Shown here: one piece after another, positions 1 through 64,000 of the stretch
Numbering within the stretch: position 1 is the stretch's first letter
Layout of the letters: the number at the start of each line of letters is the position of its first letter
Assembly: GCA_964479195.1 (NCBI GenBank)
Contig: CAYZLI010000001.1
Coordinates: 28,572 to 92,571 of the forward strand
Length of the DNA stretch: 64,000 bases
Direction of reading: 5' to 3'
Source: an uncultured Rhodocyclaceae bacterium
GTDB taxonomy: Bacteria; Pseudomonadota; Gammaproteobacteria; Burkholderiales; Rhodocyclaceae
Position numbers and translations under genes: made by a program
Notes under the pieces: generated by a model
Database searches by the model: none
Told to the model about the DNA's origin: nothing
The model's input: the letters and a program-made list of their open reading frames with translations, nothing else

Positions 1-1
1 C

Positions 2-484
2 ACGCCGCCGGCGAACAACTGGTCCGGCTCGGCGCTGATCGACCGGGAGGGCCGGCTGGTGGGGGTGGGCTCCCTCTTCGTGCGGGACTCGGCGCAGACC
101 GACACGCCGCTGCCCGGCAACCTGTTCGTCCCCGTGGACCTGCTCAAGCCGATCCTTTCCGCTCTCATCGAAAAGGGCCGCCCCCCGGGGCCGGCCCGGC
201 CCTGGCTGGGGCTGGCGACCGAGGAGGTGGAAGGGCACCTGCTGGTGACCCGCACCTCGACCGAAGGACCGGCCGAGCAGGCGGGCATACGCGTGGGCGA
301 CATCGTAGTGTCCGTCGGCCGCGACCCGGTGCACAACCAGGCCGAGCTGTACCGCAAGGTATGGGGCCTGGGCCCGGCCGGGGTGGAGGTGCCGCTGCGG
401 GTGCTGCAGGGTGCCGACCTGCGGGATTTCAAGCTGCGCTCGGTGGATCGGCTGGACTACCTGAAGAGCGCGCCGGCCCATTGA
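2..484 (+). CDS. S1C/HtrA-like serine protease with C-terminal PDZ domain (5'-truncated by window)
   Basis: Open frame from window start: NWSGSALIDREGRLVGVGS...RPWLGL...GPAEQAGIRVGDIVVSV (PDZ). Confidence 0.75.
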   Translation, partial: TPPANNWSGSALIDREGRLVGVGSLFVRDSAQTDTPLPGNLFVPVDLLKPILSALIEKGRPPGPARPWLGLATEEVEGHLLVTRTSTEGPAEQAGIRVGDIVVSVGRDPVHNQAELYRKVWGLGPAGVEVPLRVLQGADLRDFKLRSVDRLDYLKSAPAH

Positions 485-517
485 GGGCCGCCGCCCCGTC
501 GCCGCGGATTCCGATTC

Positions 518-712
518 CTAAACGGATTCTTCCTGCTTCTGCTTGCGGCCCGTGAACCGCCTTTGCAGGCTCGCCAGATAATCGGACAAGGCCTTGTCGG
601 CGGACTTGCGGCTGGCCACGATCGCCGGTTCCTCAGTGCTCTTGGTCGTCAGGTTGCTCTCGACGCTTTCCTTGCGGGCACGCGACTGCTTTTCCATGAT
701 CCGGTAACACAT
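518..712 (-). CDS. Small hypothetical protein (64 aa)
   Basis: AGGAG 8 nt upstream of ATG at 712; no recognisable domain. Confidence 0.4.
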   Translation of the reverse strand: MCYRIMEKQSRARKESVESNLTTKSTEEPAIVASRKSADKALSDYLASLQRRFTGRKQKQEESV

Positions 713-930
713 GATTGCCACTCCTGCACAAGATGAAAGGAGCCGGTGGCTGATCTGCTGCCCGAACGGGGGCCCAGGAGGGGTGGGTGGGGTCGCCGAC
801 CAGGCGGGAAAGCTGAAAGCGCGCCGGCAAATCCGTGGACCACGCTGCAAGGGATTGGTTGCAGTCGCCGCGGACAGGGGCTAAGCTGTTGTTTCATCAG
901 AAGCAGCCTGACTTCCACGTTGCCAGAAGC

Positions 931-2622
931 ATGAGTCTGCCGCCATTTATCGACGCCAACCGGGAGGAGCGCGGCTCCCCGGAAGCCGCATCCGGGTACT
1001 GCCCCTACGGGCAGCTCTCCTATCTCGTCGTCGAGGACTCCCCGACCATGCGCACCTGGCTGAAGAACGCCATCGCCGACGCCGGCGGCAAGCGCATCGA
1101 AATGGCGGAGAACTACAACGACGCCCTGTACCGCATCCGCAACCGCGAGCCCTTCGACGTGGTGCTGTGCGACTATATCCTTGCCGACGCCCGCGACGGC
1201 CAGCAATTGCTCGAGGAGGTCCGCCGTTCCAAGCTGCTGCCCCAGTCGGCAGTGTGGATCATGATCACCGCCGAGCGGGCCTACGAGCAGGTTTTCTCGG
1301 CGGCGGAGCTCGCCCCGGACGACTACATCCTGAAGCCGCTGACCCCAGCCAGCTTCGGCCAACGCCTCGAGCGGGTCTATGCCAAGCGGCAGGCGCTGCG
1401 CGCCGTCACCGACTTCATGGACGCCGACCGGCACGACGAGGCGCTCGCCGCCGCGGTGGCGGCGCTCGGCGCCGGCTCGCCCTACGCCCTGGATTTCAAC
1501 CGGATCATCGGCGAATGCCTCCTGGCAACGCGCCGCTACAGCGAAGCCCTGGCCCACTACGAGAAACTCCTGTCCCACCACGCGACGCTGCCCTGGGCGA
1601 AGCTCGGACGGGCCCGCGCCTTCTTCCATCTCGACCAGCACGACGAGACGGAAGACATCCTGCGCGGCCTGATGTCCGAGCAGCCGGACTTCCTCAAAGC
1701 GCACGATCTGCTGGCGCGCATCCACGAACACCGCGGCGACTTCGAGGCCTCGAAGACCCTGCTCAAGGCACTGCTGTCGAAGAACCCGAAGGCGCTCGGG
1801 CGCCAGCGCGAGATCGTGCGCGTGGCGCTGGCCACGGGGGATAACGAGAGCGCCGTCGAGGCCTACGGCCTCATGCACCTGCACGGCAAGGGCTCCACCT
1901 TCCTGGCGCCGGGCGACTTCTGCACCTATGCCAATCTGCTGGTGAAGAGCGGCACCAAGGTGGCGCGGGAGCGCCTGGACCAGCTCGCCGCGAACCTGAA
2001 GCAATACCACGCCGCCGATGGCGGCTTTGTCTTCTCCGAGCGCCTCGTCAAGCTGGCCTCGGCGCAAGCCGCGGGAGACGCCGAGGCCACCGGGCGGGCC
2101 TACCGGGACCTGATCGCCGCGCGCCGGCAGACGGAACTGGGCGACAACGAGCAGCGCATGGCGCTCCTCGATGTGGCCGCGGCCATGGGCGACCAGGCCA
2201 CCGTGCTGGAGATGGCGGAAGTCCTCTACGACGACTACCAGGGCAACACCCGCATGGAGGCCCGGCTGACCGAGGTGATGAAACGCGCCGGGCTCGAAGC
2301 CAAGGCGCAGGAGATCGCCAAGGCCGCCGGCCAGCGGGTCGCCGACATGAACGTCAAGGCGGTGGGCCTGGCCAAGGCCGGCCGCCTGCGCGAAGCCATC
2401 GACGAGTTCATACGGCTGGCCAACGAGAGCCGGAACCTCACCGTGAGCCTGAATGCCGCGGTGGCCATCATCCAGTGGCTCGAACAGGGCGGCGACAGCG
2501 GACAGCTCGCGGCCAAGCTCGACGAGCTGATCGCTTTCGTGCGTACGCGCGACCCGGCCAACCCCCGGCTGGCGCAGATCCTCGAAGCGATGGCCCGGCT
2601 GGGTGGGCAGCCGCGCGCCTGA
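931..2622 (+). CDS. Response regulator receiver + TPR-repeat protein
   Basis: LVVED...VVLCDY...MITAE...DDYILKP receiver motifs followed by helical TPR-like repeats; start approximate. Confidence 0.8.
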   Translation: MSLPPFIDANREERGSPEAASGYCPYGQLSYLVVEDSPTMRTWLKNAIADAGGKRIEMAENYNDALYRIRNREPFDVVLCDYILADARDGQQLLEEVRRSKLLPQSAVWIMITAERAYEQVFSAAELAPDDYILKPLTPASFGQRLERVYAKRQALRAVTDFMDADRHDEALAAAVAALGAGSPYALDFNRIIGECLLATRRYSEALAHYEKLLSHHATLPWAKLGRARAFFHLDQHDETEDILRGLMSEQPDFLKAHDLLARIHEHRGDFEASKTLLKALLSKNPKALGRQREIVRVALATGDNESAVEAYGLMHLHGKGSTFLAPGDFCTYANLLVKSGTKVARERLDQLAANLKQYHAADGGFVFSERLVKLASAQAAGDAEATGRAYRDLIAARRQTELGDNEQRMALLDVAAAMGDQATVLEMAEVLYDDYQGNTRMEARLTEVMKRAGLEAKAQEIAKAAGQRVADMNVKAVGLAKAGRLREAIDEFIRLANESRNLTVSLNAAVAIIQWLEQGGDSGQLAAKLDELIAFVRTRDPANPRLAQILEAMARLGGQPRA

Positions 2623-3279
2623 TCATCCGTACCGACGCTGCCGCATGCGCGCGCCGCCCCGGATCAGGCGCAGCTCCGGTCTCCGGGGCCCGCGCTCCGG
2701 GGCAATGAGGGCGGGCCGCCAGGCCGCGCCGGCCAGCCGGCGCCAGCTCTCCACCTGGGCCTTGAGCGCCCAGTCGAACAGGGCGATCTGCTGCTCGAGC
2801 AATTCATGGCCGAGGGTCAGGGCGTTGCCCGGGGGCACTTCGAGGTAGGCGTCGGCCTCGGGCTGTTCCAGGACCAGGGCCATGCCCGCCTTGCGGACAA
2901 TGTGCAGCATCGCTCCGTTTTCCGTCAGGCAGTGCATGAACAGCTCGGTGAGCTGCAGGTTGCGCGCCCGGGTCAGGGCGCGGTGGAACAGCGCCGTGCC
3001 GATCCCCCGGCCGCGCTCCTGCGGAAGCACGCTCAGCCCCAGTTCGGCGGCCGAATCCAGGCAGGCGAGATGGGCCACACCGGCCAGCCCGAGGTCATCC
3101 GCGAAGACGCCGAACAGGCGGTCCCGTTCGAACGGGATGTTCTCCACATAGGCATGAACGGCCTCCGCGTGGCGCGGCGTGCCGAAGCGCAGGCGCAGGT
3201 CCTCCGCCGACAGTTGGTCGAAATGCCGCTTGAGCAGCGGGATGTGGTGGCGCGCGAGTTCGAATACCGGAGCGGTCAT
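2623..3279 (-). CDS. GNAT family N-acetyltransferase
   Basis: AELGLSVLPQERGRGIGTALF acetyl-CoA motif A; CLTENGAM. Confidence 0.85.
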   Translation of the reverse strand: MTAPVFELARHHIPLLKRHFDQLSAEDLRLRFGTPRHAEAVHAYVENIPFERDRLFGVFADDLGLAGVAHLACLDSAAELGLSVLPQERGRGIGTALFHRALTRARNLQLTELFMHCLTENGAMLHIVRKAGMALVLEQPEADAYLEVPPGNALTLGHELLEQQIALFDWALKAQVESWRRLAGAAWRPALIAPERGPRRPELRLIRGGARMRQRRYG

Positions 3280-3547
3280 GGTCGGCTCCCAATCGGATCA
3301 GGGGAAATGCCGCCCGGGGCAACGGGTCCGGGTGACTCCGGATCGCGGGGCGGCAAACGGATGGGCTTGAAATAATGCAGCCTCAATCTACCGCCCTCGC
3401 CGCGAAGCGACAAGCGAGGATTTCTCAGCCGACCGGATAGGAAAATTCAAGCTTACCGGCGCCAGGGTTAAGGATCTTTTTGCGTCGGCCCTGTGCCGGG
3501 GCGGCATTCTTGCCGATAATCCCAAAAACCTCGATTTCGGCCCGCAA

Positions 3548-4735
3548 ATGACACACAAAGCGCTCCAAGCCCTGAACAGCCAGGTCGCCGGCGAGACGAT
3601 CAGCGAGCTTGCCGGCAAGGAGTGGGTCTGGCTCGTCTCCTCGCGCAGCCATGTCACGCTGCTGGCCACGCGCCGCGCCGGGATGATCATCTCGCGGGTA
3701 CGCATCGTCGCGGCCTTGTTCGCTCTGCTGACGCCCCTCTGGGCGCTGATCGACGCCCTCGTCTTCCCCCGGGAGATCTGGCTGCCCCTGGGGGGGCAGC
3801 GGGTGGTCGCCACGGCCGCCTTCGTCGCCCTGCTGTTCTACCTGCGCGGCCCGGTAAACCTGCGCCGCGCCCATTTCGGCCTGGTGTTCCTGTTCGCCAC
3901 CCCCACGCTCTTGTATCTCTTCGCCGCCGCGCTCCTGGACAGCGTGCCGCTGGAAGGCGCTGCGCGGGCGGTCGCCGTCACCTACACCTTCCTGCCTTTC
4001 ATCGTGCTGACCGGCCTGAGCATGTTTCCCCTGACCGCCTTGGAGGCCCTGGCGCTCGCCGCCCCCATGCTGGCGGCCAAGGCGGGACTCACTGCTCTCT
4101 ACTGGTCCTCGCAGGACTGGCCCGCCGCCCTGGGCACCTACTGGCTCCTGCTGCTCGTCACGAGCGTCGCCGCCCTGGCGAGCATCAGCCAGCTGGCCTT
4201 CGTCATGGTCCTGGTGCGCCAGGCCATCCGCGATCCGATGACGAACTGCTTTTCCCGCAAGAGCGGCGAGGAGCTGCTGGAGCTGCAGTTCATCATCTCG
4301 GCGCGCAGCGGCGCGCCGCTGACGGTGGCCTTCCTCGACCTCGACTACTTCAAGCGGGTGAACGACGAGTTCGGCCACGATGCCGGCGACCAGGCCCTGA
4401 TCAAGGCCGTGCAGCAGGTTGCCGGCAGCCTGCGCACCGGCGACATGCTGACCCGCTGGGGCGGCGAGGAGTTCATCCTGATCATGCCCAACACCGACTG
4501 CGGCAAGGCAGTGGTGGCGCTCAATCGGCTGCGCGAGGCGGGCTTCGGCCTGCGCCCCGAGGGCGGCCCGCTCACCGCCAGCATCGGCGTGGCCGAGCGC
4601 CTGGCGGACCGGGCGGCCGACTGGAAGACCCTCGTAAACCTGGCCGACAGCCGCATGTACCAGGCGAAGCGCAGCGGACGCAACTGCATCGTCGCCTGCG
4701 GCCCGGCCGCGGTGGCGGCCGCGACGGCGAAATAA
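3548..4735 (+). CDS. Membrane-bound diguanylate cyclase
   Basis: Multiple TM segments, DLDYFKRVNDEFGHDAGD and RWGGEEF motifs. Confidence 0.92.
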   Translation: MTHKALQALNSQVAGETISELAGKEWVWLVSSRSHVTLLATRRAGMIISRVRIVAALFALLTPLWALIDALVFPREIWLPLGGQRVVATAAFVALLFYLRGPVNLRRAHFGLVFLFATPTLLYLFAAALLDSVPLEGAARAVAVTYTFLPFIVLTGLSMFPLTALEALALAAPMLAAKAGLTALYWSSQDWPAALGTYWLLLLVTSVAALASISQLAFVMVLVRQAIRDPMTNCFSRKSGEELLELQFIISARSGAPLTVAFLDLDYFKRVNDEFGHDAGDQALIKAVQQVAGSLRTGDMLTRWGGEEFILIMPNTDCGKAVVALNRLREAGFGLRPEGGPLTASIGVAERLADRAADWKTLVNLADSRMYQAKRSGRNCIVACGPAAVAAATAK

Positions 4736-4823
4736 GAACCGCCAATTTCCTCGTACAAGCAATCGATTTGCCCGCGCCCGCGGTTCCCGCTACGGTGGCC
4801 GTCCCATGGGCTGGCGAAGCCGG

Positions 4824-4867
4824 CACGAAGTTCCCCTCTCCCCCCCGGGGAGAGGGGCTAGGGGTGA
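4824..4867 (+). repeat. Palindromic repeat family A copy (CACGAmG-tt-CCCTCTCCC-loop-GGGAGAGGG-CTAGGGGTGA)
   Basis: Stem cccctctcccc/ggggagagggg; related copies at 5113-5150, 24981-25027, 52498-52542. Confidence 0.75.
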
Positions 4868-4889
4868 ACCGTCCTCCAGGAGAGCAGTC

Positions 4890-6089
4890 TTGAGCGAGAC
4901 CGAAAACGGAATGCGCGAGATCCGCATCAACCCGATCGTGCCGGCGGAATCCGTGCTGGTGGCCACGGCGCGCGGCATGCGCCCGAAGAAGGCCGAGGAG
5001 GCGGCGCCGCGGGACACGCGGAAGCGCGTCGACACCTGCCCCTTCTGCCGCGGCAACGAGGACAAGACGCCGCCGGCCATCCTCACCTACCCCCCGGGCC
5101 CGGAAGGGACCATCCCCCCAAGCCCCCTTCCTGGGGAAGGGGGTGACGTCAGTTCGCCGCCTGACGGCGGCTCCGGTTCCAACGCTGTCCCCGCCTTGGG
5201 GCGGCCCGGCGACGGGGACTGGGATATCCGCATCGTCGAGAACCTCTTCCCGGTGCTGGGCGACGAACGCGGCCAGGCGAACTTCAGCTTCGGCCTGCAG
5301 CAGACCATCGACGGCTACGGCCGCCACGAGGTGATGATCGACCACTACGAGCACGGCGCCGCCGTGCACGAGATGAGCACGGCGCACCTGGCCATGCTCT
5401 TCTCCGCCTACCGCGACCGCATGCGCCAGCTCTACGAAGCCAACCCGCGCCTGAAGTACGTGCTGGTGTTCAAGAACTTCGGCCCGGCCGCCGGCGCCAG
5501 CATCGCCCACACCCACAGCCAGGTCATCGCCATGCCCGTGGTGCCGGAGAACGTGCACCTCGAGGTGACCAACAGCGCCGCCTTCCACGCCAAGCACCAC
5601 CGCTGCATCTTCTGCTCGCTCATCGACGAGGCGCTCACCTTCGAGGCGACCCTCTACGACCGCGACTCGGGCGAGATCCGCCGCAAGATCAGCGTCGGCC
5701 AGTACGTGGTGGAACGCGGCAAGAAGTTCATCGCCATCAAGCCCTTCGCCAGCCGCTACGAGTGGGAGGTGCATATCCTGCCGCTGGCGCATCAGAGCGA
5801 CTTCCTCGCCATCGGCCCGGAGGACCTGGGCGACCTGGCGCAGGTGCTGAAGCGCACCATGGCGCGGCTGGACGCCGTCATCGGCGGCGCCCAGTACAAC
5901 TACTTCCTGCACTCGGTGCCCCACGACGGCCACGAGGCGGAGCACGCGGCGAGCTACCACTGGCACCTGGAGATCTGCCCGCGCACCTCCATCCCCACGG
6001 GCTTCGAGCTGGGCTCGGGCCTGTTCGTGAATACCATCAGCCCCGAGGCGGCGGCGCAGCGGCTGCGGGAAGCGCAGATCGACGGCTAG
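4890..6089 (+). CDS. apt: GalT/HIT-family nucleotidyltransferase, probable adenylylsulfate:phosphate adenylyltransferase (APAT, 'ADP sulfurylase')
   Basis: CPFCRGNE, GRHEV, AGASIAHTHSQ, CIFC, YHWHLEI...TGFELGSG GalT-family motifs; N-terminus REIRINPIVPAESVLVATAR resembles my recollection of Thiobacillus APAT; next to dsr cluster. TTG start with AGGAGA (alternative ATG 4911). Confidence 0.7.
   Translation: MSETENGMREIRINPIVPAESVLVATARGMRPKKAEEAAPRDTRKRVDTCPFCRGNEDKTPPAILTYPPGPEGTIPPSPLPGEGGDVSSPPDGGSGSNAVPALGRPGDGDWDIRIVENLFPVLGDERGQANFSFGLQQTIDGYGRHEVMIDHYEHGAAVHEMSTAHLAMLFSAYRDRMRQLYEANPRLKYVLVFKNFGPAAGASIAHTHSQVIAMPVVPENVHLEVTNSAAFHAKHHRCIFCSLIDEALTFEATLYDRDSGEIRRKISVGQYVVERGKKFIAIKPFASRYEWEVHILPLAHQSDFLAIGPEDLGDLAQVLKRTMARLDAVIGGAQYNYFLHSVPHDGHEAEHAASYHWHLEICPRTSIPTGFELGSGLFVNTISPEAAAQRLREAQIDG
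5113..5150 (-). repeat. Palindromic repeat family A copy, in frame inside apt
   Basis: tccccccaag-cccccttcc-tgg-ggaaggggg-tgacgtc encodes IPPSPLPGEGGDV. Confidence 0.65.
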
Positions 6090-6095
6090 TACATC

Positions 6096-6173
6096 GTAGG
6101 GCGCATTAGGCGCAGCCGTAATGCGCCGGATCGGCGAATATCCGGCGCATTACGCTTCGCCATTGCGCCCTAC
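6096..6173. repeat. GTAG-type REP doublet (REPIN-like)
   Basis: GTAGGGCGCATTAGGCGCAGCCGTAATGCGCC ... GGCGCATTACGCTTCGCCATTGCGCCCTAC, inverted pair between convergent genes. Confidence 0.8.
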
Positions 6174-6187
6174 AGGGGGTACGGGGA

Positions 6188-7069
6188 TTACCGGGAAGCC
6201 ACCGGCTCGAAATAGCGCGCCCGGTAGAGCAGCCGCTTGCGCGTCTCGCTGTCGGTGAAGGCCTGACGGTCGTGCAGGACGTTGTTGCACACCAGGCCCA
6301 TGCCGGGCTCCAGCCGGCCGCGGAAGATGTAGGGACTGTCGCCGGCCAATACCCGTTCCAGGGCGGCCACGGCGGCCTTCGTGGCGGCATCCTGCTTCCA
6401 TTCGATGCTCACCGTGCGCGCCGTGTAGCGCATGTGCAGCTTTCCGTCCGGATAGACGGCAAACACCGGCCCCGGCTGGGTGGGGCGCGCCACGGCCCCG
6501 TCCCCCAGCCGCGGCGGGATGGTCATGGCATCCGGCGCCATGAGGGCGCGGATATGCTCCGGGTCTTCGTCGCGCAGCAGGAGGTAGGCGATCTCGTGGT
6601 CCATGAGCTGGTTCTCGCCGCCCGATTCCGCGCTCTCCACGCAATGCAGCAGCAGGCCGTGCACCTGGCGGTCCAGCGTGTTGTAGTAGCCGTCGGTGTG
6701 CCACTTGATGCCGCGGTTGGTGTACGGGATGAACTCCGTGCGGGTGCCGGCCGGGGCCACCGCCAGCGGAGAAATGCCGTCGTCGTCAGCCAGCATGTTG
6801 GCGTCCAGGCGCGCCAATCCGAGCTGCAGTCCCAGCTTGCGCGGAATGTCCTTGTCGGGATCGCGTCCGGTGCGCGAGACGTAGAGCGCCATGTTGGCAC
6901 TGGCGCAGCGGGACAGCAGCGCATCGCGCTGCGCCGGCGTGAGGCGGCGCGGATCGTCGATCTCGACCACCAGTTCGGCGAGGCTGCGCGGATGAGCGGC
7001 CAGCTTGCGCTCGCGCCACGCCGCGTAGGCGTCGGCGTTGCCCAGATGAAAGTGAGCCAGGTTCTTCAT
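6188..7069 (-). CDS. TauD/TfdA-like Fe(II)/2-oxoglutarate oxygenase-fold protein
   Basis: WHTDGYY (HxD), GGEN, NNVLHDR (third His), LLYRARY; ATGA overlap with upstream gene. Confidence 0.8.
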   Translation of the reverse strand: MKNLAHFHLGNADAYAAWRERKLAAHPRSLAELVVEIDDPRRLTPAQRDALLSRCASANMALYVSRTGRDPDKDIPRKLGLQLGLARLDANMLADDDGISPLAVAPAGTRTEFIPYTNRGIKWHTDGYYNTLDRQVHGLLLHCVESAESGGENQLMDHEIAYLLLRDEDPEHIRALMAPDAMTIPPRLGDGAVARPTQPGPVFAVYPDGKLHMRYTARTVSIEWKQDAATKAAVAALERVLAGDSPYIFRGRLEPGMGLVCNNVLHDRQAFTDSETRKRLLYRARYFEPVASR

Positions 7070-7674
7070 TGTCCGGATACCGTCGGCCCGGAACGGCGGC
7101 CGCCTTGTTCGTCCTTGCCAAAAAGCCCCTTCAGGGTCTTCTCGATCGCCTTGACGCCCTCCGGCGCCTCGATCTCCATGACCTGATCGTAGACCCAGGT
7201 GCGATCCTTCGACCGCATGCCGTCGCGCACCCGCGCCGCGAAACAGCGGCGGAAGCCGAAGTCCGGCCCCTCGGCGCCGTAGCCATACTCGGCGTAGTCG
7301 GCCCCGGCGGCGTTGAACAGTTCGAGGAAGTGCTTGCGGCACTCCCCCGGGACGCCGGTCTCGAGCAGCATGTCGGCGTTTTCCTCGATCGCCTCCGCCA
7401 TGCGGATCGCCAGCGCCGTGGTGAACTCGGCCCGCGGCTCCGCTTCCAGTTCGCGGAAGGCGATGCGGTCGGCCACCTGGGCGTAGAAGGCCATCGACTC
7501 GCAGGCGAAATCGAAATAGGGCCGGCCCAGGTCGATGTCGAACTTCGCCTCGCGCATGCGCTTGATGGAGTCGATGGCGAGCTTCCAGGCCAGCATGGCC
7601 ACCACGCTGGCCAGCTCCTTCATGGAGCGTGCGCGCCCGGCGGCGTGGAAGCGGCTGCGGATGCGGATAGCCAT
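7066..7674 (-). CDS. Conserved hypothetical protein (202 aa) in dsr-accessory operon
   Basis: Typical codon usage, translationally coupled to the TauD-like gene. Confidence 0.75.
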   Translation of the reverse strand: MAIRIRSRFHAAGRARSMKELASVVAMLAWKLAIDSIKRMREAKFDIDLGRPYFDFACESMAFYAQVADRIAFRELEAEPRAEFTTALAIRMAEAIEENADMLLETGVPGECRKHFLELFNAAGADYAEYGYGAEGPDFGFRRCFAARVRDGMRSKDRTWVYDQVMEIEAPEGVKAIEKTLKGLFGKDEQGGRRSGPTVSGQ

Positions 7675-7686
7675 GGTCAGGATCCC

Positions 7687-7769
7687 GTAGATTCCGGGCG
7701 CAATAGCCGCGCAGCGGTGTATTGCGCCGAAAACATCCGGCGCAATGCGCTACGCTTATTGCGCCCTAC
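7687..7769. repeat. GTAG-type REP doublet (REPIN-like), second copy
   Basis: GTAG(attcc)GGGCGCAATAGCC...TATTGCGCC ... GGCGCAATGCGCTACGCTTATTGCGCCCTAC. Confidence 0.8.
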
Positions 7770-7788
7770 TCGGTCAAAAACGGCGCTC

Positions 7789-8127
7789 TCAGTAGCCTCC
7801 TTTGCCGTAAGGTTGGGGGAGCCCCGCGACCTTGCAGCCCTGCTTGGCGGCACCGCCGGCGGGGAAGAGGTCGAACAGCTTCTTGCTGTCGGCCTCCGGC
7901 ATGACGTCCTCGTCCTGCAAGGCCTTGATCATGTTGCGCAGGCTCGGCGTATGGCCGTCCTCGCGGTACTTGTCGCGCAGGAAGCCGATGACTTTCATGT
8001 GCTCGTCGCTCAGGGCAAGGCCCTCGGCGGCGGCGATGACCTGCACCGCCTCGTCGCTGAAATCCGGCTCCAGCAGGTAGCCGTCGGCATCGGTCTCCTT
8101 CTCGACTCCGTTGATCACATAGGTCAT
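7789..8127 (-). CDS. DsrC/TusE-family paralog lacking the C-terminal Cys (RspA-type)
   Basis: ETDADGYLL...LSDEH..VIGFLR...LFDLFP..GAAKQGCKVAGLP, ending QPYGKGGY. Confidence 0.88.
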   Translation of the reverse strand: MTYVINGVEKETDADGYLLEPDFSDEAVQVIAAAEGLALSDEHMKVIGFLRDKYREDGHTPSLRNMIKALQDEDVMPEADSKKLFDLFPAGGAAKQGCKVAGLPQPYGKGGY

Positions 8128-8218
8128 TTTTCGTCTCCTTCAGTGGCTTGTTTTGGGGGGAACGCAAGGCCCCGCCGCGGCCGCCTCCAAGGCGGCGCGC
8201 CGGGACCGAATCCGCTGG

Positions 8219-8698
8219 CTATTTCTTGCGCAGGTAGAACTCGTAGGAGCCGCGGGCGATCTCCACGCGGGCGGCCAGTTCGAGGGCTGTGCTCCTAACC
8301 CAGGCGTCCACGTCCGCCGGCGTGCCGGGGCAGTTGCTGACGAGCAGCAGCACCTCGCCCGGATTCATGCTCTCCAGCAGCTTCTTCGCCTCGAGGATGG
8401 GACCCGGGCAGGACAGGCCGCGCACGTCCAGCACCGCGTTGGCCGTGGGTCGGGTCGCGCCTGCGCCCTTCTTGATGGTGTAGGCGGCCTTGGCGCCGTC
8501 CAGCTTCTTGGTCTCGACGACCTCGTTGCCCGTCTGGCGCGCCCAGGCGAAGAGATCATCGGAGGTGCCCGGGCAGTCCGAGACCAGCAGCATGGTCTGG
8601 CCGGCCTCCATGTCGTCGACGATCTTCTTGGCGCCGATCAGGGGCGCCGGGCAGGACAGGCCGCTCATGTCCAGGGTTACGGCGGGTTTTGTGCTCAT
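8219..8698 (-). CDS. Tandem two-domain TusA-family sulfur carrier
   Basis: Two repeats, LDMSGLSCPAP and LDVRGLSCPGP, each followed by LLVS(D/N)CPGT. Confidence 0.88.
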   Translation of the reverse strand: MSTKPAVTLDMSGLSCPAPLIGAKKIVDDMEAGQTMLLVSDCPGTSDDLFAWARQTGNEVVETKKLDGAKAAYTIKKGAGATRPTANAVLDVRGLSCPGPILEAKKLLESMNPGEVLLLVSNCPGTPADVDAWVRSTALELAARVEIARGSYEFYLRKK

Positions 8699-8726
8699 GG
8701 TTCCTCTCAGTAATACAGTTGTTTGT

Positions 8727-9320
8727 TCAGGCCGCGACGGCCGCCAGCGACTTGTGCGGCACAAAAATACCGCACCCCAGCTTGCGTCCCTGGCCCAAGC
8801 CCGTTTCCTGCATGGCGAGCGACTGCTCCGGCGTCAAGCCATGCAGCAGCAGGCTGAAGCCGCGCACCTCGCCTTCCGGAATCGCCGCCCGGTGGGGCTT
8901 GCCGCAGATCATCGTACAGGCGAGCCCCACTTCGCGGAGCAGGGCCGTGGCCCGGCTCAGGAATTCCGCTTCGTCCGCCGGTCCCGTGCTGACGAAATGG
9001 GAGTACTGCGTGGCGTGGGGCGCCAGTTCCCGCAGGCGCCCGGCGCCCACCTCGAGCCCCGTCCCCACGTCGAGCAGCGCCCCTTCCAGCACCGCCGCCT
9101 GCGGCACCCGGTGCGCCGGCAGCCGCAGGATCAGCTTGGCGCGGCGCCCGAGAAAGATCTCGCCGATGTCCGACACCGTGCCGTAGATCGGGTGCACCCC
9201 GGCGTCCGGTTCGTCCTCCAGCCAATCCAGCCGCGCCGACAAGGCGCGAAACAGGCTGTAGCCGTGGTCGCGAGGCACCCGCTGGCCGCGCAGATCGAAG
9301 ACCACATCCGCCACGCTCAT
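8727..9320 (-). CDS. cas6: Stand-alone Cas6 (type I-MYXAN/Cmx6-like) RAMP endoribonuclease homolog
   Basis: N-terminal F.L.G..VPRDHGYSLFRAL, GVHPI, LILRLP; C-terminal G-loop GLGQGRKLGCGIFVP. Confidence 0.85.
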   Translation of the reverse strand: MSVADVVFDLRGQRVPRDHGYSLFRALSARLDWLEDEPDAGVHPIYGTVSDIGEIFLGRRAKLILRLPAHRVPQAAVLEGALLDVGTGLEVGAGRLRELAPHATQYSHFVSTGPADEAEFLSRATALLREVGLACTMICGKPHRAAIPEGEVRGFSLLLHGLTPEQSLAMQETGLGQGRKLGCGIFVPHKSLAAVAA

Positions 9321-9550
9321 GGCTGATCCGCCTGCTCCTGCCGCTTCGCCCAGTCGAGCAGGGCCTGGCCCCAACGGGCCGCGGTCACCGCGTCGATGTC
9401 GAATATGGTGAAGCGCTTCTTCTCGCGGATGCGCAGCCTCAGCATGGGGGTGCCGCCGGATAGATACTCCACCTGCTGCAGCTCGATCTCCTGGCCCCAG
9501 ATGGGGGCGGTGAACTTGTCCAGCGGGGTAATCCGTTCCTTCTCGTCCAT
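9317..9550 (-). CDS. Small conserved protein (77 aa), first gene of the accessory operon
   Basis: GGAAGG RBS; LRLRIREKKRFTIFDID...W...LLDWA; ATGA-coupled to cas6. Confidence 0.75.
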   Translation of the reverse strand: MDEKERITPLDKFTAPIWGQEIELQQVEYLSGGTPMLRLRIREKKRFTIFDIDAVTAARWGQALLDWAKRQEQADQP

Positions 9551-9794
9551 GCGGCGGCGCCCTTCCATATGAGCATCGGCCGAAATATGCCCTCCGCCAT
9601 CGCCCCCGCCTATCACCGGCATGGCGTGCCGGCACATAACCCTTTCGGGTAGGTTTTCCCTAACTCCACAGGTGCCGGGCGATACCCTGCGAGAGTGATA
9701 GAGCATCGCAGTGCACCATGCGTAGTATCAGCGCCACCTTATAGACCAAAGTCCCCAGCAGCACCGTACAACCGTAAACGCAACGGAGACAAAC

Positions 9795-11090
9795 ATGGCC
9801 AAGAAAATGCACGATCTGCCCAACCTCGACCAATTGGAATCGGGCCCCTGGCCCAGCTTCGTCACCGGCCTGAAGCGTCTGGCGAAGGACAAGGACTACG
9901 CGGTCGATATTCTGGGTCACCTGGAACACTCGTACAAGACGCGCAAGGGCTACTGGAAAGGTGGCACGGTGGGCGTCTTCGGCTACGGCGGCGGCGTCAT
10001 TCCCCGCTTTACCGAGATCAAGGACGGCAAGGAACAGCCGGTCTTCAAGGACGCGGCCGAGTTCCACACCATCCGCATCATGCCGCCGGCGGGCATGCAC
10101 TACAACACCGACACCCTGCGCAAGTTCTGCGACGTCTGGGATAAGTACGGCTCCGGCCTGATCGCCTTCCACGGCCAGAGCGGCGACATCATGTTCCAGG
10201 GCTGCACCACGGAGAACGTGCAAAAGGCCTGGGACGCGATCAACGAGATGGGCTTCGACATGGGCGGTGCCGGCCCGGCCGTGCGCACTTCCATGTCCTG
10301 CGTCGGCGCGGCCCGCTGCGAGCAGTCCTGCTACGACGAGGCGGCGGCCCACCGCAGCATCATCAACGCCTTCACCGACGACATCCACCGTCCGGCCCTG
10401 CCCTACAAGTTCAAGTTCAAGTTCTCCGGCTGCCCGAACGACTGCATGAACTCCATCCAGCGCGCGGACATGGCCGTGATCGGCACCTGGCGCGACAACA
10501 TCCAGACGGACGAGGCCCTGGCCAAGAAATGGTTCGCCAAGCACGGCCTGAACGAACTGGTGAACGACGTCGTCGGCATGTGCCCGACCCGCGCCATCCA
10601 GTTGAAGAACATCAAGGATGTGGCCAAGGATGGCAGCGTCTCCAGCGTCGCCGTCAACGACACCCAGGCGCTGGAAATCCAGAACCGCGACTGCGTGCGC
10701 TGCATGCACTGCATCAACGTCATGACCGGGGCGCTCTCCCCGGGCAAGGACCGCGGCGCCAGCATCCTGGTGGGCGGCAAGCGCACCCTGAAGATCGGCG
10801 ACCTGATGGGCACCGTGGTCGTGCCGTTCATCAAGCTGGACACCGAGGAAGACCGCGAAGCCCTGCTCGACCTGGCCAAGCGCGTCGTCGATTTCTTCGC
10901 CGAGAACGCCCTGGAGCACGAGCGCACCGGCGAGATGATCGAGCGCATCGGCCTGGTGAACTTCCTGGAAGGCCTGGATCTGGAGATCGACCCGAACATG
11001 GTCTCCAACCCCCGCACGAACCCCTACATCCGCATGGATGGCTGGGACGAGGAAGTGGCCAAGATCAAGGCGAAGAAGGCCGCGGCCTGA
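9795..11090 (+). CDS. dsrA: Reverse dissimilatory sulfite reductase alpha subunit
   Basis: LDQLESGPWPSFV, WKGG.VGVFGYGGG, CVGAARC, YKFKFKFSGCPNDC, CVRCMHC. Confidence 0.98.
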   Translation: MAKKMHDLPNLDQLESGPWPSFVTGLKRLAKDKDYAVDILGHLEHSYKTRKGYWKGGTVGVFGYGGGVIPRFTEIKDGKEQPVFKDAAEFHTIRIMPPAGMHYNTDTLRKFCDVWDKYGSGLIAFHGQSGDIMFQGCTTENVQKAWDAINEMGFDMGGAGPAVRTSMSCVGAARCEQSCYDEAAAHRSIINAFTDDIHRPALPYKFKFKFSGCPNDCMNSIQRADMAVIGTWRDNIQTDEALAKKWFAKHGLNELVNDVVGMCPTRAIQLKNIKDVAKDGSVSSVAVNDTQALEIQNRDCVRCMHCINVMTGALSPGKDRGASILVGGKRTLKIGDLMGTVVVPFIKLDTEEDREALLDLAKRVVDFFAENALEHERTGEMIERIGLVNFLEGLDLEIDPNMVSNPRTNPYIRMDGWDEEVAKIKAKKAAA

Positions 11091-11122
11091 AGCGCGAACG
11101 GAACTGACTGACGGAGACAACC

Positions 11123-12199
11123 ATGTCGCAACCGCAAATGCGTAAACCTGTCGAGTGCGGGATTCCCGACAACAAGCAGTACCTGCATCCCACGCTGCTC
11201 AAGAACTACGGCAACTGGAAGTACCACGACCGTCCGCGTCCCGGCGTCCTGCACCACGTCTCCAACACGGGTGACGAGGTGTGGTCGGTGCGCGCCGGCA
11301 CCCAGCGCCAGATGGACACCTACACCATCCGCAAGCTGTGCGAGATCGGCGACAAGTTCGCCGAGGGCTTCGTCCGCTTCACCATTCGCAGCAACATCGA
11401 GTTCATGGTGGCCGACCAGAAGAAGGTCGATCCGCTGATCGCCGAACTGGAGAAGAACGGCTTTCCCGTCGGCGGCACCGGCAACTCCGTGTCCATGATC
11501 GCCCACACCCAGGGCTGGCTGCACTGCGACATCCCGGGCACCGACGCCTCGGGCGTGGTGAAGGCCCTGATGGACGAGCTCTACGAAGAGTTCAAGCACG
11601 AGGAGATGCCCAACCGGGTGCGCCTGTCGACCTCCTGCTGCGAGATCAACTGCGGCGGCCAGGCGGACATCGCCATCATCATCCAGCACACCAAGCCGCC
11701 GAAGATCAACCACGACCTGGTCGCCAACGTCTGCGAGCGTCCGGCCGTCGTGGCGCGCTGCCCAGTGGCGGCCATCCGCCCGGCCCTGGTGAACGGCAAG
11801 CCCACCCTGGAGGTGGACGAGAAGAAGTGCGTCTGCTGCGGCGCCTGCTTCCCGCCCTGCCCGCCCATGCAGATCAACGATCCGGAGCACTCGAAGCTCG
11901 CCATCTGGGTCGGCGGCAAGAACTCGAACGCCCGCATCAAGCCGCAGTTCATGAAGATGGTCGCCGCCGGCCTGCCCAACAACGCGCCGCGCTGGCCGGA
12001 AGTGGGCGCCGTCGTGAAGAACATCCTGCGCGTGTACAAGGCAGACGCCCGCCCCTGGGAGCGGGTGGCCGACTGGATCGACCGCATCGGCTGGCCGCGC
12101 TTCTTCGAGAAGACCGGGCTGCCCTTCACCAAGTACCTGATCGACGACTGGAAGGGCGCGCGCGGCACCCTGAACGCCTCGACCCATATTCGTTTCTGA
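11123..12199 (+). CDS. dsrB: Reverse dissimilatory sulfite reductase beta subunit
   Basis: HTQGWLHC, SCCEINCG, CVCCGAC, NNAPRWPE, RIGWPRFF. Confidence 0.98.
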   Translation: MSQPQMRKPVECGIPDNKQYLHPTLLKNYGNWKYHDRPRPGVLHHVSNTGDEVWSVRAGTQRQMDTYTIRKLCEIGDKFAEGFVRFTIRSNIEFMVADQKKVDPLIAELEKNGFPVGGTGNSVSMIAHTQGWLHCDIPGTDASGVVKALMDELYEEFKHEEMPNRVRLSTSCCEINCGGQADIAIIIQHTKPPKINHDLVANVCERPAVVARCPVAAIRPALVNGKPTLEVDEKKCVCCGACFPPCPPMQINDPEHSKLAIWVGGKNSNARIKPQFMKMVAAGLPNNAPRWPEVGAVVKNILRVYKADARPWERVADWIDRIGWPRFFEKTGLPFTKYLIDDWKGARGTLNASTHIRF

Positions 12200-12211
12200 G
12201 CTGGAGAAGGT

Positions 12212-12571
12212 ATGAAGTTCGGCATCCTGGTCAACGAAGGGCCCTACACGCACGAAGCCTCGGACAGCGCCTACCTGTTTTGCCGGGCGGCGCTGGCCAA
12301 GGGCCACCAGATCCACCGCGTATTTTTCTATCACGACGGCGTCAACAACTCGACGCGGCTCACCGAGCCGCCCCTGGACGACCGCAACATCGTGAACCGC
12401 TGGTCCAAGCTGGCGGAGGAGCACAACCTCGACCTCGTGGTGTGCGTCGCCGCGGCCCTGCGCCGCGGCATCAAGGACGAGAACCTGGCCCCCGGCTTCC
12501 GCATTTCCGGCCTCGGCCAGCTCATCGAATCCGGCATCCAGGCCGACCGCCTGGTGACGTTCGGCGACTAG
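12212..12571 (+). CDS. dsrE: Sulfurtransferase DsrE
   Basis: VFFYHDGV, VCVAAALRRG, GFRISGLGQL. Confidence 0.96.
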   Translation: MKFGILVNEGPYTHEASDSAYLFCRAALAKGHQIHRVFFYHDGVNNSTRLTEPPLDDRNIVNRWSKLAEEHNLDLVVCVAAALRRGIKDENLAPGFRISGLGQLIESGIQADRLVTFGD

Positions 12572-12838
12572 GGAGCTCAACCGTGAATAATTCATGGGAT
12601 GCGTTGCGGCCAATAGGCCCGGATGCAAGGCGCGGCGACGCAGCAATGCCCGCCGCCTTGCAAGGAGCCGCAACGCCGCAGCCGGGCCTATTGGCCGCAA
12701 CCCTTCGGGACGGGGGTATCCGGCCCGCATGGCTGCGTTGCTCGTCGCTTATTTGGAAGACCAAACGGCGCTCCTCGCGCCTTGCCCTGCGAGCCGGATA
12801 CCCCCGTCGCACCCACGAATTATTTACGGATGAGCTCC
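12572..12838. mobile_element. MITE-like element with ~27-bp terminal inverted repeats and two internal hairpins, between dsrE and dsrF
   Basis: GGAGCTCAACCGTGAATAATTCATGGG vs revcomp GGAGCTCATCCGTAAATAATTCGTGGG; perfect 20-bp stem 12603-12622/12682-12701 and 16-bp stem 12709-12724/12793-12808. Confidence 0.8.
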
Positions 12839-12860
12839 AAACGCTCGGGGAGACATCGCG

Positions 12861-13232
12861 ATGAGCGAAGGAAAGATCAAGACTTTCATGTATGTGAACC
12901 GCAAGGCGCCCCACGGCACCATCTACGCGCTGGAATCGCTCGAGGTGGTGCTGATCGCCGCGGCCTTCGACCAGGACGTCAGCCTGGCCTTCCTGGACGA
13001 CGGCGTCTACCAGTTGAAGAAGGGCTTCCAGACCAAGGGCATCGAGACGAAGAACTTCCAGCCGACCTACCGCGCGCTGGAGGACTACGACATCACCAAG
13101 CTCTATGTCGAGAAGGAAGCGCTCGAAGCGCGCGGCCTGACGGCCGACGACCTGTGCGTGCCCGTCGAGGTGCTGGCGCGTGCCCAGATCGGCAAGTTGA
13201 TGGAACAGCAGGACGTGGTCCTGAGCTTCTGA
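12861..13232 (+). CDS. dsrF: DsrF
   Basis: RKAPHGTIYALESLE, AFLDDGVYQL. Confidence 0.96.
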   Translation: MSEGKIKTFMYVNRKAPHGTIYALESLEVVLIAAAFDQDVSLAFLDDGVYQLKKGFQTKGIETKNFQPTYRALEDYDITKLYVEKEALEARGLTADDLCVPVEVLARAQIGKLMEQQDVVLSF

Positions 13233-13243
13233 GGAGAACCGTG

Positions 13244-13543
13244 ATGCTGAATATCGTCAACAAATCGCCCCTGGAAAGAAACGCTTTCGACACCTGCCTC
13301 GCCACGGCCCAGCCGGGCGGCGCCATCCTGCTCATCGAGGACGGCATCTACGCCGCCACGAAGGGCAACGCCGCCGCGGCGAAGCTGGAAAAGGCCATGT
13401 CGCAGTTCAAGGTCTACGCCCTGGCACCCGACGTGGATGCGCGCGGCATGGGCGGTGCCGTCATGAGCGGCGTCACCCTCGTGGATTACGGCGGCTTCGT
13501 CGAGCTGGTCGCCGAACACAACACCTGCCAATCCTGGCTGTAA
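13244..13543 (+). CDS. dsrH: DsrH
   Basis: MLNIVNKSP, LLIEDGIYAA, VDYGGFVELV...QSWL. Confidence 0.95.
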   Translation: MLNIVNKSPLERNAFDTCLATAQPGGAILLIEDGIYAATKGNAAAAKLEKAMSQFKVYALAPDVDARGMGGAVMSGVTLVDYGGFVELVAEHNTCQSWL

Positions 13544-13570
13544 CACTGTTTATTTAGGAGACACCCCATC

Positions 13571-13903
13571 ATGGCTATCGAAGTGAACGGCAAGAGCTAC
13601 GAGACCGACGAAGAAGGCTATCTCATCAACCTCGGCGAGTGGAACGAGGACGTCGCGGCGTTCCTGGCCCAGCAGGAAAACGTGGCCCTGAGCGACCAGC
13701 ACTGGGAGGTCATCAACTTCCTGCGCGAGTACTACAACGAATTCCAGATCGCCCCGGCCGTGCGCGTGCTGACCAAGGCCATCGGCAAGAAGCTCGGAGC
13801 GGAGAAGGGCAACAGCCAATACCTGTACGAGCTGTTCCCCTACGGCCCGGCCAAGCAGGCGTGCAAGATCGCCGGCCTGCCCAAGCCCACCGGCTGCGTC
13901 TAA
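13571..13903 (+). CDS. dsrC: DsrC sulfur carrier (both C-terminal Cys)
   Basis: LFPYGPAKQACKIAGLPKPTGCV. Confidence 0.97.
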   Translation: MAIEVNGKSYETDEEGYLINLGEWNEDVAAFLAQQENVALSDQHWEVINFLREYYNEFQIAPAVRVLTKAIGKKLGAEKGNSQYLYELFPYGPAKQACKIAGLPKPTGCV

Positions 13904-13916
13904 GAAAATCCGACTA

Positions 13917-13999
13917 ACCACGGCGGCACGGCGACATGGCGAAAACCGGAAAGACGATATCTCTGCCTTGTTGCGCCGTGTCGCCGTGTTCGCCGTGGT
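13917..13999. repeat. Palindromic element: 3x CACGGCG-like heptamer plus 3 inverted copies
   Basis: cacggcg/cacggcg/catggcg at 13919, 13927, 13935; cgccgtg at 13974, 13982, 13991. Confidence 0.8.
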
Positions 14000-14011
14000 G
14001 AAAGTTTTTTC

Positions 14012-14737
14012 ATGACCCTCTTCTTTGCAGTGCTCTTCTACGCGGCCACGGCGATCTTCGCCACCGGCCTGGCGTACAAGATCTACGACTTCGCGCGCAC
14101 GCCTGCGCCGCTGAAGATCCCCACCACGCCGGCGCCGACGACGACCGGTGGCGTGTGGCTTCGCATGCTGCGCGAAGTGGCCCTGTTCGAGAGCCTGTTC
14201 AAGTCCAATCTGTGGATCTGGGCGCTCGGCATCCTGTTCCACGGGGCGCTGCTGCTGGTGCTGTTGCGCCACCTGCGCTACTTCACCGAGCCGGTGTGGT
14301 CCTGGGTGGGCTGGATCCAGCCCTTCGGCATCTACGCCGGCTTCGCCATGGTGGCCGGGCTGGCCGGCCTGTGGGGTCGCCGCTTCCTGGTGGAGCGCAT
14401 CCGCTACATCTCCACCCCGTCGGATCACCTGATGCTGGCGTTGCTCGTGGCCATCGGCCTGACCGGCCTGGCCATGAAGTTCCTCATGCACACCGACATC
14501 GTCGCCGTGAAGGCCTTCTTCCTCGGCCTGATGATGTTCGACGTCCAGCCGCTGCCCTCGCACCCGGGCCTGTACATTCACCTGGGATTGGTGGCGCTGC
14601 TGATGATCATCTTCCCGTTCAGCAAGCTGCTGCACGCCCCGGGCGTGTTTTTCAGCCCGACGCGCAACCAGGCCGACGACCCGCGCGAGCGGCGCCATCT
14701 GGCGCCCTGGGCCGCGGGTCTGGACGCCAAGAACTAA
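14012..14737 (+). CDS. dsrM: DsrM membrane b-type cytochrome (NarI-like)
   Basis: PLKIPTTP, LFH..LLVLLRHLRYF, FPFSKLLH. Confidence 0.95.
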   Translation: MTLFFAVLFYAATAIFATGLAYKIYDFARTPAPLKIPTTPAPTTTGGVWLRMLREVALFESLFKSNLWIWALGILFHGALLLVLLRHLRYFTEPVWSWVGWIQPFGIYAGFAMVAGLAGLWGRRFLVERIRYISTPSDHLMLALLVAIGLTGLAMKFLMHTDIVAVKAFFLGLMMFDVQPLPSHPGLYIHLGLVALLMIIFPFSKLLHAPGVFFSPTRNQADDPRERRHLAPWAAGLDAKN

Positions 14738-14752
14738 GACGCTGGAGCAAAC

Positions 14753-16282
<1,530 letters not shown>

Positions 16283-16300
16283 AGCTATTCCAAGGAGACA

Positions 16301-18277
16301 ATGATGTCGGCCACAAACGAGAACACCGGTACGCAACTGAGCTTCCGCCGCTACAAGGACGGCGACACCAAGCCCAAGCGCATGCAGGACATCATCTTCA
16401 AGGCGAGCTGGTCGCACAAGTGCCCGACGTACGTCCAGTCCACCCCGCCCTGCCAGGGCAGCTGCCCCTCGGGCGAGGACATCCGTGGCTATCTCAACAT
16501 CGTGCGCGGCGTCGAGAAGCCGCCCGTCGGCGCCGACGGCAAGCCGGTGATGCCCTGGCAGGAATACGCCTGGCGCCGCCTCACCGAGGCCAATCCCTTC
16601 CCCGGCGTCATGGGCCGCGTCTGCCCGGCGCCCTGCGAGACCGGCTGCAACCGCAACGTGCTGGAAGACCACGTCGGCATCAACTCCGTCGAGCACTTCC
16701 TGGGCGATTACGCCGTCAAGAACAACCTGAAGTACCTGGCGCCCGAGGCCAAGACCGGCAAGAAGGTGGCGGTGATCGGCGGCGGCCCGGCCGGCCTGTC
16801 CTGCGCCTACCAGCTTGCCCGCATGGGCCATGAAGTCACCATTTTCGACGAGCACGAGTTCCTCGGCGGCATGATGCGCTACGGCATCCCGGGCTTCCGC
16901 ACGCCGCGCGACCTGCTCGATGCCGAGATCCAGCGCATCCTCGACCTGGGCGTGAAGGCGCGCATGAAGTGCCGCGTCGGCAGCGACATCACCATGGACG
17001 AGATCCGCAAGCAGTTCGACGCCGTGTTCATGGGCCTGGGCGCTCAGGGCGGCCGGCCGCTGCCGGTAAAGGATTCGGAAGCGCCCAACATCGTCACCGC
17101 GACCGCCTTCCTCAGGGCCTTCAACGACGGCCGCATGCGCCACGTGGGCAAGCGCGTGGTGGTGGTCGGCGGCGGCGATACCTCCATCGACGTCGCCACC
17201 GTGGCCCGCCGCCTCGGCGCCCTCGAGAACGCCAAGCCCACCGACCGGCCCGAGCATGCCATCGCCGGCCAGGTGGCCCACGACGTGGCCGAAGTCTCGG
17301 CCCGCCAGGGCGCCGAGGTGACCCTGACCTCCGTCTTCGGCGTCGACAAGATGCAGGCCAACAAGCACGAGATCGAGCAGGCCAAGGCGGAGGGCATCGA
17401 CATCCGCGGCGGCTACGCCCCCGTCGGTGTGGTCAAGGGCCCGGACGGCCGCGCCACCGCGCTGCGCGTGGCCAAGTGCGAGGCCAAGTTCGTCGGCCCC
17501 AAGCTCGAGATCAAGATGATCGAGGGCACCGAGGAGGACATCCCGGCCGACCTCATCGTCTCGGCCATCGGCCAGGCGGTGGATTTCACCGGCCTGCGGG
17601 AATTCGACAACGGCAAGGGCGGCATGACGGCCGACAAGAACTACCAGGTGCAGGGCAAGCCGGGCGTGTTCGCCGGGGGCGACGTCCTTCGCCCGCATCT
17701 GCTCACCACGGCCATCGGCCACGGCTGGATCGCGGCCGAGGGCATCGACCGGCACCTTCGCGGCGAGGAGCAGGAGCGCCGCCCGAAGATCGACGTGCAC
17801 TACTGGGACATGCAGCGCAAGCTGGTCGAGTCCGGCAAGCCGGTCGGCGAGATCCATGAACCCCTGCGCGGCACCTGGGACTCCAAGGGGGCGGTGCATA
17901 ACTTCGAGAACCGCTCCGACCGCTACGTCATCACCCACAAAGAACTGTTCCTCGGCCACTTCAACTATACGCCGCGCAACGTGCGCAGCTTCATCACGCT
18001 GAATGCCGAACAGGCGCTGGGCAATTTCCAGGAGCGCCTGGAAGGGTTCGACGACAAGCAGGCAATCGCCGAGGCCAAGCGCTGCATGAGCTGCGGCCAG
18101 TGCTTCGAGTGCGACAACTGCGTGGTGTATTGTCCGCAGACGGCGGTCTATCGCGTCAAGAAGACCGAGGCGACGACCGGCCGCTACGTGGCGACCGACT
18201 ACAGCAAGTGCATCGGCTGCCACATCTGCACAGATGTCTGCCCGACCGGCTACATCCAGATGGGCCTCGGGGAGTGA
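16301..18277 (+). CDS. dsrL: DsrL NAD(P)H:acceptor oxidoreductase, probably DsrL-1 (NAD-type)
   Basis: PCQGSCP, GRVCPAPCE, GGGPAG, GGGDT, C-terminal 2x[4Fe-4S]; LTSVF where DsrL-2 has YRR. Confidence 0.95.
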   Translation: MMSATNENTGTQLSFRRYKDGDTKPKRMQDIIFKASWSHKCPTYVQSTPPCQGSCPSGEDIRGYLNIVRGVEKPPVGADGKPVMPWQEYAWRRLTEANPFPGVMGRVCPAPCETGCNRNVLEDHVGINSVEHFLGDYAVKNNLKYLAPEAKTGKKVAVIGGGPAGLSCAYQLARMGHEVTIFDEHEFLGGMMRYGIPGFRTPRDLLDAEIQRILDLGVKARMKCRVGSDITMDEIRKQFDAVFMGLGAQGGRPLPVKDSEAPNIVTATAFLRAFNDGRMRHVGKRVVVVGGGDTSIDVATVARRLGALENAKPTDRPEHAIAGQVAHDVAEVSARQGAEVTLTSVFGVDKMQANKHEIEQAKAEGIDIRGGYAPVGVVKGPDGRATALRVAKCEAKFVGPKLEIKMIEGTEEDIPADLIVSAIGQAVDFTGLREFDNGKGGMTADKNYQVQGKPGVFAGGDVLRPHLLTTAIGHGWIAAEGIDRHLRGEEQERRPKIDVHYWDMQRKLVESGKPVGEIHEPLRGTWDSKGAVHNFENRSDRYVITHKELFLGHFNYTPRNVRSFITLNAEQALGNFQERLEGFDDKQAIAEAKRCMSCGQCFECDNCVVYCPQTAVYRVKKTEATTGRYVATDYSKCIGCHICTDVCPTGYIQMGLGE

Positions 18278-18285
18278 GGATCGTG

Positions 18286-18777
18286 ATGCCCCGCATCCTC
18301 CGCCATCTCGGCGTGGCCGCGATGCTGGCGCTGTGGGCCTTGGGCGCCTCGGCGGCCGATAGCGGCCGCGTGCCGAAGCCCGCCGTCGTCATCGAAAAGG
18401 GCGACAAGTGCGTCGCGGACAAGGACAGCATGCGCCGCGACCACATGAAGTTCCTCAAGCACCAGCGCGACAAGACCATGCGCGAGGGCATCCGCACCAA
18501 GCAGTTCAGCCTGAACGAGTGCATTTCCTGCCACGCCAGCCAGAAGACCGGCAGCGTCATCGGGGCCAACGACAACTTCTGCCAGGGCTGCCACGCCTAC
18601 GCCGCGGTGAAGCTGGACTGCTTCGAGTGCCACCAGCCCAAGGCGAGGCCACCCGTGCAGGCGCCCGTGCAGGGCCAGGCCGCTCCCGCCGACGGCGAGC
18701 TGGCCGCCTCGATGCTGCGCGGCCGGGGCACGCCCCCGGGTGTGCCCGATTCCGACAAGGAAACCAGCAAGCCATGA
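18286..18777 (+). CDS. dsrJ: DsrJ periplasmic triheme cytochrome c
   Basis: Signal peptide; CISCH, CQGCH, CFECH; MRRDHMKFL. Confidence 0.95.
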   Translation: MPRILRHLGVAAMLALWALGASAADSGRVPKPAVVIEKGDKCVADKDSMRRDHMKFLKHQRDKTMREGIRTKQFSLNECISCHASQKTGSVIGANDNFCQGCHAYAAVKLDCFECHQPKARPPVQAPVQGQAAPADGELAASMLRGRGTPPGVPDSDKETSKP

Positions 18778-19526
18778 GCGACAACCCGAACCAGCGACGC
18801 CAGTTCCTCGCCGCCTCGGCAGCCGTGGCCGGCATGGCCGGCATGGCCGGCGTGGCAATAGCCCCCGGCATCCGCCTGATCGAAATCGCCTCCGCCCGTC
18901 CGGCCGAGCAAGCCGCCTCCGGCAAAGTGCGCTGGGGCATGTTCATCGACACCACCCGCTGCCAGACCGGCTGCACCGACTGCGTCAAGGCCTGCAACAA
19001 GGAAAACGGCCTGGGGGAGGTGACGCGCCCGCGCACCGACGCCCAGTGGATCCGCAAGATCGATCTCAAGGACCTGAAGACCGGCCACGCCGTGTCCCTG
19101 CCCATGATGTGCCAGCACTGCGCCAACCCACCCTGCGTGGATGTGTGCCCGACCGGCGCCTCCATGAAGCGCGCCGACGGCATCGTCCTGGTGGACCGCC
19201 ACATCTGCATCGGCTGCCGCTACTGCATGATGGCCTGCCCCTACAAGGCGCGCTCCTTCGTGCATGAGGAGCACACGGACCAGAACCCCGACGTGCCGCG
19301 GGGCAAGGGCTGCGTGGAAGGCTGCACCCTGTGCGTGCACCGCGTCGACCGCGACCAGCAGCCGGCCTGCGTCGAGGCCTGCGCCGCGGCCGGCCACAAC
19401 GCCATGCTGTTCGGCGACCTCAATGACTCGGCAAGCGAGATCTCCAAGCGCATCAAGGAGGTGGCCTCCACCCAGGTGCGCGCCGATCTCAAGCTCGATC
19501 CGGGCGTCCGCTACCAGGGGATCTAA
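18774..19526 (+). CDS. dsrO: DsrO Tat-exported Fe-S protein
   Basis: RRQFL Tat motif; CQHCANPPCVDVCP, CIGCRYCMMACPY. Confidence 0.95.
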   Translation: MSDNPNQRRQFLAASAAVAGMAGMAGVAIAPGIRLIEIASARPAEQAASGKVRWGMFIDTTRCQTGCTDCVKACNKENGLGEVTRPRTDAQWIRKIDLKDLKTGHAVSLPMMCQHCANPPCVDVCPTGASMKRADGIVLVDRHICIGCRYCMMACPYKARSFVHEEHTDQNPDVPRGKGCVEGCTLCVHRVDRDQQPACVEACAAAGHNAMLFGDLNDSASEISKRIKEVASTQVRADLKLDPGVRYQGI

Positions 19527-19530
19527 GGCT

Positions 19531-20742
19531 ATGGCCAGCGTCGTTTATCGGGAAATCGGCAACCGCAACGCCTTCTACGCCGTGCTGGCGCTGCTCGGTG
19601 GGTTTATCGCCCTGGGCGCCGGCGCTTTCTTGTACATGGAACACAACGGCCACATCGTGACCGGCATGGACAACCAGACCGTCTGGGGCATGCCGCACGT
19701 CTTCGCCGTGTTCCTCATCGTCGCCGCCTCGGGCGCGCTGAACGTCGCCTCCACCGCCTCGGTGTTCGGCAAGACGGTGTACAAGCCCCTGGCACCGCTC
19801 TCCGCCCTGCTCGCCTTCTCGCTCCTGCTGGGCGGTCTCACGGTGCTCATGCTCGACCTGGGCCGCTCCGACCGCCTCATCGTGGCGATGACCTATTACA
19901 ACTTCAAGTCGATCTTCGCGCTGAACGTCTTCCTCTACACCGGCTTCTTCGGCATCGTCGCCGCATACCTCTGGACGATGATGGAGCGACGCATGAACCC
20001 GTACTCGAAGCCCGCCGGGTTCGCCGCCTTCGTCTGGCGCCTGGCACTCACCACCGGTACCGGCTCCATTTTCGGTTTCCTGGTGGCACGCGATGCCTAT
20101 GACTCCGCCTTGTTGGCGCCCATGTTCATCGTCTTCTCCTTCGCCTACGGCACGGCCCTGTTCCTGCTCGTGCTGATGGCTGCCTGCCGCCTGGACGGCC
20201 GCGAGCTCGGCGATGCCATCGTCAGCCGCCTGAAGAACCTGCTCGGCACCTTCGTCGCCGCCTCGCTCTACTTTGTCACGGTGTTCCACCTGACCAAGCT
20301 GTATGTGACGAGGCTGCACGACGTCGAGCGCTTCATCCTCCTGGACGGCGGCATCCACACGACGCTGTTCTGGGCTGGCCAGGTGCTGGCGGGCGGGGTC
20401 GCCCCGCTGGTCATTCTGTTCCACCCGCGGCTGTCGAAGTCGCGCGGCTGGCTCGCCGCCGCCTGCCTGCTGATCGTCGCCGGCGGGCTGGCGCAGATGT
20501 ATGTCACCATCGTCGGCGCCCAGGCCTTCCCCCTGTCGATCTTCCCCGGCTACGAAGTCTCCAGCAGCTTCTTCGATGGCAAGGTGAACCCATACGAGCC
20601 CAGCCTTCCCGAAGTCCTGCTCGGCCTGGGCGGCTTCGCCCTAGCGCTCGCTGCCGTAACCGTGGCCGTCAAGGTGCTGCGCTTCGTGCCCGAGCGGCTG
20701 GATGATGCGGCCATGGACCCGCACCACGCCAAGCAGGCGTAA
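19531..20742 (+). CDS. dsrP: DsrP NrfD-family membrane protein
   Basis: TGM...WGMPHVFAVFLIVAASG, DLGR.DRL, multiple TMs. Confidence 0.95.
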   Translation: MASVVYREIGNRNAFYAVLALLGGFIALGAGAFLYMEHNGHIVTGMDNQTVWGMPHVFAVFLIVAASGALNVASTASVFGKTVYKPLAPLSALLAFSLLLGGLTVLMLDLGRSDRLIVAMTYYNFKSIFALNVFLYTGFFGIVAAYLWTMMERRMNPYSKPAGFAAFVWRLALTTGTGSIFGFLVARDAYDSALLAPMFIVFSFAYGTALFLLVLMAACRLDGRELGDAIVSRLKNLLGTFVAASLYFVTVFHLTKLYVTRLHDVERFILLDGGIHTTLFWAGQVLAGGVAPLVILFHPRLSKSRGWLAAACLLIVAGGLAQMYVTIVGAQAFPLSIFPGYEVSSSFFDGKVNPYEPSLPEVLLGLGGFALALAAVTVAVKVLRFVPERLDDAAMDPHHAKQA

Positions 20743-20744
20743 GC

Positions 20745-20768
20745 TCCGCGGGGGTTCCCCGCGGATTT
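20745..20768 (+). terminator. GC hairpin between dsrP and dsrN (weak terminator or mRNA stabiliser)
   Basis: tccgcgggg-gtt-ccccgcgga followed by ttt. Confidence 0.4.
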
Positions 20769-20773
20769 CGTGC

Positions 20774-22210
20774 ATGCACCGCTTTCTCATCTCCGCCGCC
20801 CACAAGTCCTCCGGCAAGACGACCATCAGCCTGGGGCTGGCGGCGGCGCTGAAACACCGCGGCCTGTCGGTGCAGGCCTACAAGAAGGGCCCGGACTACA
20901 TCGACCCCATCTGGCTCGGCATGGCCAGCGGCCGGACCTGCCGCAACCTGGATTTCTATCTCGCCCCCCCCGAGGAGCTGCGCGAACTCTACGCCCGCCA
21001 CGGCGCCGGCGCCGATGTCTGCCTGGTGGAAGGCAACAAGGGACTGTACGACGGCCTGGACCTGGCCGGCAGCAACAGCAACGCCGCCCTGGCCCAGCTC
21101 CTCGACCTGCCCGTGGTGCTGGTCCTCGATGCGCGCGGCATGACCCGGGGCATCGCCCCCCTGATCCTCGGCTACCAGGCCTTCGACCGGACCATCCGCA
21201 TCGCCGGCGTCATCCTCAACCGCCTCGGCGGCCGGCGCCACGAAGCCAAGCTGCGCGCCGTGATCGAGCATTACACGGACGTGCCGGTGCTGGGCGCCGT
21301 CGCGGAGAACCCGGAGCTGGCCATCGTCGAACGCCACCTGGGCCTGATGCCGGCCAACGAGTCCGGCGCCGCCCGGGAGCGCGTCGCCGCCATCGCCGCC
21401 ACCATCGGCCGGCAGGTCGATCTCGATCGCCTGCTGGAAGTCACCGCCAGCGACGAGCCCCTCCGTCCGCGGACGGCCGCCCCGGCCCGCAGTACGCAGC
21501 CCCGGCTGCGCATCGGCATCGCCCGGGACCAGGCCTTCGGCTTCTATTACGCGGACGACCTGGACGCCCTGGCGGCGGCCGGCGCCGAGCTGGTGCCCTT
21601 CAGCCCCATCGCCGACCCGCGCCTGCCGGAGGTGGACGCCCTGTTCCTCGGCGGCGGCTTCCCCGAGTGCTTCATGGCCGAGCTGGAGGCCAACGCGTCG
21701 ATGCGCCAGGCGGTGCATGACGCCATCGAGGACGGCATGCCCGCCTACGCCGAATGCGGCGGCCTGATGTACCTGGCCCGCAGCCTGGCCTGGCGCGGCG
21801 AGACGCGCCGCATGGCCGGCGCCATCGCCGGCGACGTGGTGATGCACGACAAGCCCGTCGGCCGCGGCTACGTCCGCCTGGCGCCGACGCAGGCCCACCC
21901 CTGGGTGGCGGCGAACGCCCATGCGGATGCGCTCCCGGGCGACATCCCGGCCCACGAGTTTCATTACTCGAGCCTGCAGAATCTCGCCCCCGGCACGGTG
22001 TTCGCCTACCGGGTGCTGCGCGGCTACGGCCTGGACGGCGAGCACGACGGCGTCGTCTACAAGAACCTGCTGGCCTCCTACACGCACCTGCGCAGCGCCG
22101 GCCACTGCGACTGGGCGAGCCGCTTCGTCGCCTTCGCCCGCCGCTGCCTGCGCCGCGAGAACCGGGACGCGGCCGCCGTCGCCGTATCGGTCGCCCAATC
22201 CACCCCCTGA
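20774..22210 (+). CDS. dsrN: DsrN siroheme amidase (CobB/CbiA-like)
   Basis: SSGKTT, KKGPDYID, EGNKGLYDG, AECGGLMYL, HEFHYS. Confidence 0.95.
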   Translation: MHRFLISAAHKSSGKTTISLGLAAALKHRGLSVQAYKKGPDYIDPIWLGMASGRTCRNLDFYLAPPEELRELYARHGAGADVCLVEGNKGLYDGLDLAGSNSNAALAQLLDLPVVLVLDARGMTRGIAPLILGYQAFDRTIRIAGVILNRLGGRRHEAKLRAVIEHYTDVPVLGAVAENPELAIVERHLGLMPANESGAARERVAAIAATIGRQVDLDRLLEVTASDEPLRPRTAAPARSTQPRLRIGIARDQAFGFYYADDLDALAAAGAELVPFSPIADPRLPEVDALFLGGGFPECFMAELEANASMRQAVHDAIEDGMPAYAECGGLMYLARSLAWRGETRRMAGAIAGDVVMHDKPVGRGYVRLAPTQAHPWVAANAHADALPGDIPAHEFHYSSLQNLAPGTVFAYRVLRGYGLDGEHDGVVYKNLLASYTHLRSAGHCDWASRFVAFARRCLRRENRDAAAVAVSVAQSTP

Positions 22211-22224
22211 CAAGGACTTACCCG

Positions 22225-22587
22225 ATGTTCACCCTCTCCCCCGCCGCCGCCACCCGCATCCTGGACTCCGCCGAACAAAGCGGCGCGGCCGGCATGGCCG
22301 TGCGCATTGCCGCCAAGATCGACGAGGACGGACAGGTCGTCTTCGGCCTGGGCTTCGACGAGGAGCGGGAACAGGACCTGTCCCTCCAGTGCGAGGGCGT
22401 CACGGTGCTGATCGCCCCTCCCAGCCAGGAGATTCTGGCCGGCATGATGCTGGACTTCGTCGAGGTGGAGCCGGACAACTGGCAGTTCGTCTTCTTCCAG
22501 TCCGCAGCCCCCGGCGGCTGCTCGACCGGTGGCAACAGCGGCTGCGGCGGCTGCGGCAGCCAGGGCGGCTGCTCCAGCGGCGCTTGA
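22225..22587 (+). CDS. dsrR: DsrR IscA/HesB-like protein with Cys/Gly-rich tail
   Basis: MFTLSPAAA..I, RIAAK...G...FGLGFD, LDFVE; position after dsrN. Confidence 0.85.
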   Translation: MFTLSPAAATRILDSAEQSGAAGMAVRIAAKIDEDGQVVFGLGFDEEREQDLSLQCEGVTVLIAPPSQEILAGMMLDFVEVEPDNWQFVFFQSAAPGGCSTGGNSGCGGCGSQGGCSSGA

Positions 22588-22618
22588 CCCAGCGCAATTG
22601 GCTCGCGGAAGCCATGGG

Positions 22619-22624
22619 TATAAT
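22619..22624 (+). promoter_or_regulatory. Possible sigma70 -10 box for cysG
   Basis: Perfect TATAAT in a GC-rich intergenic region; -35 unclear. Confidence 0.35.
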
Positions 22625-22643
22625 GGGCCAGACCATTTGCTGA

Positions 22644-22710
22644 CGCGGATTTACGCGGATACTCGCGGATTTCTTCTGGGTATAGCCGTGTCCATCCGCG
22701 TTAATCCGCG
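22644..22710. repeat. Palindromic element: 3x CGCGGAT (period 10) plus inverted copies
   Basis: cgcggat at 22644, 22654, 22664; atccgcg at 22694, 22704, degenerate copy at 22684. Confidence 0.8.
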
Positions 22711-22722
22711 CCGAAAGCTCCC

Positions 22723-24159
22723 ATGGATTACCTGCCCATTTTCCTGAACATCCGCGGCGAGCGCTGCGTCGTCGTGGGCGGCGGCACGGTGGCCGCCCGC
22801 AAGGCCGGCGTCCTGCGCGACTGCGGGGCCCGCGTCACGATCGTCTCCCCCGAGCTGGGGGAAGCCCTCGCCGTGGAAGCGGCCGAGGGCCGCGTCCAGC
22901 ATGTCGCCGCCCGCTTCGCCGACGCGCATCTGGACGGCGCCCTGGCCGTGGTCGCCGCCACGGACGAGCACGCGGTCAATGAGGCCGTCTACCGGGCCGC
23001 CAAGGCCCGGGGCATCCCGGTCAACGTCGTCGATTCCCCCGAGCTGTGCTCCTTCATCTTCCCCTCCATCGTGGATCGCTCGCCCATGGTGGTGGCGGTA
23101 TCCACCGGCGGCGCCTCGCCGGTGCTGGCCCGCATGATGCGCGCCCGGCTGGAAACCCTGATCCCGGCAGCCTACGGCCGGCTGGCCAAGCTGGCCGAGG
23201 CGTTCCGTGATCGCGTCAAGCAGCACTTCTCCAACCCGGCCCGGCGCCGCATTTTCTGGGAAAACGCCCTGCAGGGACCGTTCGCGGACATGGTGCTGGC
23301 GGGCAAGGAGCGGATGGCCGAGGAATGGCTGCAAAAAGAGCTCGCCGGCACCCCGGACGAACGGCCCCGCGGCGAGGTCTATCTCGTGGGCGCCGGTCCG
23401 GGCAACCCGGATCTGCTCACCTTCCGCGCCCTCAAGCTCATGCAGCAGGCCGACGTGGTCGTGCATGACCACCTGGTGCCGCCGGCCATCGTCAACCTGT
23501 GCCGGCGCGACGCCCAGCGCATCTATGTCGGCAAGCAGCGCAACGACCATACCCTGCGCCAGGAAGAGATCAATAAGCTCCTCGTCCGGCTGGCCGAGGA
23601 GGGCAAGCGCGTGCTGCGCCTGAAGGGCGGCGACCCCTTCATCTTCGGCCGTGGCGGCGAGGAGATCGAGACCCTGTCCGCCCACGGCGTGCGCTTCGAG
23701 GTGGTGCCGGGCATCACCGCCGCGGCGGGCGTGGCCTCCTATGCCGGCATCCCCCTCACCCACCGGGACTATTCCCACGCCTGCGTCTTCGTCACCGGCC
23801 ACCTCAAGGACGGCAGCATGGACCTGGACTGGCCGGCCCTGGCGCGCCCGGGCCAGACCGTGGTGATCTACATGGGCTTGCTCGGCCTGGCGGTGGCCTG
23901 CCGCGAGCTGATGGCCCACGGCCTGCCGGCGGACTGGCCGGCCGCCATCGTGCAGCAAGGCACCACCCACAAGCAGCGCGTGCTCATCGGCACGCTGGAA
24001 ACCCTGCCGCCGCTGGCGACGGCGGCGCAGCTCAGGCCACCGACGCTGATCATCGTCGGCGAGGTGGTGAAGCTGCACGACAAGCTGAAGTGGTTCGAGC
24101 CGGATCAGGCTCCCGACGTGGGCGCCTGGAAGAAAAGCGACAAGATCGCCGCGGTCTGA
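22723..24159 (+). CDS. cysG: Siroheme synthase CysG
   Basis: VVGGGTVAARK, VYLVGAGPGNPDLLT, RLKGGDPFIFGRGGEE. Confidence 0.97.
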   Translation: MDYLPIFLNIRGERCVVVGGGTVAARKAGVLRDCGARVTIVSPELGEALAVEAAEGRVQHVAARFADAHLDGALAVVAATDEHAVNEAVYRAAKARGIPVNVVDSPELCSFIFPSIVDRSPMVVAVSTGGASPVLARMMRARLETLIPAAYGRLAKLAEAFRDRVKQHFSNPARRRIFWENALQGPFADMVLAGKERMAEEWLQKELAGTPDERPRGEVYLVGAGPGNPDLLTFRALKLMQQADVVVHDHLVPPAIVNLCRRDAQRIYVGKQRNDHTLRQEEINKLLVRLAEEGKRVLRLKGGDPFIFGRGGEEIETLSAHGVRFEVVPGITAAAGVASYAGIPLTHRDYSHACVFVTGHLKDGSMDLDWPALARPGQTVVIYMGLLGLAVACRELMAHGLPADWPAAIVQQGTTHKQRVLIGTLETLPPLATAAQLRPPTLIIVGEVVKLHDKLKWFEPDQAPDVGAWKKSDKIAAV

Positions 24160-24276
24160 CCCCGGCCGCCTCCGAACCCCTGCCGCGAGATCAACTGCCG
24201 CGCTGTCGGCGGCTGGCGGCACTCACGGCCGGTCGCATCCCCGCTGCGCGGGGCCCCTGCTTCCTGTTCGTGCCGA

Positions 24277-24945
24277 CTACTTCTCCGCCGCCGGCCGCAT
24301 CTTCTGCTCCACGGCGAACACCGCCGCTTCGACGCGGGAGGTGAGGTTGAGCTTGGACAGGATGTGGCGCACGTGCAGCTTGACCGTGTCGTGGGAGATG
24401 TCCAGCGCCCGGGCAATGGCCTTGTTGGACAGCCCGTGCGCCAAGTGATCCAGGATCTCCCGCTCGCGGCCGGTAAGGTGCGCGAGCAGGTTCTCCCGCG
24501 TGGCGCTCTTCGGCCCCGTCTGCAGGAGATTGACCAGCTTCAGGGTCATGGCCGGCGCCACCACCGTCTCGCCGCGCACCGCCCGCTGGATGGCATCCAC
24601 CACGTCGTCCGGCTCCATGTCCTTGAGCAGGTAGCCGCGCGCCCCGGCGCGCATGGCGTTGGCCAGGTCGTCCTCCGCATCGCTCACGGTGAGGATCAGC
24701 GTGGGCCCCGTCCAGCCCGCCGCCTGCAGCTCCCGCAGCAGGGCCAGTCCGCCGTGGGGCGGCATGTTGAGGTCCAGGATCAGCACCTCGGGCCGCTGCT
24801 CCTGGAGCAGGTGGGAAGCCTCGTCCGGATTGCTGGTGGCGCCGACCACCCGGATGCCGTCCCGTCCATCGAGCAGTTCCGCCAGTCCCTTGCGGAACAG
24901 GGTGTGGTCGTCGACCAGCATCACCTTGGTGACGCTTTCCGTCAT
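24277..24945 (-). CDS. NarL/LuxR-family response regulator
   Basis: LVDDH..FRKG, LDLNMP, GARGYLLKD, LTGRE.EIL...GLSNKAIA...TVKLHVR. Confidence 0.93.
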   Translation of the reverse strand: MTESVTKVMLVDDHTLFRKGLAELLDGRDGIRVVGATSNPDEASHLLQEQRPEVLILDLNMPPHGGLALLRELQAAGWTGPTLILTVSDAEDDLANAMRAGARGYLLKDMEPDDVVDAIQRAVRGETVVAPAMTLKLVNLLQTGPKSATRENLLAHLTGREREILDHLAHGLSNKAIARALDISHDTVKLHVRHILSKLNLTSRVEAAVFAVEQKMRPAAEK

Positions 24946-24980
24946 GCGGTCTCCCATCCGAGCTCGGCGCCGCAGGCGCC

Positions 24981-25027
24981 CACGACGTTCCCTTCCCCCT
25001 CTACGGGGGAAGGGCTAGGGATGAGGG
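24981..25027 (+). repeat. Palindromic repeat family A copy
   Basis: cacgacgtt-cccttccccc-tctac-gggggaaggg-ctagggatgaggg. Confidence 0.75.
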
Positions 25028-25042
25028 TGCGGAGGTCGAGTT

Positions 25043-26272
25043 TCATGGGGTCTCCGATTTGTTCTTGGCAACGGGCACCAGCAGGCGCAGGCGGGCGCCT
25101 CCTTGCCGCCGGTTGGCCAGTTCGATCGTGCCGCCCAGGCGCTGGGCGCGCTCGCGCATGATGCTGATGCCGAAATGGTGGCGCAGCTCCGGCTGGGCGC
25201 CCAGGACGAAGACGCCGCGGCCGTCGTCCTCCACCGTGAAGCCGTAGCTGTCGCCGACCATCTCCAGGCTGATCTTCGCCTGCTTGGCGCCCGAATGGCG
25301 CACCACGTTGGCCAGCGCTTCCTGCATGATGTGGAACACCTGCACCTCCTGGTCCACCGTGAGGTTGAGGTCGGGGATGCGGTTCTCGAAATCGAGCCGG
25401 ATGCCGGTCCGGTCGTAGAAGGCGGCGACGATCTCCTCGAGGGCATGCACCAGGCCCAGGGGATCCATGCGGCTGCGGAACTGGGTGAGCAGCTCGCGCA
25501 ACGAGGCGTAGGCCTGGTCCAGGGCCTGCTGGATGTCGCCCGTGTACTTGAGGGCCTGGCCGTTCTCGTAGGAGAGCAGCGCCTCCCGCAGCAACTCGAT
25601 GCGCATCTTCATGTAGGCCATGGTCTGGGCGAGGGAGTCGTGCACCTCGTTGGCCATCATCTGCCGCTCGGTCATGAGGGTCATGCGCAGGTTCTCGCAC
25701 ATCAGCCGGGAGTTCTCCAGGGCCATGGCCAGATGCTCGCTGATGGAGCAGAAGAGCAGCGACACCTCCTCGGGTATCTGGCGTTCCTCGGTCATGTAGA
25801 GGTTGTAGGCGCCGAGCAGCCGGCCGTTGTGCTCCAGGGGCACCACCACCATGGAACGGCACCGGTCGAAGTAAGGCAGATGGGTGCGATCGACGCAGGG
25901 CTTGAAATCCCGCGTGTGCCGGACCTCGTCGTTGCGCACGGCCATGCCGCACACGCCGCAGTCGATCGCCACCAGTTGCTCGCGCTCGATCACCTCGGGC
26001 GGCAGCCCCAGGGAGGCGGCGAGCCGCAAGTGCTGGCCGTCGCTGGTGAGCACGCGCACGGCGCCGGCCGAGGCGCCGGCGAGCCGGACCATCATGCTGA
26101 GGAAGCGGTTGAGCAGGGCGTCCAGGTCGTACTCGGAGGCCAGCGTCGCCGTGACCTCCGAGAGGATGCGCAGGGCCTGGACCTTCCCGCTCTCGTCCTT
26201 TCTGAGCTCGCCGCCGGCCTGCCGCGGCAGGGGATCGCCCTGGTTCATTGTCGTCTCCACCATCCGTTGCAC
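25043..26272 (-). CDS. Cytoplasmic GAF-domain NarX-like (HisKA_3) histidine kinase
   Basis: ERQMMANEVHDSLAQ, QEALANVVRHS, EDDGRG, HFGISIMRERA; no TM segment; start approximate. Confidence 0.9.
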   Translation of the reverse strand: MQRMVETTMNQGDPLPRQAGGELRKDESGKVQALRILSEVTATLASEYDLDALLNRFLSMMVRLAGASAGAVRVLTSDGQHLRLAASLGLPPEVIEREQLVAIDCGVCGMAVRNDEVRHTRDFKPCVDRTHLPYFDRCRSMVVVPLEHNGRLLGAYNLYMTEERQIPEEVSLLFCSISEHLAMALENSRLMCENLRMTLMTERQMMANEVHDSLAQTMAYMKMRIELLREALLSYENGQALKYTGDIQQALDQAYASLRELLTQFRSRMDPLGLVHALEEIVAAFYDRTGIRLDFENRIPDLNLTVDQEVQVFHIMQEALANVVRHSGAKQAKISLEMVGDSYGFTVEDDGRGVFVLGAQPELRHHFGISIMRERAQRLGGTIELANRRQGGARLRLLVPVAKNKSETP

Positions 26273-26334
26273 CCGGTGCGCGGGGCCCGCAGGCGCCCTG
26301 CCAAGTCTTTATTGCGGCGATTTTACACCGCGTA

Positions 26335-26352
26335 AGTATTTACTGAAATACT
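26335..26352. promoter_or_regulatory. 7-4-7 palindrome upstream of the GAF kinase gene
   Basis: AGTATTT-actg-AAATACT in an AT-rich intergenic region. Confidence 0.45.
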
Positions 26353-26399
26353 AATCAAAACGGCTGCACAACGGGGCGCGGCCCGTCGGGATTCCCGCC

Positions 26400-27089
26400 C
26401 TACCCCTTGCCCGGCCGTTCATGCCCGCCCGCACCCGGCGACCGAACCCCCGGAGACTCCCGTTTCACCGCGAGCACCGCCGCCTCGGTGCGGCTGCGCA
26501 CCTGCAGCTTCTGCAGTATGAGCGTCACGTAATGCTTCACGGTCTTCTCCGCAAGGTGCAGGCGCTCGCCGATTTCGCGATTGGTGCAACCCTGACCGAT
26601 CAGGCCCAGGACCTCGGCCTCCCGCGCCGTAAGTTCGCACAGCGGATCGGACGCAACCGGGCGGGAAAACTCGAAGAGCAGCTCCGCGGCCAGCGCCGGC
26701 GTGATGTAGGCCTCCCCGCCGGCGACCCGGCGCGCGGCGGAGCGCAGCTCGCTCGCCGACACGCCTTTCAGGACGTAGCCGTGCGCGCCGGCCTTCAAGG
26801 CGGCAAACAGGCTGTCCCGATCCTCGGACACGGTGAGCATCATGATGCGCACCCCCGGCAAGTCCGCGGCGATCTGCCCCGCGGCGGCAATGCCCCCCAT
26901 GCCGGGCATGCCGATGTCCAGCAGCACCATGTCGGGACGCAGGCGGTGCGCGAGTTCCACGGCCTCTTCCGCGCTACCCGCCTGGGCGACGACCTCGAGG
27001 TCGGCGTCGGCGCCCAGGGAGTGGGCGACCCCCTCCCGGAACAACGGATGATCGTCGGCGAGCAGGATGCGGATTGGACCGGTGCCCAT
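26400..27089 (-). CDS. LuxR-family response regulator
   Basis: LADDHPLFREG, LLDIGMP, LTAREAEVL...TNREIG...TVKHYV. Confidence 0.93.
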   Translation of the reverse strand: MGTGPIRILLADDHPLFREGVAHSLGADADLEVVAQAGSAEEAVELAHRLRPDMVLLDIGMPGMGGIAAAGQIAADLPGVRIMMLTVSEDRDSLFAALKAGAHGYVLKGVSASELRSAARRVAGGEAYITPALAAELLFEFSRPVASDPLCELTAREAEVLGLIGQGCTNREIGERLHLAEKTVKHYVTLILQKLQVRSRTEAAVLAVKRESPGVRSPGAGGHERPGKG

Positions 27090-27121
27090 TTCAATATCCC
27101 CTTCGTGCGTCGAGCCGGCGG

Positions 27122-28528
27122 CTACGCATTCGCGACCTCGTCGGTGGTCAGGGGCAGCCGGGCCCGGACCAGCGTGCCGCGTCCCGGGGCGGCGTCGACC
27201 TCGAGCACTCCGCCCAGCAGCCGGGCGCGCTCATGCATGAAGGTCAGCCCGAGCCGTCCGGCCGAGGAGGCGGACTGGGGATCGAAGCCGGGACCCTGGT
27301 CGGCAACCTCGACGAGCACCTCACCGTCCTCCTGGCCCACCCGCACCCGCTGCGCGCTGCCGCGCGCATGCCACCAGCCGTTGGTCAGCGCCTCCTGGAT
27401 CAGCCGGTAGACGGTGATCTTGAGCGCGAGCGAGGCCTCGCCCGGCGTGGCGTCGATCGCAGTTTCGACGGTAGCCCCCGACTTGCGCTCGAAATCGCGC
27501 ACCGCACGCCGCGCCATATCGGCCAGCGAAAGGCTTTCAGTGCCCGGCGGCATGCGCAGGCCCGAGGCGATCGCTCTCAGCTCCTCGAGCGAGGACTGCA
27601 ATGCCTTGTGGATCGTCCTGACATCGCCGCCCGCGTTCAGCCTGCAGGGGTTGCACGCCTGGACAAGCGTCTCGAAGCGCAGCAGTGCCAGGGCCATATC
27701 CTGCGCCGGTCCATCATGCAGGTCCGCGGCCACCCTTTGCAGGAACTGCTCGTTGAGCGCCGTGGTGCGTGCGCCCGCCTCCCGCAGCCGTTCGCGCATC
27801 CGTTCGTTCTCGTCGAGCGCCAGGCGCAGGTCGTCCAGTTTGCGCCGCAGGTCATTGCGCTGCCCGAGGATCGTGTTGCTGGCGCGGCGCACCAGGCCCA
27901 GCAGCAGCAGGTAGGTCGCTGCCACGCCTGCCACGACGAGTACCCAGCCACGCCGCTGTGCGGCCCGGATTTCGCGGCCCAGGTTCTCCACGGAATGGTA
28001 GAACTCGGCGACGGCGGTGACCCGGCCGTCCTTCCCGTGCACCGGCACGTAGACCTCCAGCAGCCTCGGCCAGTGCTCGCGCTCCATGATTTCTTGCGGT
28101 TCATCGAGGATGCTCATCGCGCTTTTCATCTCGCCGGCAAGCGCCGCGGCCAGGTGTCCCGTGACGGGGAAGCGGAGCCCCTCCTGGCCGTGGTCGCTGC
28201 TGTAGAGAACCGTTCCGTCGGGATTCCAGAGCTTGAAGCGGACCACTTTGTGGTGCAGCGGCCCTTGCACGAACAGGCGGTCGAGGGACTCCCGGGTTTC
28301 CTGGGTCAGCGCGCCGGCGGCCGACCGTTCCAGCAACTGCGCTTCGAGGATGCCGTCGACATAGAGCGCGGTGATCGCCGCGGCGCGGTTGGCCGCGCTG
28401 GTTTCCAACTGGCGTTCCAGCCAGAGCCCGATGGTCAAGGTGCCCCCGACGAGGATCAGCACGCTCAACAGCAGGAACTGACGCGAGAAGCTCAGACGGC
28501 TGAAGGGTCGGTTCAGTGCTGCCAACAT
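27122..28528 (-). CDS. Membrane sensor histidine kinase (HisKA_3)
   Basis: Two TMs flanking a periplasmic domain; ADLHDGPAQ, QEALTN, DQGPGF. Confidence 0.9.
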   Translation of the reverse strand: MLAALNRPFSRLSFSRQFLLLSVLILVGGTLTIGLWLERQLETSAANRAAAITALYVDGILEAQLLERSAAGALTQETRESLDRLFVQGPLHHKVVRFKLWNPDGTVLYSSDHGQEGLRFPVTGHLAAALAGEMKSAMSILDEPQEIMEREHWPRLLEVYVPVHGKDGRVTAVAEFYHSVENLGREIRAAQRRGWVLVVAGVAATYLLLLGLVRRASNTILGQRNDLRRKLDDLRLALDENERMRERLREAGARTTALNEQFLQRVAADLHDGPAQDMALALLRFETLVQACNPCRLNAGGDVRTIHKALQSSLEELRAIASGLRMPPGTESLSLADMARRAVRDFERKSGATVETAIDATPGEASLALKITVYRLIQEALTNGWWHARGSAQRVRVGQEDGEVLVEVADQGPGFDPQSASSAGRLGLTFMHERARLLGGVLEVDAAPGRGTLVRARLPLTTDEVANA

Positions 28529-28848
28529 CGGAATGCCGCCTATCTGTTCGCCAATGGCGGGGTAGCAAAGAATGGTATCACGCGAAGGTCGCACGGGGTA
28601 TGCGACCAAAGTCCGATCCGCGCGCAACCTTCATCCGAACCAATCAGGACCGTAGGCCCGTGGCAGACGCTTTAGATTTAAAGACAATAGGGGGGCCGCA
28701 ATGCATAAGAAAAAGATATGGGCCAGGAAAGCGAACTGTTCATTGCGGAGACCTGACGGCAAGCCCGCGCAAGAAACAAGAAAAGAGAAGGCTCCGGCTG
28801 GCACTCGAGCGGCCGGGTACCGGGAAGTTCACTACTACGGGGGGATCC

Positions 28849-30138
28849 ATGTTTGCAGCCAAAGTTTCCAGATTCATGTTTTCGGTCGCGCTCTTTCTGA
28901 CCGCCGCCGCCGTTTCCACGCCGAGCCAGGCCATCCCGGCCTTTGCGCGGCAGTTGGGCAAGGCCTGCAATACCTGCCATTTCCAGCACTACCCGGCCCT
29001 CAACGCCTACGGCCAGGAGTTCAAGGCCGGCGGTTTCACGGAGATGGGCAAGCAAGGCGTCCTGAAGGGCAAGGAACTCTCGCTTCCCGAGATCCTCAAC
29101 GCCAGCCTGTTCACCAAGATCCGCTACCAGAAGAACAACGGCGCCGATCTCCCGGACACGCCCACGGCCGCCAGCGGCGAGTGGCAGTTTCCCGATGAGT
29201 TCGCCCTGCTGTTCGGTGGCCGCATCACGCCGAACATCGGCTTCATGCTGGAGGGGCAGCTCGCCAACGGCGCCGCCGGCTTCCTGGCCGGCTTCAAGAT
29301 GCCGTTCATGTATGACGTCGCCGGCGTGAAGGCCGGCGTGATTCCCTACACGACGGACGCCCTGGGCGCCTCCTACGGCTTCGAGCTGCTCAACACCGGC
29401 GCGGTGCGCAACGTGCGCATCATGGAACACCGCAACGAGAGTTCGGCACAGCAGTACCTCGGCACGGCGACGGCCGCCATGGGGGCCGCCTTCGTCCTCT
29501 GGGATCCCCGGTACTTCATCAACTTCTCGAAATGGTCGCCGAACCATGCCGCCGTCGCGGAAGAGCGCGCCAATGGCAATCCGAGTTCCAACTACTTCCG
29601 TGCCGCGCTGACGCCCTCCCTGGGCGGCTGGGATCTCGGCTTCGGCGTGCAATCGTGGAGCGGCTCGTCGAAGCAGGATGACGGCCTGGGAACCGGTACG
29701 GTGATCACGGTCCAAACCAAGGCCTGGGCGCTCGATGCCCAGGCCCAGGGCGCCGTTGGCAAATTCCCCCTGGGCATTTACTTCACCCACGCCAACGCGC
29801 CGGGAACGGCGGCGGGAGCTGCCACCGCCAACCTGTACAACGCCAACCCGAACGACAAGAAGGCGACGACGATCTCGGCCGAACTCGGCATCATCCCCAA
29901 CAAGGCGACCCTGATGCTTGCCTACCGCCGGGCCGACACCGGCCGCGTCGCCACCGCGGCGCGCAGCAGCCGCGACAATGCCACGACCCTCGGAGCCACA
30001 TACCAGTTGGCGCAGAACGTGCAACTGCAGTTGCAGCACAGCATTCGCACCAAGGACAATGGCTACCAGGGGTCGGACACGACCCAGGCCCTTCGTGGCG
30101 ATCGATTGACCACCTTCATGCTGTCTGCGGGCTTCTGA
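28849..30138 (+). CDS. cyc2: Cyc2-like fused monoheme cytochrome c / outer-membrane porin (putative Fe(II) oxidase)
   Basis: Signal peptide ending SQA, then IPAFARQLGKACNTCHFQHYPALNAYGQEFKAGGF; beta-strand-like body; C-terminal Phe (MLSAGF). Confidence 0.82.
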   Translation: MFAAKVSRFMFSVALFLTAAAVSTPSQAIPAFARQLGKACNTCHFQHYPALNAYGQEFKAGGFTEMGKQGVLKGKELSLPEILNASLFTKIRYQKNNGADLPDTPTAASGEWQFPDEFALLFGGRITPNIGFMLEGQLANGAAGFLAGFKMPFMYDVAGVKAGVIPYTTDALGASYGFELLNTGAVRNVRIMEHRNESSAQQYLGTATAAMGAAFVLWDPRYFINFSKWSPNHAAVAEERANGNPSSNYFRAALTPSLGGWDLGFGVQSWSGSSKQDDGLGTGTVITVQTKAWALDAQAQGAVGKFPLGIYFTHANAPGTAAGAATANLYNANPNDKKATTISAELGIIPNKATLMLAYRRADTGRVATAARSSRDNATTLGATYQLAQNVQLQLQHSIRTKDNGYQGSDTTQALRGDRLTTFMLSAGF

Positions 30139-30290
30139 AGGCGGCAGGGAAGTAAGTAATGGGGGAAGGCCACCCGCCTTCCCTCTGCCATGCCCCCCCG
30201 AGGGGGGGCTGGCTCACGCCGGGCGTCCGGATGCGGCGCATCGGCTCGGCTCGAGAACCGTCCGAAGACAGAGACGGAACGGAGGAGAAG

Positions 30291-30944
30291 ATGACCCAAT
30301 GGAGACGCGGCCTGCCGCGAACCACGCAAACGCGGGCTGGGGGCGGCAGGCGCGGCCGGTTGCTGCTTCAGTTGCTGGGAGCGCTGGCCCTCGCCGCGAC
30401 GCTTCCCGCGGCGCACGGTGCGGGCGGGAATCCGCTCTGTGCCGGTTGCCACAGCGAGGACGGAAACAGCGTCATTCCCGAGAACCCGAAACTTGCCGGC
30501 TTCGATCCCGAATACATCATCAAGCAGCTTTCGGATTTCAAGTCCGGCAAGCGCACCAGCCTCGTCATGGGCGCGATGGTCGGGCAGATCGGCGAGGGGG
30601 ATTTCGACGCCCTGGCCGGCTACTACAGCGAGCAGAAGCGGGCGCCGGGCGTCGTGGCCAATCCCAAGCTGGCGGCGCAAGGGCAGCTAATCTACGATGA
30701 GGGCATAGTCGGAAGCGCGGTTCCGGCCTGCTCGGGCTGTCATAACGAGGATGGCAGCGGAACGGCGAAGTTCCCCCGGCTGGCCGGCCAGCACCCAGCC
30801 TACGTTGTCCAGCAGATGATCAACTTCAAGAACGACAGCCGCAACAACGACAGCCGCGAAGTCATGCGTGCCGTGGCCAAGCGCATGAACGAGCCGGAGA
30901 TGCGCGCGGTCGCCGAGTACATCACCGGTCTTAAGGGGGAGTGA
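30291..30944 (+). CDS. Diheme cytochrome c4
   Basis: CAGCH and CSGCH; PKLAG, FPRLAGQHPAY. Confidence 0.9.
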   Translation: MTQWRRGLPRTTQTRAGGGRRGRLLLQLLGALALAATLPAAHGAGGNPLCAGCHSEDGNSVIPENPKLAGFDPEYIIKQLSDFKSGKRTSLVMGAMVGQIGEGDFDALAGYYSEQKRAPGVVANPKLAAQGQLIYDEGIVGSAVPACSGCHNEDGSGTAKFPRLAGQHPAYVVQQMINFKNDSRNNDSREVMRAVAKRMNEPEMRAVAEYITGLKGE

Positions 30945-30947
30945 TCG

Positions 30948-31670
30948 ATGAAAGCCTGGTCTCTGTTTGCGGCCCTCGCGCTGCTGCCGGCGCAGCCGGC
31001 GCTGGCCGACCTGGCCGACGCGGCCCGGAGCCCGAAGGGGTTCGGGAGCAAAGGATATGTCTGGAACAAGATGACCCGCGAGCAGGTCGAGGTGATGAGC
31101 AAGTCGGGCGATCCGGTGCGCGGCAAGGAGGCCTTCCGCGGCTGCCGCGGCTGCCACAAACCCGACGGCTCGGGCCTGATCGACGGCACCTATCCGCGGC
31201 TGACGGGGCAGTACGCCGTGGTAATCATCAAGCAGGTGACCGATACGCGCGCCGGCATTCGCGTCAATCCGAAAATGGAGCCATTTGCGTCCGAGCACGC
31301 GGTCAGTACCCAGGAGATTGCCGACATCGCGGTCTTTCTCGCCTCTGAACGAACCTTGGTGGAAAACGGCAAGGGCCCGGGCGATCATGTTTCCCGCGGC
31401 CAGGCGCTGTACAAGAAGGAATGCGCCAAGTGCCACGGCGAGTTCGGCGAAGGACAGGAGGAAAAGATCTATCCGGCGGTGGCGGCGCAGCACTACGGGT
31501 ATTTGTTGCGGGAGCTGGAACATGTCAAGAAAGGCACGCGCGGCAATTCCCATCCCAAGATGGTCAAGGTTCTGCGCAACTATTCGAGAACCGATCTGGA
31601 GGCGATGGCCGATTACATGTCCCGCATGCCCGATTACCGGCAAGCCGACGCGCAGGGAGGCGGTAAATGA
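30948..31670 (+). CDS. Diheme cytochrome c (c4-like)
   Basis: Signal peptide; CRGCH and CAKCH; YPRLTGQ, YPAVAAQHY. Confidence 0.9.
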   Translation: MKAWSLFAALALLPAQPALADLADAARSPKGFGSKGYVWNKMTREQVEVMSKSGDPVRGKEAFRGCRGCHKPDGSGLIDGTYPRLTGQYAVVIIKQVTDTRAGIRVNPKMEPFASEHAVSTQEIADIAVFLASERTLVENGKGPGDHVSRGQALYKKECAKCHGEFGEGQEEKIYPAVAAQHYGYLLRELEHVKKGTRGNSHPKMVKVLRNYSRTDLEAMADYMSRMPDYRQADAQGGGK

Positions 31671-31963
31671 GCATGCGACTGGCGGCTCTCCTGATCTGTG
31701 TGTGTGCCGGCCCGGCCTTCGCTGCCGACGGCAAGGCGATATACGACCGGGTCTGCTACAAGTGCCATCGGTCGGGCGTGGATGAGGCGCCGATCGCGGG
31801 CGACAAGGAGGCCTGGGCCCCGCGGCTTGCCTCCGGCATGGCCACGCTGTACAGGAGCGTGATGGAAGGCAAAGGGGAGATGCCCCCCCGCGCCAACAAA
31901 CCCGAACTGACCGACGAGGAGCTCAAGGCCGGTGTGGATTACATGGTCGGGCTGGTCAAGTAG
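31667..31963 (+). CDS. Cytochrome c5
   Basis: GKAIYDRVCYKCH..G...AP..GDK.AW, MPPR. Confidence 0.9.
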   Translation: MSMRLAALLICVCAGPAFAADGKAIYDRVCYKCHRSGVDEAPIAGDKEAWAPRLASGMATLYRSVMEGKGEMPPRANKPELTDEELKAGVDYMVGLVK

Positions 31964-32058
31964 GGCTGCGGCGTCCGACCGCGGACATCGCGTGATCCGG
32001 TGCGGCGCGACGCGCCAGGAATGATCGTGATCCGCGACAACCCCGGACCATCGACGGC

Positions 32059-32577
32059 ATGAAGTACAAAGTCCAGCCGAGCACGCGGGAAAAGCTCATG
32101 CGCGAGGAGGACTTCATCGTCTCCAAGACCGACCTCAAGGGGCGCATCACCTACGGCAACCGCGTATTCATCGAGTTTTCCGGCTACAGCGAACAGGAGC
32201 TGCTCGGCAGCCAGCACAACATCATCCGCCATCCCGACATGCCGCGCGGCGTGTTCAAGTTCCTGTGGGACACGCTGGCGGCGGAGAAGGAATGCTTCGC
32301 CTACGTCAAGAACATGGCGAAGGACGGCAGCTTCTATTGGGTGTTCGCCAACGTTACCCCGTCCTACGATCCGGCCGGAGGCGTGGACGGCTACTTCTCG
32401 GTGCGCCGCGCGCCGGGGCGCGCAGCGGTAGACGTCATCGCCGACATCTATCGCGCCATGCTGGCGGAAGAGCACAAGGCCGGCCCGCGCGACGCGATGG
32501 CGGCTTCGCTGGACTGGCTCGGCGGCGCATTGGCGCAGAAAGGAACGAGCTATGAAGAATTCGTCCTTTCGCTTTGA
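32059..32577 (+). CDS. Stand-alone Aer-type PAS protein (CetB-like)
   Basis: [16 protein letters not shown]...SGY...[13 protein letters not shown]...W.....YVKN..KDG.FYWV. Confidence 0.88.
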
Positions 32578-34051
32578 GGAAGTGGCATCGGTCGCCGCGC
32601 TCAACGCCCTGCTGCTGGGGGCGGGGCTGGCCGGCGTGGCCCGCCACGGCTGGCAGGGCGGCGACTGGATCTGGTTCGGCGTGCTCACCGGCGCCTTGGT
32701 GGTGCTGGGACTCTACAACCTGCGCTTCCGCATGCGGCTCGCCGATTCCCTGCGGGCGATCGCGCGCGTCGCCAGCCAGGTGGGAAGGGGCCAGATGGGC
32801 GGACGCATCACCGGCATCCGCCAGGACGAGCTGGGGCTGGCCATGTGGCATGTCAACGACATGCTCGACCAGCTCGAGACGTGCTTCCGCGAGCAGCGCA
32901 CGGCCCTGCAGTATGTGAGCCAGGGCAAATACTTCCGCAAGACCCACCCGGCCGGCCTGCATGGTGAATTCCGCAAGTCCCTGGAAGGCTTCAACCAGTC
33001 GCTGCGCGCCCTCGAGGAGCATGGCCGCTGGCAGCTCAAGAACGAGCTGCTGTCCAAGCTCGGCCACCTCAACTCGACCAACCTGGTGCAGAACATCCGC
33101 ACCAACCAGGACGACCTGCGCAACATCGCCACCGCCGCGGACGACCTGGAGCGGATCTCGCGCGACAACGCCGAAGGGGCACAAGCCTCCAGGGAGTCGA
33201 TCGACGGCGTCGTCGCCTCCCTCAACGGCATCGCCGAGCGCATCGACGCGGCCTACGCCGCCATCGAGCAGTTCAGTTCCCGCAGCAGCGAGATCGCGCA
33301 CTCCCTCGGCCTCATCGCGGACATTGCCGACCAGACCAACCTGCTGGCGCTCAACGCCGCCATCGAGGCGGCCCGCGCCGGCGAGCACGGCTCCGGTTTC
33401 GCGGTGGTGGCCGACGAAGTGCGCAAGCTCGCCGAGAAATCCAAGCAGGCCTCGGCGGAGATCTCCGCCATCATGGGCGGGCTGCGCGCGGACACCTTGA
33501 CGATTCTCAGGGAGTCGGGCGCGGCGCGGGGCATGGCCAACTCGTCCAAGGACACGGTGGCCGACTTCGAGCATCGTTTCAACGCCTTCTCGGAATCGGC
33601 GCGGATCGCGCTCGAGCGCATCGGCTGTGTGCGCGACATGAGCTTTGCCTCCCTGGCCAAGGTCGATCACATCGTCTACAAGCAGAACGGCTACATCGCC
33701 GTCAGCGCCGGGCCGGGCTCTGAACAGGCGCGCGTGGTCGCCACCGACGAGCGCGAATGCCGCTTCGGCCGCTGGCTGGAGGGCAAGGAGGGCGGCGCGG
33801 GGTTGCGTGCGCCGAGCGCCGACCGCAACCTGGCGGCGCTCCACGGGGAGGTGCATCGGCGCATGCGAGAGGCGGTGCTCAGCGCAGCCGCGGGCTGGGA
33901 GAGCGACGCCCGGGTGCAGGCGCAAATGTATGCGAGCTTCACCGCCGCCGAGCGGGCCTGCGACGAGTTCATGGGGCTGCTCGACGAATTGCTGCGCGAG
34001 AAGCACGGCGCCGTGCGGAGCGCGAGGGCGGAAGCGGCAGTGGACGCCTGA
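32552..34051 (+). CDS. Methyl-accepting chemotaxis protein with C-terminal CZB-like domain (CetA-like)
   Basis: [53 protein letters not shown]. Confidence 0.9.
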
Positions 34052-34067
34052 CTGGTAGCCATCTCAA

Positions 34068-34364
34068 TTGATCAAATACCCGGTTTACGTTCTGCTACTG
34101 GTCTTTGCCTGCGCGGCTTTCGCATCCGATGGGAAAGCGGTGTACGACAGGGCATGCAAGAAGTGCCACCGGTCGGGCGTGGACGATGCTCCGATTCTGG
34201 GGGACAAGGCCGCCTGGAACCCGCTCCTCGGGGCAGGCATGGACGCACTTTACAAGAGCGTCATCGAAGGGAAGGGGGAGATGCAGCCCCGCGCCAACAA
34301 ACCCGAATTGACCGACGAGGAGCTCAAGGCCGGTGTGGATTACATGGTCGAGCTGGTCAAGTGA
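34068..34364 (+). CDS. Cytochrome c5, second copy
   Basis: CKKCH; near-identical 3' end to 31667-31963; TTG start. Confidence 0.88.
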   Translation: MIKYPVYVLLLVFACAAFASDGKAVYDRACKKCHRSGVDDAPILGDKAAWNPLLGAGMDALYKSVIEGKGEMQPRANKPELTDEELKAGVDYMVELVK

Positions 34365-34435
34365 GCGGCACTGCTGTGCCAGTGGCCGGTTGGCCTGGCC
34401 GAACAGGATTGTTTACGACTAAAGAGGGAAAGAGG

Positions 34436-35440
34436 ATGGCATCAAGAACGAAGTTGGGGGTGATCAGCTTGTCCGGCGCGGCGCTGCTTGTTGTCGCAGC
34501 TTGTTCGCGCATGCCGACGATTCCCAACCCCCTGGAGTTGGTTTCAGGCCCCGCCGCCATCCATGTCGAGGTTCCCCCCAGGCCTGCGGCCACGCCGATC
34601 CTGCGCTCCGGCCAGCCGATCAGCCTGCTGGTCTCCGACTACGCCGATGCGCGGCCGACGGCGCCGGCCAGGAGGATCGGTGACATCCGGGCGACGGTGG
34701 CGAACATGCACGGCAGCGAGCTGACCCTGGATCGGGACATAGCGGCCGTCGTAAGCGCCGCGGTGAGGAATCAACTCCAGGCGGACGGCTTCCGGCTGGT
34801 CGGCTCGCCCGGGGATGGACACGACTTCACCGTCAGCGGCGAGACCAGGGCGCTCGTGCTGAATATCGCCGGCCGCGACGAACTCAACATCGTCACCCAG
34901 ACCACGCTGCGCAGCGGCAAGACCGGGGAAGTCCTGTGGTCCGGCATCGTCACCGAGAAATCCGACCGCTTCGCCGGCGTGAACGGCAATACCCGGGCGT
35001 CGATCACGGAATACCTGGGCGAGGGACTGGCAGAGCTGGCCGCGAAGACCAGTGCCTCGATTCGCGAGGGCCTCGCCAAGTCGTATCCGCACACGATCGT
35101 CGCCAGCCAGCGCCGCGAGATCTCTGCGGTGCCGGGCGTGACGATCGTCCAGGCCCCCGCGGATCGGGAATCCGCGGTCGCCGGTACGGCGACCGCGGAA
35201 AACCCACGGTCTGTCGCCGCAACGAGCACCGGCACGGGGCATTTCTCCGTCGCCACGATTCCCTCCCGCGCGAAGGTGTATGTGGATGACGTCTATTACG
35301 GCATGTCGCCCCTCAAGATCGCCTTGGCGGCCGGCGTGCACCGGTTCACCTTCAAACTCGACGGCTACAAGGCCGCAACCGAGAAAGTCTCCGTGCGTCA
35401 GGGAGAGACCACGGAGCTTGAGGTGAAATTCGAGAAATAG
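34436..35440 (+). CDS. Lipoprotein with C-terminal PEGA domain
   Basis: Lipobox VAAC; ATIPSRAKVYVDDVYYGMSPL...G.H.....LDGY. Confidence 0.75.
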   Translation: MASRTKLGVISLSGAALLVVAACSRMPTIPNPLELVSGPAAIHVEVPPRPAATPILRSGQPISLLVSDYADARPTAPARRIGDIRATVANMHGSELTLDRDIAAVVSAAVRNQLQADGFRLVGSPGDGHDFTVSGETRALVLNIAGRDELNIVTQTTLRSGKTGEVLWSGIVTEKSDRFAGVNGNTRASITEYLGEGLAELAAKTSASIREGLAKSYPHTIVASQRREISAVPGVTIVQAPADRESAVAGTATAENPRSVAATSTGTGHFSVATIPSRAKVYVDDVYYGMSPLKIALAAGVHRFTFKLDGYKAATEKVSVRQGETTELEVKFEK

Positions 35441-35468
35441 GCCCCCAGGGAATCGGCGTCGGGGAAGG

Positions 35469-36041
35469 CTAGCGGTGGGGCGCGGGCAGCGGCCAGCGGC
35501 CGTCCAGCACGCGCTCGGCCCACAGCAGGCAGGCAACCGTCTTGCCGTCGGTCAGGCGGCCGTCGCGCACGGCCTCGATCGCCTCCCCCAAGGCAAGTTC
35601 GTGCACTTCGAGGAACTCGCCGTCGTCCAGCGCATGGCCGACGTGGCTCAGGCCGCGGGCGAAGAAGATTTCGATACGCTCGTCCGAGTAGCCGATGCAG
35701 GGGTGGATGACGCCGAGGTAATGCCAGTCGCGGGCCACATAGCCCGTCTCCTCCTGAAGTTCCCGCCGCGCGGTGAGCAGGATGTCCTCGCCCGGGTGGA
35801 TCTTGCCGGCAGGGAGCTCCAGGAAGACGCGGTGGAGGGGGTAGCGGAACTGGCGCTCGAAGAGCAGCTTGCCGTTGGGCAACTCGGCGATCATGACCAC
35901 GGCACCGGGATGGGTAACGTACTCGCGGGTGGCCACCATCCCGTCCGGCAGGCTCACGCGGTCGCGCTTCACTTTCAGCAGGCGGCCGCCGAAGACCTCC
36001 TCGCTGTCCAGCCCGACCTCGCGCAGGTGGCTATCGCTCAT
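35469..36041 (-). CDS. NUDIX hydrolase (ADP-ribose pyrophosphatase-like)
   Basis: ELPAGKIHPGEDILLTARRELQEETGY Nudix box; QFRYP. Confidence 0.92.
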   Translation of the reverse strand: MSDSHLREVGLDSEEVFGGRLLKVKRDRVSLPDGMVATREYVTHPGAVVMIAELPNGKLLFERQFRYPLHRVFLELPAGKIHPGEDILLTARRELQEETGYVARDWHYLGVIHPCIGYSDERIEIFFARGLSHVGHALDDGEFLEVHELALGEAIEAVRDGRLTDGKTVACLLWAERVLDGRWPLPAPHR

Positions 36042-36091
36042 GCTGCCCCGCAAAGCCCCGTTGAACCAATTCCCGAGTGCTTTGGTCGAAT

Positions 36092-36107
36092 ATTAGTCAT
36101 GACTAAT
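36092..36107. promoter_or_regulatory. Perfect 16-bp palindrome, candidate operator
   Basis: ATTAGTCATGACTAAT, 19 nt upstream of ATG 36127. Confidence 0.6.
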
Positions 36108-36126
36108 TAACTAGACGGAGGACCAT

Positions 36127-36582
36127 ATGAACGACTTCATTCCCGGCTTCGCGGCCGACGGCGTGGTCACCGTCAACCGCGTCGTGCTCAAGCCGCAGTA
36201 TAGCGTCGACGACCTGGAGGAACGGGTCGCGGTGCTCTGCGAAAACGTGAAGACCTACCACTCGGAAACCGGCTTCGTCGGCGGCTTCGTCTGCCTCAAT
36301 TCCGGCATGATTTCCAACGAGGGCAGCACGGTCGGCCAGGCGGTCGCCAGCGCCCTCAAGGACCGCGAGGCGCTGATCATCACCTTCTGGCACTCCTTCG
36401 AGGAACACGAAGCCTCGCACCGCAGCCCGACCTTCCAGCCGCTGTTCCGGCAGGTGCTGGAGTTGTGCGAAAACGGCAACGAGGAGATCGCCTACCGCAT
36501 GCTGTGGTCGGGCAAGGCCTACAGCGCGGAAGAAGCCAAGGCGGCCCGGGAGGCCAAGGAGCAGTACCTGAGAGCCGCGTAA
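36127..36582 (+). CDS. Dimeric alpha/beta-barrel protein with sulfur oxygenase reductase-like motifs
   Basis: GGAGGA RBS; LCENVKTYHSETGFVG, TFWHSFEEHEASHR, GNEEIAY. Confidence 0.7.
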   Translation: MNDFIPGFAADGVVTVNRVVLKPQYSVDDLEERVAVLCENVKTYHSETGFVGGFVCLNSGMISNEGSTVGQAVASALKDREALIITFWHSFEEHEASHRSPTFQPLFRQVLELCENGNEEIAYRMLWSGKAYSAEEAKAAREAKEQYLRAA

Positions 36583-36591
36583 TTTCCGGGC

Positions 36592-37941
36592 TCAGGAATC
36601 CCGGAGCCGCTTCCACAGCGTCGTGCGCGACATGCCGAGGCGGCGCGCCGCCTCGGCCTTGTTGCCGCGGGATTCATCGAGCACGCGCAGGATCAGCGCC
36701 TGCTCTGCCTCGGCCGACGGCGGCGCGGTGTAGTAGCGTGTCAGTCGCATGCCGCCACCCGGCGGCGGCGCATCCACGTCGGAGCCCGCCGTCAGCTCCG
36801 GCAGGAGGTGCTCCGGCAGGATGTTCGGCCCCTCGGACTGCACCACGGCATATTCCAGCGCATTGAACAACTGCCGGACGTTGCCCGGCCAACCGTAGGA
36901 CTCCACGGCGGCCATCGCCTCGGACGACAGGCGCAGGTCCGGCCGCCGGTAGCGCTCCGCCAGGTCGCCCAGCAGCTTTCCCGCCAGCAGGGGAATGTCC
37001 TCCCGGTGCTCGCGCAGGGCCGGCACATGCAGGGGCAGCACGCGCAGGCGGTAGTAGAGATCCTCGCGGAACTCGCCTCGCTTCACCATCGCCGCCAGAT
37101 CCCGGTGCGTGGCGGCGGCGACCCGCACGTCCACCTTGCGCGGATGGTTCTCCCCAACGCGCACGATTTCGCGCTCCTGCAGCACGCGCAGCAGCTTGGT
37201 CTGGGTGGCCGCGGAGATCTCCCCGATCTCGTCGAGCAGCAGGGTGCCGCCGCTGGCCGCCTCGAAGCGCCCCAGACGCGCCGCAGTGGCGCCGGAGAAG
37301 GCCCCCTTGGCATGGCCGAACAGCTCGGATTCCTGCAGGTTCTCCGGCAGCGAGGCGCAATGCACGGCGACGTACGGGCCCTTGGCGCGGGCCGAGTTGT
37401 CGTGCAGCGCCCGCGCCACCAGTTCCTTGCCGACGCCGCTCTCCCCGGTGACGAGCACGTTGGCCTCGCTTGCCGCCGCCCGCAGCACCTTCTGGTAAAG
37501 GTCCTGCATGAGGGCGCTGCACCCGATCAGGCCGCCGAGCTGCCAGCGTTCGCGCACTTCCGCTTCCAGTTCCACCTCACGCGAACGGTCGCGCAGGATG
37601 ATGGCGCAATGGAGGCCCGCGTCGTTGGGCGGCAGCAGCATGGCCCACATGCGCAGTGAGATGTCCCGGCCGTCCGCGCCCTTGAGGACGATGTCCTGGA
37701 CCTTCCGGCCCTCGCCCTGCGCCAGCGTGAGCGAACAAAAGCCCCGGATCTCGCAGTCCCGCGCGCAGGCCGTTCCGGCAAACAGCGTCGGGCAGAGCTG
37801 GTCCACGATCGCGGCATCGCCCCGCCGCACCATGCGCGTCGCCGCCTGGTTCATCTCCAGGATCCGGCGCCCGGCATCAAGAAACAACACCCCTTCCTCC
37901 AAGCTGTCGAGGAACACCCTCAACGTCGCCAAACTGGGCAT
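36592..37941 (-). CDS. Sigma54-dependent activator (PAS-AAA+-Fis HTH)
   Basis: [64 protein letters not shown]. Confidence 0.95.
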
Positions 37942-38060
37942 CGCGCCACCTCCTCCTGTTCAGTCTGAACGCTCACTTGGACGTCCAGTCGTTATAAGCA
38001 ACATATTTCCGCATTTAAGGCAAACAAGAAAAATGATGCATATCAACTCGCTAGCAAATG

Positions 38061-38076
38061 TGGCACAGCGCTCGCT
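38061..38076 (+). promoter_or_regulatory. Sigma54 -24/-12 promoter of the nor operon
   Basis: TGGCACAGCGCTCGCT (GG-N10-GC), divergent from a sigma54 activator, preceded by an AT-rich tract; palindrome GTTCAGTCTGAAC near 37958 is a possible enhancer. Confidence 0.7.
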
Positions 38077-38136
38077 ATGGATGGGCGGGGGCGGTCGATT
38101 CGCCCCATGCCATCAGCCGATAAAAAGGAGTTGGAA

Positions 38137-38424
38137 ATGGACATCAAGCGATTCGTGTTGCCGGCGCTCACCTTCTTCGTTCTGGCCGGCCCCATCGGTT
38201 CGGCGGCCCATGCCGGACCCCCGACAGCGGTGGACCCGGTGGCCGGGAGCTTCCAGCGTCTGCTCGACCACCCGCCGACCCGCAGCGTGCCGGCGGTCCC
38301 GGGCGGCACGGCAGACCCGTTGCGCGGGGCCGTCAGCGCCGTGCTGTGGGAGACGCGGCTGCCCTCCTTCCACTTGCCGGCCGACCAGGCCCGCGTCCCG
38401 GCACGGCCGAAGCCCAGCATCTGA
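38137..38424 (+). CDS. Small secreted hypothetical protein
   Basis: AAGGAG RBS; signal peptide MDIKRFVLPALTFFVLAGPIGSAAHA. Confidence 0.6.
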   Translation: MDIKRFVLPALTFFVLAGPIGSAAHAGPPTAVDPVAGSFQRLLDHPPTRSVPAVPGGTADPLRGAVSAVLWETRLPSFHLPADQARVPARPKPSI

Positions 38425-38457
38425 GCCGGCGCCCCCGACACGCAAGAGGGAGAACAC

Positions 38458-38991
38458 ATGTCACAACAAGTCGCCTGGCAACTTTCACTCGTCCTGATAA
38501 CGCTGCTGGCCAGCGTCTTCGCCTTCGTCGCGGGCACCGCCGGGACCCGCGAGGCGGATTACACGCCGCTGCAGAAGCGGGCCTACCGCGTCCGCGCCCG
38601 GCTGTTCTGGACGCTGGTGCTGCTGTTCGGGCCGGTGATGGTGTACACGCTGCTGGATCTGCCCTACGACGCGGCCGCCGCCCGCAACGCCGCCGCCCCG
38701 GTGCAAGTGATCGAAGCGGTGGGTTATCAGTGGCGCTGGGAATTGAGCCGCGACCGCATCGTCGCCGGACAGCCGGTGGAATTCCGCGTCAGCAGCGCGG
38801 ACGTCAATCACGGCTTCGGCATCTACGACCCGGACATGCGCCTGGTGGCGCAGACCCAGGTCATGCCGGGCTATACCAACAAGGTCCGCCATACCTTCAG
38901 CAAAGAGGGCACCTACAAGGTCCTGTGCATGGAGTACTGCGGCATTGCACACGACAACATGATCGCCGAACTCAAAGTCGGCAGCCTGTAA
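38458..38991 (+). CDS. norS: CuA-containing subunit II of sNOR-type heme-copper oxidase
   Basis: GYQWRW, DVNHGF, CMEYCGIAHDNM. Confidence 0.8.
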   Translation: MSQQVAWQLSLVLITLLASVFAFVAGTAGTREADYTPLQKRAYRVRARLFWTLVLLFGPVMVYTLLDLPYDAAAARNAAAPVQVIEAVGYQWRWELSRDRIVAGQPVEFRVSSADVNHGFGIYDPDMRLVAQTQVMPGYTNKVRHTFSKEGTYKVLCMEYCGIAHDNMIAELKVGSL

Positions 38992-39005
38992 AGGAGGAGA
39001 CGAGC

Positions 39006-40493
39006 ATGGCGACCTGCATCACGAGCCAAGCGCCCGATCAAGGGGCAAGAGCCGGCGTCCTGGCCTATCTGGTCACGGCCGCCCTGGTCCTGCTGCTGAT
39101 GATGGTCTTCGGCCTGCTCATGCGGCTGGAGCAGGCGGAGGTGACCACCCTGGGCGCCAGCCGGTTCTACGAGCTCATGACGCTCCATGGCGCCGGCATG
39201 GTGGGCATCGCCGGCCTCGCGGGCGCGGCCATCATGTGGCACTTCCTGCGCCGGTACGTGGAGCTGTCCCAGCGGATCTTCGTCGCCAACCTGGTGTTCT
39301 TTCTCGCCGGCGTGGTCATGATCCTGGCCAGCGTCCTGCTCGGGCACTTCCACGCGGGGTGGACCTTCCTCTACCCGCTGCCGGCGAAGTCGATGGGCAT
39401 GTGGAGCCAGGAAGCGGCGGCTCTGTTCATGGGCGGCCTGCTGGTGATCGGCGTCGGCTTCCTGCTGCTCCACCTGGACGTCGCCCGCGCCGTGATCGCC
39501 GGCTACGGCAACTTCGCCCGGGCGCTCGGCTGGCCGCAACTGTTCGGCCACGACGACGGCCACGCGCCGCCGCCCACGGTGGTGGCGAGCGTGATGGTGA
39601 CGATCGTGAACATCATCGGATTGGTGGTCGGCGCCAGCATCCTGACGATGATGCTGGTGAACCTCTACGTGCCGAGCTTCGACATCGATCCGCTGCTGGC
39701 CAAGAACATGATCTATTTCTTCGGCCACGTCTTCATCAATGCCAGCATCTACATGGCGGTGATCGCGGTGTACGAGATCCTGCCGCGCTACACGCAGCGG
39801 CCCTGGAAGTCGAACAAGGTGTTCCTCGCCTCGTGGACGGCCTCGACGCTGATGGTGATGTTCATCTATCCGCACCACCTGCTGATGGATTTCGCCATGC
39901 CGAAATGGATGCTGATCATGGGCCACGTCATCGGCTACCTCAACGGCATTCCGATCCTGGTGGTGACGGCCTACGGCGCGCTGATGATCGTGTTCCGCTC
40001 CGGCATCCGCTGGGACATGGCCTCCGGCCTGCTGTTTCTTTCCCTCTTCGGCTGGGCCGCCGGGGCCATGCCGGCGATCATCGACGGCACCATCACGGTG
40101 AATTACGTGATGCACAACACCCTGTGGGTGCCGGGACATTTCCACACCTACCTGCTGCTCGGCATGGTGACCATGGTCTTCGGCTTCATGTACTACCTCG
40201 GCAAGCCGAGCCGGGAAGCCGCAAGCGGCGTGCTCGACCGCGCCGCGTTCTGGGTGTTCGCCGTCGCCACCCTGGGCTTCACGCTGAGCTTCCTCTACTC
40301 CGGCCAGGCCAGCGTGGCGCGCCGCTACGCCGCCCACCTGCCCGAATGGGTTCCCTATGCCCGCATCGGCTCGGTCTTCGCCGTGCTGGTGATCGCCGCC
40401 GTGCTGGTCTTCGTGCTGCGCTTCCTCGGCCGCCTGCGCTTCGCCGCGCAGGATGCGCCGCGGGCGGCGCTGGCACGCGGAGCCGCCGCGTGA
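39006..40493 (+). CDS. norY: Heme-copper superfamily subunit I, sNOR-type NO reductase
   Basis: TLHG, GWTFLYPL, FFGHVFIN (Asn in place of cross-linked Tyr), PHHL, HNTLWVPGHFH. Confidence 0.82.
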   Translation: MATCITSQAPDQGARAGVLAYLVTAALVLLLMMVFGLLMRLEQAEVTTLGASRFYELMTLHGAGMVGIAGLAGAAIMWHFLRRYVELSQRIFVANLVFFLAGVVMILASVLLGHFHAGWTFLYPLPAKSMGMWSQEAAALFMGGLLVIGVGFLLLHLDVARAVIAGYGNFARALGWPQLFGHDDGHAPPPTVVASVMVTIVNIIGLVVGASILTMMLVNLYVPSFDIDPLLAKNMIYFFGHVFINASIYMAVIAVYEILPRYTQRPWKSNKVFLASWTASTLMVMFIYPHHLLMDFAMPKWMLIMGHVIGYLNGIPILVVTAYGALMIVFRSGIRWDMASGLLFLSLFGWAAGAMPAIIDGTITVNYVMHNTLWVPGHFHTYLLLGMVTMVFGFMYYLGKPSREAASGVLDRAAFWVFAVATLGFTLSFLYSGQASVARRYAAHLPEWVPYARIGSVFAVLVIAAVLVFVLRFLGRLRFAAQDAPRAALARGAAA

Positions 40494-41095
40494 CACGCAG
40501 CGTTGCCGCCGCCGCGCTGGTGACCCTGCTGGGCAGCGCCGCCCTGTGGTGGGGCACCGACGGCCTGCAGGCGTTCACGGCCGAAACGGCCCGGCGCGTA
40601 GACGTCCTGCGCTTGCCGCGGGCGCTGCCCGCGTCCGTACTCGAAGACCAGGACGGTCGCGCCTTCAGCCTACAGGACTACCGGGGCCGGCTGCTGGCGG
40701 TGGAGTTCATCTACACGCGCTGTACGACGCTGTGCCGCAGCCTGGGCATGGCCTTCAAGCAGATCCGCGACCGGGTGCCGCCCGAGGCGCTGGGACGCGA
40801 CTTCGCCCTGGTGAGCATCAGCTTCGATCCGGAGCGCGACGACCCGCCCAGTCTCAAGGCCTACGGCCGGACCTACGGCGCCGACGGCGCGCACTGGCGC
40901 ATCGCGCGGGTGCGCGACGGCGCGCAATTGCCGGCGCTGCTGGAGGCCTTCGGCCTCGTCGTGGTTCCCGACGGCCTGGGCGGGTTCGAGCACAACGCGG
41001 CCATCCATCTGCTGGGCCGCGACGGCAAGCTCGCCTGGATCGGCGAGATCGACGAGCCCATCCGGTTCGCCGCAAGGATCGCCCCATGGTTGTGA
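40490..41095 (+). CDS. senC: SCO/SenC copper chaperone
   Basis: FIYTRCTTLC (CxxxC), SISFDPERD, EHNA; GTG start. Confidence 0.9.
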   Translation: MTRSVAAAALVTLLGSAALWWGTDGLQAFTAETARRVDVLRLPRALPASVLEDQDGRAFSLQDYRGRLLAVEFIYTRCTTLCRSLGMAFKQIRDRVPPEALGRDFALVSISFDPERDDPPSLKAYGRTYGADGAHWRIARVRDGAQLPALLEAFGLVVVPDGLGGFEHNAAIHLLGRDGKLAWIGEIDEPIRFAARIAPWL

Positions 41096-41715
41096 AGCTC
41101 TCGCCCCCGCAGCGGGCCGCCGGCCTGGTGGCCCTGTATCTGCTCCTGGCCACGCCGGCGGCGCGCGCCTGGCTGGAATCGACCATGACCGGCCACATGC
41201 TGGTGCAGATGCCCCTGCTCGCGGCCATCGGCATGGCGGCCGCCGGGCTGCTGCCGGAGCGACGCCGGGAGGCGCTGCTCGCCTGCGCCGGCGGCGCCGT
41301 CCCCGGCGTGCTGCTGGCAGTGTTCGCGTCGAGTTGGTGGATGCTGCCCCGCGCGCTGGATGCCGCACTGGCCAGCCCGCCGGTGGAGGCGGCGAAATTC
41401 TTCGGCCTGCCGGCCCTGGTCGGGCTGCCCCTGGGACTCGCCTGGCGGCGGCTCACCTGCATCGGTCGCGGCTTCGTGTGGACCAACTTCATCAGCATGC
41501 TGGCCGTGCTGGGCTGGCTGTACGTCGCCGCGCCGGTGCGGGTCTGCAACAACTACCTGGTGGATCAGCAGGCGGGCGCCGGCTGGCTCATGGTGAAGCT
41601 GGCCGTGCTGCTCTTCGCCGGGTGGCTGGGCAAGCTGTTCATCGGCGGCAAGGCTGCGCCCGAGCGGCATGGCCCCATGGAAGCCGGCCTGAAACGTCGC
41701 CCGAGCGTCGCCTGA
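41086..41715 (+). CDS. Membrane protein (CtaG-like; orf of norSY-senC operons)
   Basis: HMLVQMPLL, WMLPRALD, RVCNNYL; multiple TMs. Confidence 0.75.
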   Translation: MVVKLSPPQRAAGLVALYLLLATPAARAWLESTMTGHMLVQMPLLAAIGMAAAGLLPERRREALLACAGGAVPGVLLAVFASSWWMLPRALDAALASPPVEAAKFFGLPALVGLPLGLAWRRLTCIGRGFVWTNFISMLAVLGWLYVAAPVRVCNNYLVDQQAGAGWLMVKLAVLLFAGWLGKLFIGGKAAPERHGPMEAGLKRRPSVA

Positions 41716-41736
41716 ACGCCCTGAAAGGAGAGGCAC

Positions 41737-42591
41737 ATGGACTACATTCCCCCGCTGAAGCTCATGGAAGAACTCGAGGCCGCCAGCATGAAGAAAGCCG
41801 GCCTCAGCACGCAGAGCTTGCTGCTCAAGGGCTTCCTGTCCGGCGCCCTGCTGGCCTATGCCACGGCCTTCGCCTTCAAGGCGTCGGAGGGCTTCAGCGC
41901 GGGCGCCGCCGCGCTGGTGGCGGCGGCGGTCTTTCCCGTGGGTTTCGCCATGATCGTGCTGCTTGGCCTGGAGCTTGCCACCGGCAACTTCGCCGTGCTG
42001 GCGCTGGGCGTTGCCCGCGGCAGGACGAGCTACGGCGCCATGCTGCGCAACTGGGGATGGGTCTATCTGGGCAATCTCGCCGGCAGCCTGTTCGTCGGCT
42101 TTCTGCTAGCCCTCTCCCTTACCGAGGCCTTCAGCCAGGGGGCCGGGCCCCTCGGCGCGCGGATCATCGCCGTGGCCCAGTCGAAGACCCTGGTCTACGA
42201 ACATGCCGGTGCGGCCGGCTGGCTCACCGCATTCACCAAGGGCATCCTCTGCAACTGGATGGTGGCCATCGGCACCGTCCTCGGCCTGAGTTCCAGCTCG
42301 GCCTCGGGCAAGATCGCCGCCGTATGGCTCCCGGTCATGACCTTCTTCGGCTTGGCCTTCGAGCATTCGGTGGTGAATATGTTCGTGATCCCCACCGCCA
42401 TCATGCTGGGTGCCGACATCGGCCTCGGGCAATGGTGGCTCTGGAACCAGATTCCGGTGACGCTGGGCAATATCCTGGCCGGCGCGCTTCTCACCGGCCT
42501 GCTGCTGCACTACTGCAACAGGAGCTACCCGGTCAGCCAGGCCAAGCCGGCCGACCGGACCACGCCGGTCGAGGCGGGCCGCGTCGCCTGA
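41737..42591 (+). CDS. Formate/nitrite transporter (FNT) family channel
   Basis: FPVGF, ELATGN, LGNLAG, KGILCNWMV, FEHSVVNM, TLGNILAG. Confidence 0.93.
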   Translation: MDYIPPLKLMEELEAASMKKAGLSTQSLLLKGFLSGALLAYATAFAFKASEGFSAGAAALVAAAVFPVGFAMIVLLGLELATGNFAVLALGVARGRTSYGAMLRNWGWVYLGNLAGSLFVGFLLALSLTEAFSQGAGPLGARIIAVAQSKTLVYEHAGAAGWLTAFTKGILCNWMVAIGTVLGLSSSSASGKIAAVWLPVMTFFGLAFEHSVVNMFVIPTAIMLGADIGLGQWWLWNQIPVTLGNILAGALLTGLLLHYCNRSYPVSQAKPADRTTPVEAGRVA

Positions 42592-42606
42592 ACTCCCGGC
42601 CGCCGC

Positions 42607-44088
42607 TCAGCGTCCGAGCAGGAAGGCGTAGGAAGCGTAGATGCAGAATTCGAGCACGCTCTCCGGCAGGATGCCGAGCACCGCGACGGCGAGGCCGTTG
42701 AGGGAGAGGACGAGCCGCATGTCCGTCGGCGCCTCGATGGGAGCGGTGTCGGTCGGCGCGTCGAAGTACATGAGCTTCACCACCCGCAGGTAGTAGTAGG
42801 CGCCGACCAGGGAGAACATCACGGCGAACACCGCCAGCCAGATCTGGCCGGCAGCCACGACCGCCTGCAGCACGGCGAGCTTGGCGAAGAAGCCGATGAA
42901 GAACGGGATGCCGGCCATGGAGAACATCAGGATCATCATGATGCCGGCGAACCAGGGGCTGCGCTTGTTCAACCCCTTGAAGTCCTCGATCTGCTCGGCC
43001 TCGAAGCCGGCGCGGGAGAGCAGCAGGATCATGCCGAAGGCGCCCAGGCTCATGAGCACGTAGGCCACGGCGTAGAACATGGCCGAGCTGTAGGCGTTCA
43101 GGGCGTAGCGCGGGTCGCCACCGACGATGCCCGAGAGCAGCCCCAGCAGCATGAAGCCCATGTGCGAGATGGCCGAGTAGGCCAGCATGCGCTTGAGGTT
43201 GGTCTGGGCGATGGCGGCCAGGTTGCCCAGGGCGATGGACAGCGCGGCGAGGATCATCAGCATGACCTGCCAGTGCTCGGCCAGATCGCCCAGGCCGGTC
43301 ACCAGCAGGCGCATGGCGATGGCCAGCGCGGCCAGCTTGGGGGCCGAACCGATGAAGAGCGTCACCGCGGTCGGCGCGCCGTGATAGACGTCCGGAATCC
43401 ACATGTGGAAGGGCACCACCCCCAACTTGAAGGCGATGCCCGCCATGAGGAAGACGAGGCCGAACACCAGAACGGGCTTGCTGCCGCCGCCCAGGGCGAT
43501 GCGCTGGCCGGCCTCGGCGATTTCCAGGCTGCCCACCGCGCCGTAGATCATGGACATGCCGTAGAGCAGCATGCCGGAAGCCATGGCGCCCAGGACGAAG
43601 TATTTCATCGCCGCCTCGGTGGCGCGCGCCGAATCGCGGTCGATGGCCACCAGCGCGTAGAGCGACAGGGAGAGAAGCTCCAGGCCCAGGTACAGGGTGA
43701 GGAAATGGCTGGCCGAGATCATCACCATCATGCCCAGGGTGGCGAACAGCACCAGCAGGTAGAAGTCGCCCCGGTCCAGGTTGCGCGCCGCCAGGTAGCC
43801 GCGGCTGTAGATGAGCATGACGGCGACGGCGAGATACAGCGCCAGCTTGAGAAAGTCGGCGAACAGGTCATCCACGAACATGTTGCTGAAGGTGGTCACC
43901 GTCTGCCCGTCGAGGGTCAGGAAAGTGATGCCGAAGGCCCCCACCAGGGTGAGCTGGGTCAGCAGGTAGGCCATCCAGCGCCGGGCAGCGCCGGCAAAGA
44001 GGTCCACCAGCAGCACCACGCAGACCATGATGAGGAGGAAGATCTCCGCCGAGGCGGGGTAGAGATCGGGCATCACGAAGTTGATCAT
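42607..44088 (-). CDS. nuoN: NADH-quinone oxidoreductase N
   Basis: [34 protein letters not shown]. Confidence 0.97.
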
Positions 44089-44097
44089 GGTCGGTGC

Positions 44098-45579
44098 TCA
44101 GAGCTTGGAGACGGCAACGTGCTTCAGCAGGTTGTCCACCGAGGCGTGCATCACCTCCGTGAAGGGGAAGGGATAGAGGCCCATGGCCAGCACGCACAGG
44201 GCCAGGGCGCCGAGGATGAAGAACTCCCGCCCGTCGATGTCCGTGAGCTCGGCCACATGGTGGTTGGCCACCGCGCCGAACACCACCCGCTTGTACATCC
44301 ACAGGGTGTAGGCGGCGCCCATGATCAGGGTGGTCGCGGCGGCGAAGCCGATCCAGAAGTTGTACTTGATCGCGCCCAGGGCCACCATGAACTCGCCGAC
44401 GAAGCCGCTGGTGGCCGGCAGGCCCGAGTTGGCCATGGCAAACAGCATGAACAAGGCGGCGAACTTGGGCATGGTGTTCACCACGCCGCCGTAATCGGCG
44501 ATCTGGCGGCTGTGCATGCGGTCGTACATCACGCCGACGCAAAGGAACATGGCGCCCGAGACGAAGCCGTGGGAGATCATCTGCACCAGGGCGCCTTCGA
44601 GGCCGATCTGGTTGAAGATGAAGAAGCCCAGGGTGACGAAGCCCATGTGGGAGATCGATGAATAGGCAATCAGCTTCTTCATGTCCGCCTGGACAAGCGC
44701 CACGAAGCCGATGTAGACCACGGCGATGAGCGAGAGCCCGATCATCATGCCGGCCAGCTCGTGGCTGGCGTCCGGGGCGATGGGTAGGGAGAAGCGCAGG
44801 AAGCCGTAGGCGCCCAGCTTCAGCATGATGGCCGCCAGGATCACCGAGCCGCCCGTGGGTGCCTCCACGTGGGCGTCCGGCAGCCAGGTGTGCACCGGCC
44901 ACATGGGCACCTTCACGGCGAAGGCGATGAGGAAGGCGAGGAAGAGGTACACCTGCGCCTCGAGGCCCAGCTTCACCGCATGCCAGTCGAGGATGCTGAA
45001 GCTGAAGCCGGCCTGGAAGAAGAGGTAGATCAGGGCCACCAGCATCAGCAGGGAGCCGAGCAGCGTGTAGAGGAAGAACTTGAAGGCCGCATAGACCCGG
45101 TTCGGCCCGCCCCACACGCCGATGATGATGTACATGGGGATGAGGGATGCCTCGAAGAAGACGTAGAACAGCACCGCGTCCAGGGCCGCGAAGATGCCGT
45201 TCTGCAGGCCGGACATGATGAGGAAGGCGGCCATGTACTGGGCGACCTTCTCGTTGATCATCTTCCAGCCGGCCAGCACCACCAGGATGGTGAGGAAGGC
45301 GTTGAGCAGGATGAACAGCACCGAAATGCCGTCCACGCCGAGCTGGTAGTTGATGTTGAAGCGCGGGATCCAGGGCAGCAGCTCGCCGAACTGCATGGCG
45401 CTGGTCGTCGTGTCGAAGCCCGTGTAGAGGGGGATGGTGACGAGGAAGCTGGCCAACGCGCTGACCAGGGCCAGCAGCCGCGCCTGCGCCGCGTTGCGGT
45501 CGGAACCGGTGGCGAGCACCAGCAGGCCGCCGGCGATGGGCAGCCAAATGGCGAGACTGAGCAGAGGAATACCCGTCAT
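44098..45579 (-). CDS. nuoM: NADH-quinone oxidoreductase M
   Basis: KVPMWPVHTWLPDAHVEAP. Confidence 0.97.
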   Translation of the reverse strand: MTGIPLLSLAIWLPIAGGLLVLATGSDRNAAQARLLALVSALASFLVTIPLYTGFDTTTSAMQFGELLPWIPRFNINYQLGVDGISVLFILLNAFLTILVVLAGWKMINEKVAQYMAAFLIMSGLQNGIFAALDAVLFYVFFEASLIPMYIIIGVWGGPNRVYAAFKFFLYTLLGSLLMLVALIYLFFQAGFSFSILDWHAVKLGLEAQVYLFLAFLIAFAVKVPMWPVHTWLPDAHVEAPTGGSVILAAIMLKLGAYGFLRFSLPIAPDASHELAGMMIGLSLIAVVYIGFVALVQADMKKLIAYSSISHMGFVTLGFFIFNQIGLEGALVQMISHGFVSGAMFLCVGVMYDRMHSRQIADYGGVVNTMPKFAALFMLFAMANSGLPATSGFVGEFMVALGAIKYNFWIGFAAATTLIMGAAYTLWMYKRVVFGAVANHHVAELTDIDGREFFILGALALCVLAMGLYPFPFTEVMHASVDNLLKHVAVSKL

Positions 45580-45589
45580 TTCAACTTTC

Positions 45590-47623
45590 CTAAGCGCGGT
45601 TCAGCCACAGGGTCAGCAGCACGAAGACGCCGATGATCATGGAGAACGCGTACTGGTAGATGTAGCCCGACTGGAACAGCCGCACAATGGAGGCCGCCCA
45701 GCCCACCACCCGGGCGGAACCGTTGACCGCCACCCCGTCGATCAGCACTTGGTCGCCGCCCTTCCACAGGCCGCGGCCCACCAGGCGCGCGCCGCCGGCG
45801 AAGAACCAGTCGTTGAAGCGGTCGAAGTAGTACTTGTTCTCCAGCAGCGTGTAGAGCGCATCCACCCGGTCCTTGATCGCCGCCGGAATGTCCGGGCGTT
45901 TCAGGTAGAAGAACCAGGACAGGGCGACGCCGGCCAGGGCCAGCCAGAACGGCAGCGTGGTAAAGGCATGCAGGGCCATGGCGAAGGGGCCGTGGAATTC
46001 CTGCTTGAGCTCCGCCATGGCGTGATGGAGCTCGTGATTGACGACGATCGCGTCCCCGAAGAAGCCGCCGAAGAGCATCGGCTCGATGGTGATGTAGCCG
46101 ATGGCAAGCGAGGGGATCGCCAGGAAGACTAGCGGCAGCCAGACCACCCAGGGCGTCTCGTGCGGCTTCTCGCCGGGCGCCAGGCCGTGGTGGTGGTTGG
46201 TCTCATGCTCCTCCTCGTCCGGCTCGATCTCGTGGCCGTGCTGCCGAGTGTGCGAAGAAGCGGGCTTGCCGAAGCGCTCCTCGCCGTGGAAGACGAGGAA
46301 GTACATGCGGAAGGAGTAGAAGGCGGTGACGAACACGCCGGCCACGACGCAGAAGTAGGCGAAGCCGGCGCCCGGAATGGGGGAGGCGGCCACCGCCTCG
46401 ATGATCGAGTCCTTGGAGTAGAAGCCGGAGAACAGCGGCGTGCCGATCAGGGCCAGGGAGCCCACCAGGGAGGTGATCCAGGTGATGGGCAGGTACTTGC
46501 GCAACCCGCCCATGTTGCGGATGTCCTGGTCGTGGTGCAGGGCGATGATGACCGAGCCGGCCCCCAGGAACAGCAGGGCCTTGAAGAAAGCGTGGGTCAT
46601 CAGGTGGAAGATGGCCACCGAGTAGGCCGAGGCACCCAGGGCCACGGTCATGTAGCCGAGCTGGGACAGGGTCGAGTAGGCCACCACGCGCTTGATGTCG
46701 TTCTGCACGATGCCCAGGAAGCCCATGGACAGGGCCGTGATGGCGCCGATGACGAGGACGAAGGACAAGGCCGCCTCGGACAGCTCGAACAGGGGCGACA
46801 TGCGCGCGACCATGAAGATGCCCGCGGTCACCATGGTGGCGGCGTGGATCAGGGCCGAGATCGGGGTGGGGCCTTCCATGGAGTCCGGCAGCCAGACGTG
46901 CAGCGGCACCTGGGCGGACTTGCCCATGGCGCCGATGAACAGGCAGATGCAGATGGCGGTGATGAGCGGCCAGCCGGTGGCCGCCTCGTTCATGGCGGCG
47001 AGTTCCTTGCCCTTGGCGAACACCTGGGCGTAGTCCAGGCTGCCGCAGTAGGCGGCGATGAGGCCGATGCCCAGCAGGAAGCCGAAGTCGCCGACGCGGT
47101 TCACCAGGAAGGCCTTCAGGTTGGCGTAGATCGCCGTGGGCCGCGTGTACCAGAAGCCTATCAGGAGATAGGAGACCAGGCCCACCGCCTCCCAGCCGAA
47201 GAAGAGCTGGAGGAAGTTGTTGGACATCACCAGCATCAGCATGGAGAAGGTGAACAGCGAGATGTAGCTGAAGAAGCGCTGGTAGCCCGGATCGTCGTGC
47301 ATGTAGCCGATGGTGTAGATGTGCACCATGAGCGAGACGAAGTTCACCACCAGCATCATGGTGACGGTGAGCTTGTCGATGAGGAAGCCGACCTCCAGCC
47401 TGAGCTCGCCGCTGGTGAGCCACGTGTAGACCATGCCGTTATAGACGTTGCCGCGGCTCACGTCCTGGAAGATGAGCCAGGAAGCGACCAGGGACACGGC
47501 CACACCGATGATGGTGACCCAGTGGGCGCCGGCGCGGCCGATCGTTCTTCCGAACAGGCCGGCGATGACGGCGCCGGCCAGCGGGGCCAGGGGTACGAGA
47601 AGGTAGAGCGTTTTCATGTCCAT
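45590..47623 (-). CDS. nuoL: NADH-quinone oxidoreductase L
   Basis: GKSAQVPLHVWLPDSMEGPTP. Confidence 0.97.
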   Translation of the reverse strand: MDMKTLYLLVPLAPLAGAVIAGLFGRTIGRAGAHWVTIIGVAVSLVASWLIFQDVSRGNVYNGMVYTWLTSGELRLEVGFLIDKLTVTMMLVVNFVSLMVHIYTIGYMHDDPGYQRFFSYISLFTFSMLMLVMSNNFLQLFFGWEAVGLVSYLLIGFWYTRPTAIYANLKAFLVNRVGDFGFLLGIGLIAAYCGSLDYAQVFAKGKELAAMNEAATGWPLITAICICLFIGAMGKSAQVPLHVWLPDSMEGPTPISALIHAATMVTAGIFMVARMSPLFELSEAALSFVLVIGAITALSMGFLGIVQNDIKRVVAYSTLSQLGYMTVALGASAYSVAIFHLMTHAFFKALLFLGAGSVIIALHHDQDIRNMGGLRKYLPITWITSLVGSLALIGTPLFSGFYSKDSIIEAVAASPIPGAGFAYFCVVAGVFVTAFYSFRMYFLVFHGEERFGKPASSHTRQHGHEIEPDEEEHETNHHHGLAPGEKPHETPWVVWLPLVFLAIPSLAIGYITIEPMLFGGFFGDAIVVNHELHHAMAELKQEFHGPFAMALHAFTTLPFWLALAGVALSWFFYLKRPDIPAAIKDRVDALYTLLENKYYFDRFNDWFFAGGARLVGRGLWKGGDQVLIDGVAVNGSARVVGWAASIVRLFQSGYIYQYAFSMIIGVFVLLTLWLNRA

Positions 47624-47633
47624 CGTTGCGGCC

Positions 47634-47942
47634 CTATCCCTGCAGGCTGTCGAGGTCATCCACGTGGATCGTGCGCAGGTTGCGGAACAGCACGACCAGG
47701 ATGGCGAGGCCGATGGCGGATTCCGCCGCGGCGACGGTCAGGATGAAGAAGACGAACACCTGCCCTGCCATGTCGCCCAGGTAATGGGAGAAGGCGACGA
47801 AGTTCATGTTGACCGCGAGCAGGATCAGCTCGATGGCCATGAGCAGGACGATGAGGTTCTTGCGGTTGAGGAAGATGCCGACGATGCCGATGGCGAAGAG
47901 GATCGCCCCCAGGGTCAGGTAATGGGAGAGGGAAAGCGTCAT
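47634..47942 (-). CDS. nuoK: NADH-quinone oxidoreductase K
   Basis: [17 protein letters not shown]. Confidence 0.96.
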
Positions 47943-47946
47943 GGCG

Positions 47947-48549
47947 TCACTCCTTCTCCGCCGGCATGGCGACAATGCGGACGCGATCGTTGCGCTTGAC
48001 CGCGATCTGCTCCGCGGGATTGAGGTAGCGGGTATCCCGCCGCTTGCGCATGGTCAGGATGATGGCGGCGATGATGGCCACCAGCAGGATGACCGAGGCC
48101 AGTTCGAACGGATAGACGTACTCCGTATAGATCAGCCGGCCGAGCTCCTTGGTGTTGCTGTAGCCGGCGCCGGGCGCCTTCGGCTCGGGCATGGCCTCGG
48201 CGCCGAAATAGCGGGCGGCCACCACCGCGACCATCTCGCCTACCATCAACAGGGCGATGGGACCGCCCAGCCAGAGGTTGTTCCAGAAGCCCTGGCGCAG
48301 CCGTTCCAGGTTGATGTCCAGCATCATCACCACGAAGAGGAAGAGCACCATCACGGCGCCGACATAGACCACGATCAGGGCAATGGCGAGGAACTCCGCC
48401 TGCAGCAGCAGCCAGGTGCCGCTCGCGGTGAAGAAGGACAGCACGAGGAAGAGCGCGGCATGCACCGGGTTGCGCGCCGTGATGACGCCCAGGGCGGCGA
48501 GCACCAGGATCGTCGAGAGGAAGTAGAAAACGTAGGTTTTGAATTCCAT
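47947..48549 (-). CDS. nuoJ: NADH-quinone oxidoreductase J
   Basis: [26 protein letters not shown]. Confidence 0.96.
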
Positions 48550-48554
48550 GGGCG

Positions 48555-49043
48555 TCACCGAAACTTGGCGTCCTGCTCCCGGTCCTTGGCGATCTGTTCC
48601 TCGTACTTGTCGCCCACGGCCAGCAGCATCTGCTTGGTGTAATAGAGGTCGCCGCGCTTCTCGCCGTGGTATTCCAGCACCCGCGTCTCGACGATGGCGT
48701 CCACCGGGCAGGCTTCCTCGCAGAAGCCGCAGAAGATGCACTTGGTGAGGTCGATGTCGTAGCGCGTCGTGCGCCGGGTGCCGTCCTCGCGCTCAGCCGA
48801 CTCGATGGTGATGGCCATGGCCGGGCAGACCGCCTCGCACAGCTTGCAGGCGATGCAGCGCTCTTCGCCGTTCGGGTAGCGGCGCAGGGCGTGCAGGCCG
48901 CGGAAGCGGTTGCTCTGAGGCGTCTTGTCCTCGGGGTACTGCACCGTGATCTTGTGGGCGAAGAAATAGCGCCCGGTCACGGACATGCCCTTGAGCAGCT
49001 CCTTGAGCAGCAGGCTGTTCAGGAAGTCCTTGGCACCCATCAC
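48555..49043 (-). CDS. nuoI: NADH-quinone oxidoreductase I
   Basis: [24 protein letters not shown]. Confidence 0.97.
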
Positions 49044-49050
49044 GCGGCCT

Positions 49051-50136
49051 TTACTTGAAAACGTTCCATGGGGACACCATCCACACGCCGATGACGACGA
49101 TCCACAGGAGCGTCAGCGGCACGAACACCTTCCAGCCCAGGCGCATGATCTGGTCGTAGCGGTAGCGCGGGAAGGTGGCGCGGAACCAGAGGTAGAGCAG
49201 CAGGAAGACGGAAATTTTCGCCAGCAGCCAGTGGAACCCGTCCGGCAGGAAGGCGACCGGCGACAGCCAGCCCCCCAGGAACATGATCGAGGTGAGCGTG
49301 GCCACCAGGATCATGTTGGCATACTCACCCAGGAAGAACATGGCGAAGGCCATGCCCGAATACTCGACCATGTGGCCGGCGACGATCTCGGATTCGCCCT
49401 CCACCACGTCGAAGGGCGCCCGGTTGGTTTCCGCCACTCCGGAGATGAAATACACCACGAACATGGGTGCGAGCGGCAGCCAGTTCCAGGAGAGGAAGCT
49501 GAAACCATGTTCGGCGAACCAGCCCTTGCCCTGGGCGCGGACGATTTCGGTCAGGTTCAGGCTGTTGGACACCATGAGCACGCACACCAGGGCCAGGCCC
49601 ATGGATATCTCGTAGGAGACCATCTGTGCCGCCGAGCGCAGACCGCCGAGGAAAGGGTACTTGGAGTTGGAGGCCCAGCCGGCGATGATCACGCCGTAGA
49701 TGCCCATGGAAGTCATGGCGAGGATGTAGAACAGGCCCGCATCGGCGTTGGCCAGCACCCAGCCCTCGGCGAAGGGCACGACCGCCCAGGCCGCCAGCGC
49801 GGTCGTGATGGCCATGACGGGGGCCGCGAAGAACAGCACCTTGCTCGCGCCGCTGGGCACGAGCACTTCCTTGAAGAACAGCTTCATGCCGTCGGCGATG
49901 GGCTGCAGCAGGCCGAGCGGGCCGACGCGGTTGGGGCCGATGCGCACCTGCATGTAGCCGATGATCTTGCGCTCCGCGAACGTCAGATAGGCCACGCCCA
50001 GCAGGAGCGGGACAAGGATGCCCACGATCTTGGCCAGCGCCCAGATGGCCGGCCAGGCGGGTTTCACGACGCCCCACACGGGATCCCAGTAGGAACCCCA
50101 GAGCGACTGGAAAAACTGCAGCACGAGGGCTTCCAT
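49051..50136 (-). CDS. nuoH: NADH-quinone oxidoreductase H
   Basis: [26 protein letters not shown]. Confidence 0.97.
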
Positions 50137-52469
50137 CAGGCACGCTCCACGCTGATCGCGCCGTGCAGGGCGCCGAGGCCCGCGGTAAGCGGGTGTCCGG
50201 CGGCCACGCGCACGCAGTTGTCGGGCAGGCCGTTGTCCAGGACGACATCCAGTTCCACCGCTCCGTTGCCCTGGCGGACCCGCGCCTTGGCGCCCGCCGC
50301 CAAGCCCAGCTTCTGCAGGGTGGCGGCATTCATGCGCGCGGCGGGGGCCGCCGCGTCCCGGCTCTTCTGCAGGGACTCGGCGCGGCGCACCAGGGGATCG
50401 GCGAAGTAGATCGGCACATCGGCCACCCGCTGCAGGGCGGGGGCCGGGTCGCCAAGGACGACGGCCGCCCCGGCGACCTGGTTGTTCAGCCGCTCGGTGA
50501 CGAACTGCGGCTGGCCGCCGAGGGCCTCCGCGCGCACCGCCTCCGAGCTGTCTTGCTCGAAGCCCGGCAGGCCCAGCAGGTTGCCCAGCACACGCAGCAC
50601 CTTCCAGGCCGGCCGCGTCTCGTCGAGCGGTTTCACGACGGCGTTGAAGCTCTGCACCCGGCCCTCGGTGTTGATGAAAGTGCCGGAGGTCTCGGTGAAG
50701 GGCGCCACCGGCAGGATCACGTGGGCGTAGTCCAGGGCCCCGATCTTCAAAGGTGCCAGGGCCACCACCAGGTCGGCGCCCTTCAGGGCCGCCATGGCCT
50801 GCTGCGGATCGGCGCAATCGAGTTCCGGCTCGGCATGCAGCACCAGGTAGGCCTTGCGCGGCTGGGCCAGCATCTGCGCGGCGTTCAGGCCGCCCGCGCC
50901 CGGAGCGGCATTGGCGAGGTAACCGCCCACGGAGTTGGCCGCCTCGCCCAGGAAGCCGAAGCGGCCGCCGGTAAGGCGGGCGAGCTCCTGGGCCAGGGCC
51001 TGCAGCGTGGCGGCCTGGGGATGCTGCTGGGCCAGGTTGCCCAGGAAGACCCCCACCTTCTCGCCCGAGACCAGGCTGGCGGCGATCTTCTTTGCGGCTT
51101 CCGAGGGTTGGACGCCGACGAGCGAGGCATCGGCCTGGACGCCCTTCGCCTCGGCGGCGGCCTTGACGATGCCGGCCAGTTCGGCGGCCAGGGCCGAAGG
51201 CGCGACGATGGATTTTCCCGCCACGCTCATGAGCAGGTCGTCGTCGGCCACGTGCAGTACGTTCACGCGGGTGCCCCGCTTGGCGGCCTGGCGCAGGCGC
51301 TGGGCCAGCAGGGGATGGTCCTTGCGCAGGAAGGAGCCCACCACCAGCACGCGGTCCAACTCCTTGATCTCGGCGATCTTCATGCCCAGCCAAGGGGCGC
51401 CGTTGCGCTTGCCGTCCAGGGCGAAATCGGTCTGGCGCAGGCGGAAATCCACGTTCTCGCAGCCCAGGCCGCGCATGAGCTTGCCCAGCAGGTACAGCTC
51501 TTCCAGGGTGGCGTGGGGCGAGGCCAGCGCACCCACGGCCTGGGGGCCGTGCTCCGTGATGATCTTCCTGAGTTCGGTGCCGGCGAACTCCAGGGCTTTC
51601 TGCCAATCCGTCGCCTCGAGACCGCTGCACTTCCTGAGCATCGGCTTGGTCAGGCGCTGGTCGGAATTGAGCGCCTCATAGGAGAAGCGGTCCCGGTCGG
51701 CCAGCCAGCACTCGTTCACATCCTCGTTCTCCAGGGGCAGGACGCGGTAGACCCGGTTGTTCTTCACCTGGACGATGAGGTTGGCGCCCAGCCCGTCGTG
51801 CGGGCTCACGGACTTGCGCCGCGACAGTTCCCAGGTGCGGGCGGCGAAGCGGAAGGGCTTGGAGGTGAGCGCGCCGACCGGGCAGAGATCGATGACGTTG
51901 CCGGAGAGCTCCGTATCCACCGTCTTCTCGATGAAGGGCATGATCTCGGCGTGCTCGCCGCGGAAGGCCTGGCCCAGCTCCATGAAGCCGGCAATCTCCT
52001 GGGTGAAGCGCACGCAGCGCGTGCAGTGGATGCAGCGCGTCATGTCGGTGGCGACCAGCGGCCCGAGGTCCTTGTTCGCCACCACGCGCTTCTCTTCCTG
52101 GTAGCGGGAGGCCACACCGCCATAGCCGACGGACAGGTCCTGCAACTGGCACTCGCCGCCCTGGTCGCAGATGGGGCAGTCGAGGGGGTGGTTGATGAGC
52201 AGGAACTCCATCACGCCCTTCTGGGCCTTCACCGCCGACTCGGAGTGCGTGTACACCTTCATGCCGTTGGTCACCGGCGTGGCGCAGGCCGGCAGGGGCT
52301 TGGGCGCCTTCTCCACCTGCACCAGGCACATGCGGCAGTTGGCGGCGATGGAGAGCTTCTTGTGGTAGCAGAAATGCGGGACGAAGATGCCCAGCTTGGT
52401 GGCGGCATCCATCACGGTGCTGCCGTCCGGCACCTCGGTCTTGCGCCCGTCGATCTCGATTTCTAGCAT
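50136..52469 (-). CDS. nuoG: NADH-quinone oxidoreductase G
   Basis: [33 protein letters not shown]. Confidence 0.97.
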
Positions 52470-52496
52470 GTCCAGCAATCCATTATCGCGAAGCGA

Positions 52497-53852
52497 TCAC
52501 GACGCTTCCCTCTCCCTCTGGGAGAGGGATTGAGGGTGAGGGCCGACCGCAAAGAATCCGCTGCCGGCGCGTTGCACATCGACCGGCACGAGGCATTTCT
52601 TGTGTTCGATGTGGTATTCGAATTCCGCGCCGAAGTGCTTGATGAAGCTCTTCACCGGCATGGAGGCGGCGTCGCCCAGGGCGCAGATGGTGCGCCCCAT
52701 GATGTTGTCGGTAACGCTGTTGAGCAGCTCCAGGTCTTCGGCCCTGCCCTGCCCCGTCTCGATGCGATGCACCACCCGGTAGAGCCAGCCGGTGCCCTCG
52801 CGGCAGGGCGTGCACTGGCCGCAGGACTCCTCGAAGTAGAAGTAGGACAGCCGCTCCAGGGCCTTCACCATGCAGGTGGTCTCGTCCATGACGATCACCG
52901 CGCCGGAGCCCAGCATGGAGCCTGCCTTGGCGATGGAATCGTAGTCGAGGGTGCATTCCATCATGATGTCGGCGGGCAGCACCGGGGCGGAGGAGCCGCC
53001 CGGGATGACCGCCTTCAGCTTGCGCCCGCCGCGCACGCCGCCCGCCATCTTCAGCAGCTCGGCGAAGGGCAGGCCCATGGGCACTTCGAAGTTGCCCGGC
53101 TTGTTCACGTGGCCGGACACCGAGAAGAGCTTGGTGCCGCCGTTGTTGGGCTTGCCCAGCTCGAGGAATTTCTCCCCGCCGTGGGTGACGATGTAGGGCA
53201 CCGAAGCGAAGGTCTCGGTGTTGTTGATGGTGGTCGGCTTGCCGTAGAGGCCGAAGCTCGCCGGAAAAGGCGGCTTGAAGCGCGGCTGGCCCTTCTTGCC
53301 CTCGATGGACTCGAGCAGCGCCGTCTCCTCGCCGCAGATGTAGGCGCCGTAGCCGTGGTGGGCGAAGAGATCGAAGCTGAAATCGGAGCCGAGGATGTTC
53401 TTGCCGAGGAAACCCGCGGTGCGGGCTTCGTCCAGCGCCTCCTCGAAGCGCTGGTAGATTTCCCAGATCTCGCCGTGGATATAGTTGTAGCCGCGCTGGC
53501 AGCCCATGGCGTAGCCGGCGATGATCATGCCCTCGATCACCATGTGCGGGTTCCAGCGCAGGATGTCGCGGTCCTTGAAGGTGCCCGGCTCGCCCTCGTC
53601 GGAGTTGCACACCACGTACTTGTCGCCCGGGAACTGGCGGGGCATGAAGCTCCACTTCAGGCCCGTCGGGAAGCCGGCGCCGCCGCGGCCGCGCAGGGCG
53701 GATTTCTTCAGCTCGGCGACGATGTTCTCGGCCGGAATCTTCTCGGCGAAGATCTTCTTCAGCGCCGCGTAGCCGCCGCCCTTGACATACTCGGCCAGGC
53801 GCCAGGAGCGCTCGCCTTCCTCTCGATCCAGGATGAAGCCCAGGGTAGCCAT
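52497..53852 (-). CDS. nuoF: NADH-quinone oxidoreductase F
   Basis: [40 protein letters not shown]. Confidence 0.97.
52498..52542 (+). repeat. Palindromic repeat family A copy forming the nuoF 3' end
   Basis: cacgacgctt-ccctctccc-tct-gggagaggg-attgagggtgaggg; encodes [14 protein letters not shown]. Confidence 0.75.
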
Positions 53853-54325
53853 CACTTGCACTCCGCCAGCAACTGGTCGATCTTGTCGGGCTGCATGAAG
53901 CTGCACATGCGCACGTTGTTCACCAGCAGCACCGGAGCGTCGCCGCAGGCGCCCATGCACTCGCCCTCCTTCAGGGTGAACTTCCCGTCGGGCGTGGTCT
54001 CGTTGAAGCCGATGCCCAGCTTTTCCTTCAGGTAGTCGGCCGCGTGCACGCCGCCGGAGAGCGCGCAGGGCAAGTTGGTGCACACCGTGACCTTGTACTT
54101 GCCGACCGGGGCCAAGTCGTACATGTTGTAGAAACTGGCGACCTCATAGACCGCGATGGCCGGCATGCCGAGGTGGCCGGCGACGAACTCGACGGTCTCG
54201 TTGGACAGCCAGCCCTTCTCCGTCTGGGCGATGGCAAGCGCCGCCATCACCGCCGACTGCTTCTGCTCGGCCGGATACTTGGCGGTCTCGCGGTCGATCT
54301 GCTTCAGCGCTTCCTGGCTCAGCAT
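53852..54325 (-). CDS. nuoE: NADH-quinone oxidoreductase E
   Basis: VCTNLPC, ECMGAC. Confidence 0.97.
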
Positions 54326-54332
54326 CGGTGTA

Positions 54333-55586
54333 CTACCTGTCAATATCGCCGAAGACGATGTCCATCGTGCCGATGACCGCCACCACGTCGGCGATCATGT
54401 GCCCCTTGGTCATTTCTTCCAGCGCGGCAAGGTGAACGAAGCCGGGCGGGCGCAGCTTCATGCGGTAGGGCTTGTTCGCGCCGTCGGAGACGAGGTACAC
54501 GCCGAACTCGCCCTTGGGGTGCTCGATTCCGGCATAGGCCTCGCCGGCCGGCACGTGGATACCCTCGGAGAAGAGCTTGAAGTGGTGAATCAGCTCCTCC
54601 ATGTTGGCCTTCATGTCCTCCCGCGGGGGTGGGGCCACCTTGTGGTTCTCGGTGATGACGGGCCCGGGGTTCTTGCGCAGCCAGTCGATGCACTGCTTGA
54701 CGATGCGGTTGGCCTGGCGCATCTCCTCGATGCGCACCAGGTAGCGGTCGTAGCAGTCGCCGTTGACGCCCACCGGAATATCGAAGTCGAGCCGGTCATA
54801 GACCTCGTAGGGCTGCTTCTTGCGCAGGTCCCACTCGACGCCCGAGCCGCGCAGCATGGGACCGGTGAAGCCCAGCGCCAGCGCCCGCTCCGGGGAGACC
54901 ACGCCGATGCCCACGGTGCGCTGCTTCCAGATGCGGTTGTCGGTGAGCAGCGTCTCGTACTCGTCCACGTAGGTGGGGAAGCGGTTGGTGAAGTCCTCGA
55001 TGAAGTCGAGCAGCGAGCCCTGCCGGTTCTCGTTGAGCCGCTTCACCGTCTCGGCGCTCTTGAACTTGGACACCTCGTACTGGGGCATGCGCTCGGGCAG
55101 GTCGCGGTAGACGCCGCCCGGCCGGTAGTAGGACGCGTGCATGCGCGCGCCCGACACCGCCTCGTACACGTCCATCAGGTCCTCCCGCTCGCGGAAGGTG
55201 TAGAGCACCATCGTCATGGCGCCGATGTCCAGGGCGTGGGTGCCCACGGCGAGCAGGTGGTTGAGGATGCGGGTGAGCTCGTCCATCATCACGCGGATGT
55301 ACTGGGCGCGGAGCGGCACCTCGATTTCCAGCAGCTTCTCGACCGCCAGGACGTAGGCGTGCTCGTTGCACATCATGGAGACATAGTCCAGCCGGTCCAT
55401 GTAGGGCACGGACTGGATCCAGGTCTTGGTCTCCGCCAGCTTCTCGGTGGCGCGGTGCAGCAGGCCGATGTGCGGGTCGGCGCGCTGCACCACCTCGCCG
55501 TCCAGTTCCAGCACCAGGCGCAGCACGCCGTGGGCCGCGGGGTGCTGCGGTCCCAAGTTGAGCGTGTAATTGCGAATCTCAGCCAT
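54333..55586 (-). CDS. nuoD: NADH-quinone oxidoreductase D
   Basis: [26 protein letters not shown]. Confidence 0.97.
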
Positions 55587-56184
55587 GGCCGACGTCCCCG
55601 TAGTTCTCTTCACGGATGATGCGCGGCGTGACTTCGCGCGGCTCGATGGTCACCGGCTGGTAGATGACGCGCCGCTGGTCCGGGTCGTAACGCATTTCGA
55701 CATAGCCCGAAATCGGGAAATCCTTGCGGAACGGATGGCCGACGAAGCCGTAGTCGGTGAGGATGCGGCGCAGGTCCACATGGCCTTCGAAGAGGATGCC
55801 GAAGAGGTCGAAGGCCTCCCGCTCGAACCAGGTCGCGCTGGGCCAGATGCCCGTGACGGAGGCGAGCACCGGGAACTCATCGTCCGGCGCGAAGACGCGA
55901 ACGCGCAGGCGCCAGTTCTTCGCAACCGAGAGCAGGTGGCAGACCGCCGCGAAACGCCGGCCTTGCCAGGCCCCATCACCGTAGGTCGAGTAGTCGACAC
56001 CGCACAGGTCGATAAGTTGCTCGAAGCGCAGGTCCGGGTGATCGCGCAGGATGCGCGCCACGTCCAGGTAGTCCGCCGCGGCGAGCTCGATGGTGACTTC
56101 GCCGAGCGCGGTCTTCAAATTCCTGACGCGATCGCCCAGGGCGTTATGCAGATTCTGGCAAAGCGTGTCCAGCTTGGCGCTCAT
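55579..56184 (-). CDS. nuoC: NADH-quinone oxidoreductase C
   Basis: [29 protein letters not shown]. Confidence 0.97.
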
Positions 56185-56203
56185 GGGGCGTAAGCCTCGG
56201 AAA

Positions 56204-56680
56204 TCAGCGGGCGATGGTGTAAGTGCGTTTGATCTTGTTCTGCAACTGGATGATGCCGTAGAGCAGCGCCTCGGCCGTCGGCGGGCAGCCGGGCACATAC
56301 ACATCCACCGGGACGATGCGGTCGCAGCCGCGCACCACGGAATAGGAGTAGTGGTAATAGCCGCCGCCGTTGGCGCAGGAGCCCATGGAAATGACCCAGC
56401 GCGGTTCGGCCATCTGGTCATAGACCTTGCGCAGGGCCGGCGCCATCTTGTTGGTGAGGGTGCCGGCGACGATCATCACGTCGGACTGGCGCGGGCTGGG
56501 CCGGAAGACGACGCCGAAGCGGTCCAGGTCGTAGCGGGAGCAGCCGGCGTGGATCATCTCGACGGCGCAGCAGGCCAGCCCGAACGTCATGGGCCACATG
56601 GAGCCGGTGCGCGTCCAGTTGATCAGCTTGTCGAGGGAGGTGGTGACGAAACCTTCCTGGAGAACGCCTTCTATGCTCAC
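56204..56680 (-). CDS. nuoB: NADH-quinone oxidoreductase B
   Basis: [25 protein letters not shown] start. Confidence 0.97.
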
Positions 56681-56687
56681 CGCCCGT

Positions 56688-57062
56688 TCACTCCCAATCC
56701 AATGCGCCCTTGGCCCAGGCGTAGACGTAACCGATGACAAGTATGCCGATGAAGATCAGCATCTCGAAGAATCCGAACAGGCGGATCGACTCGGTGCCGA
56801 CGATGTCCTTGAAGATGACCGCCCAGGGAAAGAGGAAGGCGATTTCCAGGTCGAACACGATGAAGATGATGGCTATCAGGTAGAAGCGCACGTCGAACTT
56901 CATGCGCGCATCCTCGAAGGCCTCGAAGCCGCATTCGAAGGGGGAAAGCTTTTCGCTGTCGGGACGGTTCGGCGCTACCAGCCAGCCGAGGAGAATCGGG
57001 ACGCACCCGAAGGCCAGGCCGACGAGCACGAACAGAAGGATGGGAAAATAATTTTCCAACAT
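56688..57062 (-). CDS. nuoA: NADH-quinone oxidoreductase A
   Basis: [26 protein letters not shown]. Confidence 0.97.
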
Positions 57063-57150
57063 GGTCCGGGCGGCTTATGCCGCAGAGTCATCCGCGACCC
57101 CTTGCCGCGGATCAGGCACCCGGCTTGTGGCCAAGTGCCAGTGGAAAATC

Positions 57151-57235
57151 TGGTGCCGACGGTGAGACTCGAACTCACACGGCTTGCGCCACCGCCCCCT
57201 CAAGACGGCGTGTCTACCAATTTCACCACGTCGGC
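57151..57235 (-). tRNA. tRNA-Leu (GAG)
   Basis: GCCGACGTGGTGAAATTGGTAGACACGCCGTCTTGAGGGGGCGG...GTTCGAGTCTCACCGTCGGCACCA; long variable arm; canonical position after secG. Confidence 0.95.
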
Positions 57236-57338
57236 ATCGAATCCGTGCTTCGCCCGGTTTCCAGGGGAAAAGCACCACGTTCATATGGCGACGCAAATTC
57301 AAGACCATTATATCCGCATTTGCGTCCCCGCGTAACTC

Positions 57339-57707
57339 TTATTTCGGAATTTCCTTCGCTTTCGAGTCTGTTGGGGCCGGCTGCGGAACCGGCCCATCAG
57401 TCTTTTCCACCGGCGCAGCAGGCTGCGTTTTCACCTGCTCCATCACGCTGGTCGGCGCCTGGGTGCGGTTGGTCGCCATGTAGCTCAGGCCCAGGCTGGT
57501 GAGGAAGAACACCGTCGCCAGGACGGCCGTCGTGCGGCTCAGGAAGTTGGCCGAGCCCGAGGCGCCGAACAGGCTGCCCGAGGCGCCGCTGCCGAAGGCC
57601 GCGCCCATGTCGGCGCCCTTGCCATGCTGGACGAGAACCAGGCCGATGATGGCCAGCCCGACCAGGATATGCACCGTCAGCATCAGGGGAAACAGGAATC
57701 CGTCCAT
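57339..57707 (-). CDS. secG: Preprotein translocase SecG
   Basis: VLVQHGKGADMGAAFGSGAS...NFLSRTT. Confidence 0.96.
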   Translation of the reverse strand: MDGFLFPLMLTVHILVGLAIIGLVLVQHGKGADMGAAFGSGASGSLFGASGSANFLSRTTAVLATVFFLTSLGLSYMATNRTQAPTSVMEQVKTQPAAPVEKTDGPVPQPAPTDSKAKEIPK

Positions 57708-57726
57708 CGCCTTTCCGTTCTATGGT

Positions 57727-58482
57727 TCAGCGCGCCGCCGCCTCGCAGATTGCCAGGAAGTCTTTCGCCACCAGCGAGGCGCCGCCGATCAGCCCGCCGT
57801 CGATGTCGGCCATGCCGAAGAGTTCCGCCGCATTCTGCGGCTTCACGCTGCCGCCGTAGAGAATGGGCAGCTTCTGCGCCAGCGCCGCATCCCCCTGGGC
57901 GATGCGGCCGCGGATGAAGGCATGCACGTCCTGCGCCTGCTCGGGCGTCGCCGTGCGGCCTGTGCCGATGGCCCACACGGGTTCGTAGGCGATGACAGCA
58001 TCGGCAAAGGCCGGCAGGCCGGCCGCCCGGGCCACCGCGTCCAACTGCGCGGCAATGACCTGCTCCGTGCCGCCCTGCTCGCGCTGCTCGAGGGTTTCGC
58101 CCAGGCAGAGGATGGGCACCAGACCAGCCTTCACCGCCGCGCCGAACTTGGCCGCCACCGTCTCGTTGCTCTCGCCGTACAGGCTGCGCCGCTCCGAATG
58201 GCCGACGATGGCATAACGGCAGCCGAAGTCCTTCAGCATGGCCGCACTGACCTCGCCCGTATAGGCCCCCTGGACATGCTCGCAGACGTTCTGCGCTCCC
58301 CAGGCAATGGCCGAGCCCGTCAGCAACTCCCGGGCCTGGGCCAGGTAGGGGAAAGGCACGCAGACGGCGCAGTCGGCACCGCCGCCCTTGCCCACCGCCT
58401 GCACCAGGCTTTGGAGAAGGCCGCGGTTCACGGCCAGGCTGCCGTGCATCTTCCAGTTGCCAGCTACGAATTTGCGGCGCAT
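57727..58482 (-). CDS. tpiA: Triosephosphate isomerase
   Basis: AGNWKM, GHSERR, AYEPVWAIGTG, LYGGSV. Confidence 0.98.
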   Translation of the reverse strand: MRRKFVAGNWKMHGSLAVNRGLLQSLVQAVGKGGGADCAVCVPFPYLAQARELLTGSAIAWGAQNVCEHVQGAYTGEVSAAMLKDFGCRYAIVGHSERRSLYGESNETVAAKFGAAVKAGLVPILCLGETLEQREQGGTEQVIAAQLDAVARAAGLPAFADAVIAYEPVWAIGTGRTATPEQAQDVHAFIRGRIAQGDAALAQKLPILYGGSVKPQNAAELFGMADIDGGLIGGASLVAKDFLAICEAAAR

Positions 58483-58592
58483 TGCTTCTTCTTCGGGTCG
58501 TCAAAAGCGGGAGATTCTAGCGTCTCGACGCTCCAGGGTCAATGAACGGGCCGCTATTGCGCCGAGGCGCCCGGCGCAACCCGCCAACAACG

Positions 58593-59390
58593 TCAGCCGA
58601 AGCGGCCGGTGATGTAGTCCTCCGTCTCTTTCTTCTGCGGCTTGATGAAGATCTGGTCGGTGACGCCGAACTCGATCAACTCGCCGAGATACATGTAGGC
58701 GGTGAAATCGGACACGCGGGCCGCCTGCTGCATGTTGTGGGTGACGATGAGGATGGTCACCTTGTCCTTCAGTTCGGTGATCAGCTCCTCGATGTTGGCC
58801 GTGGCGATGGGGTCCAGGGCGGAGGTCGGCTCATCGAAGAGAATGAGCTCGGGCTCCGTGGCGAGCGCCCGTGCGATGCACAGGCGCTGCTGCTGGCCGC
58901 CGGAGAGATTGAACGCCAGGTCGTCCAGGCGATCCTTCACCTCGTCCCAGAGGGCGGCCCCGCGCAGGGCCTCCTCCACCTTCTCATCGAGAATGACCCG
59001 CTTCTTGACGCCGCGCACGCGCAGGCCGTAGGCCACGTTCTCGTAGAGGGACTTGGGAAAAGGGTTCGGCTTCTGGAACACCATGCTGATGCGCATGCGC
59101 ACCTCGATGGGGTCCACGTCGGGCGCGAGGAGATCGGTGTTGTCCGGGTGGAGCCGGATGCCGCCCTCGTAGCGGTTGCCCGGATAGAGGTCGTGCATGC
59201 GGTTGAAACAGCGCAGGAAGGTGGACTTGCCGCAGCCCGAGGGACCGATCAGCGCCGTGACCTTCTTCTCATGCACGGTCATGTTGATGTTCTTCAGGGC
59301 TTGGAAGTCGCCGTAATAGAAGCTCAGGTTGTGCGCCTGCGCTTTCGCGACGAGCCGTTCGGTGGGTGCGAGGTTGTCCATTTCTTTCAA
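58593..59390 (-). CDS. pstB: Phosphate ABC transporter ATPase
   Basis: [35 protein letters not shown]. Confidence 0.96.
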
Positions 59391-59409
59391 GCCTGTTGGG
59401 ACGACGCGG

Positions 59410-60333
59410 CTACCATTTGATATTGCGCCGCAGACGGTAGCGCAGATAGATGGCCAAGCCGTTCATGGCCAGGGTCATCAGCACCAGCACGAAGCCGGCG
59501 GCGGCCGCATTGGCCTGGAACGCCGCCTCGGGACGCGACGTCCAGTTGAACATCTGGATGGGCATCACGGTGAACGGCGCCATGAGCCAGTCGAAGTTGA
59601 AGAACGGCACGGTTTCCTGGTAGGGCGCCGGCGGCACGAAGGCGATGAAGGTGAGCGCACCGATGGTGATGATGGGCGCCGTCTCGCCGATGGCCCGCGC
59701 CATGCCGATGATGACCCCGGTTAGGATGCCCGCGCTGGAATAGGGCAGGATGTGGTCGCGCACCGTCTGCCAGGGCGTGGCCCCCAGCGCGTACGCGCCC
59801 TCGCGGATCACCTGGGGAATGGCGCGGATCGACTCCCGCGTCGCTACGATGACGATGGGCAGGATCAGCAGGGCCAGGGTAAGCCCCGCCGACAGGATGC
59901 TCTGGCCGAAGCCGAACTGATAAACGAAAAGGCCCAGCGCCAGCAGACCATAGACGATCGAGGGCACGCCCGCCAGGTTGGTGACGTTGATCTCGATAAT
60001 GTCGGTCATCAGGTTCTTCGGCGCGTATTCCTCCAGGTAGATGCCCGCGGCAACGCCCAAGGGCACGGCGGCCATGGCCGTGGTGAGCATCACCAGGGTC
60101 GTGCCGACCCAGGCCGAGAGGATGCCGGCCTGTTCCGCGCGGCGGGAAGGAAAATTCATGAAGAAGTCGGCCGACAGCCGGGGCACGCCCTGCAGGGTCA
60201 TGTCGACGAACAGCGAAACGAAGGTCAGCACGCCCAGCATCAGCGCCAGCAGGCCGACGACGGAAAAGATCACGTCCCAGCGCTTGTGCCGGGCGATGAT
60301 GCCCCGCATCACGTCCACGTTGCGCAAGTCCAT
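59410..60333 (-). CDS. pstA: Phosphate ABC permease
   Basis: [20 protein letters not shown]. Confidence 0.95.
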
Positions 60334-61286
60334 CAGTAGGCCTCCCGGTATTTCTTGCGCAGGATGTGGCCGACTATGTTCAGCGTCAAGGTCATCAGCA
60401 TCAGGGACAGGCCGGCGGCGAAGATGGTCTGGTAGCCGATGGAACCGTGCGGCAGGTCGCCCAGGGCCACCTGCACGATGTAGGCGGTAATGGTGGCGGC
60501 CGGCTCGAGCGGATTCCAGGTGAGATTCGGCTGCATGCCGGCGGCGATCGCCAGGATCATGGTTTCGCCGACCGCACGGGAAATCCCGAGGATGTAGGCC
60601 GAGGCGATGCCGGAAGTGGCCGCCCGCATCACCACCTTGAGTGCCGTCTGCAGCCGTGTCGCGCCCATCGCGTAGGAGCCCTCGCGCAGGCTCATGGGCA
60701 CGGCGCGCATGGCGTCTTCCGAAAGGGAGCTGACGTAGGGGATGATCATGATGCCCATGACCAGGCCTGCCGACAGCAGGTTGAAGCCGGGCAGGTCGGG
60801 GTAGAGCTTCTGCAGCAGCGGCGTGACGAAGATCAGGGCGAAATAGCCATAGATGATGGTCGGCACGCCCCCCAGCAGTTCCAGGAACGGCTTGGCCAGC
60901 TCGCGCACCTTGAAGGGCGCGAATTCCGAGAGATAAATGGCGATGACCGTCCCGAGGGGAATGGCCACCGACAGGGCGACGACGGAACTGACCACCGTGC
61001 CGGAGAGCAGCACCATGATGCCGAAATGGGCGTCGTCGAAAAGGGGCGTCCACTGGGTGTCGGTGAGGAAATCCACCAGCGGCACGTGCTGGAAGAAGGC
61101 CACGGACTCCGTGATCAGGATATAGACGATGGCGACGGTGGTGAATACCGAGAGGGAGGCCGCCAGGAACAGCAGCGCCTCGATCACGCGTTCGCGCAAA
61201 TGCCGCGTCCGACGCTTTTTCAGCCGCTGGCTGGTCGTGGCCGGATTCATGAGCGGAAGTCTTTGGGCGGCTGCCTGAACGGACAT
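60333..61286 (-). CDS. pstC: Phosphate ABC permease
   Basis: ELLGGVPTIIYG, SRAVGETM. Confidence 0.95.
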   Translation of the reverse strand: MSVQAAAQRLPLMNPATTSQRLKKRRTRHLRERVIEALLFLAASLSVFTTVAIVYILITESVAFFQHVPLVDFLTDTQWTPLFDDAHFGIMVLLSGTVVSSVVALSVAIPLGTVIAIYLSEFAPFKVRELAKPFLELLGGVPTIIYGYFALIFVTPLLQKLYPDLPGFNLLSAGLVMGIMIIPYVSSLSEDAMRAVPMSLREGSYAMGATRLQTALKVVMRAATSGIASAYILGISRAVGETMILAIAAGMQPNLTWNPLEPAATITAYIVQVALGDLPHGSIGYQTIFAAGLSLMLMTLTLNIVGHILRKKYREAY

Positions 61287-61369
61287 GGTCGCGGAACGGG
61301 TGGCAATTATCCCAGAATTCGGCCTGCTGCGGAGGCTTGGGCACGGCCCGAGCCCCTCCCGCAGGCGCT

Positions 61370-61398
61370 AAAAAAAGGGGCCGGGCGAACCCGGCCCC
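61370..61398 (-). terminator. Rho-independent terminator-like hairpin after pstS
   Basis: GGGGCCGGG-ttcg-CCCGGCCCC followed by T7 on the minus strand. Confidence 0.8.
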
Positions 61399-61414
61399 GT
61401 TGTCGCGCCCGTTA

Positions 61415-62416
<1,002 letters not shown>

Positions 62417-62459
62417 GGAATCTCTCCTGTTGTGTGAGTCGGGGAGAGTCTAGGGGCGT

Positions 62460-62480
62460 CTTGTTACAGGCTTGTTACAC
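62460..62480 (-). promoter_or_regulatory. Pho box upstream of pstS
   Basis: TGTAACAAG direct repeat with 11-bp period on the minus strand, followed by TAGACT (-10-like). Confidence 0.7.
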
Positions 62481-62503
62481 GTAACAATGGGGCCTCACGG
62501 GGC

Positions 62504-63856
62504 TCAGGCCGCCGCCCGCCGCACGGCGTCGGCGATGGACTGCGCCAGCGCCGCCACCTGCCCGGCCTCGCGACCCTCGACCATGACGCGCAGCAGCGGC
62601 TCCGTGCCGGAGGGCCGCAGCAGCACACGCCCGGCGTCGCCCAGCTCCCGCTCCGCGGCGAGGCGCGCCGATTCGATCTCCGGCCGATTCTTCCAATCGA
62701 AGCCGCTGGGCAGGCGCACGTTGACCAGGGTTTGCGGATAGAGCGCGAGGTCGGCACAAGCCTCCGCCAGGGTCTGGTTCTGCAAGCGAAGAGCGGCCAG
62801 CACCTGCAGCGCCGAGACGATGCCGTCGCCGGTGGTATGCCGGTCGAGGCAGATGATGTGGCCGGAATTCTCCCCGCCCAGCTTCCAGCCGTGCTCCACC
62901 AGCAGCTCCAGAACGTAGCGGTCGCCCACCTTGGCCCGCTGCAAGGGCACCCCCAGCCTGGCCAGCGCATGCTCCAGGCCCAGGTTGGTCATCAGCGTGC
63001 CGACCACACCGGCCAGGCCGCCATTGCCCAGGCGCTGGCGGGCGATGACGTACATGAGCTGGTCGCCGTCATAGAGCCGGCCCGCCTTGTCGGCCATCAG
63101 CACCCGGTCGCCATCACCGTCCAGGGCCACGCCGAGATCGGCACCATGGGTCTGCACAGCCGCCCGCAGCGACTGCGGGGAGGTCGCCCCCACCCCGGCG
63201 TTGATGTTCAGCCCATCGGGCTCGGCGCCTACGGCGACGATTTCCGCCCCCAGTTCGTGGAAAACCTTCGGGGCGATGTGATAGGCGGCGCCATGGGCGC
63301 AATCGACGACGATCTTCAGGCCGCGCAGGTCTAGCTCGGTGGGGAAGGTGCTCTTGCAGAATTCGATGTAGCGCCCCGCGGCGTCATCGACGCGGCGGGC
63401 CTTGCCCAGATGCGCCGGCGCCGCGCAGCCGATTGGCTGCTCCAGCCGCGCCTCGATCTCGGCCTCGACCGCATCCGGCAGCTTCGTGCCCGAGGCGGCG
63501 AAGAACTTGATGCCGTTGTCCGGATAGGGATTGTGGGAGGCCGATATGACGATGCCGGCCTGCAGGCGCAGCGCCCGCGTCAGGTAGGCGATCGCCGGCG
63601 TCGGCAGCGGGCCGGTGAGCATCACATCGACGCCGGCGGCGGCAAAGCCTGCCTCCAGCGCCGCTTCCAGCATGTAGCCGGAAATACGGGTGTCCTTGCC
63701 GATCAGCACCGCCGGGTGCTCCCCCGCCGGCAGGTGTTCCCGCGCGACGAGCGTCGTGCCCGCCGCATAGCCCAGGCGCAGGACGAAATCCGGCGTGATG
63801 GGCGCCTCGCCCACCGTGCCCCGCACGCCATCCGTGCCGAAGTACTTTCTCGCCAT
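62504..63856 (-). CDS. glmM: Phosphoglucosamine mutase
   Basis: [29 protein letters not shown]. Confidence 0.97.
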
Positions 63857-63864
63857 GCCTCCCC

Positions 63865-64000
63865 CTACGACCCGGCGTCGACGGCGGCCAGAACCGCCAG
63901 CGCATCCTTGGTCGCCGCCACATCATGAACGCGCAGGATTCTAGCCCCTTTTTGCACGGCGATGAGCGCCGCGGCCAGGCCGCCCGGCAGCCGCTCGCCG
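63865..64000 (-). CDS. folP: Dihydropteroate synthase C-terminus (partial)
   Basis: [17 protein letters not shown]; canonical folP-glmM order. Confidence 0.9.

Follow-up and report, generated by a model that had tools for sequence, protein, structure and literature searches.

The window analyzed in this study is a 64,000-nucleotide stretch of DNA from an uncultured Rhodocyclaceae bacterium. On its minus strand, between positions 8727 and 9320, it carries an intact gene that profiles, a structure model, and an alignment identify as encoding a Dsr-associated protein of the Cas6/Cmx6 family, 197 amino acids (aa) in length. A sequence-only reading of this DNA had attributed Cas6 hallmarks to the open reading frame, and all three motifs were seen in the translation: DHGY at residues 18 to 21, GVHPI at residues 41 to 45, and GLGQGRKLGCGIF at residues 174 to 186. 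The search against Cas6 profiles proposed by the same reading returned strong matches to both TIGR02807 (cas6_cmx6; 146.5 bits, cutoff of 98.85) and PF09559 (181.1 bits, cutoff of 26.7). An AlphaFold2 model built from a 90-sequence alignment (mean pLDDT of 95.7) predicted a double RRM (RAMP) fold followed by a C-terminal glycine-rich loop (G-loop; residues 174 to 186). The best structural matches of this model were 8fcu_B and 8fcj_B, the Cas6 chains of type I-B CAST Cascade, with TM scores of 0.89 to 0.90, an rmsd of 1.7, and 27 to 28% identity in Foldseek. In VIA, the comparison with Cascade Cas6 yielded a Z score of 26.4, and the next Cas6 scored 16.9. The Asp-His motif (D18-H19) at the start of helix 1 is present; we presume it to be the catalytic motif of Cmx6, by analogy with other Cas6 proteins. 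The GC3 of the gene (0.88) is similar to that of the neighboring genes, and a phage collection contained no match.

The gene is part of a minus-strand operon with the order DUF6967, cas6, tandem tusA, a gene for a Cys-less DsrC-family protein, a gene for a 202-aa protein, and a TauD-like dioxygenase gene. The first of these (9317 to 9550) encodes a 77-aa DUF6967 protein, and its stop codon overlaps the ATG of cas6 at 9317 to 9320, in agreement with the ATGA coupling to a small upstream gene that had been proposed. Downstream of cas6 lie the tandem tusA (8219 to 8698), with profile matches to two PF01206 domains and with Cys16 and Cys97, and the DsrC-family gene (7789 to 8127), assigned by profile and sequence, whose product ends in KGGY. 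They are followed by the conserved gene for the 202-aa protein (7066 to 7674), which was recognized by its conservation and matched no family in Pfam, NCBIfam, or the Atlas, and by the TauD-like dioxygenase gene (6188 to 7069), identified by profile. The latter is dsrQ of Lenk et al. (2012) according to PMC7596348, which cites that work for a TauD-like dsrQ located upstream of and opposite to dsr. On the plus strand, dsrA (9795 to 11090; identified by profile) is the first gene of the oxidative operon dsrABEFHCMKL...PN that faces the cas6 operon. Its start lies 244 bp from that of the DUF6967 gene, so the divergent region shared with dsrA is as had been described. The earlier description of tandem TusA and DsrC-like genes following cas6 applies to both gene families, but the DsrC-like protein is devoid of C-terminal cysteines.

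Without C-terminal redox cysteines, the product of the gene at 7789 to 8127 cannot be a sulfur carrier of the DsrC/TusE type. Its terminus reads PYGKGGY, its single cysteine is C98, and residues K109, G110, G111, and Y112 were invariant in 84 rows of Cys-less DsrC proteins that were chosen for their GGY end. Judged by sequence, the protein fits the RspA class. Venceslau 2014 reportedly covers RspA, and a regulatory role has been proposed for the Cys-less class. RspA is named as one class within the DsrC/TusE/RspA family in PMC8477390.

Conservation of the operon was evaluated in 101 loci, consisting of the window, 20 regions, and the top 80 among 588 related loci, a set that is biased toward betaproteobacteria and includes some duplicates. 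In this set, Cas6 was present in 99 of the 101 loci, dsrA in 97, the Cys-less DsrC in 93, the 202-aa gene in 92, DUF6967 in 91, and the TauD gene in 70, the loci being mostly betaproteobacterial. A rhodanese gene was found in 49 of the same 101 loci and the tandem TusA gene in 43, and never were the two found together there. A two-domain rhodanese (L051:10634-11482(+)) and the tandem TusA of the window (8219-8698(-)) represent alternative occupants of the companion operon, which suggests that they are interchangeable sulfurtransferases. The prevailing order in another 40 regions at the class level was dsrA, a divergent tauD, a 60-aa gene, often a 235-aa gene, cas6, and the Cys-less dsrC. The most constant neighbor of cas6 in beta- and gammaproteobacterial loci is therefore the Cys-less DsrC, given its presence in 93 loci of the set (including the best 80 of 588) and its place in the class-level order. 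Behind the gamma-type cas6 of L190, L191, L202, and L206, we noticed a cluster of several genes of the 2OG-Fe(II) oxygenase, DUF6866, Rieske, and nitronate-monooxygenase-like types, a hint that the role of the module may be related to oxygen.

The model of DUF6967 (pLDDT of 92.7) shows a fold of four strands and one helix. Its top seven VIA rows were all PUR/PC4 proteins (Z scores of 6.2 to 7.9, rmsd of 2.1 to 5.5), among them PURA, Borrelia Pur-alpha, BPSL1147, and YdbC, at 6 to 16% identity. All Z scores were below 8, the Foldseek E values were 0.3 or worse, and COMMD domains scored almost equally well (Z of about 6). Conserved Arg and Phe residues are located on the strands. We regard a single-stranded nucleic-acid binder coupled to cas6 in betaproteobacteria as a lead only, derived from the predicted fold. 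Most gammaproteobacterial loci lacked DUF6967 and encoded unrelated small proteins upstream of cas6. Three small or helical families of about 60, 235, and 70 aa, without a Pfam match, flank the gamma-type cas6 in place of DUF6967 (for example, L193:7988-8191(-), L200:7437-8141(+), and L191:6371-6592(-)).

Between the divergent promoters, an array of imperfect palindromes spans positions 9613 to 9700 (neither strand assigned), as defined by a motif matrix and a comparison of loci. The strongest site is located at 9636 to 9652, with repeats at -23, +24, and +47 bp. The palindrome was found in 67 of 70 dereplicated betaproteobacterial loci compared to 1 of 350 shuffles, with a matrix trained on the same loci. 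In the genome to which the window belongs, there was a single strong site of 27 bits, the next one scoring 19. The beta-trained matrix found none of the 27 gamma-type promoters, and a related palindrome, whose pattern was picked by eye, preceded dsrA in 23 of the 27 gamma-type loci compared to 5 of 540 shuffles. The palindrome was also considered as an RNA hairpin, for which a 5-bp stem is possible in 36 of 67 loci on the dsrA strand and in 23 of 67 on the cas6 strand. Because of the small number of such stems and the position between two inferred -10 boxes, the palindrome is read as DNA, and the array is likely a DNA operator shared by both units. Two NarL/LuxR-type response regulators are encoded at the distal end of the dsr cluster (24277-24957(-) and 26400-27089(-)), and in 4 of the 5 genomes checked, an orthologue of the former lay no more than 30 kb from dsrA. 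A NarL/LuxR-type regulator from this end of the cluster is a candidate for the reader of the operator. In L204 and L197, the companion operon has a similar gene next to it. The 738-bp spacer upstream of dsrA in L062 contains two copies of a direct repeat (roughly 200 bp, with an internal palindrome), which is possibly a small mobile element.

Expression data are available for the homologue in A. vinosum, where Alvin_1248, three genes from dsrA, is annotated as Cas6-related (PMC11267869, Table S2). With elemental sulfur compared to sulfide, values of 17.7-, 6.3-, and 12.5-fold are listed for Alvin_1250, Alvin_1249, and Alvin_1248, respectively (P values of 0.002 to 0.009), those for dsrA, dsrB, and dsrE being 0.24, 0.17, and 0.09 and that for Alvin_1247 being 0.43. 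The true cas genes range from 0.3 to 1.8 where a value is given. These elemental-sulfur values are a recalculation by later authors from Weissgerber 2013 (PMC11267869). For pyrite compared to sulfide, Alvin_1248 stands at 1.1 and dsrA at 0.04. Alvin_1248 thus follows the sulfur source and not the CRISPR loci, and it does not simply rise with dsrAB; in the elemental-sulfur comparison, it changes in the opposite direction. Since it stays flat on pyrite while dsrA falls, its regulation is decoupled from, rather than strictly reciprocal to, that of dsrA.

The distribution of the gene was determined in 251 genomes of the same order and 401 genomes of the same class. Within the order, PF09559 was present in 51 genomes, dsrA in 52, and both in 50. 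The frequency of cas1 was 21 of 51 in Cas6 genomes and 71 of 200 in the others (Fisher P = 0.52), which leaves 30 of the 51 Cas6 genomes without a cas1 match. All 49 pairs of cas6 and dsrA on the same contig were divergent and 443 to 2,086 bp apart. Within the class, 126 genomes contained PF09559, 125 dsrA, and 120 both; in 98 cases the two genes shared a contig, and in 94 of these they were within 6 kb, every one of the 94 being divergent. The proposal that a solo Cas6 clade tracks rDsr genomes regardless of CRISPR is thus supported, as presence follows dsrA and shows no link to cas1. In the two samples combined, PF09559 was located within 6 kb of dsrA in at least 142 of 176 positive genomes, which makes "type I-MYXAN CRISPR-associated Cas6/Cmx6" a misleading label for these bacteria. 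The neighborhood survey placed the homologues in dsr loci, not mostly in cas loci as would be expected of ordinary Cas6 genes, and only two of the inspected genomes had cas6 in a cas operon. These were G269 and G519, which carry Cas6 without dsrA in true cas6-cas3-cas8-cas7-cas5 operons. The remaining Cas6-only genomes either carry DsrK (G048 and G647) or, with DsrK not over the cutoff, have the companion genes on contigs that are short or break off (G389, G508, and G360).

Seven genomes had dsrA without a PF09559 match, and two of them, G140 and G186, keep the companion operon minus cas6. Outside the class, none of 35 dsrA-positive genomes in a phylum sample of 201 genomes carried PF09559. 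Cas6 is consequently a lineage-specific accessory and, considering its absence beside dsrA in G140 and G186 as well, dispensable for rDsr chemistry. It co-occurs with and adjoins oxidative dsrAB in Gammaproteobacteria, including Betaproteobacteria, as an rDsr accessory does; the universal presence of a core rDsr component was not observed, with 0 of 35 outside the class. It should be noted that co-occurrence is inflated and events are overcounted in such samples, since linked genes move as a block and related genomes are not independent.

Physical linkage alone can yield co-occurrence, and together with the absence from other dsr lineages this would suit a neutral passenger that rides with the dsr gene block. 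Such a passenger is, however, highly improbable. The median dN/dS of cas6 was 0.18 (22 pairs), close to the 0.11 to 0.15 of its neighbors and compared to 0.07 for dsrA; the gene is under purifying selection. It has acquired new invariant residues (see below), it is retained in the 1.1-Mb genomes G408 and G552, and in four genomes of the class it persists at 75 kb to 1 Mb from dsrA. In G070 and G184 (L037 and L038), which belong to the order of the window, a gamma-type dsr cluster is accompanied by gamma-type cas6, tauD, and 235-aa genes, and the whole dsr/cas6 block was likely transferred into them. Purifying selection, retention in 1.1-Mb genomes and away from dsrA, and the joint gamma types of G070 and G184 argue that Cas6 is functional. 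Detached, intact cas6 genes (L174 to L177 and L183) were seen beside rpsF in G298 and G602 and beside rnc-era in G374, G527, and G647.

In the genome of the window (4.0 Mb, 329 contigs, 94.8% complete), the PF09559 gene is single copy. The absence of a CRISPR setting, previously claimed for the window, extends to these 329 contigs: Cas1, RAMP, and DevR profiles were not found, cas3_core had no match above the cutoff, and the check for arrays elsewhere in the genome, by two k-mer scans, returned none. Arrays often fail to assemble, and a missing array in a fragmented genome is therefore not proof of absence. A hidden array, together with the passing of both curated Cas6 models, could speak for an ordinary Cas6 that processes its CRISPR RNA in trans. 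We consider this extremely unlikely. Across the genome, two I-MYXAN repeats had no better matches than shuffled repeats did, 30 of the 51 Cas6 genomes mentioned above have no cas1 match, a true I-MYXAN cas6 precedes cas3-cas8-cas7-cas5, and the dsr-linked proteins form a clade of their own that has lost the predicted clamp residues. Taken together, it is very probable that this Cas6 has been exapted as an rDsr accessory.

In a tree of 61 sequences, calculated by a quick method, 50 dsr-side sequences were split from 11 canonical-side Cas6 sequences with an SH-aLRT support of 100; as the tree has no independent root, it is the wider Cas6 family from which the direction (CRISPR to dsr) is inferred. 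One canonical-side Cmx6, L171 on a plasmid of Gloeobacter morelensis, is flanked by hypothetical and PAPS-reductase-family genes, with no annotated cas3. Residues were compared after dereplication at 70% in 52 beta, 57 gamma, and 19 canonical sequences, four of the canonical rows coming from loci with a cas3 neighbor and the rest being assigned by annotation or similarity. The canonical Cmx6 core is basic, with a median pI of 9.7, a net charge of +7, and a pI above 8 in 19 of 19 sequences. The dsr-linked core has a median pI of 7.5 in beta (17 of 52 above 8) and 7.3 in gamma sequences (24 of 57 above 8) and a net charge of about 0; the protein of the window has a core pI of 6.5.

This difference in charge is reflected in individual positions. 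Lys or Arg occupied positions 113, 142, 148, and 178 in 100, 100, 78, and 100% of canonical sequences, respectively, compared to 0 to 7, 8 to 48, 1 to 3, and 0 to 5% of dsr-linked ones. Losses in the dsr-linked clade comprise Lys 113 (after strand 1 of the second RRM), R126, the basic beta-hairpin at 142 to 150, R178 (the first Arg of the G-loop), and H35. The protein of the window has no equivalents of K113, R142, R143, K148, K150, and R178, in an alignment that is gappy in the hairpin region. From the general anatomy of Cas6 proteins, we presume the lost basic residues to be the elements that grip the repeat hairpin. Neither these residues nor the cas3/8/7/5 context, usually with cas1/cas2, of a functional crRNA-processing Cas6 of type I-B/MYXAN was found. 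D18, H19, R66, Q171, R179, and GCG were kept, D18 being conserved in 87 to 92%, H19 in 69 to 96%, and R179 in 85 to 92% of the dsr-linked sequences. Position 19 is His in 69% of beta, 96% of gamma, and 100% of canonical sequences, Tyr in 26% of the dereplicated beta sequences, and Asn in the solved Cascade Cas6 8fcj_B, so that the presence of H19 says little about activity. RNA cutting by the retained D18-H19 pair would be putative only.

Gains in the dsr-linked clade were W33, R59, R60, E117, K141, H189, and K190 (a PHK tail), along with a stronger R97. R60, H189, and K190 are found in 84 to 100% of dsr-linked sequences compared to 15 to 52% of canonical ones. On the basis of secondary structure, the cleft between the two RRM sheets is where the gained residues are expected to point. 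Judging from what the clade has lost and gained, it is under selection for a different ligand, probably a polyanion. The neutral overall pI fits a complete loss of RNA binding equally well as a changed binding site.

RNA targets were searched for in the locus. REP-like palindromic repeats at 6093 to 6175 and 7686 to 7772 have about 130 copies in the genome, and a long REP-like element at 12576 to 12855, between dsrE and dsrF, has 9. The several strong intergenic hairpins that the sequence-only reading had noted are largely genome-wide repeats, and those near cas6 mostly turned out to be the repeats with about 130 copies. The Rfam scan of the window had a tRNA gene at 57154-57235(-) as its sole match, and RNA runs matched at most 0.10 of words, from relatives only and for contigs only, which made them uninformative. 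A synonymous-site scan of 15 genes, a weak test, revealed no window beyond codon bias, and a k-mer and folding scan of the spacers of 16 gene pairs revealed no conserved sequence. With the repeats of two true I-MYXAN arrays as the hairpin pattern, matches across loci were scattered, with at most 6 per position class. One match to the I-MYXAN repeat hairpin (GCCGTAAGG, near position 7805) lies opposite the PYG codons of the Cys-less dsrC, in antisense orientation; these codons vary freely in other loci, and the match was dismissed as chance.

These searches bear on the possibility that the protein is still a hairpin-specific endoribonuclease acting on dsr or companion-operon mRNA. Its fold is nearly identical to that of Cascade Cas6, D18, H19, and R179 are conserved to the degree given above, and among dereplicated spacers, a hairpin was present in all 67 that follow dsrC and in 42 of the 43 that follow the Cys-less dsrC. 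However, the sequences of these hairpins differ across loci, and they look like terminators or lineage-specific repeats; the scattered repeat-like matches and the loss of the basic clamp residues are likewise at odds with such an enzyme. We therefore judge it unlikely. The processing of dsr intergenic RNA at specific hairpins, as put forward by the sequence-only reading, is not supported: the loci yielded no hairpin conserved in sequence and no I-MYXAN-like site, and the predicted clamp residues are lost. With no conserved target, a hairpin-processing model is left without a substrate in the locus; a target could lie elsewhere in the transcriptome.

A second way of being exapted would dispense with RNA altogether, in line with the non-nuclease partner that the sequence-only reading had offered as its alternative. 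The double-RRM protein might be a scaffold or an anion binder of the sulfur relay that gates or protects DsrAB, and its partners might be the Cys-less DsrC (e.g., through the KGGY tail), DsrC, TusA or rhodanese, or a small sulfur anion; we hold both this role and this choice of partners as possible, though doubtful. The neutral pI and the loss of the predicted hairpin clamp are consistent with it, and no RNA target emerged from the locus searches. The nearest constant neighbor in both beta and gamma loci is the Cys-less DsrC, and the other neighbors encode sulfur carriers and oxygenases. A second cysteine, C139, is found in 54 to 61% of the dsr-linked sequences. In A. vinosum, Alvin_0345, a TusE/DsrC-family gene, rises 106-fold in elemental sulfur compared to sulfide (P = 0.095; PMC11267869). 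On the other hand, cas6 occurs without a nearby Cys-less DsrC in L046, L048, L059, L062, and L067, the reverse is seen in L041, and the protein has kept both its Asp-His motif and its G-loop. Canonical Cmx6 conserves C183 just as well (89%), so this cysteine is no sign of sulfur chemistry.

We tentatively prefer a different role, namely, that Cas6 is a single-stranded-RNA-binding, post-transcriptional tuner of reverse-Dsr sulfur oxidation, although the non-RNA scaffold is nearly as likely. For the RNA-binding tuner, the following course of events can be envisaged. A type I-B/MYXAN cas6 would have been acquired in a single event close to the base of the beta/gammaproteobacterial rDsr cluster. 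Both divergent units would be set by the shared operator, for which a NarL/LuxR-type regulator is the probable reader, such that the module may reach a comparatively high level in the absence of sulfide, when dsr is low. The ligand would be bound in the cleft between the RRM sheets by R60, K/R62, R66, R97, K141, H189, and K190, with the hairpin face unused. Cas6, the PUR/PC4-like protein, and the Cys-less DsrC could then adjust or dampen Dsr output when sulfide is scarce. The complete version, in which a Cas6 domesticated in the ancestor of the beta/gammaproteobacterial sulfur oxidizers and equipped with a new RNA cleft, together with the PUR/PC4-like protein and a Cys-less DsrC decoy, forms a post-transcriptional switch that is under an operator common with dsrAB and turns reverse-Dsr sulfur oxidation down or up, is put forward with a little more reserve than the tuner itself.

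The Cas6/Cmx6 family is known, and Alvin_1248 has been annotated for years. To our knowledge, the regulation of rDsr is poorly understood, and the present analysis brings out a companion operon that has yet to be studied, along with a probable operator that it shares with this pathway. A lone Cas protein kept for a nonimmune job in a globally important pathway represents a widespread and clear case; if the proposed switch is real, this would be the first Cas protein to serve central energy metabolism without an array, a guide, or Cascade. No link between Cas6 and dsr was found in the literature searched as full text, which covers neither the key papers of the Dahl laboratory and of Lenk nor most subscription journals, where it may be mentioned. 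The link was absent from passages of PMC10952691, PMC7596348, PMC5944118, PMC8477390, PMC11636981, PMC11267869, PMC8730458, PMC8616872, and PMC3368242. The term cas6 had 0 occurrences in PMC7596348 and PMC8477390, and a function for the dsr-linked Cas6 was not found in print.

Among known systems, the protein most resembles Cas6/Cmx6 (Cas6b) of type I-B MYXAN CRISPR-Cas and of I-B CAST, with which it shares the family models, the double-RRM fold, and the G-loop; D18, R66, Q171, R179, and GCG are common with canonical Cmx6. Unlike Cas6/Cmx6 of I-B MYXAN, the dsr-linked copy has no cas3/5/7/8/1/2 neighbors or array and is fixed beside dsrA. It differs from canonical Cmx6 in its separate clade, its neutral instead of basic surface, and the new W33, R59, R60, E117, K141, and PHK tail. 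The predicted four-strand/one-helix unit of DUF6967 resembles the PUR-alpha/PC4 family, but identity is 6 to 16% and Z is below 8. The dsrQ/RspA accessory genes of sulfur oxidizers, as described in PMC7596348 and PMC8477390, are the same divergent gene set. Array-less derivatives of CRISPR have been reviewed in PMC8730458, namely, the I-E cas5-6-7-8 genes of Streptomyces with a STAND NTPase and HRAMP, and similarly to our case, a Cas protein is kept there without an array or adaptation module. According to the same review, these derivatives keep multisubunit effectors that are predicted to be defense related, whereas here a single Cas6 stands among genes of energy metabolism.

Follow-up and report, generated by a model that had tools for sequence, protein, structure and literature searches.

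A Cluster 1-type cyc2 cassette with a co-occurring outer-membrane-type lipoprotein in a groundwater sulfur oxidizer: putative electron uptake from dissolved Fe(II)

The cassette and its host

The window, i.e. the whole stretch of 64,000 nucleotides analyzed here from an uncultured Rhodocyclaceae bacterium, contains no N letters and harbors at 26400-35440 a cassette in the order RR/HK ← cyc2-c4-c4-c5-[PAS-MCP-c5′]-lipoprotein (Table 1). The first-pass annotation had described a gene unit ending at position 31963, with two diheme and one monoheme cytochromes behind cyc2. These core genes are present and all three cytochromes match Pfam Cytochrom_C, but the unit had been drawn too short, since the cassette runs on to a second c5-type cytochrome (c5b) and a lipoprotein (P0125). 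Between 28500 and 36100 neither a sigma-70 promoter nor a convincing terminator was found.

Table 1. Features of the cassette (positions in the window)
Feature	Position	Strand	Basis and remarks
NarL/LuxR-family response regulator	26400..27089	-	Pfam Response_reg and GerE
Membrane histidine kinase (HisKA_3 and HATPase_c)	27122..28528	-	Pfam; divergent from cyc2
Palindrome GACCAAAGTC, pattern GACYWWRGTC	28604..28613		candidate operator of the regulator
cyc2 (P0001), Cluster 1 type, monoheme cytochrome c fused to a porin	28849..30138	+	motif, AlphaFold2 model, Foldseek, tree
Diheme cytochrome c, c4-type (c4a, P0004)	30291..30944	+	217 aa, 2 CxxCH, Pfam Cytochrom_C; start codon uncertain
Second diheme cytochrome c, c4-type (c4b, P0002)	30948..31670	+	240 aa, 2 CxxCH, Pfam Cytochrom_C
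Monoheme cytochrome c, c5-type (c5a, P0003)	31667..31963	+	98 aa, 1 CxxCH, Pfam Cytochrom_C
PAS protein and MCP/CZB chemoreceptor (split Aer-like pair)	32059..34051	+	Pfam PAS_3, MCPsignal, CZB
Second c5-type copy (c5b)	34068..34364	+	likeness to c5a
Outer-membrane-type lipoprotein (P0125)	34436..35440	+	lipobox Cys23, PqiC/DUF330-like domain, PEGA domain

The two c5-type cytochromes share 62/79 mature residues, and the last 72 coding bases of their genes are identical in 70 positions. The PAS-MCP pair between them was found in none of 35 related full-length loci, and a paralogous pair lies on another contig (C78) of the same genome; the pair would thus be a lineage-specific insertion into the cassette. 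That PAS-MCP-c5b is an assembly artefact was rejected, because contigs from both groundwater studies in which the organism occurs cover the region, though none singly spans the c5 repeats.

The host is a groundwater sulfur oxidizer whose genome encodes RuBisCO (found by Pfam search), DsrAB, a NapA fragment and seven heme-copper-family proteins, and which in addition carries Uet-like and PCC3-like multiheme conduit clusters. Together with the cassette these two conduits probably mark the organism as a facultative iron oxidizer, one that lies outside the known iron-oxidizer families.

The Cyc2 protein

A Cyc2 is defined by a length of at least 365 amino acids, a signal peptide, a single N-terminal CxxCH, a PXL and a 16-strand OprO/OprP-like barrel (PMC8406198). 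P0001 was confirmed to be, as first read, a putatively secreted protein of 429 amino acids with only one CxxCH (residues 40-44), a porin-like body and a terminal Phe. Its N-terminus, AIPAFARQLGKACNTCHFQHYPALN, looks like a signal peptide when judged from the sequence (in the model residues 2-18 form a helix). At the position of the AXPXFAR[Q/K][T/Y] motif P0001 reads AIPAFARQL, with L as last residue instead of T/Y; a strict match is present in only 52 of 98 close homologues, with T as the majority in the last column, and the motif is a consensus. The PXL is found four residues past the CxxCH (CH-FQHY-PAL), its P49 and L51 being invariant in both homologue alignments (A1 and A6).

AlphaFold2 predicted a porin fold: the model (pLDDT 88.8) has 16 barrel strands by hand count on the DSSP string, and its weak part is the cytochrome domain (pLDDT <50 at residues 20-35 and 39-46). 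Foldseek matched it to the porins Omp38, OprP (2o4v) and OprO (4rjx/4rjw) with E values of 1e-10 to 6e-9. Pfam and NCBIfam assigned no family to P0001, a sequence search of the PDB gave no relative, and a plasmid search returned four matches, all at the N-terminus only. Of 7995 candidates scored, 1095 were homologues at E≤0.001; with the model and the porin matches this indicates that the identification as Cyc2 is not a chance result.

Relationship to known Cyc2 systems

In the main tree (a 58-row quick IQ-TREE run with SH-aLRT support and no bootstrap, with which a 98-row tree agrees) P0001 falls into a clade of 46 rows (SH-aLRT 100) together with proteins named after Gallionella, Sideroxydans and Ferrigenium and with the clade (f92) whose sequences match published peptides of Cyc2PV-1. 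An inner clade of 31 rows (SH-aLRT 98) holds P0001 and Gallionella-, Sideroxydans-, Ferrigenium- and Sideroxyarcus-named proteins at 37-59% identity. The anchors of the tree are source-named Gallionellaceae proteins and the Cyc2PV-1 peptides, the Cyc2 sequences of Sideroxydans ES-1 and Ca. Ferristratum themselves being absent. The 12 rows outside the clade match P0001 at the N-terminus only, and their labeling as Cluster 2/3 is our own deduction. The phylogeny thereby groups P0001 with Gallionellaceae and Zetaproteobacteria Cyc2, and motif (save for its last position), fold and tree agree with the first-pass annotation both on Cyc2 and on Cluster 1, on the Gallionellaceae side.

With Gallionellaceae Cluster 1 Cyc2 (Sideroxydans ES-1 Slit_0263-0265) and that of Ca. 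Ferristratum, P0001 shares the fused cytochrome-porin and the CHxQHxPxL heme region; here, however, cyc2 is single-copy and has its own c4/c4/c5, two-component system and lipoprotein in cis, and the host is a sulfur oxidizer. Architecture and N-terminal motif are also those of Cyc2PV-1 from Mariprofundus ferrooxydans and Cyc2TAG1_1 from Ghiorsea bivora, Cluster 1 proteins that oxidize Fe(II) in vitro (PMC8406198; PMC13692758). P0001 aligns over its full length to the f92 clade, the nearest assayed Cyc2 type, albeit with only 27-32% identity, and has His47 (CHFQH) where that clade has T/S/A.

As in the Acidithiobacillus rus operon (cyc2-cyc1-cup-cox-rus), c4-type cytochromes directly follow cyc2 (PMC10654088), and the same succession is found in the Bradyrhizobium cluster of cyc2, HiPIP and three cytochromes (PMC5566968). 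The Acidithiobacillus Cyc2 belongs to Cluster 2, whereas P0001 stands apart from the rows deduced to be Cluster 2/3. Since the region 26400-35440 contains no rusticyanin, Cup, HiPIP or oxidase genes (aa3 oxidase included) and the tree position is different, a pathway of the rus-operon type was rejected.

The closest relatives of P0001 come from uncultured organisms not known as iron oxidizers, and Rhodocyclaceae MAGs with a Cluster 1 cyc2 have been published before (PMC8478452), so finding one in a Rhodocyclaceae-type genome is no surprise; the Cyc2 gene by itself is ordinary. The distribution is patchy, a full-length homologue being present in 2 of 150 genomes of the family and in neither of two of the same genus, and between 28 and 32 kb the GC content dips slightly, to 0.64 against 0.67-0.70 on both sides. 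Both features could point to a recently acquired island decaying without a role in the host, or else the conduit might work outward, in the reduction of Fe(III) or humics. We regard this as very improbable, because no gene is disrupted, members of several families show this arrangement as well, each of the 30 bins of 26000-36200 is matched at about 98% identity by contigs from the second study, and all three characterized Cyc2 clusters are oxidases.

The divergent two-component system

The kinase has a periplasmic region of about 160 amino acids between two hydrophobic segments. Orthologues of it were found in 5 of the 30 loci with enough upstream DNA and also in L058, and regulators 64-77% identical to that of the cassette occupy the same position in five loci (L001, L003, L004, L005 and L007). 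A palindrome, here GACCAAAGTC, was present in 7/7 intergenic regions with the kinase and in 0/4 close loci without it; the pattern GACYWWRGTC was derived from six of the seven regions, with a shuffle frequency of ≤0.005 in each. The suggestion that the cassette has its own divergent two-component system thus gains support from synteny and from the palindrome upstream of cyc2.

The palindrome also occurs 51 bp upstream of the organism's own dsrA. Co-regulation of dsrA and cyc2 was nevertheless rejected and this occurrence ascribed to chance, since among 30 dsrA upstream regions of the family (one of them probably read on the wrong strand) the only positive one was that of this genome. A NarX/NarL-like pair at 24277-26272 was rejected as part of the cassette, the related loci giving only cross-hits of 22-36% and no orthologous pair.

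The lipoprotein

The cytochromes had been put forward as the partners that define the unit. Orthologues of c4a, c4b and c5a are present, however, in only 8, 6 and 6 of the 30 assessable loci, respectively, whereas the P0125 family, with 23/30, is the most conserved neighbor of cyc2. Its loci span records titled Beta-, Gamma- and Deltaproteobacteria.

In P0125 the lipobox Cys23 is followed by an alpha/beta domain of the PqiC/DUF330 type, a linker and the C-terminal PEGA domain. Foldseek assigned the N-terminal domain to the PqiC/DUF330 (XCC0632)/PelC/CsgG fold (E values 8e-8 to 2e-5), and the fold is common to P0125 and these lipoproteins; P0125 is, however, only 11-17% identical to them and has the PEGA domain in addition. 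Only PEGA exceeds its Pfam cut-off in P0125, a match to Lipoprotein_16 (seen with homologues) being weak and below the cut-off. Among the genes of the P0125-family loci listed there are no pqiAB, pel or csg genes. P0125 resembles PqiC, yet it is not filed as PqiC, the family HMM being below its cut-off and neighbors of the PqiAB type being absent.

Among 400 order-level genomes all 12 carriers of the lipoprotein have a Cluster 1-type cyc2, and genomes with other Cyc2 types only lack the lipoprotein (0/75). Of 121 Gallionellaceae-type (f29) genomes, 82 have both genes, 12 cyc2 only, one the lipoprotein only and 26 neither, so that the lipoprotein accompanies 82 of 94 cyc2-bearing genomes. The lipoprotein was found in 0/68 genomes with a Zetaproteobacteria-type cyc2 (f92/f114), which means that it is not universal among Cyc2 carriers, and in 0/6 cyc2-bearing genomes of f43. 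Since Cyc2PV-1, moreover, functions when expressed alone in E. coli (PMC8406198), the lipoprotein is not required for catalysis. Genus g226 (lipoprotein 0/24, cyc2 3/24) may comprise nitrite oxidizers: type II DMSO-reductase-family genes are multi-copy in 2/5 genomes tested, but among the controls 1/5 also has such a gene, in single copy.

Cyc2 could oxidize Fe(II) and the lipoprotein be no partner of it at all, having another task in the envelope (e.g. shedding of Fe(III) or organization of a surface polymer) or being a co-transferred passenger. Its fold relatives PqiC, PelC and CsgG work in transport and secretion, it is missing from the f92/f114 and f43 carriers, and its co-variation with Cyc2 in the proteome of strain ES-1 is non-specific (see below). 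The gene is also unlinked from cyc2 in most f29 genomes examined (in one set 7/7), and part of the co-occurrence in f29 therefore reflects shared ancestry. A passenger should, however, sometimes be found alone, and no full-length carrier without a Cluster 1-type cyc2 was present among 400 order-level or 290 phylum-level genomes; just one of 83 f29 carriers, a MAG of 370 contigs, is without a Cluster 1 cyc2 match. In distant lineages, too, the lipoprotein gene stands directly behind cyc2 at loci that have none of these cytochromes. A lipoprotein that is no partner of Cyc2 is hence decidedly unlikely.

Proposed function

Cyc2 is the main marker of iron oxidation at neutral pH, of which the remaining pathway is poorly known (PMC12442390). 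What was observed directly is the gene content of the cassette, the motif, the position in the tree, the folds as predicted and the pattern of co-occurrence. On this basis we propose that the Cluster 1-type Cyc2 cassette probably serves the sulfur-oxidizing autotroph in the uptake of electrons from dissolved Fe(II), and that the lipoprotein is likely a dedicated accessory factor of this branch. By analogy with Cyc2 of PV-1 and TAG-1, Fe2+ would be oxidized at the heme plug of the barrel. From there the electrons could pass via the co-encoded c4/c4/c5 to the heme-copper oxidases or to a Nap-linked respiration, the kinase and regulator presumably controlling the cassette via the GACCAAAGTC site. 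That this chain is complete and has Fe(II) as its substrate, as put forward before, is not supported in that form and stands as an inference.

Alternatively, the conduit takes up electrons from a donor other than free Fe2+, such as reduced humic matter, FeS-derived species or sulfur species tied to the reverse-Dsr metabolism encoded nearby, or Cyc2 acts mainly as Fe(II)/redox sensor for the kinase and the inserted chemoreceptor. The host is a sulfur oxidizer with dsrAB 17 kb upstream, and sulfur oxidation is common among Cyc2 carriers (PMC12442345). Besides, cyc2 is found in many organisms that are not iron oxidizers, and other roles in extracellular electron transfer were proposed (PMC5566968); a role in sensing was raised in PMC12442390 and PMC12016527, and a PAS-MCP pair lies within the cassette. 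Yet this pair is absent from the related loci, the cassette adjoins dsr only in this genome among the loci inspected, and the operator-like site before dsrA is not conserved (1/30). Furthermore, the small barrel is predicted to pass dissolved Fe2+ and not large substrates (PMC8406198), and three co-encoded periplasmic cytochromes suit a bulk flow of electrons better than sensing alone. We therefore consider another donor, or sensing, unlikely but worth keeping in mind next to the uptake of electrons from Fe(II). Proven iron oxidizers show constitutive expression of cyc2 (PMC12442390), so that a lack of induction by Fe(II) would only weakly refute the role as iron oxidase.

The lipoprotein, which contains no heme, would have its anchor in the outer membrane and work at the periplasmic face of Cyc2. 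There it would help to assemble or stabilize Cyc2 or serve as a docking scaffold, rather than carry electrons. It is quite conceivable, if a little short of probable, that the lipoproteins of this family (named here after Slit_0749 of Sideroxydans ES-1) belong as a so far overlooked dedicated part to the Cyc2 machinery of freshwater and groundwater iron oxidation, dock to this face, build or stabilize the heme plug and position the cytochromes, cyc2 and the lipoprotein gene forming a minimal two-gene module mobile among Beta-, Gamma- and Deltaproteobacteria. If so, the Slit_0749 family would provide the first accessory protein specific to Cyc2. It would also give a second marker by which Gallionellaceae-type Cluster 1 systems can be separated from other Cyc2. 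The heterologous yields of Cyc2 are low, which makes a conserved accessory lipoprotein a concrete target for study, and the compact cassette offers candidate periplasmic acceptors, the regulator and a candidate operator all at one locus.

The orthologue in Sideroxydans ES-1

Slit_0749 of Sideroxydans ES-1 is likely the orthologue of P0125. In Fe(II)-grown cells it is abundant, with 29 peptides and 73% coverage (supplements of PMC12016527), and its abundance in this public proteome makes it an accessible orthologue; our literature search found no paper that discusses it. In the proteome data of PMC12016527 Slit_0749 rises or falls together with Cyc2_1 in 5/5 comparisons. As a control, the CBS-domain neighbor of Slit_0749 was followed, and since it behaves identically the co-variation is not specific and was dropped as evidence of a partnership. 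By intensity per iBAQ peptide Cyc2_1 exceeds Slit_0749 about 8-fold, a ratio that speaks against Slit_0749 as a 1:1 subunit.

The cyc2 cassette and its extent

The four-gene set cyc2-c4-c4-c5 with a divergent kinase and regulator, described in the first-pass annotation, was confirmed by reading frames and Pfam matches (see table). All four genes lie between 28849 and 31963 as described, but this extent is too short since a gene for a lipoprotein further downstream also belongs to the cassette. The window is free of N and was detected in five groundwater runs from two studies, and four of these runs may be its source; from 26000 to 36200, contigs of the fifth run cover 30 of 30 bins with approximately 98% identity.

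Features of the cyc2 cassette and of neighboring regions of the window
Feature	Position	Description
cyc2	28849-30138	429 aa, AIPAFARQLGKACNTCHFQHYPALN, one CxxCH, C-terminal Phe
Diheme cytochrome c4a	30291-30944	Pfam Cytochrom_C
Diheme cytochrome c4b	30948-31670	Pfam Cytochrom_C
Monoheme cytochrome c5a	31667-31963	Pfam Cytochrom_C
HisKA_3 kinase and NarL-type regulator		Oriented divergently from cyc2; domain matches
Second cytochrome c5 (c5b)	34068-34364	70/72 identical to c5a over the final 72 coding bases
Lipoprotein	34436-35440	Near-invariant lipobox Cys23, PqiC/DUF330/PelC-like domain and PEGA domain; no CxxCH in the sequence; predicted from the residues following Cys23 to be sorted to the outer membrane
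Second two-component pair	24277-26272	NarQ/NarL-like, directly behind the cassette's own pair; unconserved in related cyc2 loci
151-aa protein	36127-36582	No Pfam or NCBIfam match; upstream of the next gene
Sigma-54-type regulator	36592-37941	Label from sequence
dsr region	9795-24159	dsrA and dsrB above cut-off; following genes taken by us to be dsrEFHCMKLJOPN and cysG, in reverse-Dsr layout
Oxidase-like genes	38458-42591	COX2-like, COX1-family with FGHxxxN motif, SCO1/SenC, membrane protein, formate/nitrite transporter; arrangement resembling that of an sNOR-type nitric oxide reductase cluster

A Cluster 1-type Cyc2

Sequence searches of Pfam, NCBIfam and the PDB gave no match for the cyc2 product. 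Cyc2 proteins have been defined by a length of at least 365 aa, one heme site, the motifs AXPXFAR[Q/K][T/Y] and PXL, and a 16-strand porin (Keffer et al., 2021, PMC8406198). The protein has all these features except the final letter of the longer motif, which is L; in its strict form that motif occurs in only 52 of 98 close homologues. The proposed porin-like body was borne out by an AlphaFold2 model (98-row alignment, pLDDT 88.8) with 16 barrel strands by manual count and a heme region of low confidence, for which Foldseek found Omp38, OprP and OprO.

The homologues form two sets, full-length proteins with CH(F/Y)QH(F/Y)PxL and proteins matching only over the first ~135 residues. A first tree comprised 98 rows (self, duplicate, masked and broken rows excluded); a second, calculated with quick IQ-TREE and SH-aLRT as sole support, comprised 58 rows, namely 46 of these 98 and 12 of 18 proteins of family f92. 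In the 58-row tree the window's Cyc2 falls inside a 46-row clade (SH-aLRT 100), separate from 12 N-terminal-only rows; the 12-row outgroup we infer to be Cluster 2/3 Cyc2. It belongs to a 31-row subclade (SH-aLRT 98) with source-named proteins of Gallionella, Sideroxydans, Ferrigenium and Sideroxyarcus (37-59% identity), a placement that supports the suspected resemblance to Cluster 1 (Gallionellaceae/Zetaproteobacteria). The 12 f92 rows are 27-32% identical to it and match published Cyc2PV-1 peptides, e.g. QTGAACLSCHFQTFP, which is why f92 is taken as a Zetaproteobacteria-type family; f29 is probably Gallionellaceae-type, judging by its named relatives. His47 (window about 28987), three residues past the heme His, does not vary across the 40 rows of one alignment and is replaced in f92; in this branch of Cyc2 it may act as a second ligand to heme or Fe.

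The closest named relatives come from uncultured Sulfurisoma, Rhodocyclaceae, Methylotenera, Rhodoferax and Sterolibacterium, and a full-length homologue was found in only 2 of 150 genomes of the family and in neither of two of the genus, a patchiness that fits the horizontal spread reported for Cyc2 (PMC12442345). Two records, titled Stenomitos sp. and Ca. Sericytochromatia (L034, L035), also include divergent Cluster 1-type Cyc2; binning error is possible in these.

A lipoprotein gene that co-occurs with cyc2

With six peptide patterns, a retrieval biased toward near relatives, 36 loci were obtained from the genome collection, 35 of full length and 30 with sufficient downstream DNA. Of these 30, 23 carry a homologue of the lipoprotein, 8 of c4a, 6 of c4b and 6 of c5; the divergent kinase is conserved in 5 of 30 loci with sufficient upstream DNA. 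Loci titled Deltaproteobacteria/Thermodesulfobacteriota have the lipoprotein gene immediately after cyc2 and lack c4a, c4b and c5. In the window it is displaced by 2.5 kb through a PAS-MCP pair and c5b; because PAS-MCP was found in 0 of 35 related loci, we read the pair as a local insertion. Beside cyc2 in L008, L024 and L026 (Gemmatimonadales- and Deltaproteobacteria-titled) lie genes that we take to encode alternative complex III-like subunits. In L027, whose Cluster 1-type cyc2 is without the lipoprotein, genes for a decaheme cytochrome and a probable porin of 715 aa (11526-14613), presumably MtoAB-like, follow 3 kb downstream.

Among 400 other genomes of the order, 18 have a full-length Cluster 1-type cyc2 (E<1e-80) and 12 a full-length lipoprotein, all 12 being among the 18 and representing five families; as related genomes are not independent, no P value is attached to this co-occurrence or to the counts below. 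The six with cyc2 only all belong to family f43. The lipoprotein was absent from all 75 genomes of this sample with N-terminal-only Cyc2 matches, and a single genome without a Cyc2 match (G405) gave a weak partial lipoprotein match (6e-11). In the 121 genomes of f29, 82 have both genes, 12 cyc2 only, one (a 370-contig MAG) the lipoprotein only and 26 neither. The two genes are usually apart in f29 (7 of 7 loci read), and six of the seven unlinked lipoprotein genes follow genes for NUDIX and CBS proteins and lie opposite dUTPase; in G565 and G544 the lipoprotein gene is immediately 3' of cyc2. In a phylum sample of 290 other genomes, none of 68 with Cluster 1-type cyc2 (66 f92, 2 f114) has the lipoprotein, and one genome outside these 68 gave a PEGA-only match. 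Of five further genomes with lipoprotein-free cyc2 loci, one has the lipoprotein 8 kb away and four have no full-length match. The association rests on adjacency across distant lineages and on the near-absence of the lipoprotein without cyc2; that the lipoprotein is unrelated to Cyc2 we consider improbable.

Six sampled genomes of the f43 genus g131 (L064, L069, L070, L072, L073, L075), small-genome betaproteobacteria, have full-length Cluster 1-type Cyc2 and no lipoprotein. The genus is a natural control lineage and possibly an undescribed group of iron oxidizers.

In the openly accessible papers covered, no discussion of a Cyc2-linked PEGA lipoprotein was found; PEGA is missing from the accessible supplements of PMC8788666, PMC12442390 and PMC10734462, and the word 'lipoprotein' from the accessible text of a 2026 review (PMC13741234). 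In the proteome of Sideroxydans ES-1 (PMC12016527 supplements), the one PEGA protein among the rows listed is Slit_0749 (316 aa, 29 peptides, 73% coverage), which adjoins the CBS protein Slit_0748 and goes unmentioned in the main text; it is a likely orthologue since size, domain and neighbor agree with the f29 arrangement. Slit_0749 and Cyc2_1 shift together in 5 of 5 comparisons, which is not specific because Slit_0748 does likewise. By our arithmetic on the tables, Slit_0749 reaches about 1/8 of the Cyc2_1 intensity when both are expressed per iBAQ peptide, a ratio more consistent with a role in assembly or as a scaffold than with a 1:1 subunit.

A candidate operator

In six aligned regions the start of the kinase gene is 60-95 bp away from the palindrome GACYWWRGTC, which also occurs in L058, a kinase-bearing locus that is the sole independent test, the pattern having been derived from six of the seven regions. 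Its shuffle frequency is at most 0.005 per region, and it is absent from four of four close loci without the divergent kinase. A copy upstream of dsrA is unconserved. The element resembles NarL/DosR-family boxes.

Proposed function

The Cluster 1 Cyc2 of PV-1 and TAG-1, expressed in E. coli, oxidize Fe(II) on their own (PMC8406198, PMC13692758), which supports an oxidase role and shows that the lipoprotein is unnecessary for catalysis. We think it rather probable that the cassette serves facultative Fe(II) oxidation: electrons from Fe(II) would enter through Cyc2 and pass via c4/c4/c5 to O2 or nitrate respiration, the divergent two-component system would control the cassette, and the lipoprotein would be a non-essential accessory, putatively located at the periplasmic face of the Cyc2 barrel. 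That the cassette instead serves another electron donor, or sensing, is unlikely though worth keeping in mind; reverse electron flow or a dead island is very improbable.

Cluster 1 cyc2 had already been published in Rhodocyclaceae MAGs (PMC8478452) and, beyond the classic families, in Ca. Ferristratum (PMC8114936); the sulfur oxidizer Sulfuriferula oxidizes Fe(II) with a Cluster 2 cyc2 (PMC12285272), and cyc2 followed by c4 cytochromes is a known arrangement (PMC10654088, PMC5566968). PMC10993476 deals with a Cluster 3 gene and has no bearing on the present cassette. Neither the conserved lipoprotein partner nor the regulated cassette with its candidate operator was found in the literature covered.

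Host metabolism and other candidate conduits

The genome of the host, presumably one of the Rhodocyclaceae, is 94.8% complete. It codes for DsrAB and a RuBisCO above cut-offs, a NapA fragment at a contig end, a cbb3-like subunit below cut-off and seven heme-copper-family genes. Contig C6 (approximately 15.6-29.3 kb) carries a cluster for one cytochrome with 11 hemes, one with 4 and three triheme cytochromes of c7 type, together with a PPIase, a protein with NHL repeats and a candidate porin of 617 aa, a parts list matching that of Uet, which has been reported from Tenderiales and a few Gallionella (PMC10734462). The cluster on contig C89 (6961-13781) matches PCC3 in its parts: 24-heme and 15-heme cytochromes, a 799-aa TPR-bearing probable porin and a membrane protein of 304 aa in which SGXXG and both WX3HX13H motifs are present. 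A probable cytochrome c maturation gene follows the cluster.

Follow-up and report, generated by a model that had tools for sequence, protein, structure and literature searches.

Background

The closest described relative of the protein considered here is sulfur oxygenase reductase (SOR; EC 1.13.11.55; PF07682, NF047630; PDB 2cb2, 6m35, 6qpa): a chain of ~310 amino acids made of two ferredoxin-like repeats and assembled as a hollow 24-mer with chimney channels (residues 125-152). The available part of one study of StSOR (PMC7398979) reports that alanine at C31, H86, H90 or E114 abolishes both activities, that C101A and C104A lower them tenfold, and that SOR also releases sulfide. A second point of reference is the ABM superfamily (PF03992; SnoaB 3kg0, RslO4 7bio, IsdG/IsdI, MhuD), whose members are single ferredoxin-like domains. 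The third is regulatory: type-1 sites, exemplified by the E. coli isc promoter, bind holo-IscR, which is released on cluster oxidation, and no SOR-like gene is seen as a target in the text available of either source (PMC12594620, PMC4169559).

The DNA analysed here (the window) is a stretch of 64,000 nucleotides from an uncultured Rhodocyclaceae bacterium. It encodes a protein of 151 amino acids that a preliminary description, made from the letters alone, had called a half-size, single-domain, SOR-like non-heme-iron enzyme, perhaps of ancestral type. No published description of such a family was found in the openly accessible full-text literature. Positions below are those of the window.

The gene, its family and its invariant residues

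Rereading the sequence returned the open reading frame, its strand, its length and all of the protein motifs just as they had been quoted. That the frame is a real gene follows from its homologues, which, clustered at 90% identity, number at least 4351 (of 4395 candidates, 4351 pass E 0.001; the family size is a lower bound), and from the skew of differences toward the third codon position: 2041/1532/4655 at positions 1/2/3, in comparison with 80 GTDB homologues. Sequence prediction gives the protein no membrane segment, and a consensus scan found neither a sigma-70 promoter nor a terminator at the gene. The best 120 homologue clusters are at least 79% identical; they frequently carry the NCBI name "ligand-binding protein SH3". 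To judge by the predicted model, that name is wrong for this family, because the fold is alpha/beta ferredoxin-like rather than an all-beta SH3 barrel; no SH3 family was matched by the query protein in Pfam or NCBIfam, or by any of 150 members. The features of the locus are collected in Table 1.

Table 1. Features of the half-size gene, its promoter and its surroundings (window positions)
Feature	Position	Strand	Basis or remark
Gene, 151-aa single-domain SOR relative	36127..36582	+	ORF, AlphaFold2 model and homologue conservation
Ribosome-binding site GGAGG	36117..36121	+	sequence; 5 bases 5' of ATG
Predicted IscR type-1 operator	36068..36094	.	23.3 bits; between half-size gene and divergent NUDIX gene
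Second operator-like box, ATAT-n-AG-N6-CT-n-ATAT type	36090..36109	.	contains the palindrome at 36092-36107
Cys38 codon	36238..36240	+	invariant in 150 sequences; aligns to SOR Cys31, the essential persulfide cysteine
His94-x3-His98 codons	36406..36420	+	align to SOR iron ligands His86/His90; one predicted helix (91-99)
Cys114 codon	36466..36468	+	near SOR Cys104 in alignment; Ala in 2/15 sister members
Glu120 codon	36484..36486	+	aligns to SOR iron ligand Glu114 (E-x-x-Y)
NUDIX hydrolase gene, divergent, common intergenic region	35469..36041	-	context only
Reverse-Dsr gene cluster from dsrA on	9795..24159	+	context only; pathway with which the family co-occurs

Of 1.84 billion representatives searched with the family profile, 191 matched, many of them fragments. 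Beside the core subfamily there is a shorter sister subfamily (2017 clusters when searched from one of its members, P0167, a set that may overlap with the core one); mutual identity of the two is only 29-40%, and some sister members have been automatically named HmoA. Rhodocyclaceae, Sulfuricella, Thiobacillus, Thioalkalivibrio, Sedimenticola, Thiohalocapsa, Magnetovibrio and Thermocrinis are among the named carriers, which also count purple sulfur bacteria (loci L020, L071), organisms in which sulfur oxidation is anaerobic.

In an alignment of 150 sequences of both subfamilies, hand-chosen from the matches with fragments and frameshifted-looking representatives left out, the invariant residues are C38, F50, G66, W88, H94, H98, E120, Y123, W127 and G129: the Cys/His/His/Glu set picked out in the preliminary description is thus kept throughout. 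All four residues are present in 80 of 80 GTDB loci (the search patterns for which included C38 and E120, and not H94 or H98), in 42 of 44 class-wide core copies (the two others are cut by contig ends) and in 15 of 15 sister copies; a few divergent representatives (P0152, P0211, P0251) are without the histidines. Glu119, adjoining Glu120, is replaced by Tyr or Phe in the sister subfamily. The family is a stand-alone single domain, as had been claimed, since only 5 of 7997 scored candidates are longer, with partner domains that are unrelated or absent.

Relation to sulfur oxygenase reductase

How close to SOR is this protein? Taken alone, it matches SOR weakly, yet SOR is its sole match in Pfam (E 0.035; 13.4 bits against a cut-off of 25) and in NCBIfam (NF047630; 15 bits against a cut-off of 400); it has no match to the Pfam ABM family (PF03992). 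One divergent relative (P0177) rises above the Pfam SOR cut-off, at 28.2 bits. When the family profile is searched against the PDB, the top nine matches are all SOR (E 7e-4 to 0.053), and IsdI and IsdG appear as weak matches (E 0.16-0.26); among the 150 members, 21 match SOR and 7 match Pfam ABM (E<=0.01). Applied to full-length SORs, the profile finds the catalytic N-terminal repeat in 10 of 10, with per-sequence E of 4e-8 to 2e-5 (these are 10 of the 11 in the class sample described below; one was not parsed). In hhalign the N-repeat is matched at a probability of 60% for canonical SOR and 86% for a divergent clade, the C-repeat at <1%. The homology to the catalytic repeat that had been proposed is borne out by these comparisons.

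The profile sets C38/H94/H98/E120/Y123 on C31/H86/H90/E114/Y117 of the PDB sequences of SOR, so that the register in which the SOR motifs had been quoted is correct, though their wording was not: the SOR motif reads TFW, not TMW. Further likenesses are the GF-x-G and T-F/Y-W motifs, the cysteine near Cys104 and the fold class. Cys101, the second repeat and the chimney segment of SOR, on the other hand, have no counterpart, and the match of the half-size protein ends near residue 120. A likeness of another kind lies in a hairpin motif, G-x-x-S-x-E-G-S, found in 135 of 140 family sequences, which resembles the C-repeat of 10 of 10 SORs (there G-x-x-S-x-x-G-S). Such a mosaic, with features of both SOR repeats, would fit descent from a single-domain ancestor without proving it; to that extent the term "ancestral-type" may be apt.

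For all that, the half-size protein falls outside the SOR family, because it has half the length (151 amino acids and one repeat), scores far below the family cut-offs of Pfam and NCBIfam, and finds its best fold match in a cofactor-free ABM barrel; SOR activity is here a prediction. Its family also differs from SOR in being tied to Dsr/Hdr genomes and in having, in the core subfamily, an IscR box.

The divergent full-length SOR-like clade just mentioned (~315 amino acids; L194-L199) occurs in 6 of 301 genomes, has a Pfam E of ~1e-62 as against 1e-138 for canonical SOR, and keeps the Cys, His-x3-His, CxxC and Glu motifs; its N-repeat scores slightly closer to the half-size family.

Predicted structure

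The AlphaFold2 model (mean pLDDT 92.1, pTM 0.82) is an ABM/ferredoxin-like fold with a beta-hairpin insertion and a C-terminal helix. It places C38 within helix 27-45 and E120 within strand 119-124, while H94 and H98 share helix 91-99, and these positions in the secondary structure fit the SOR site. The preliminary description had looked to a superposition with SOR and had taken a best match to an ABM barrel, with the residues unclustered or not conserved, as telling against it. Here the outcome is divided: the four residues are conserved, but the best structural match is an ABM barrel, the cofactor-free SnoaB (Z 14.4, rmsd 1.5, 97 residues aligned), and SOR, which ranks 25th-43rd (Z 11.1-11.2), is matched through residues 125-305, its non-catalytic C-terminal repeat, so that the catalytic site was never overlaid. 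No SOR was found among the Foldseek matches listed. The longest structural alignment is nevertheless that with SOR (123-126 residues, against 87-118 for the others). The ABM proteins, best structural matches of similar size, share 5-24% identity with the half-size protein, which differs from them in its extra hairpin and C-terminal helix and in the invariant Cys/His/His/Glu set pointing to SOR.

Distribution across genomes

The class sample comprises 301 genomes (300 for soxB and HdrB-like genes). The half-size family, counted over both subfamilies and with two partial matches included, occurs in 57 of 301, dsrA in 94 of 301 (two partial), soxB in 114 of 300 and an HdrB-like gene in 65 of 300, by a model that takes sHdr and Qmo-linked Hdr together. 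dsrA is present in 52 of the 57 carriers, and four of the five others have two HdrB-like genes ~3.4 kb apart; the gene is in 0 of 16 soxB-only genomes and in 1 of 176 without any marker. The association with sulfur oxidisers is thus upheld as a restriction to them, although the genomes are related and the counts overstate their independence. Of 44 near-complete close relatives, counted by hand, 17 have dsrA, and 11 of these carry the gene; none of the other 27 does. Three relatives with less complete genomes (53-81%) have it with no dsrA match. Since 42 of the 94 dsrA genomes lack it, the gene is accessory. Neither is it a simple substitute for SOR, because 7 of the 11 genomes (of 301) with a full-length SOR keep both. 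No full-length SOR was found in the window's own genome, which is 95% complete and in which the search control also matched nowhere. In two genomes (G082:C96, G333:C4) soxB directly adjoins a family member.

No family match was found in plasmids or in INPHARED phages. An intact copy (74% identity) is carried by a 257-kb, jumbo-phage-like IMG/VR contig, among phage-like genes (L200:5995-6441), with both of the operator boxes described below upstream (18 bits each). A FolE2-like gene is close to this copy, and folE2 also belongs to the predicted IscR targets of the window's genome.

Genomic neighbourhood

The gene had been placed in a lithotrophy region. This is so at a distance, the dsr operon (whose gene names beyond dsrA we presume from the look of the sequences) being 12-26 kb away, but the direct neighbours are the NUDIX gene and a gene for a sigma-54 activator, and a conserved operon partner was rejected, the neighbours varying from locus to locus. 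A NUDIX-type ORF cluster recurs at 34 of 81 loci. Over 60 class-wide loci the most frequent neighbours are a response regulator (18), DegP (15), Hsp20 (15), ribonucleotide reductase (12), sat (6) and qmo/hdr (5); isc and suf genes do not appear among those that recur, and the half-size gene was not found inside dsr operons. In five genomes (L117, L131, L134, L139, L142) it lies ~10 kb from a qmo/hdrCB-like cluster, at some loci with CbbQ-like and sat genes.

Several other features of the window deserve mention. A cassette at 38458-42591 (+), between the half-size gene and nuoN, encodes a short COX2-like protein, a divergent COX1-like protein (495 amino acids; far below the CoxA cut-off), SCO1/SenC, an unknown membrane protein and a formate/nitrite transporter; we take it to resemble the norSY-senC-orf1 ("sNOR") arrangement. 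It looks inserted, because the half-size gene and nuoN are close together in many related loci; a link of the half-size gene to this heme-copper oxidase cassette was considered and rejected, the cassette not being conserved in other loci. Among the genes that diverge from dsrA (8219-9568, -) are those for a stand-alone Cas6-family protein (8727-9320), a DUF6967 protein and a TusA-like protein; a TauD-like gene lies at 6188-7069. At 28876-31963 (+) a gene for a 420-amino-acid protein with CxxCH, a porin-like C-terminus and no Pfam match is followed by three c-type cytochrome genes.

Two operator-like boxes

Motif discovery without a seed, run on 72 homologue promoters other than that of the window, yielded a box of 27 bp. 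In the E. coli iscR promoter its motif picks out two sites, of 29.1 and 26.3 bits; this conserved type-1 box is what the half-size gene has in common with the IscR regulon; IscR binding in the window is a prediction. The window's box is the second-best among 3446 promoters scanned in its genome, where other top sites precede iscR, apbC, folE2 and grx4. The box is present in 25 of 42 core promoters (or 23 of 38 once four with sequence in common with the training promoters are left out), as against 3 of 460 controls, and in 1 of 15 sister promoters. The idea that it belongs to dsr genes at large was rejected, since only 3 of 40 regions upstream of dsrA have it. Here the box is shared with the NUDIX gene; elsewhere, by the promoter comparison, it travels with the SOR-like gene. 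The strongest IscR-type box of the genome (27.9 bits) belongs to a gene for a 161-amino-acid protein with no Pfam or NCBIfam match (L201:708-1190, -; G000:C145:8104-8589).

The operator-like palindrome already pointed out in the preliminary description, ATTAGTCATGACTAAT (16 bp, 36092-36107), is real: it is one of 6 AT-rich perfect palindromes of at least 16 bp in the 4.0-Mb genome (a count of the AT-rich subset only) and a symmetric version of a less strict motif that the homologue promoters conserve. It overlaps the IscR-type box, which had been missed. The second motif is found in 22 of 42 core promoters, 10 of 460 controls and 7 of 40 dsrA regions of 600 bp; two weak copies lie upstream of dsrA in the window (9567-9586, 7.4 bits; 9725-9744, 9.5 bits). 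Its top hits in the genome precede genes that we take to resemble rhodanese, YeeE, DUF302 and efflux systems. Such company suggests that the regulator is possibly an ArsR-type repressor sensing sulfane sulfur or persulfide. A literature search turned up nothing on the second motif.

Published expression data

The homologue of Thioalkalivibrio thiocyanoxidans is, by gene order, G372_RS0107840 (locus L031). According to the available parts of the data sources, this 444-nt gene is well expressed during growth on thiosulfate (logCPM 9.26); on thiocyanate it goes down 1.8-fold as iscR goes up 2.7-fold (PMC5744179), and under arsenite it goes up 2.0-fold and iscR 1.8-fold, along with two unrelated convergent neighbours of the gene (PMC6620896). 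These data only partly support control by IscR.

Two literature leads failed. G372_RS0107800, "ligand-binding protein SH3" in one data set, was rejected as the homologue: it is a TIGR04211 SH3 protein. The other, Alvin_2107, is an A. vinosum gene reportedly needed to oxidise stored sulfur. It was rejected as a characterised member of the family: the homologue listed in the available part of PMC8269255 is a 197-bp gene, and the portions available of PMC11267869 and PMC7787665 give the lead no support either.

What might the protein do?

The reading that we hold tentatively, at a little under even chances, is that of a cytoplasmic non-heme-iron persulfide oxygenase clearing sulfane sulfur under Fe-S stress. 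One non-heme iron would likely be bound by His94, His98 and Glu120, and Cys38 would likely capture sulfane sulfur; the iron would activate O2, and the sulfur on Cys38 would be oxidised to sulfite or thiosulfate in the cytoplasm of Dsr- and Hdr-type sulfur oxidisers. The predicted IscR box would raise expression of the gene when iron-sulfur clusters are short. The protein is probably an ABM-type homodimer, its two chains taking the place of the two repeats that a single SOR chain has, with no 24-mer cage. It would be an accessory safety valve that itself needs no Fe-S cluster, clearing persulfide and polysulfide when the Fe-S-rich Dsr/Hdr machinery is damaged. In short, the protein probably works like the catalytic half of SOR, though it is no SOR-family member. 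Several observations speak against the oxygenase: cofactor-free ABM proteins as the best structural matches, with SOR aligned through its C-terminal repeat; the weak match of the single protein to SOR and the missing counterparts of Cys101, the second repeat and the chimney; the thiocyanate response opposite to that of iscR and an arsenite response shared by two unrelated neighbours; the scarcity of the box in the sister subfamily (1/15); the presence of purple sulfur bacteria among the carriers; and the genomes that keep the gene beside a full SOR (7 of 11).

Might the likeness to SOR reflect shared ancestry and nothing else, in an ABM enzyme with an unrelated organic substrate (a cofactor-free oxygenase, a quinol oxidase, a heme- or siroheme-binding barrel)? 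SnoaB, RslO4 and other ABM proteins are indeed the best fold matches, IsdI and IsdG are weak profile matches (E 0.16-0.26), 7/150 members match Pfam ABM and the HmoA name recurs in the sister subfamily. We nonetheless consider this very unlikely: SOR outranks every ABM protein by profile and by member count (21/150) and gives the longest structural alignment, and agreement with SOR in four residues, in a family whose range is sulfur oxidisers only, seems unlikely to arise by chance. An accessory factor of Fe-S supply or repair, in which His/His/Glu would hold iron and Cys38 and Cys114 persulfide or a cluster for delivery to Dsr/Hdr enzymes, is better served by regulation: the predicted co-regulon in the gene's own genome is one of Fe-S biogenesis (iscR, apbC, grx4), and dsrA promoters are mostly without the box (3/40). 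Dsr and Hdr pathways make a high demand on Fe-S clusters, which also favours it, as do the two conserved cysteines. Yet IscR is widespread and the half-size gene is restricted to genomes of the Dsr/Hdr type; isc and suf genes do not recur beside it; the residue register is that of a sulfur oxygenase and not of a known Fe-S carrier; and the site is kept in the sister subfamily, where the box is mostly missing. On balance we think such a factor quite unlikely.

An O2-independent handler of sulfane sulfur (polysulfide activase, disproportionase or sulfur transferase) feeding the Rhd-TusA-DsrE or sHdr relay, which we rate as unlikely, would be at home in organisms that import sulfane sulfur into the cytoplasm, to which the family is tightly restricted; it would be at ease in anaerobic phototrophs, and would agree with the high expression in Tv. 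thiocyanoxidans on thiosulfate and with the sulfide release by SOR itself (both as given in the available parts of PMC5744179 and PMC7398979). Absence of the gene from 42/94 dsrA genomes and its location outside dsr operons do not suit a component of the relay. Nor does the predicted metal site: a conserved 2-His-1-carboxylate set usually activates O2.

Speculation can be taken one step beyond the persulfide oxygenase, onto shakier ground. These proteins may be single-domain sulfur oxygenases of ancestral type, the form of SOR before its duplication: an outlet for cytoplasmic sulfane sulfur that Dsr/Hdr sulfur oxidisers have kept, independent of Fe-S clusters and switched by IscR and by persulfide, widespread and overlooked, with a copy in a jumbo phage. 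That the phage keeps its copy with both operators would, on this rather doubtful proposal, mean that the gene is useful.

Significance

How cytoplasmic sulfane sulfur is handled and survived in Dsr- and sHdr-type sulfur oxidisers is still an open question, and the mechanism of SOR is disputed, partly because of its 24-mer cage. The half-size gene is present in about half of the Dsr-type genomes sampled and is far commoner than SOR (57 versus 11 of 301). If the proposed function is correct, a 17-kDa single-domain protein with the catalytic set of SOR would mean an additional, accessory step in bacterial sulfur oxidation and would offer a minimal model for the chemistry and the origin of SOR, and its IscR box would tie sulfur oxidation to Fe-S homeostasis.
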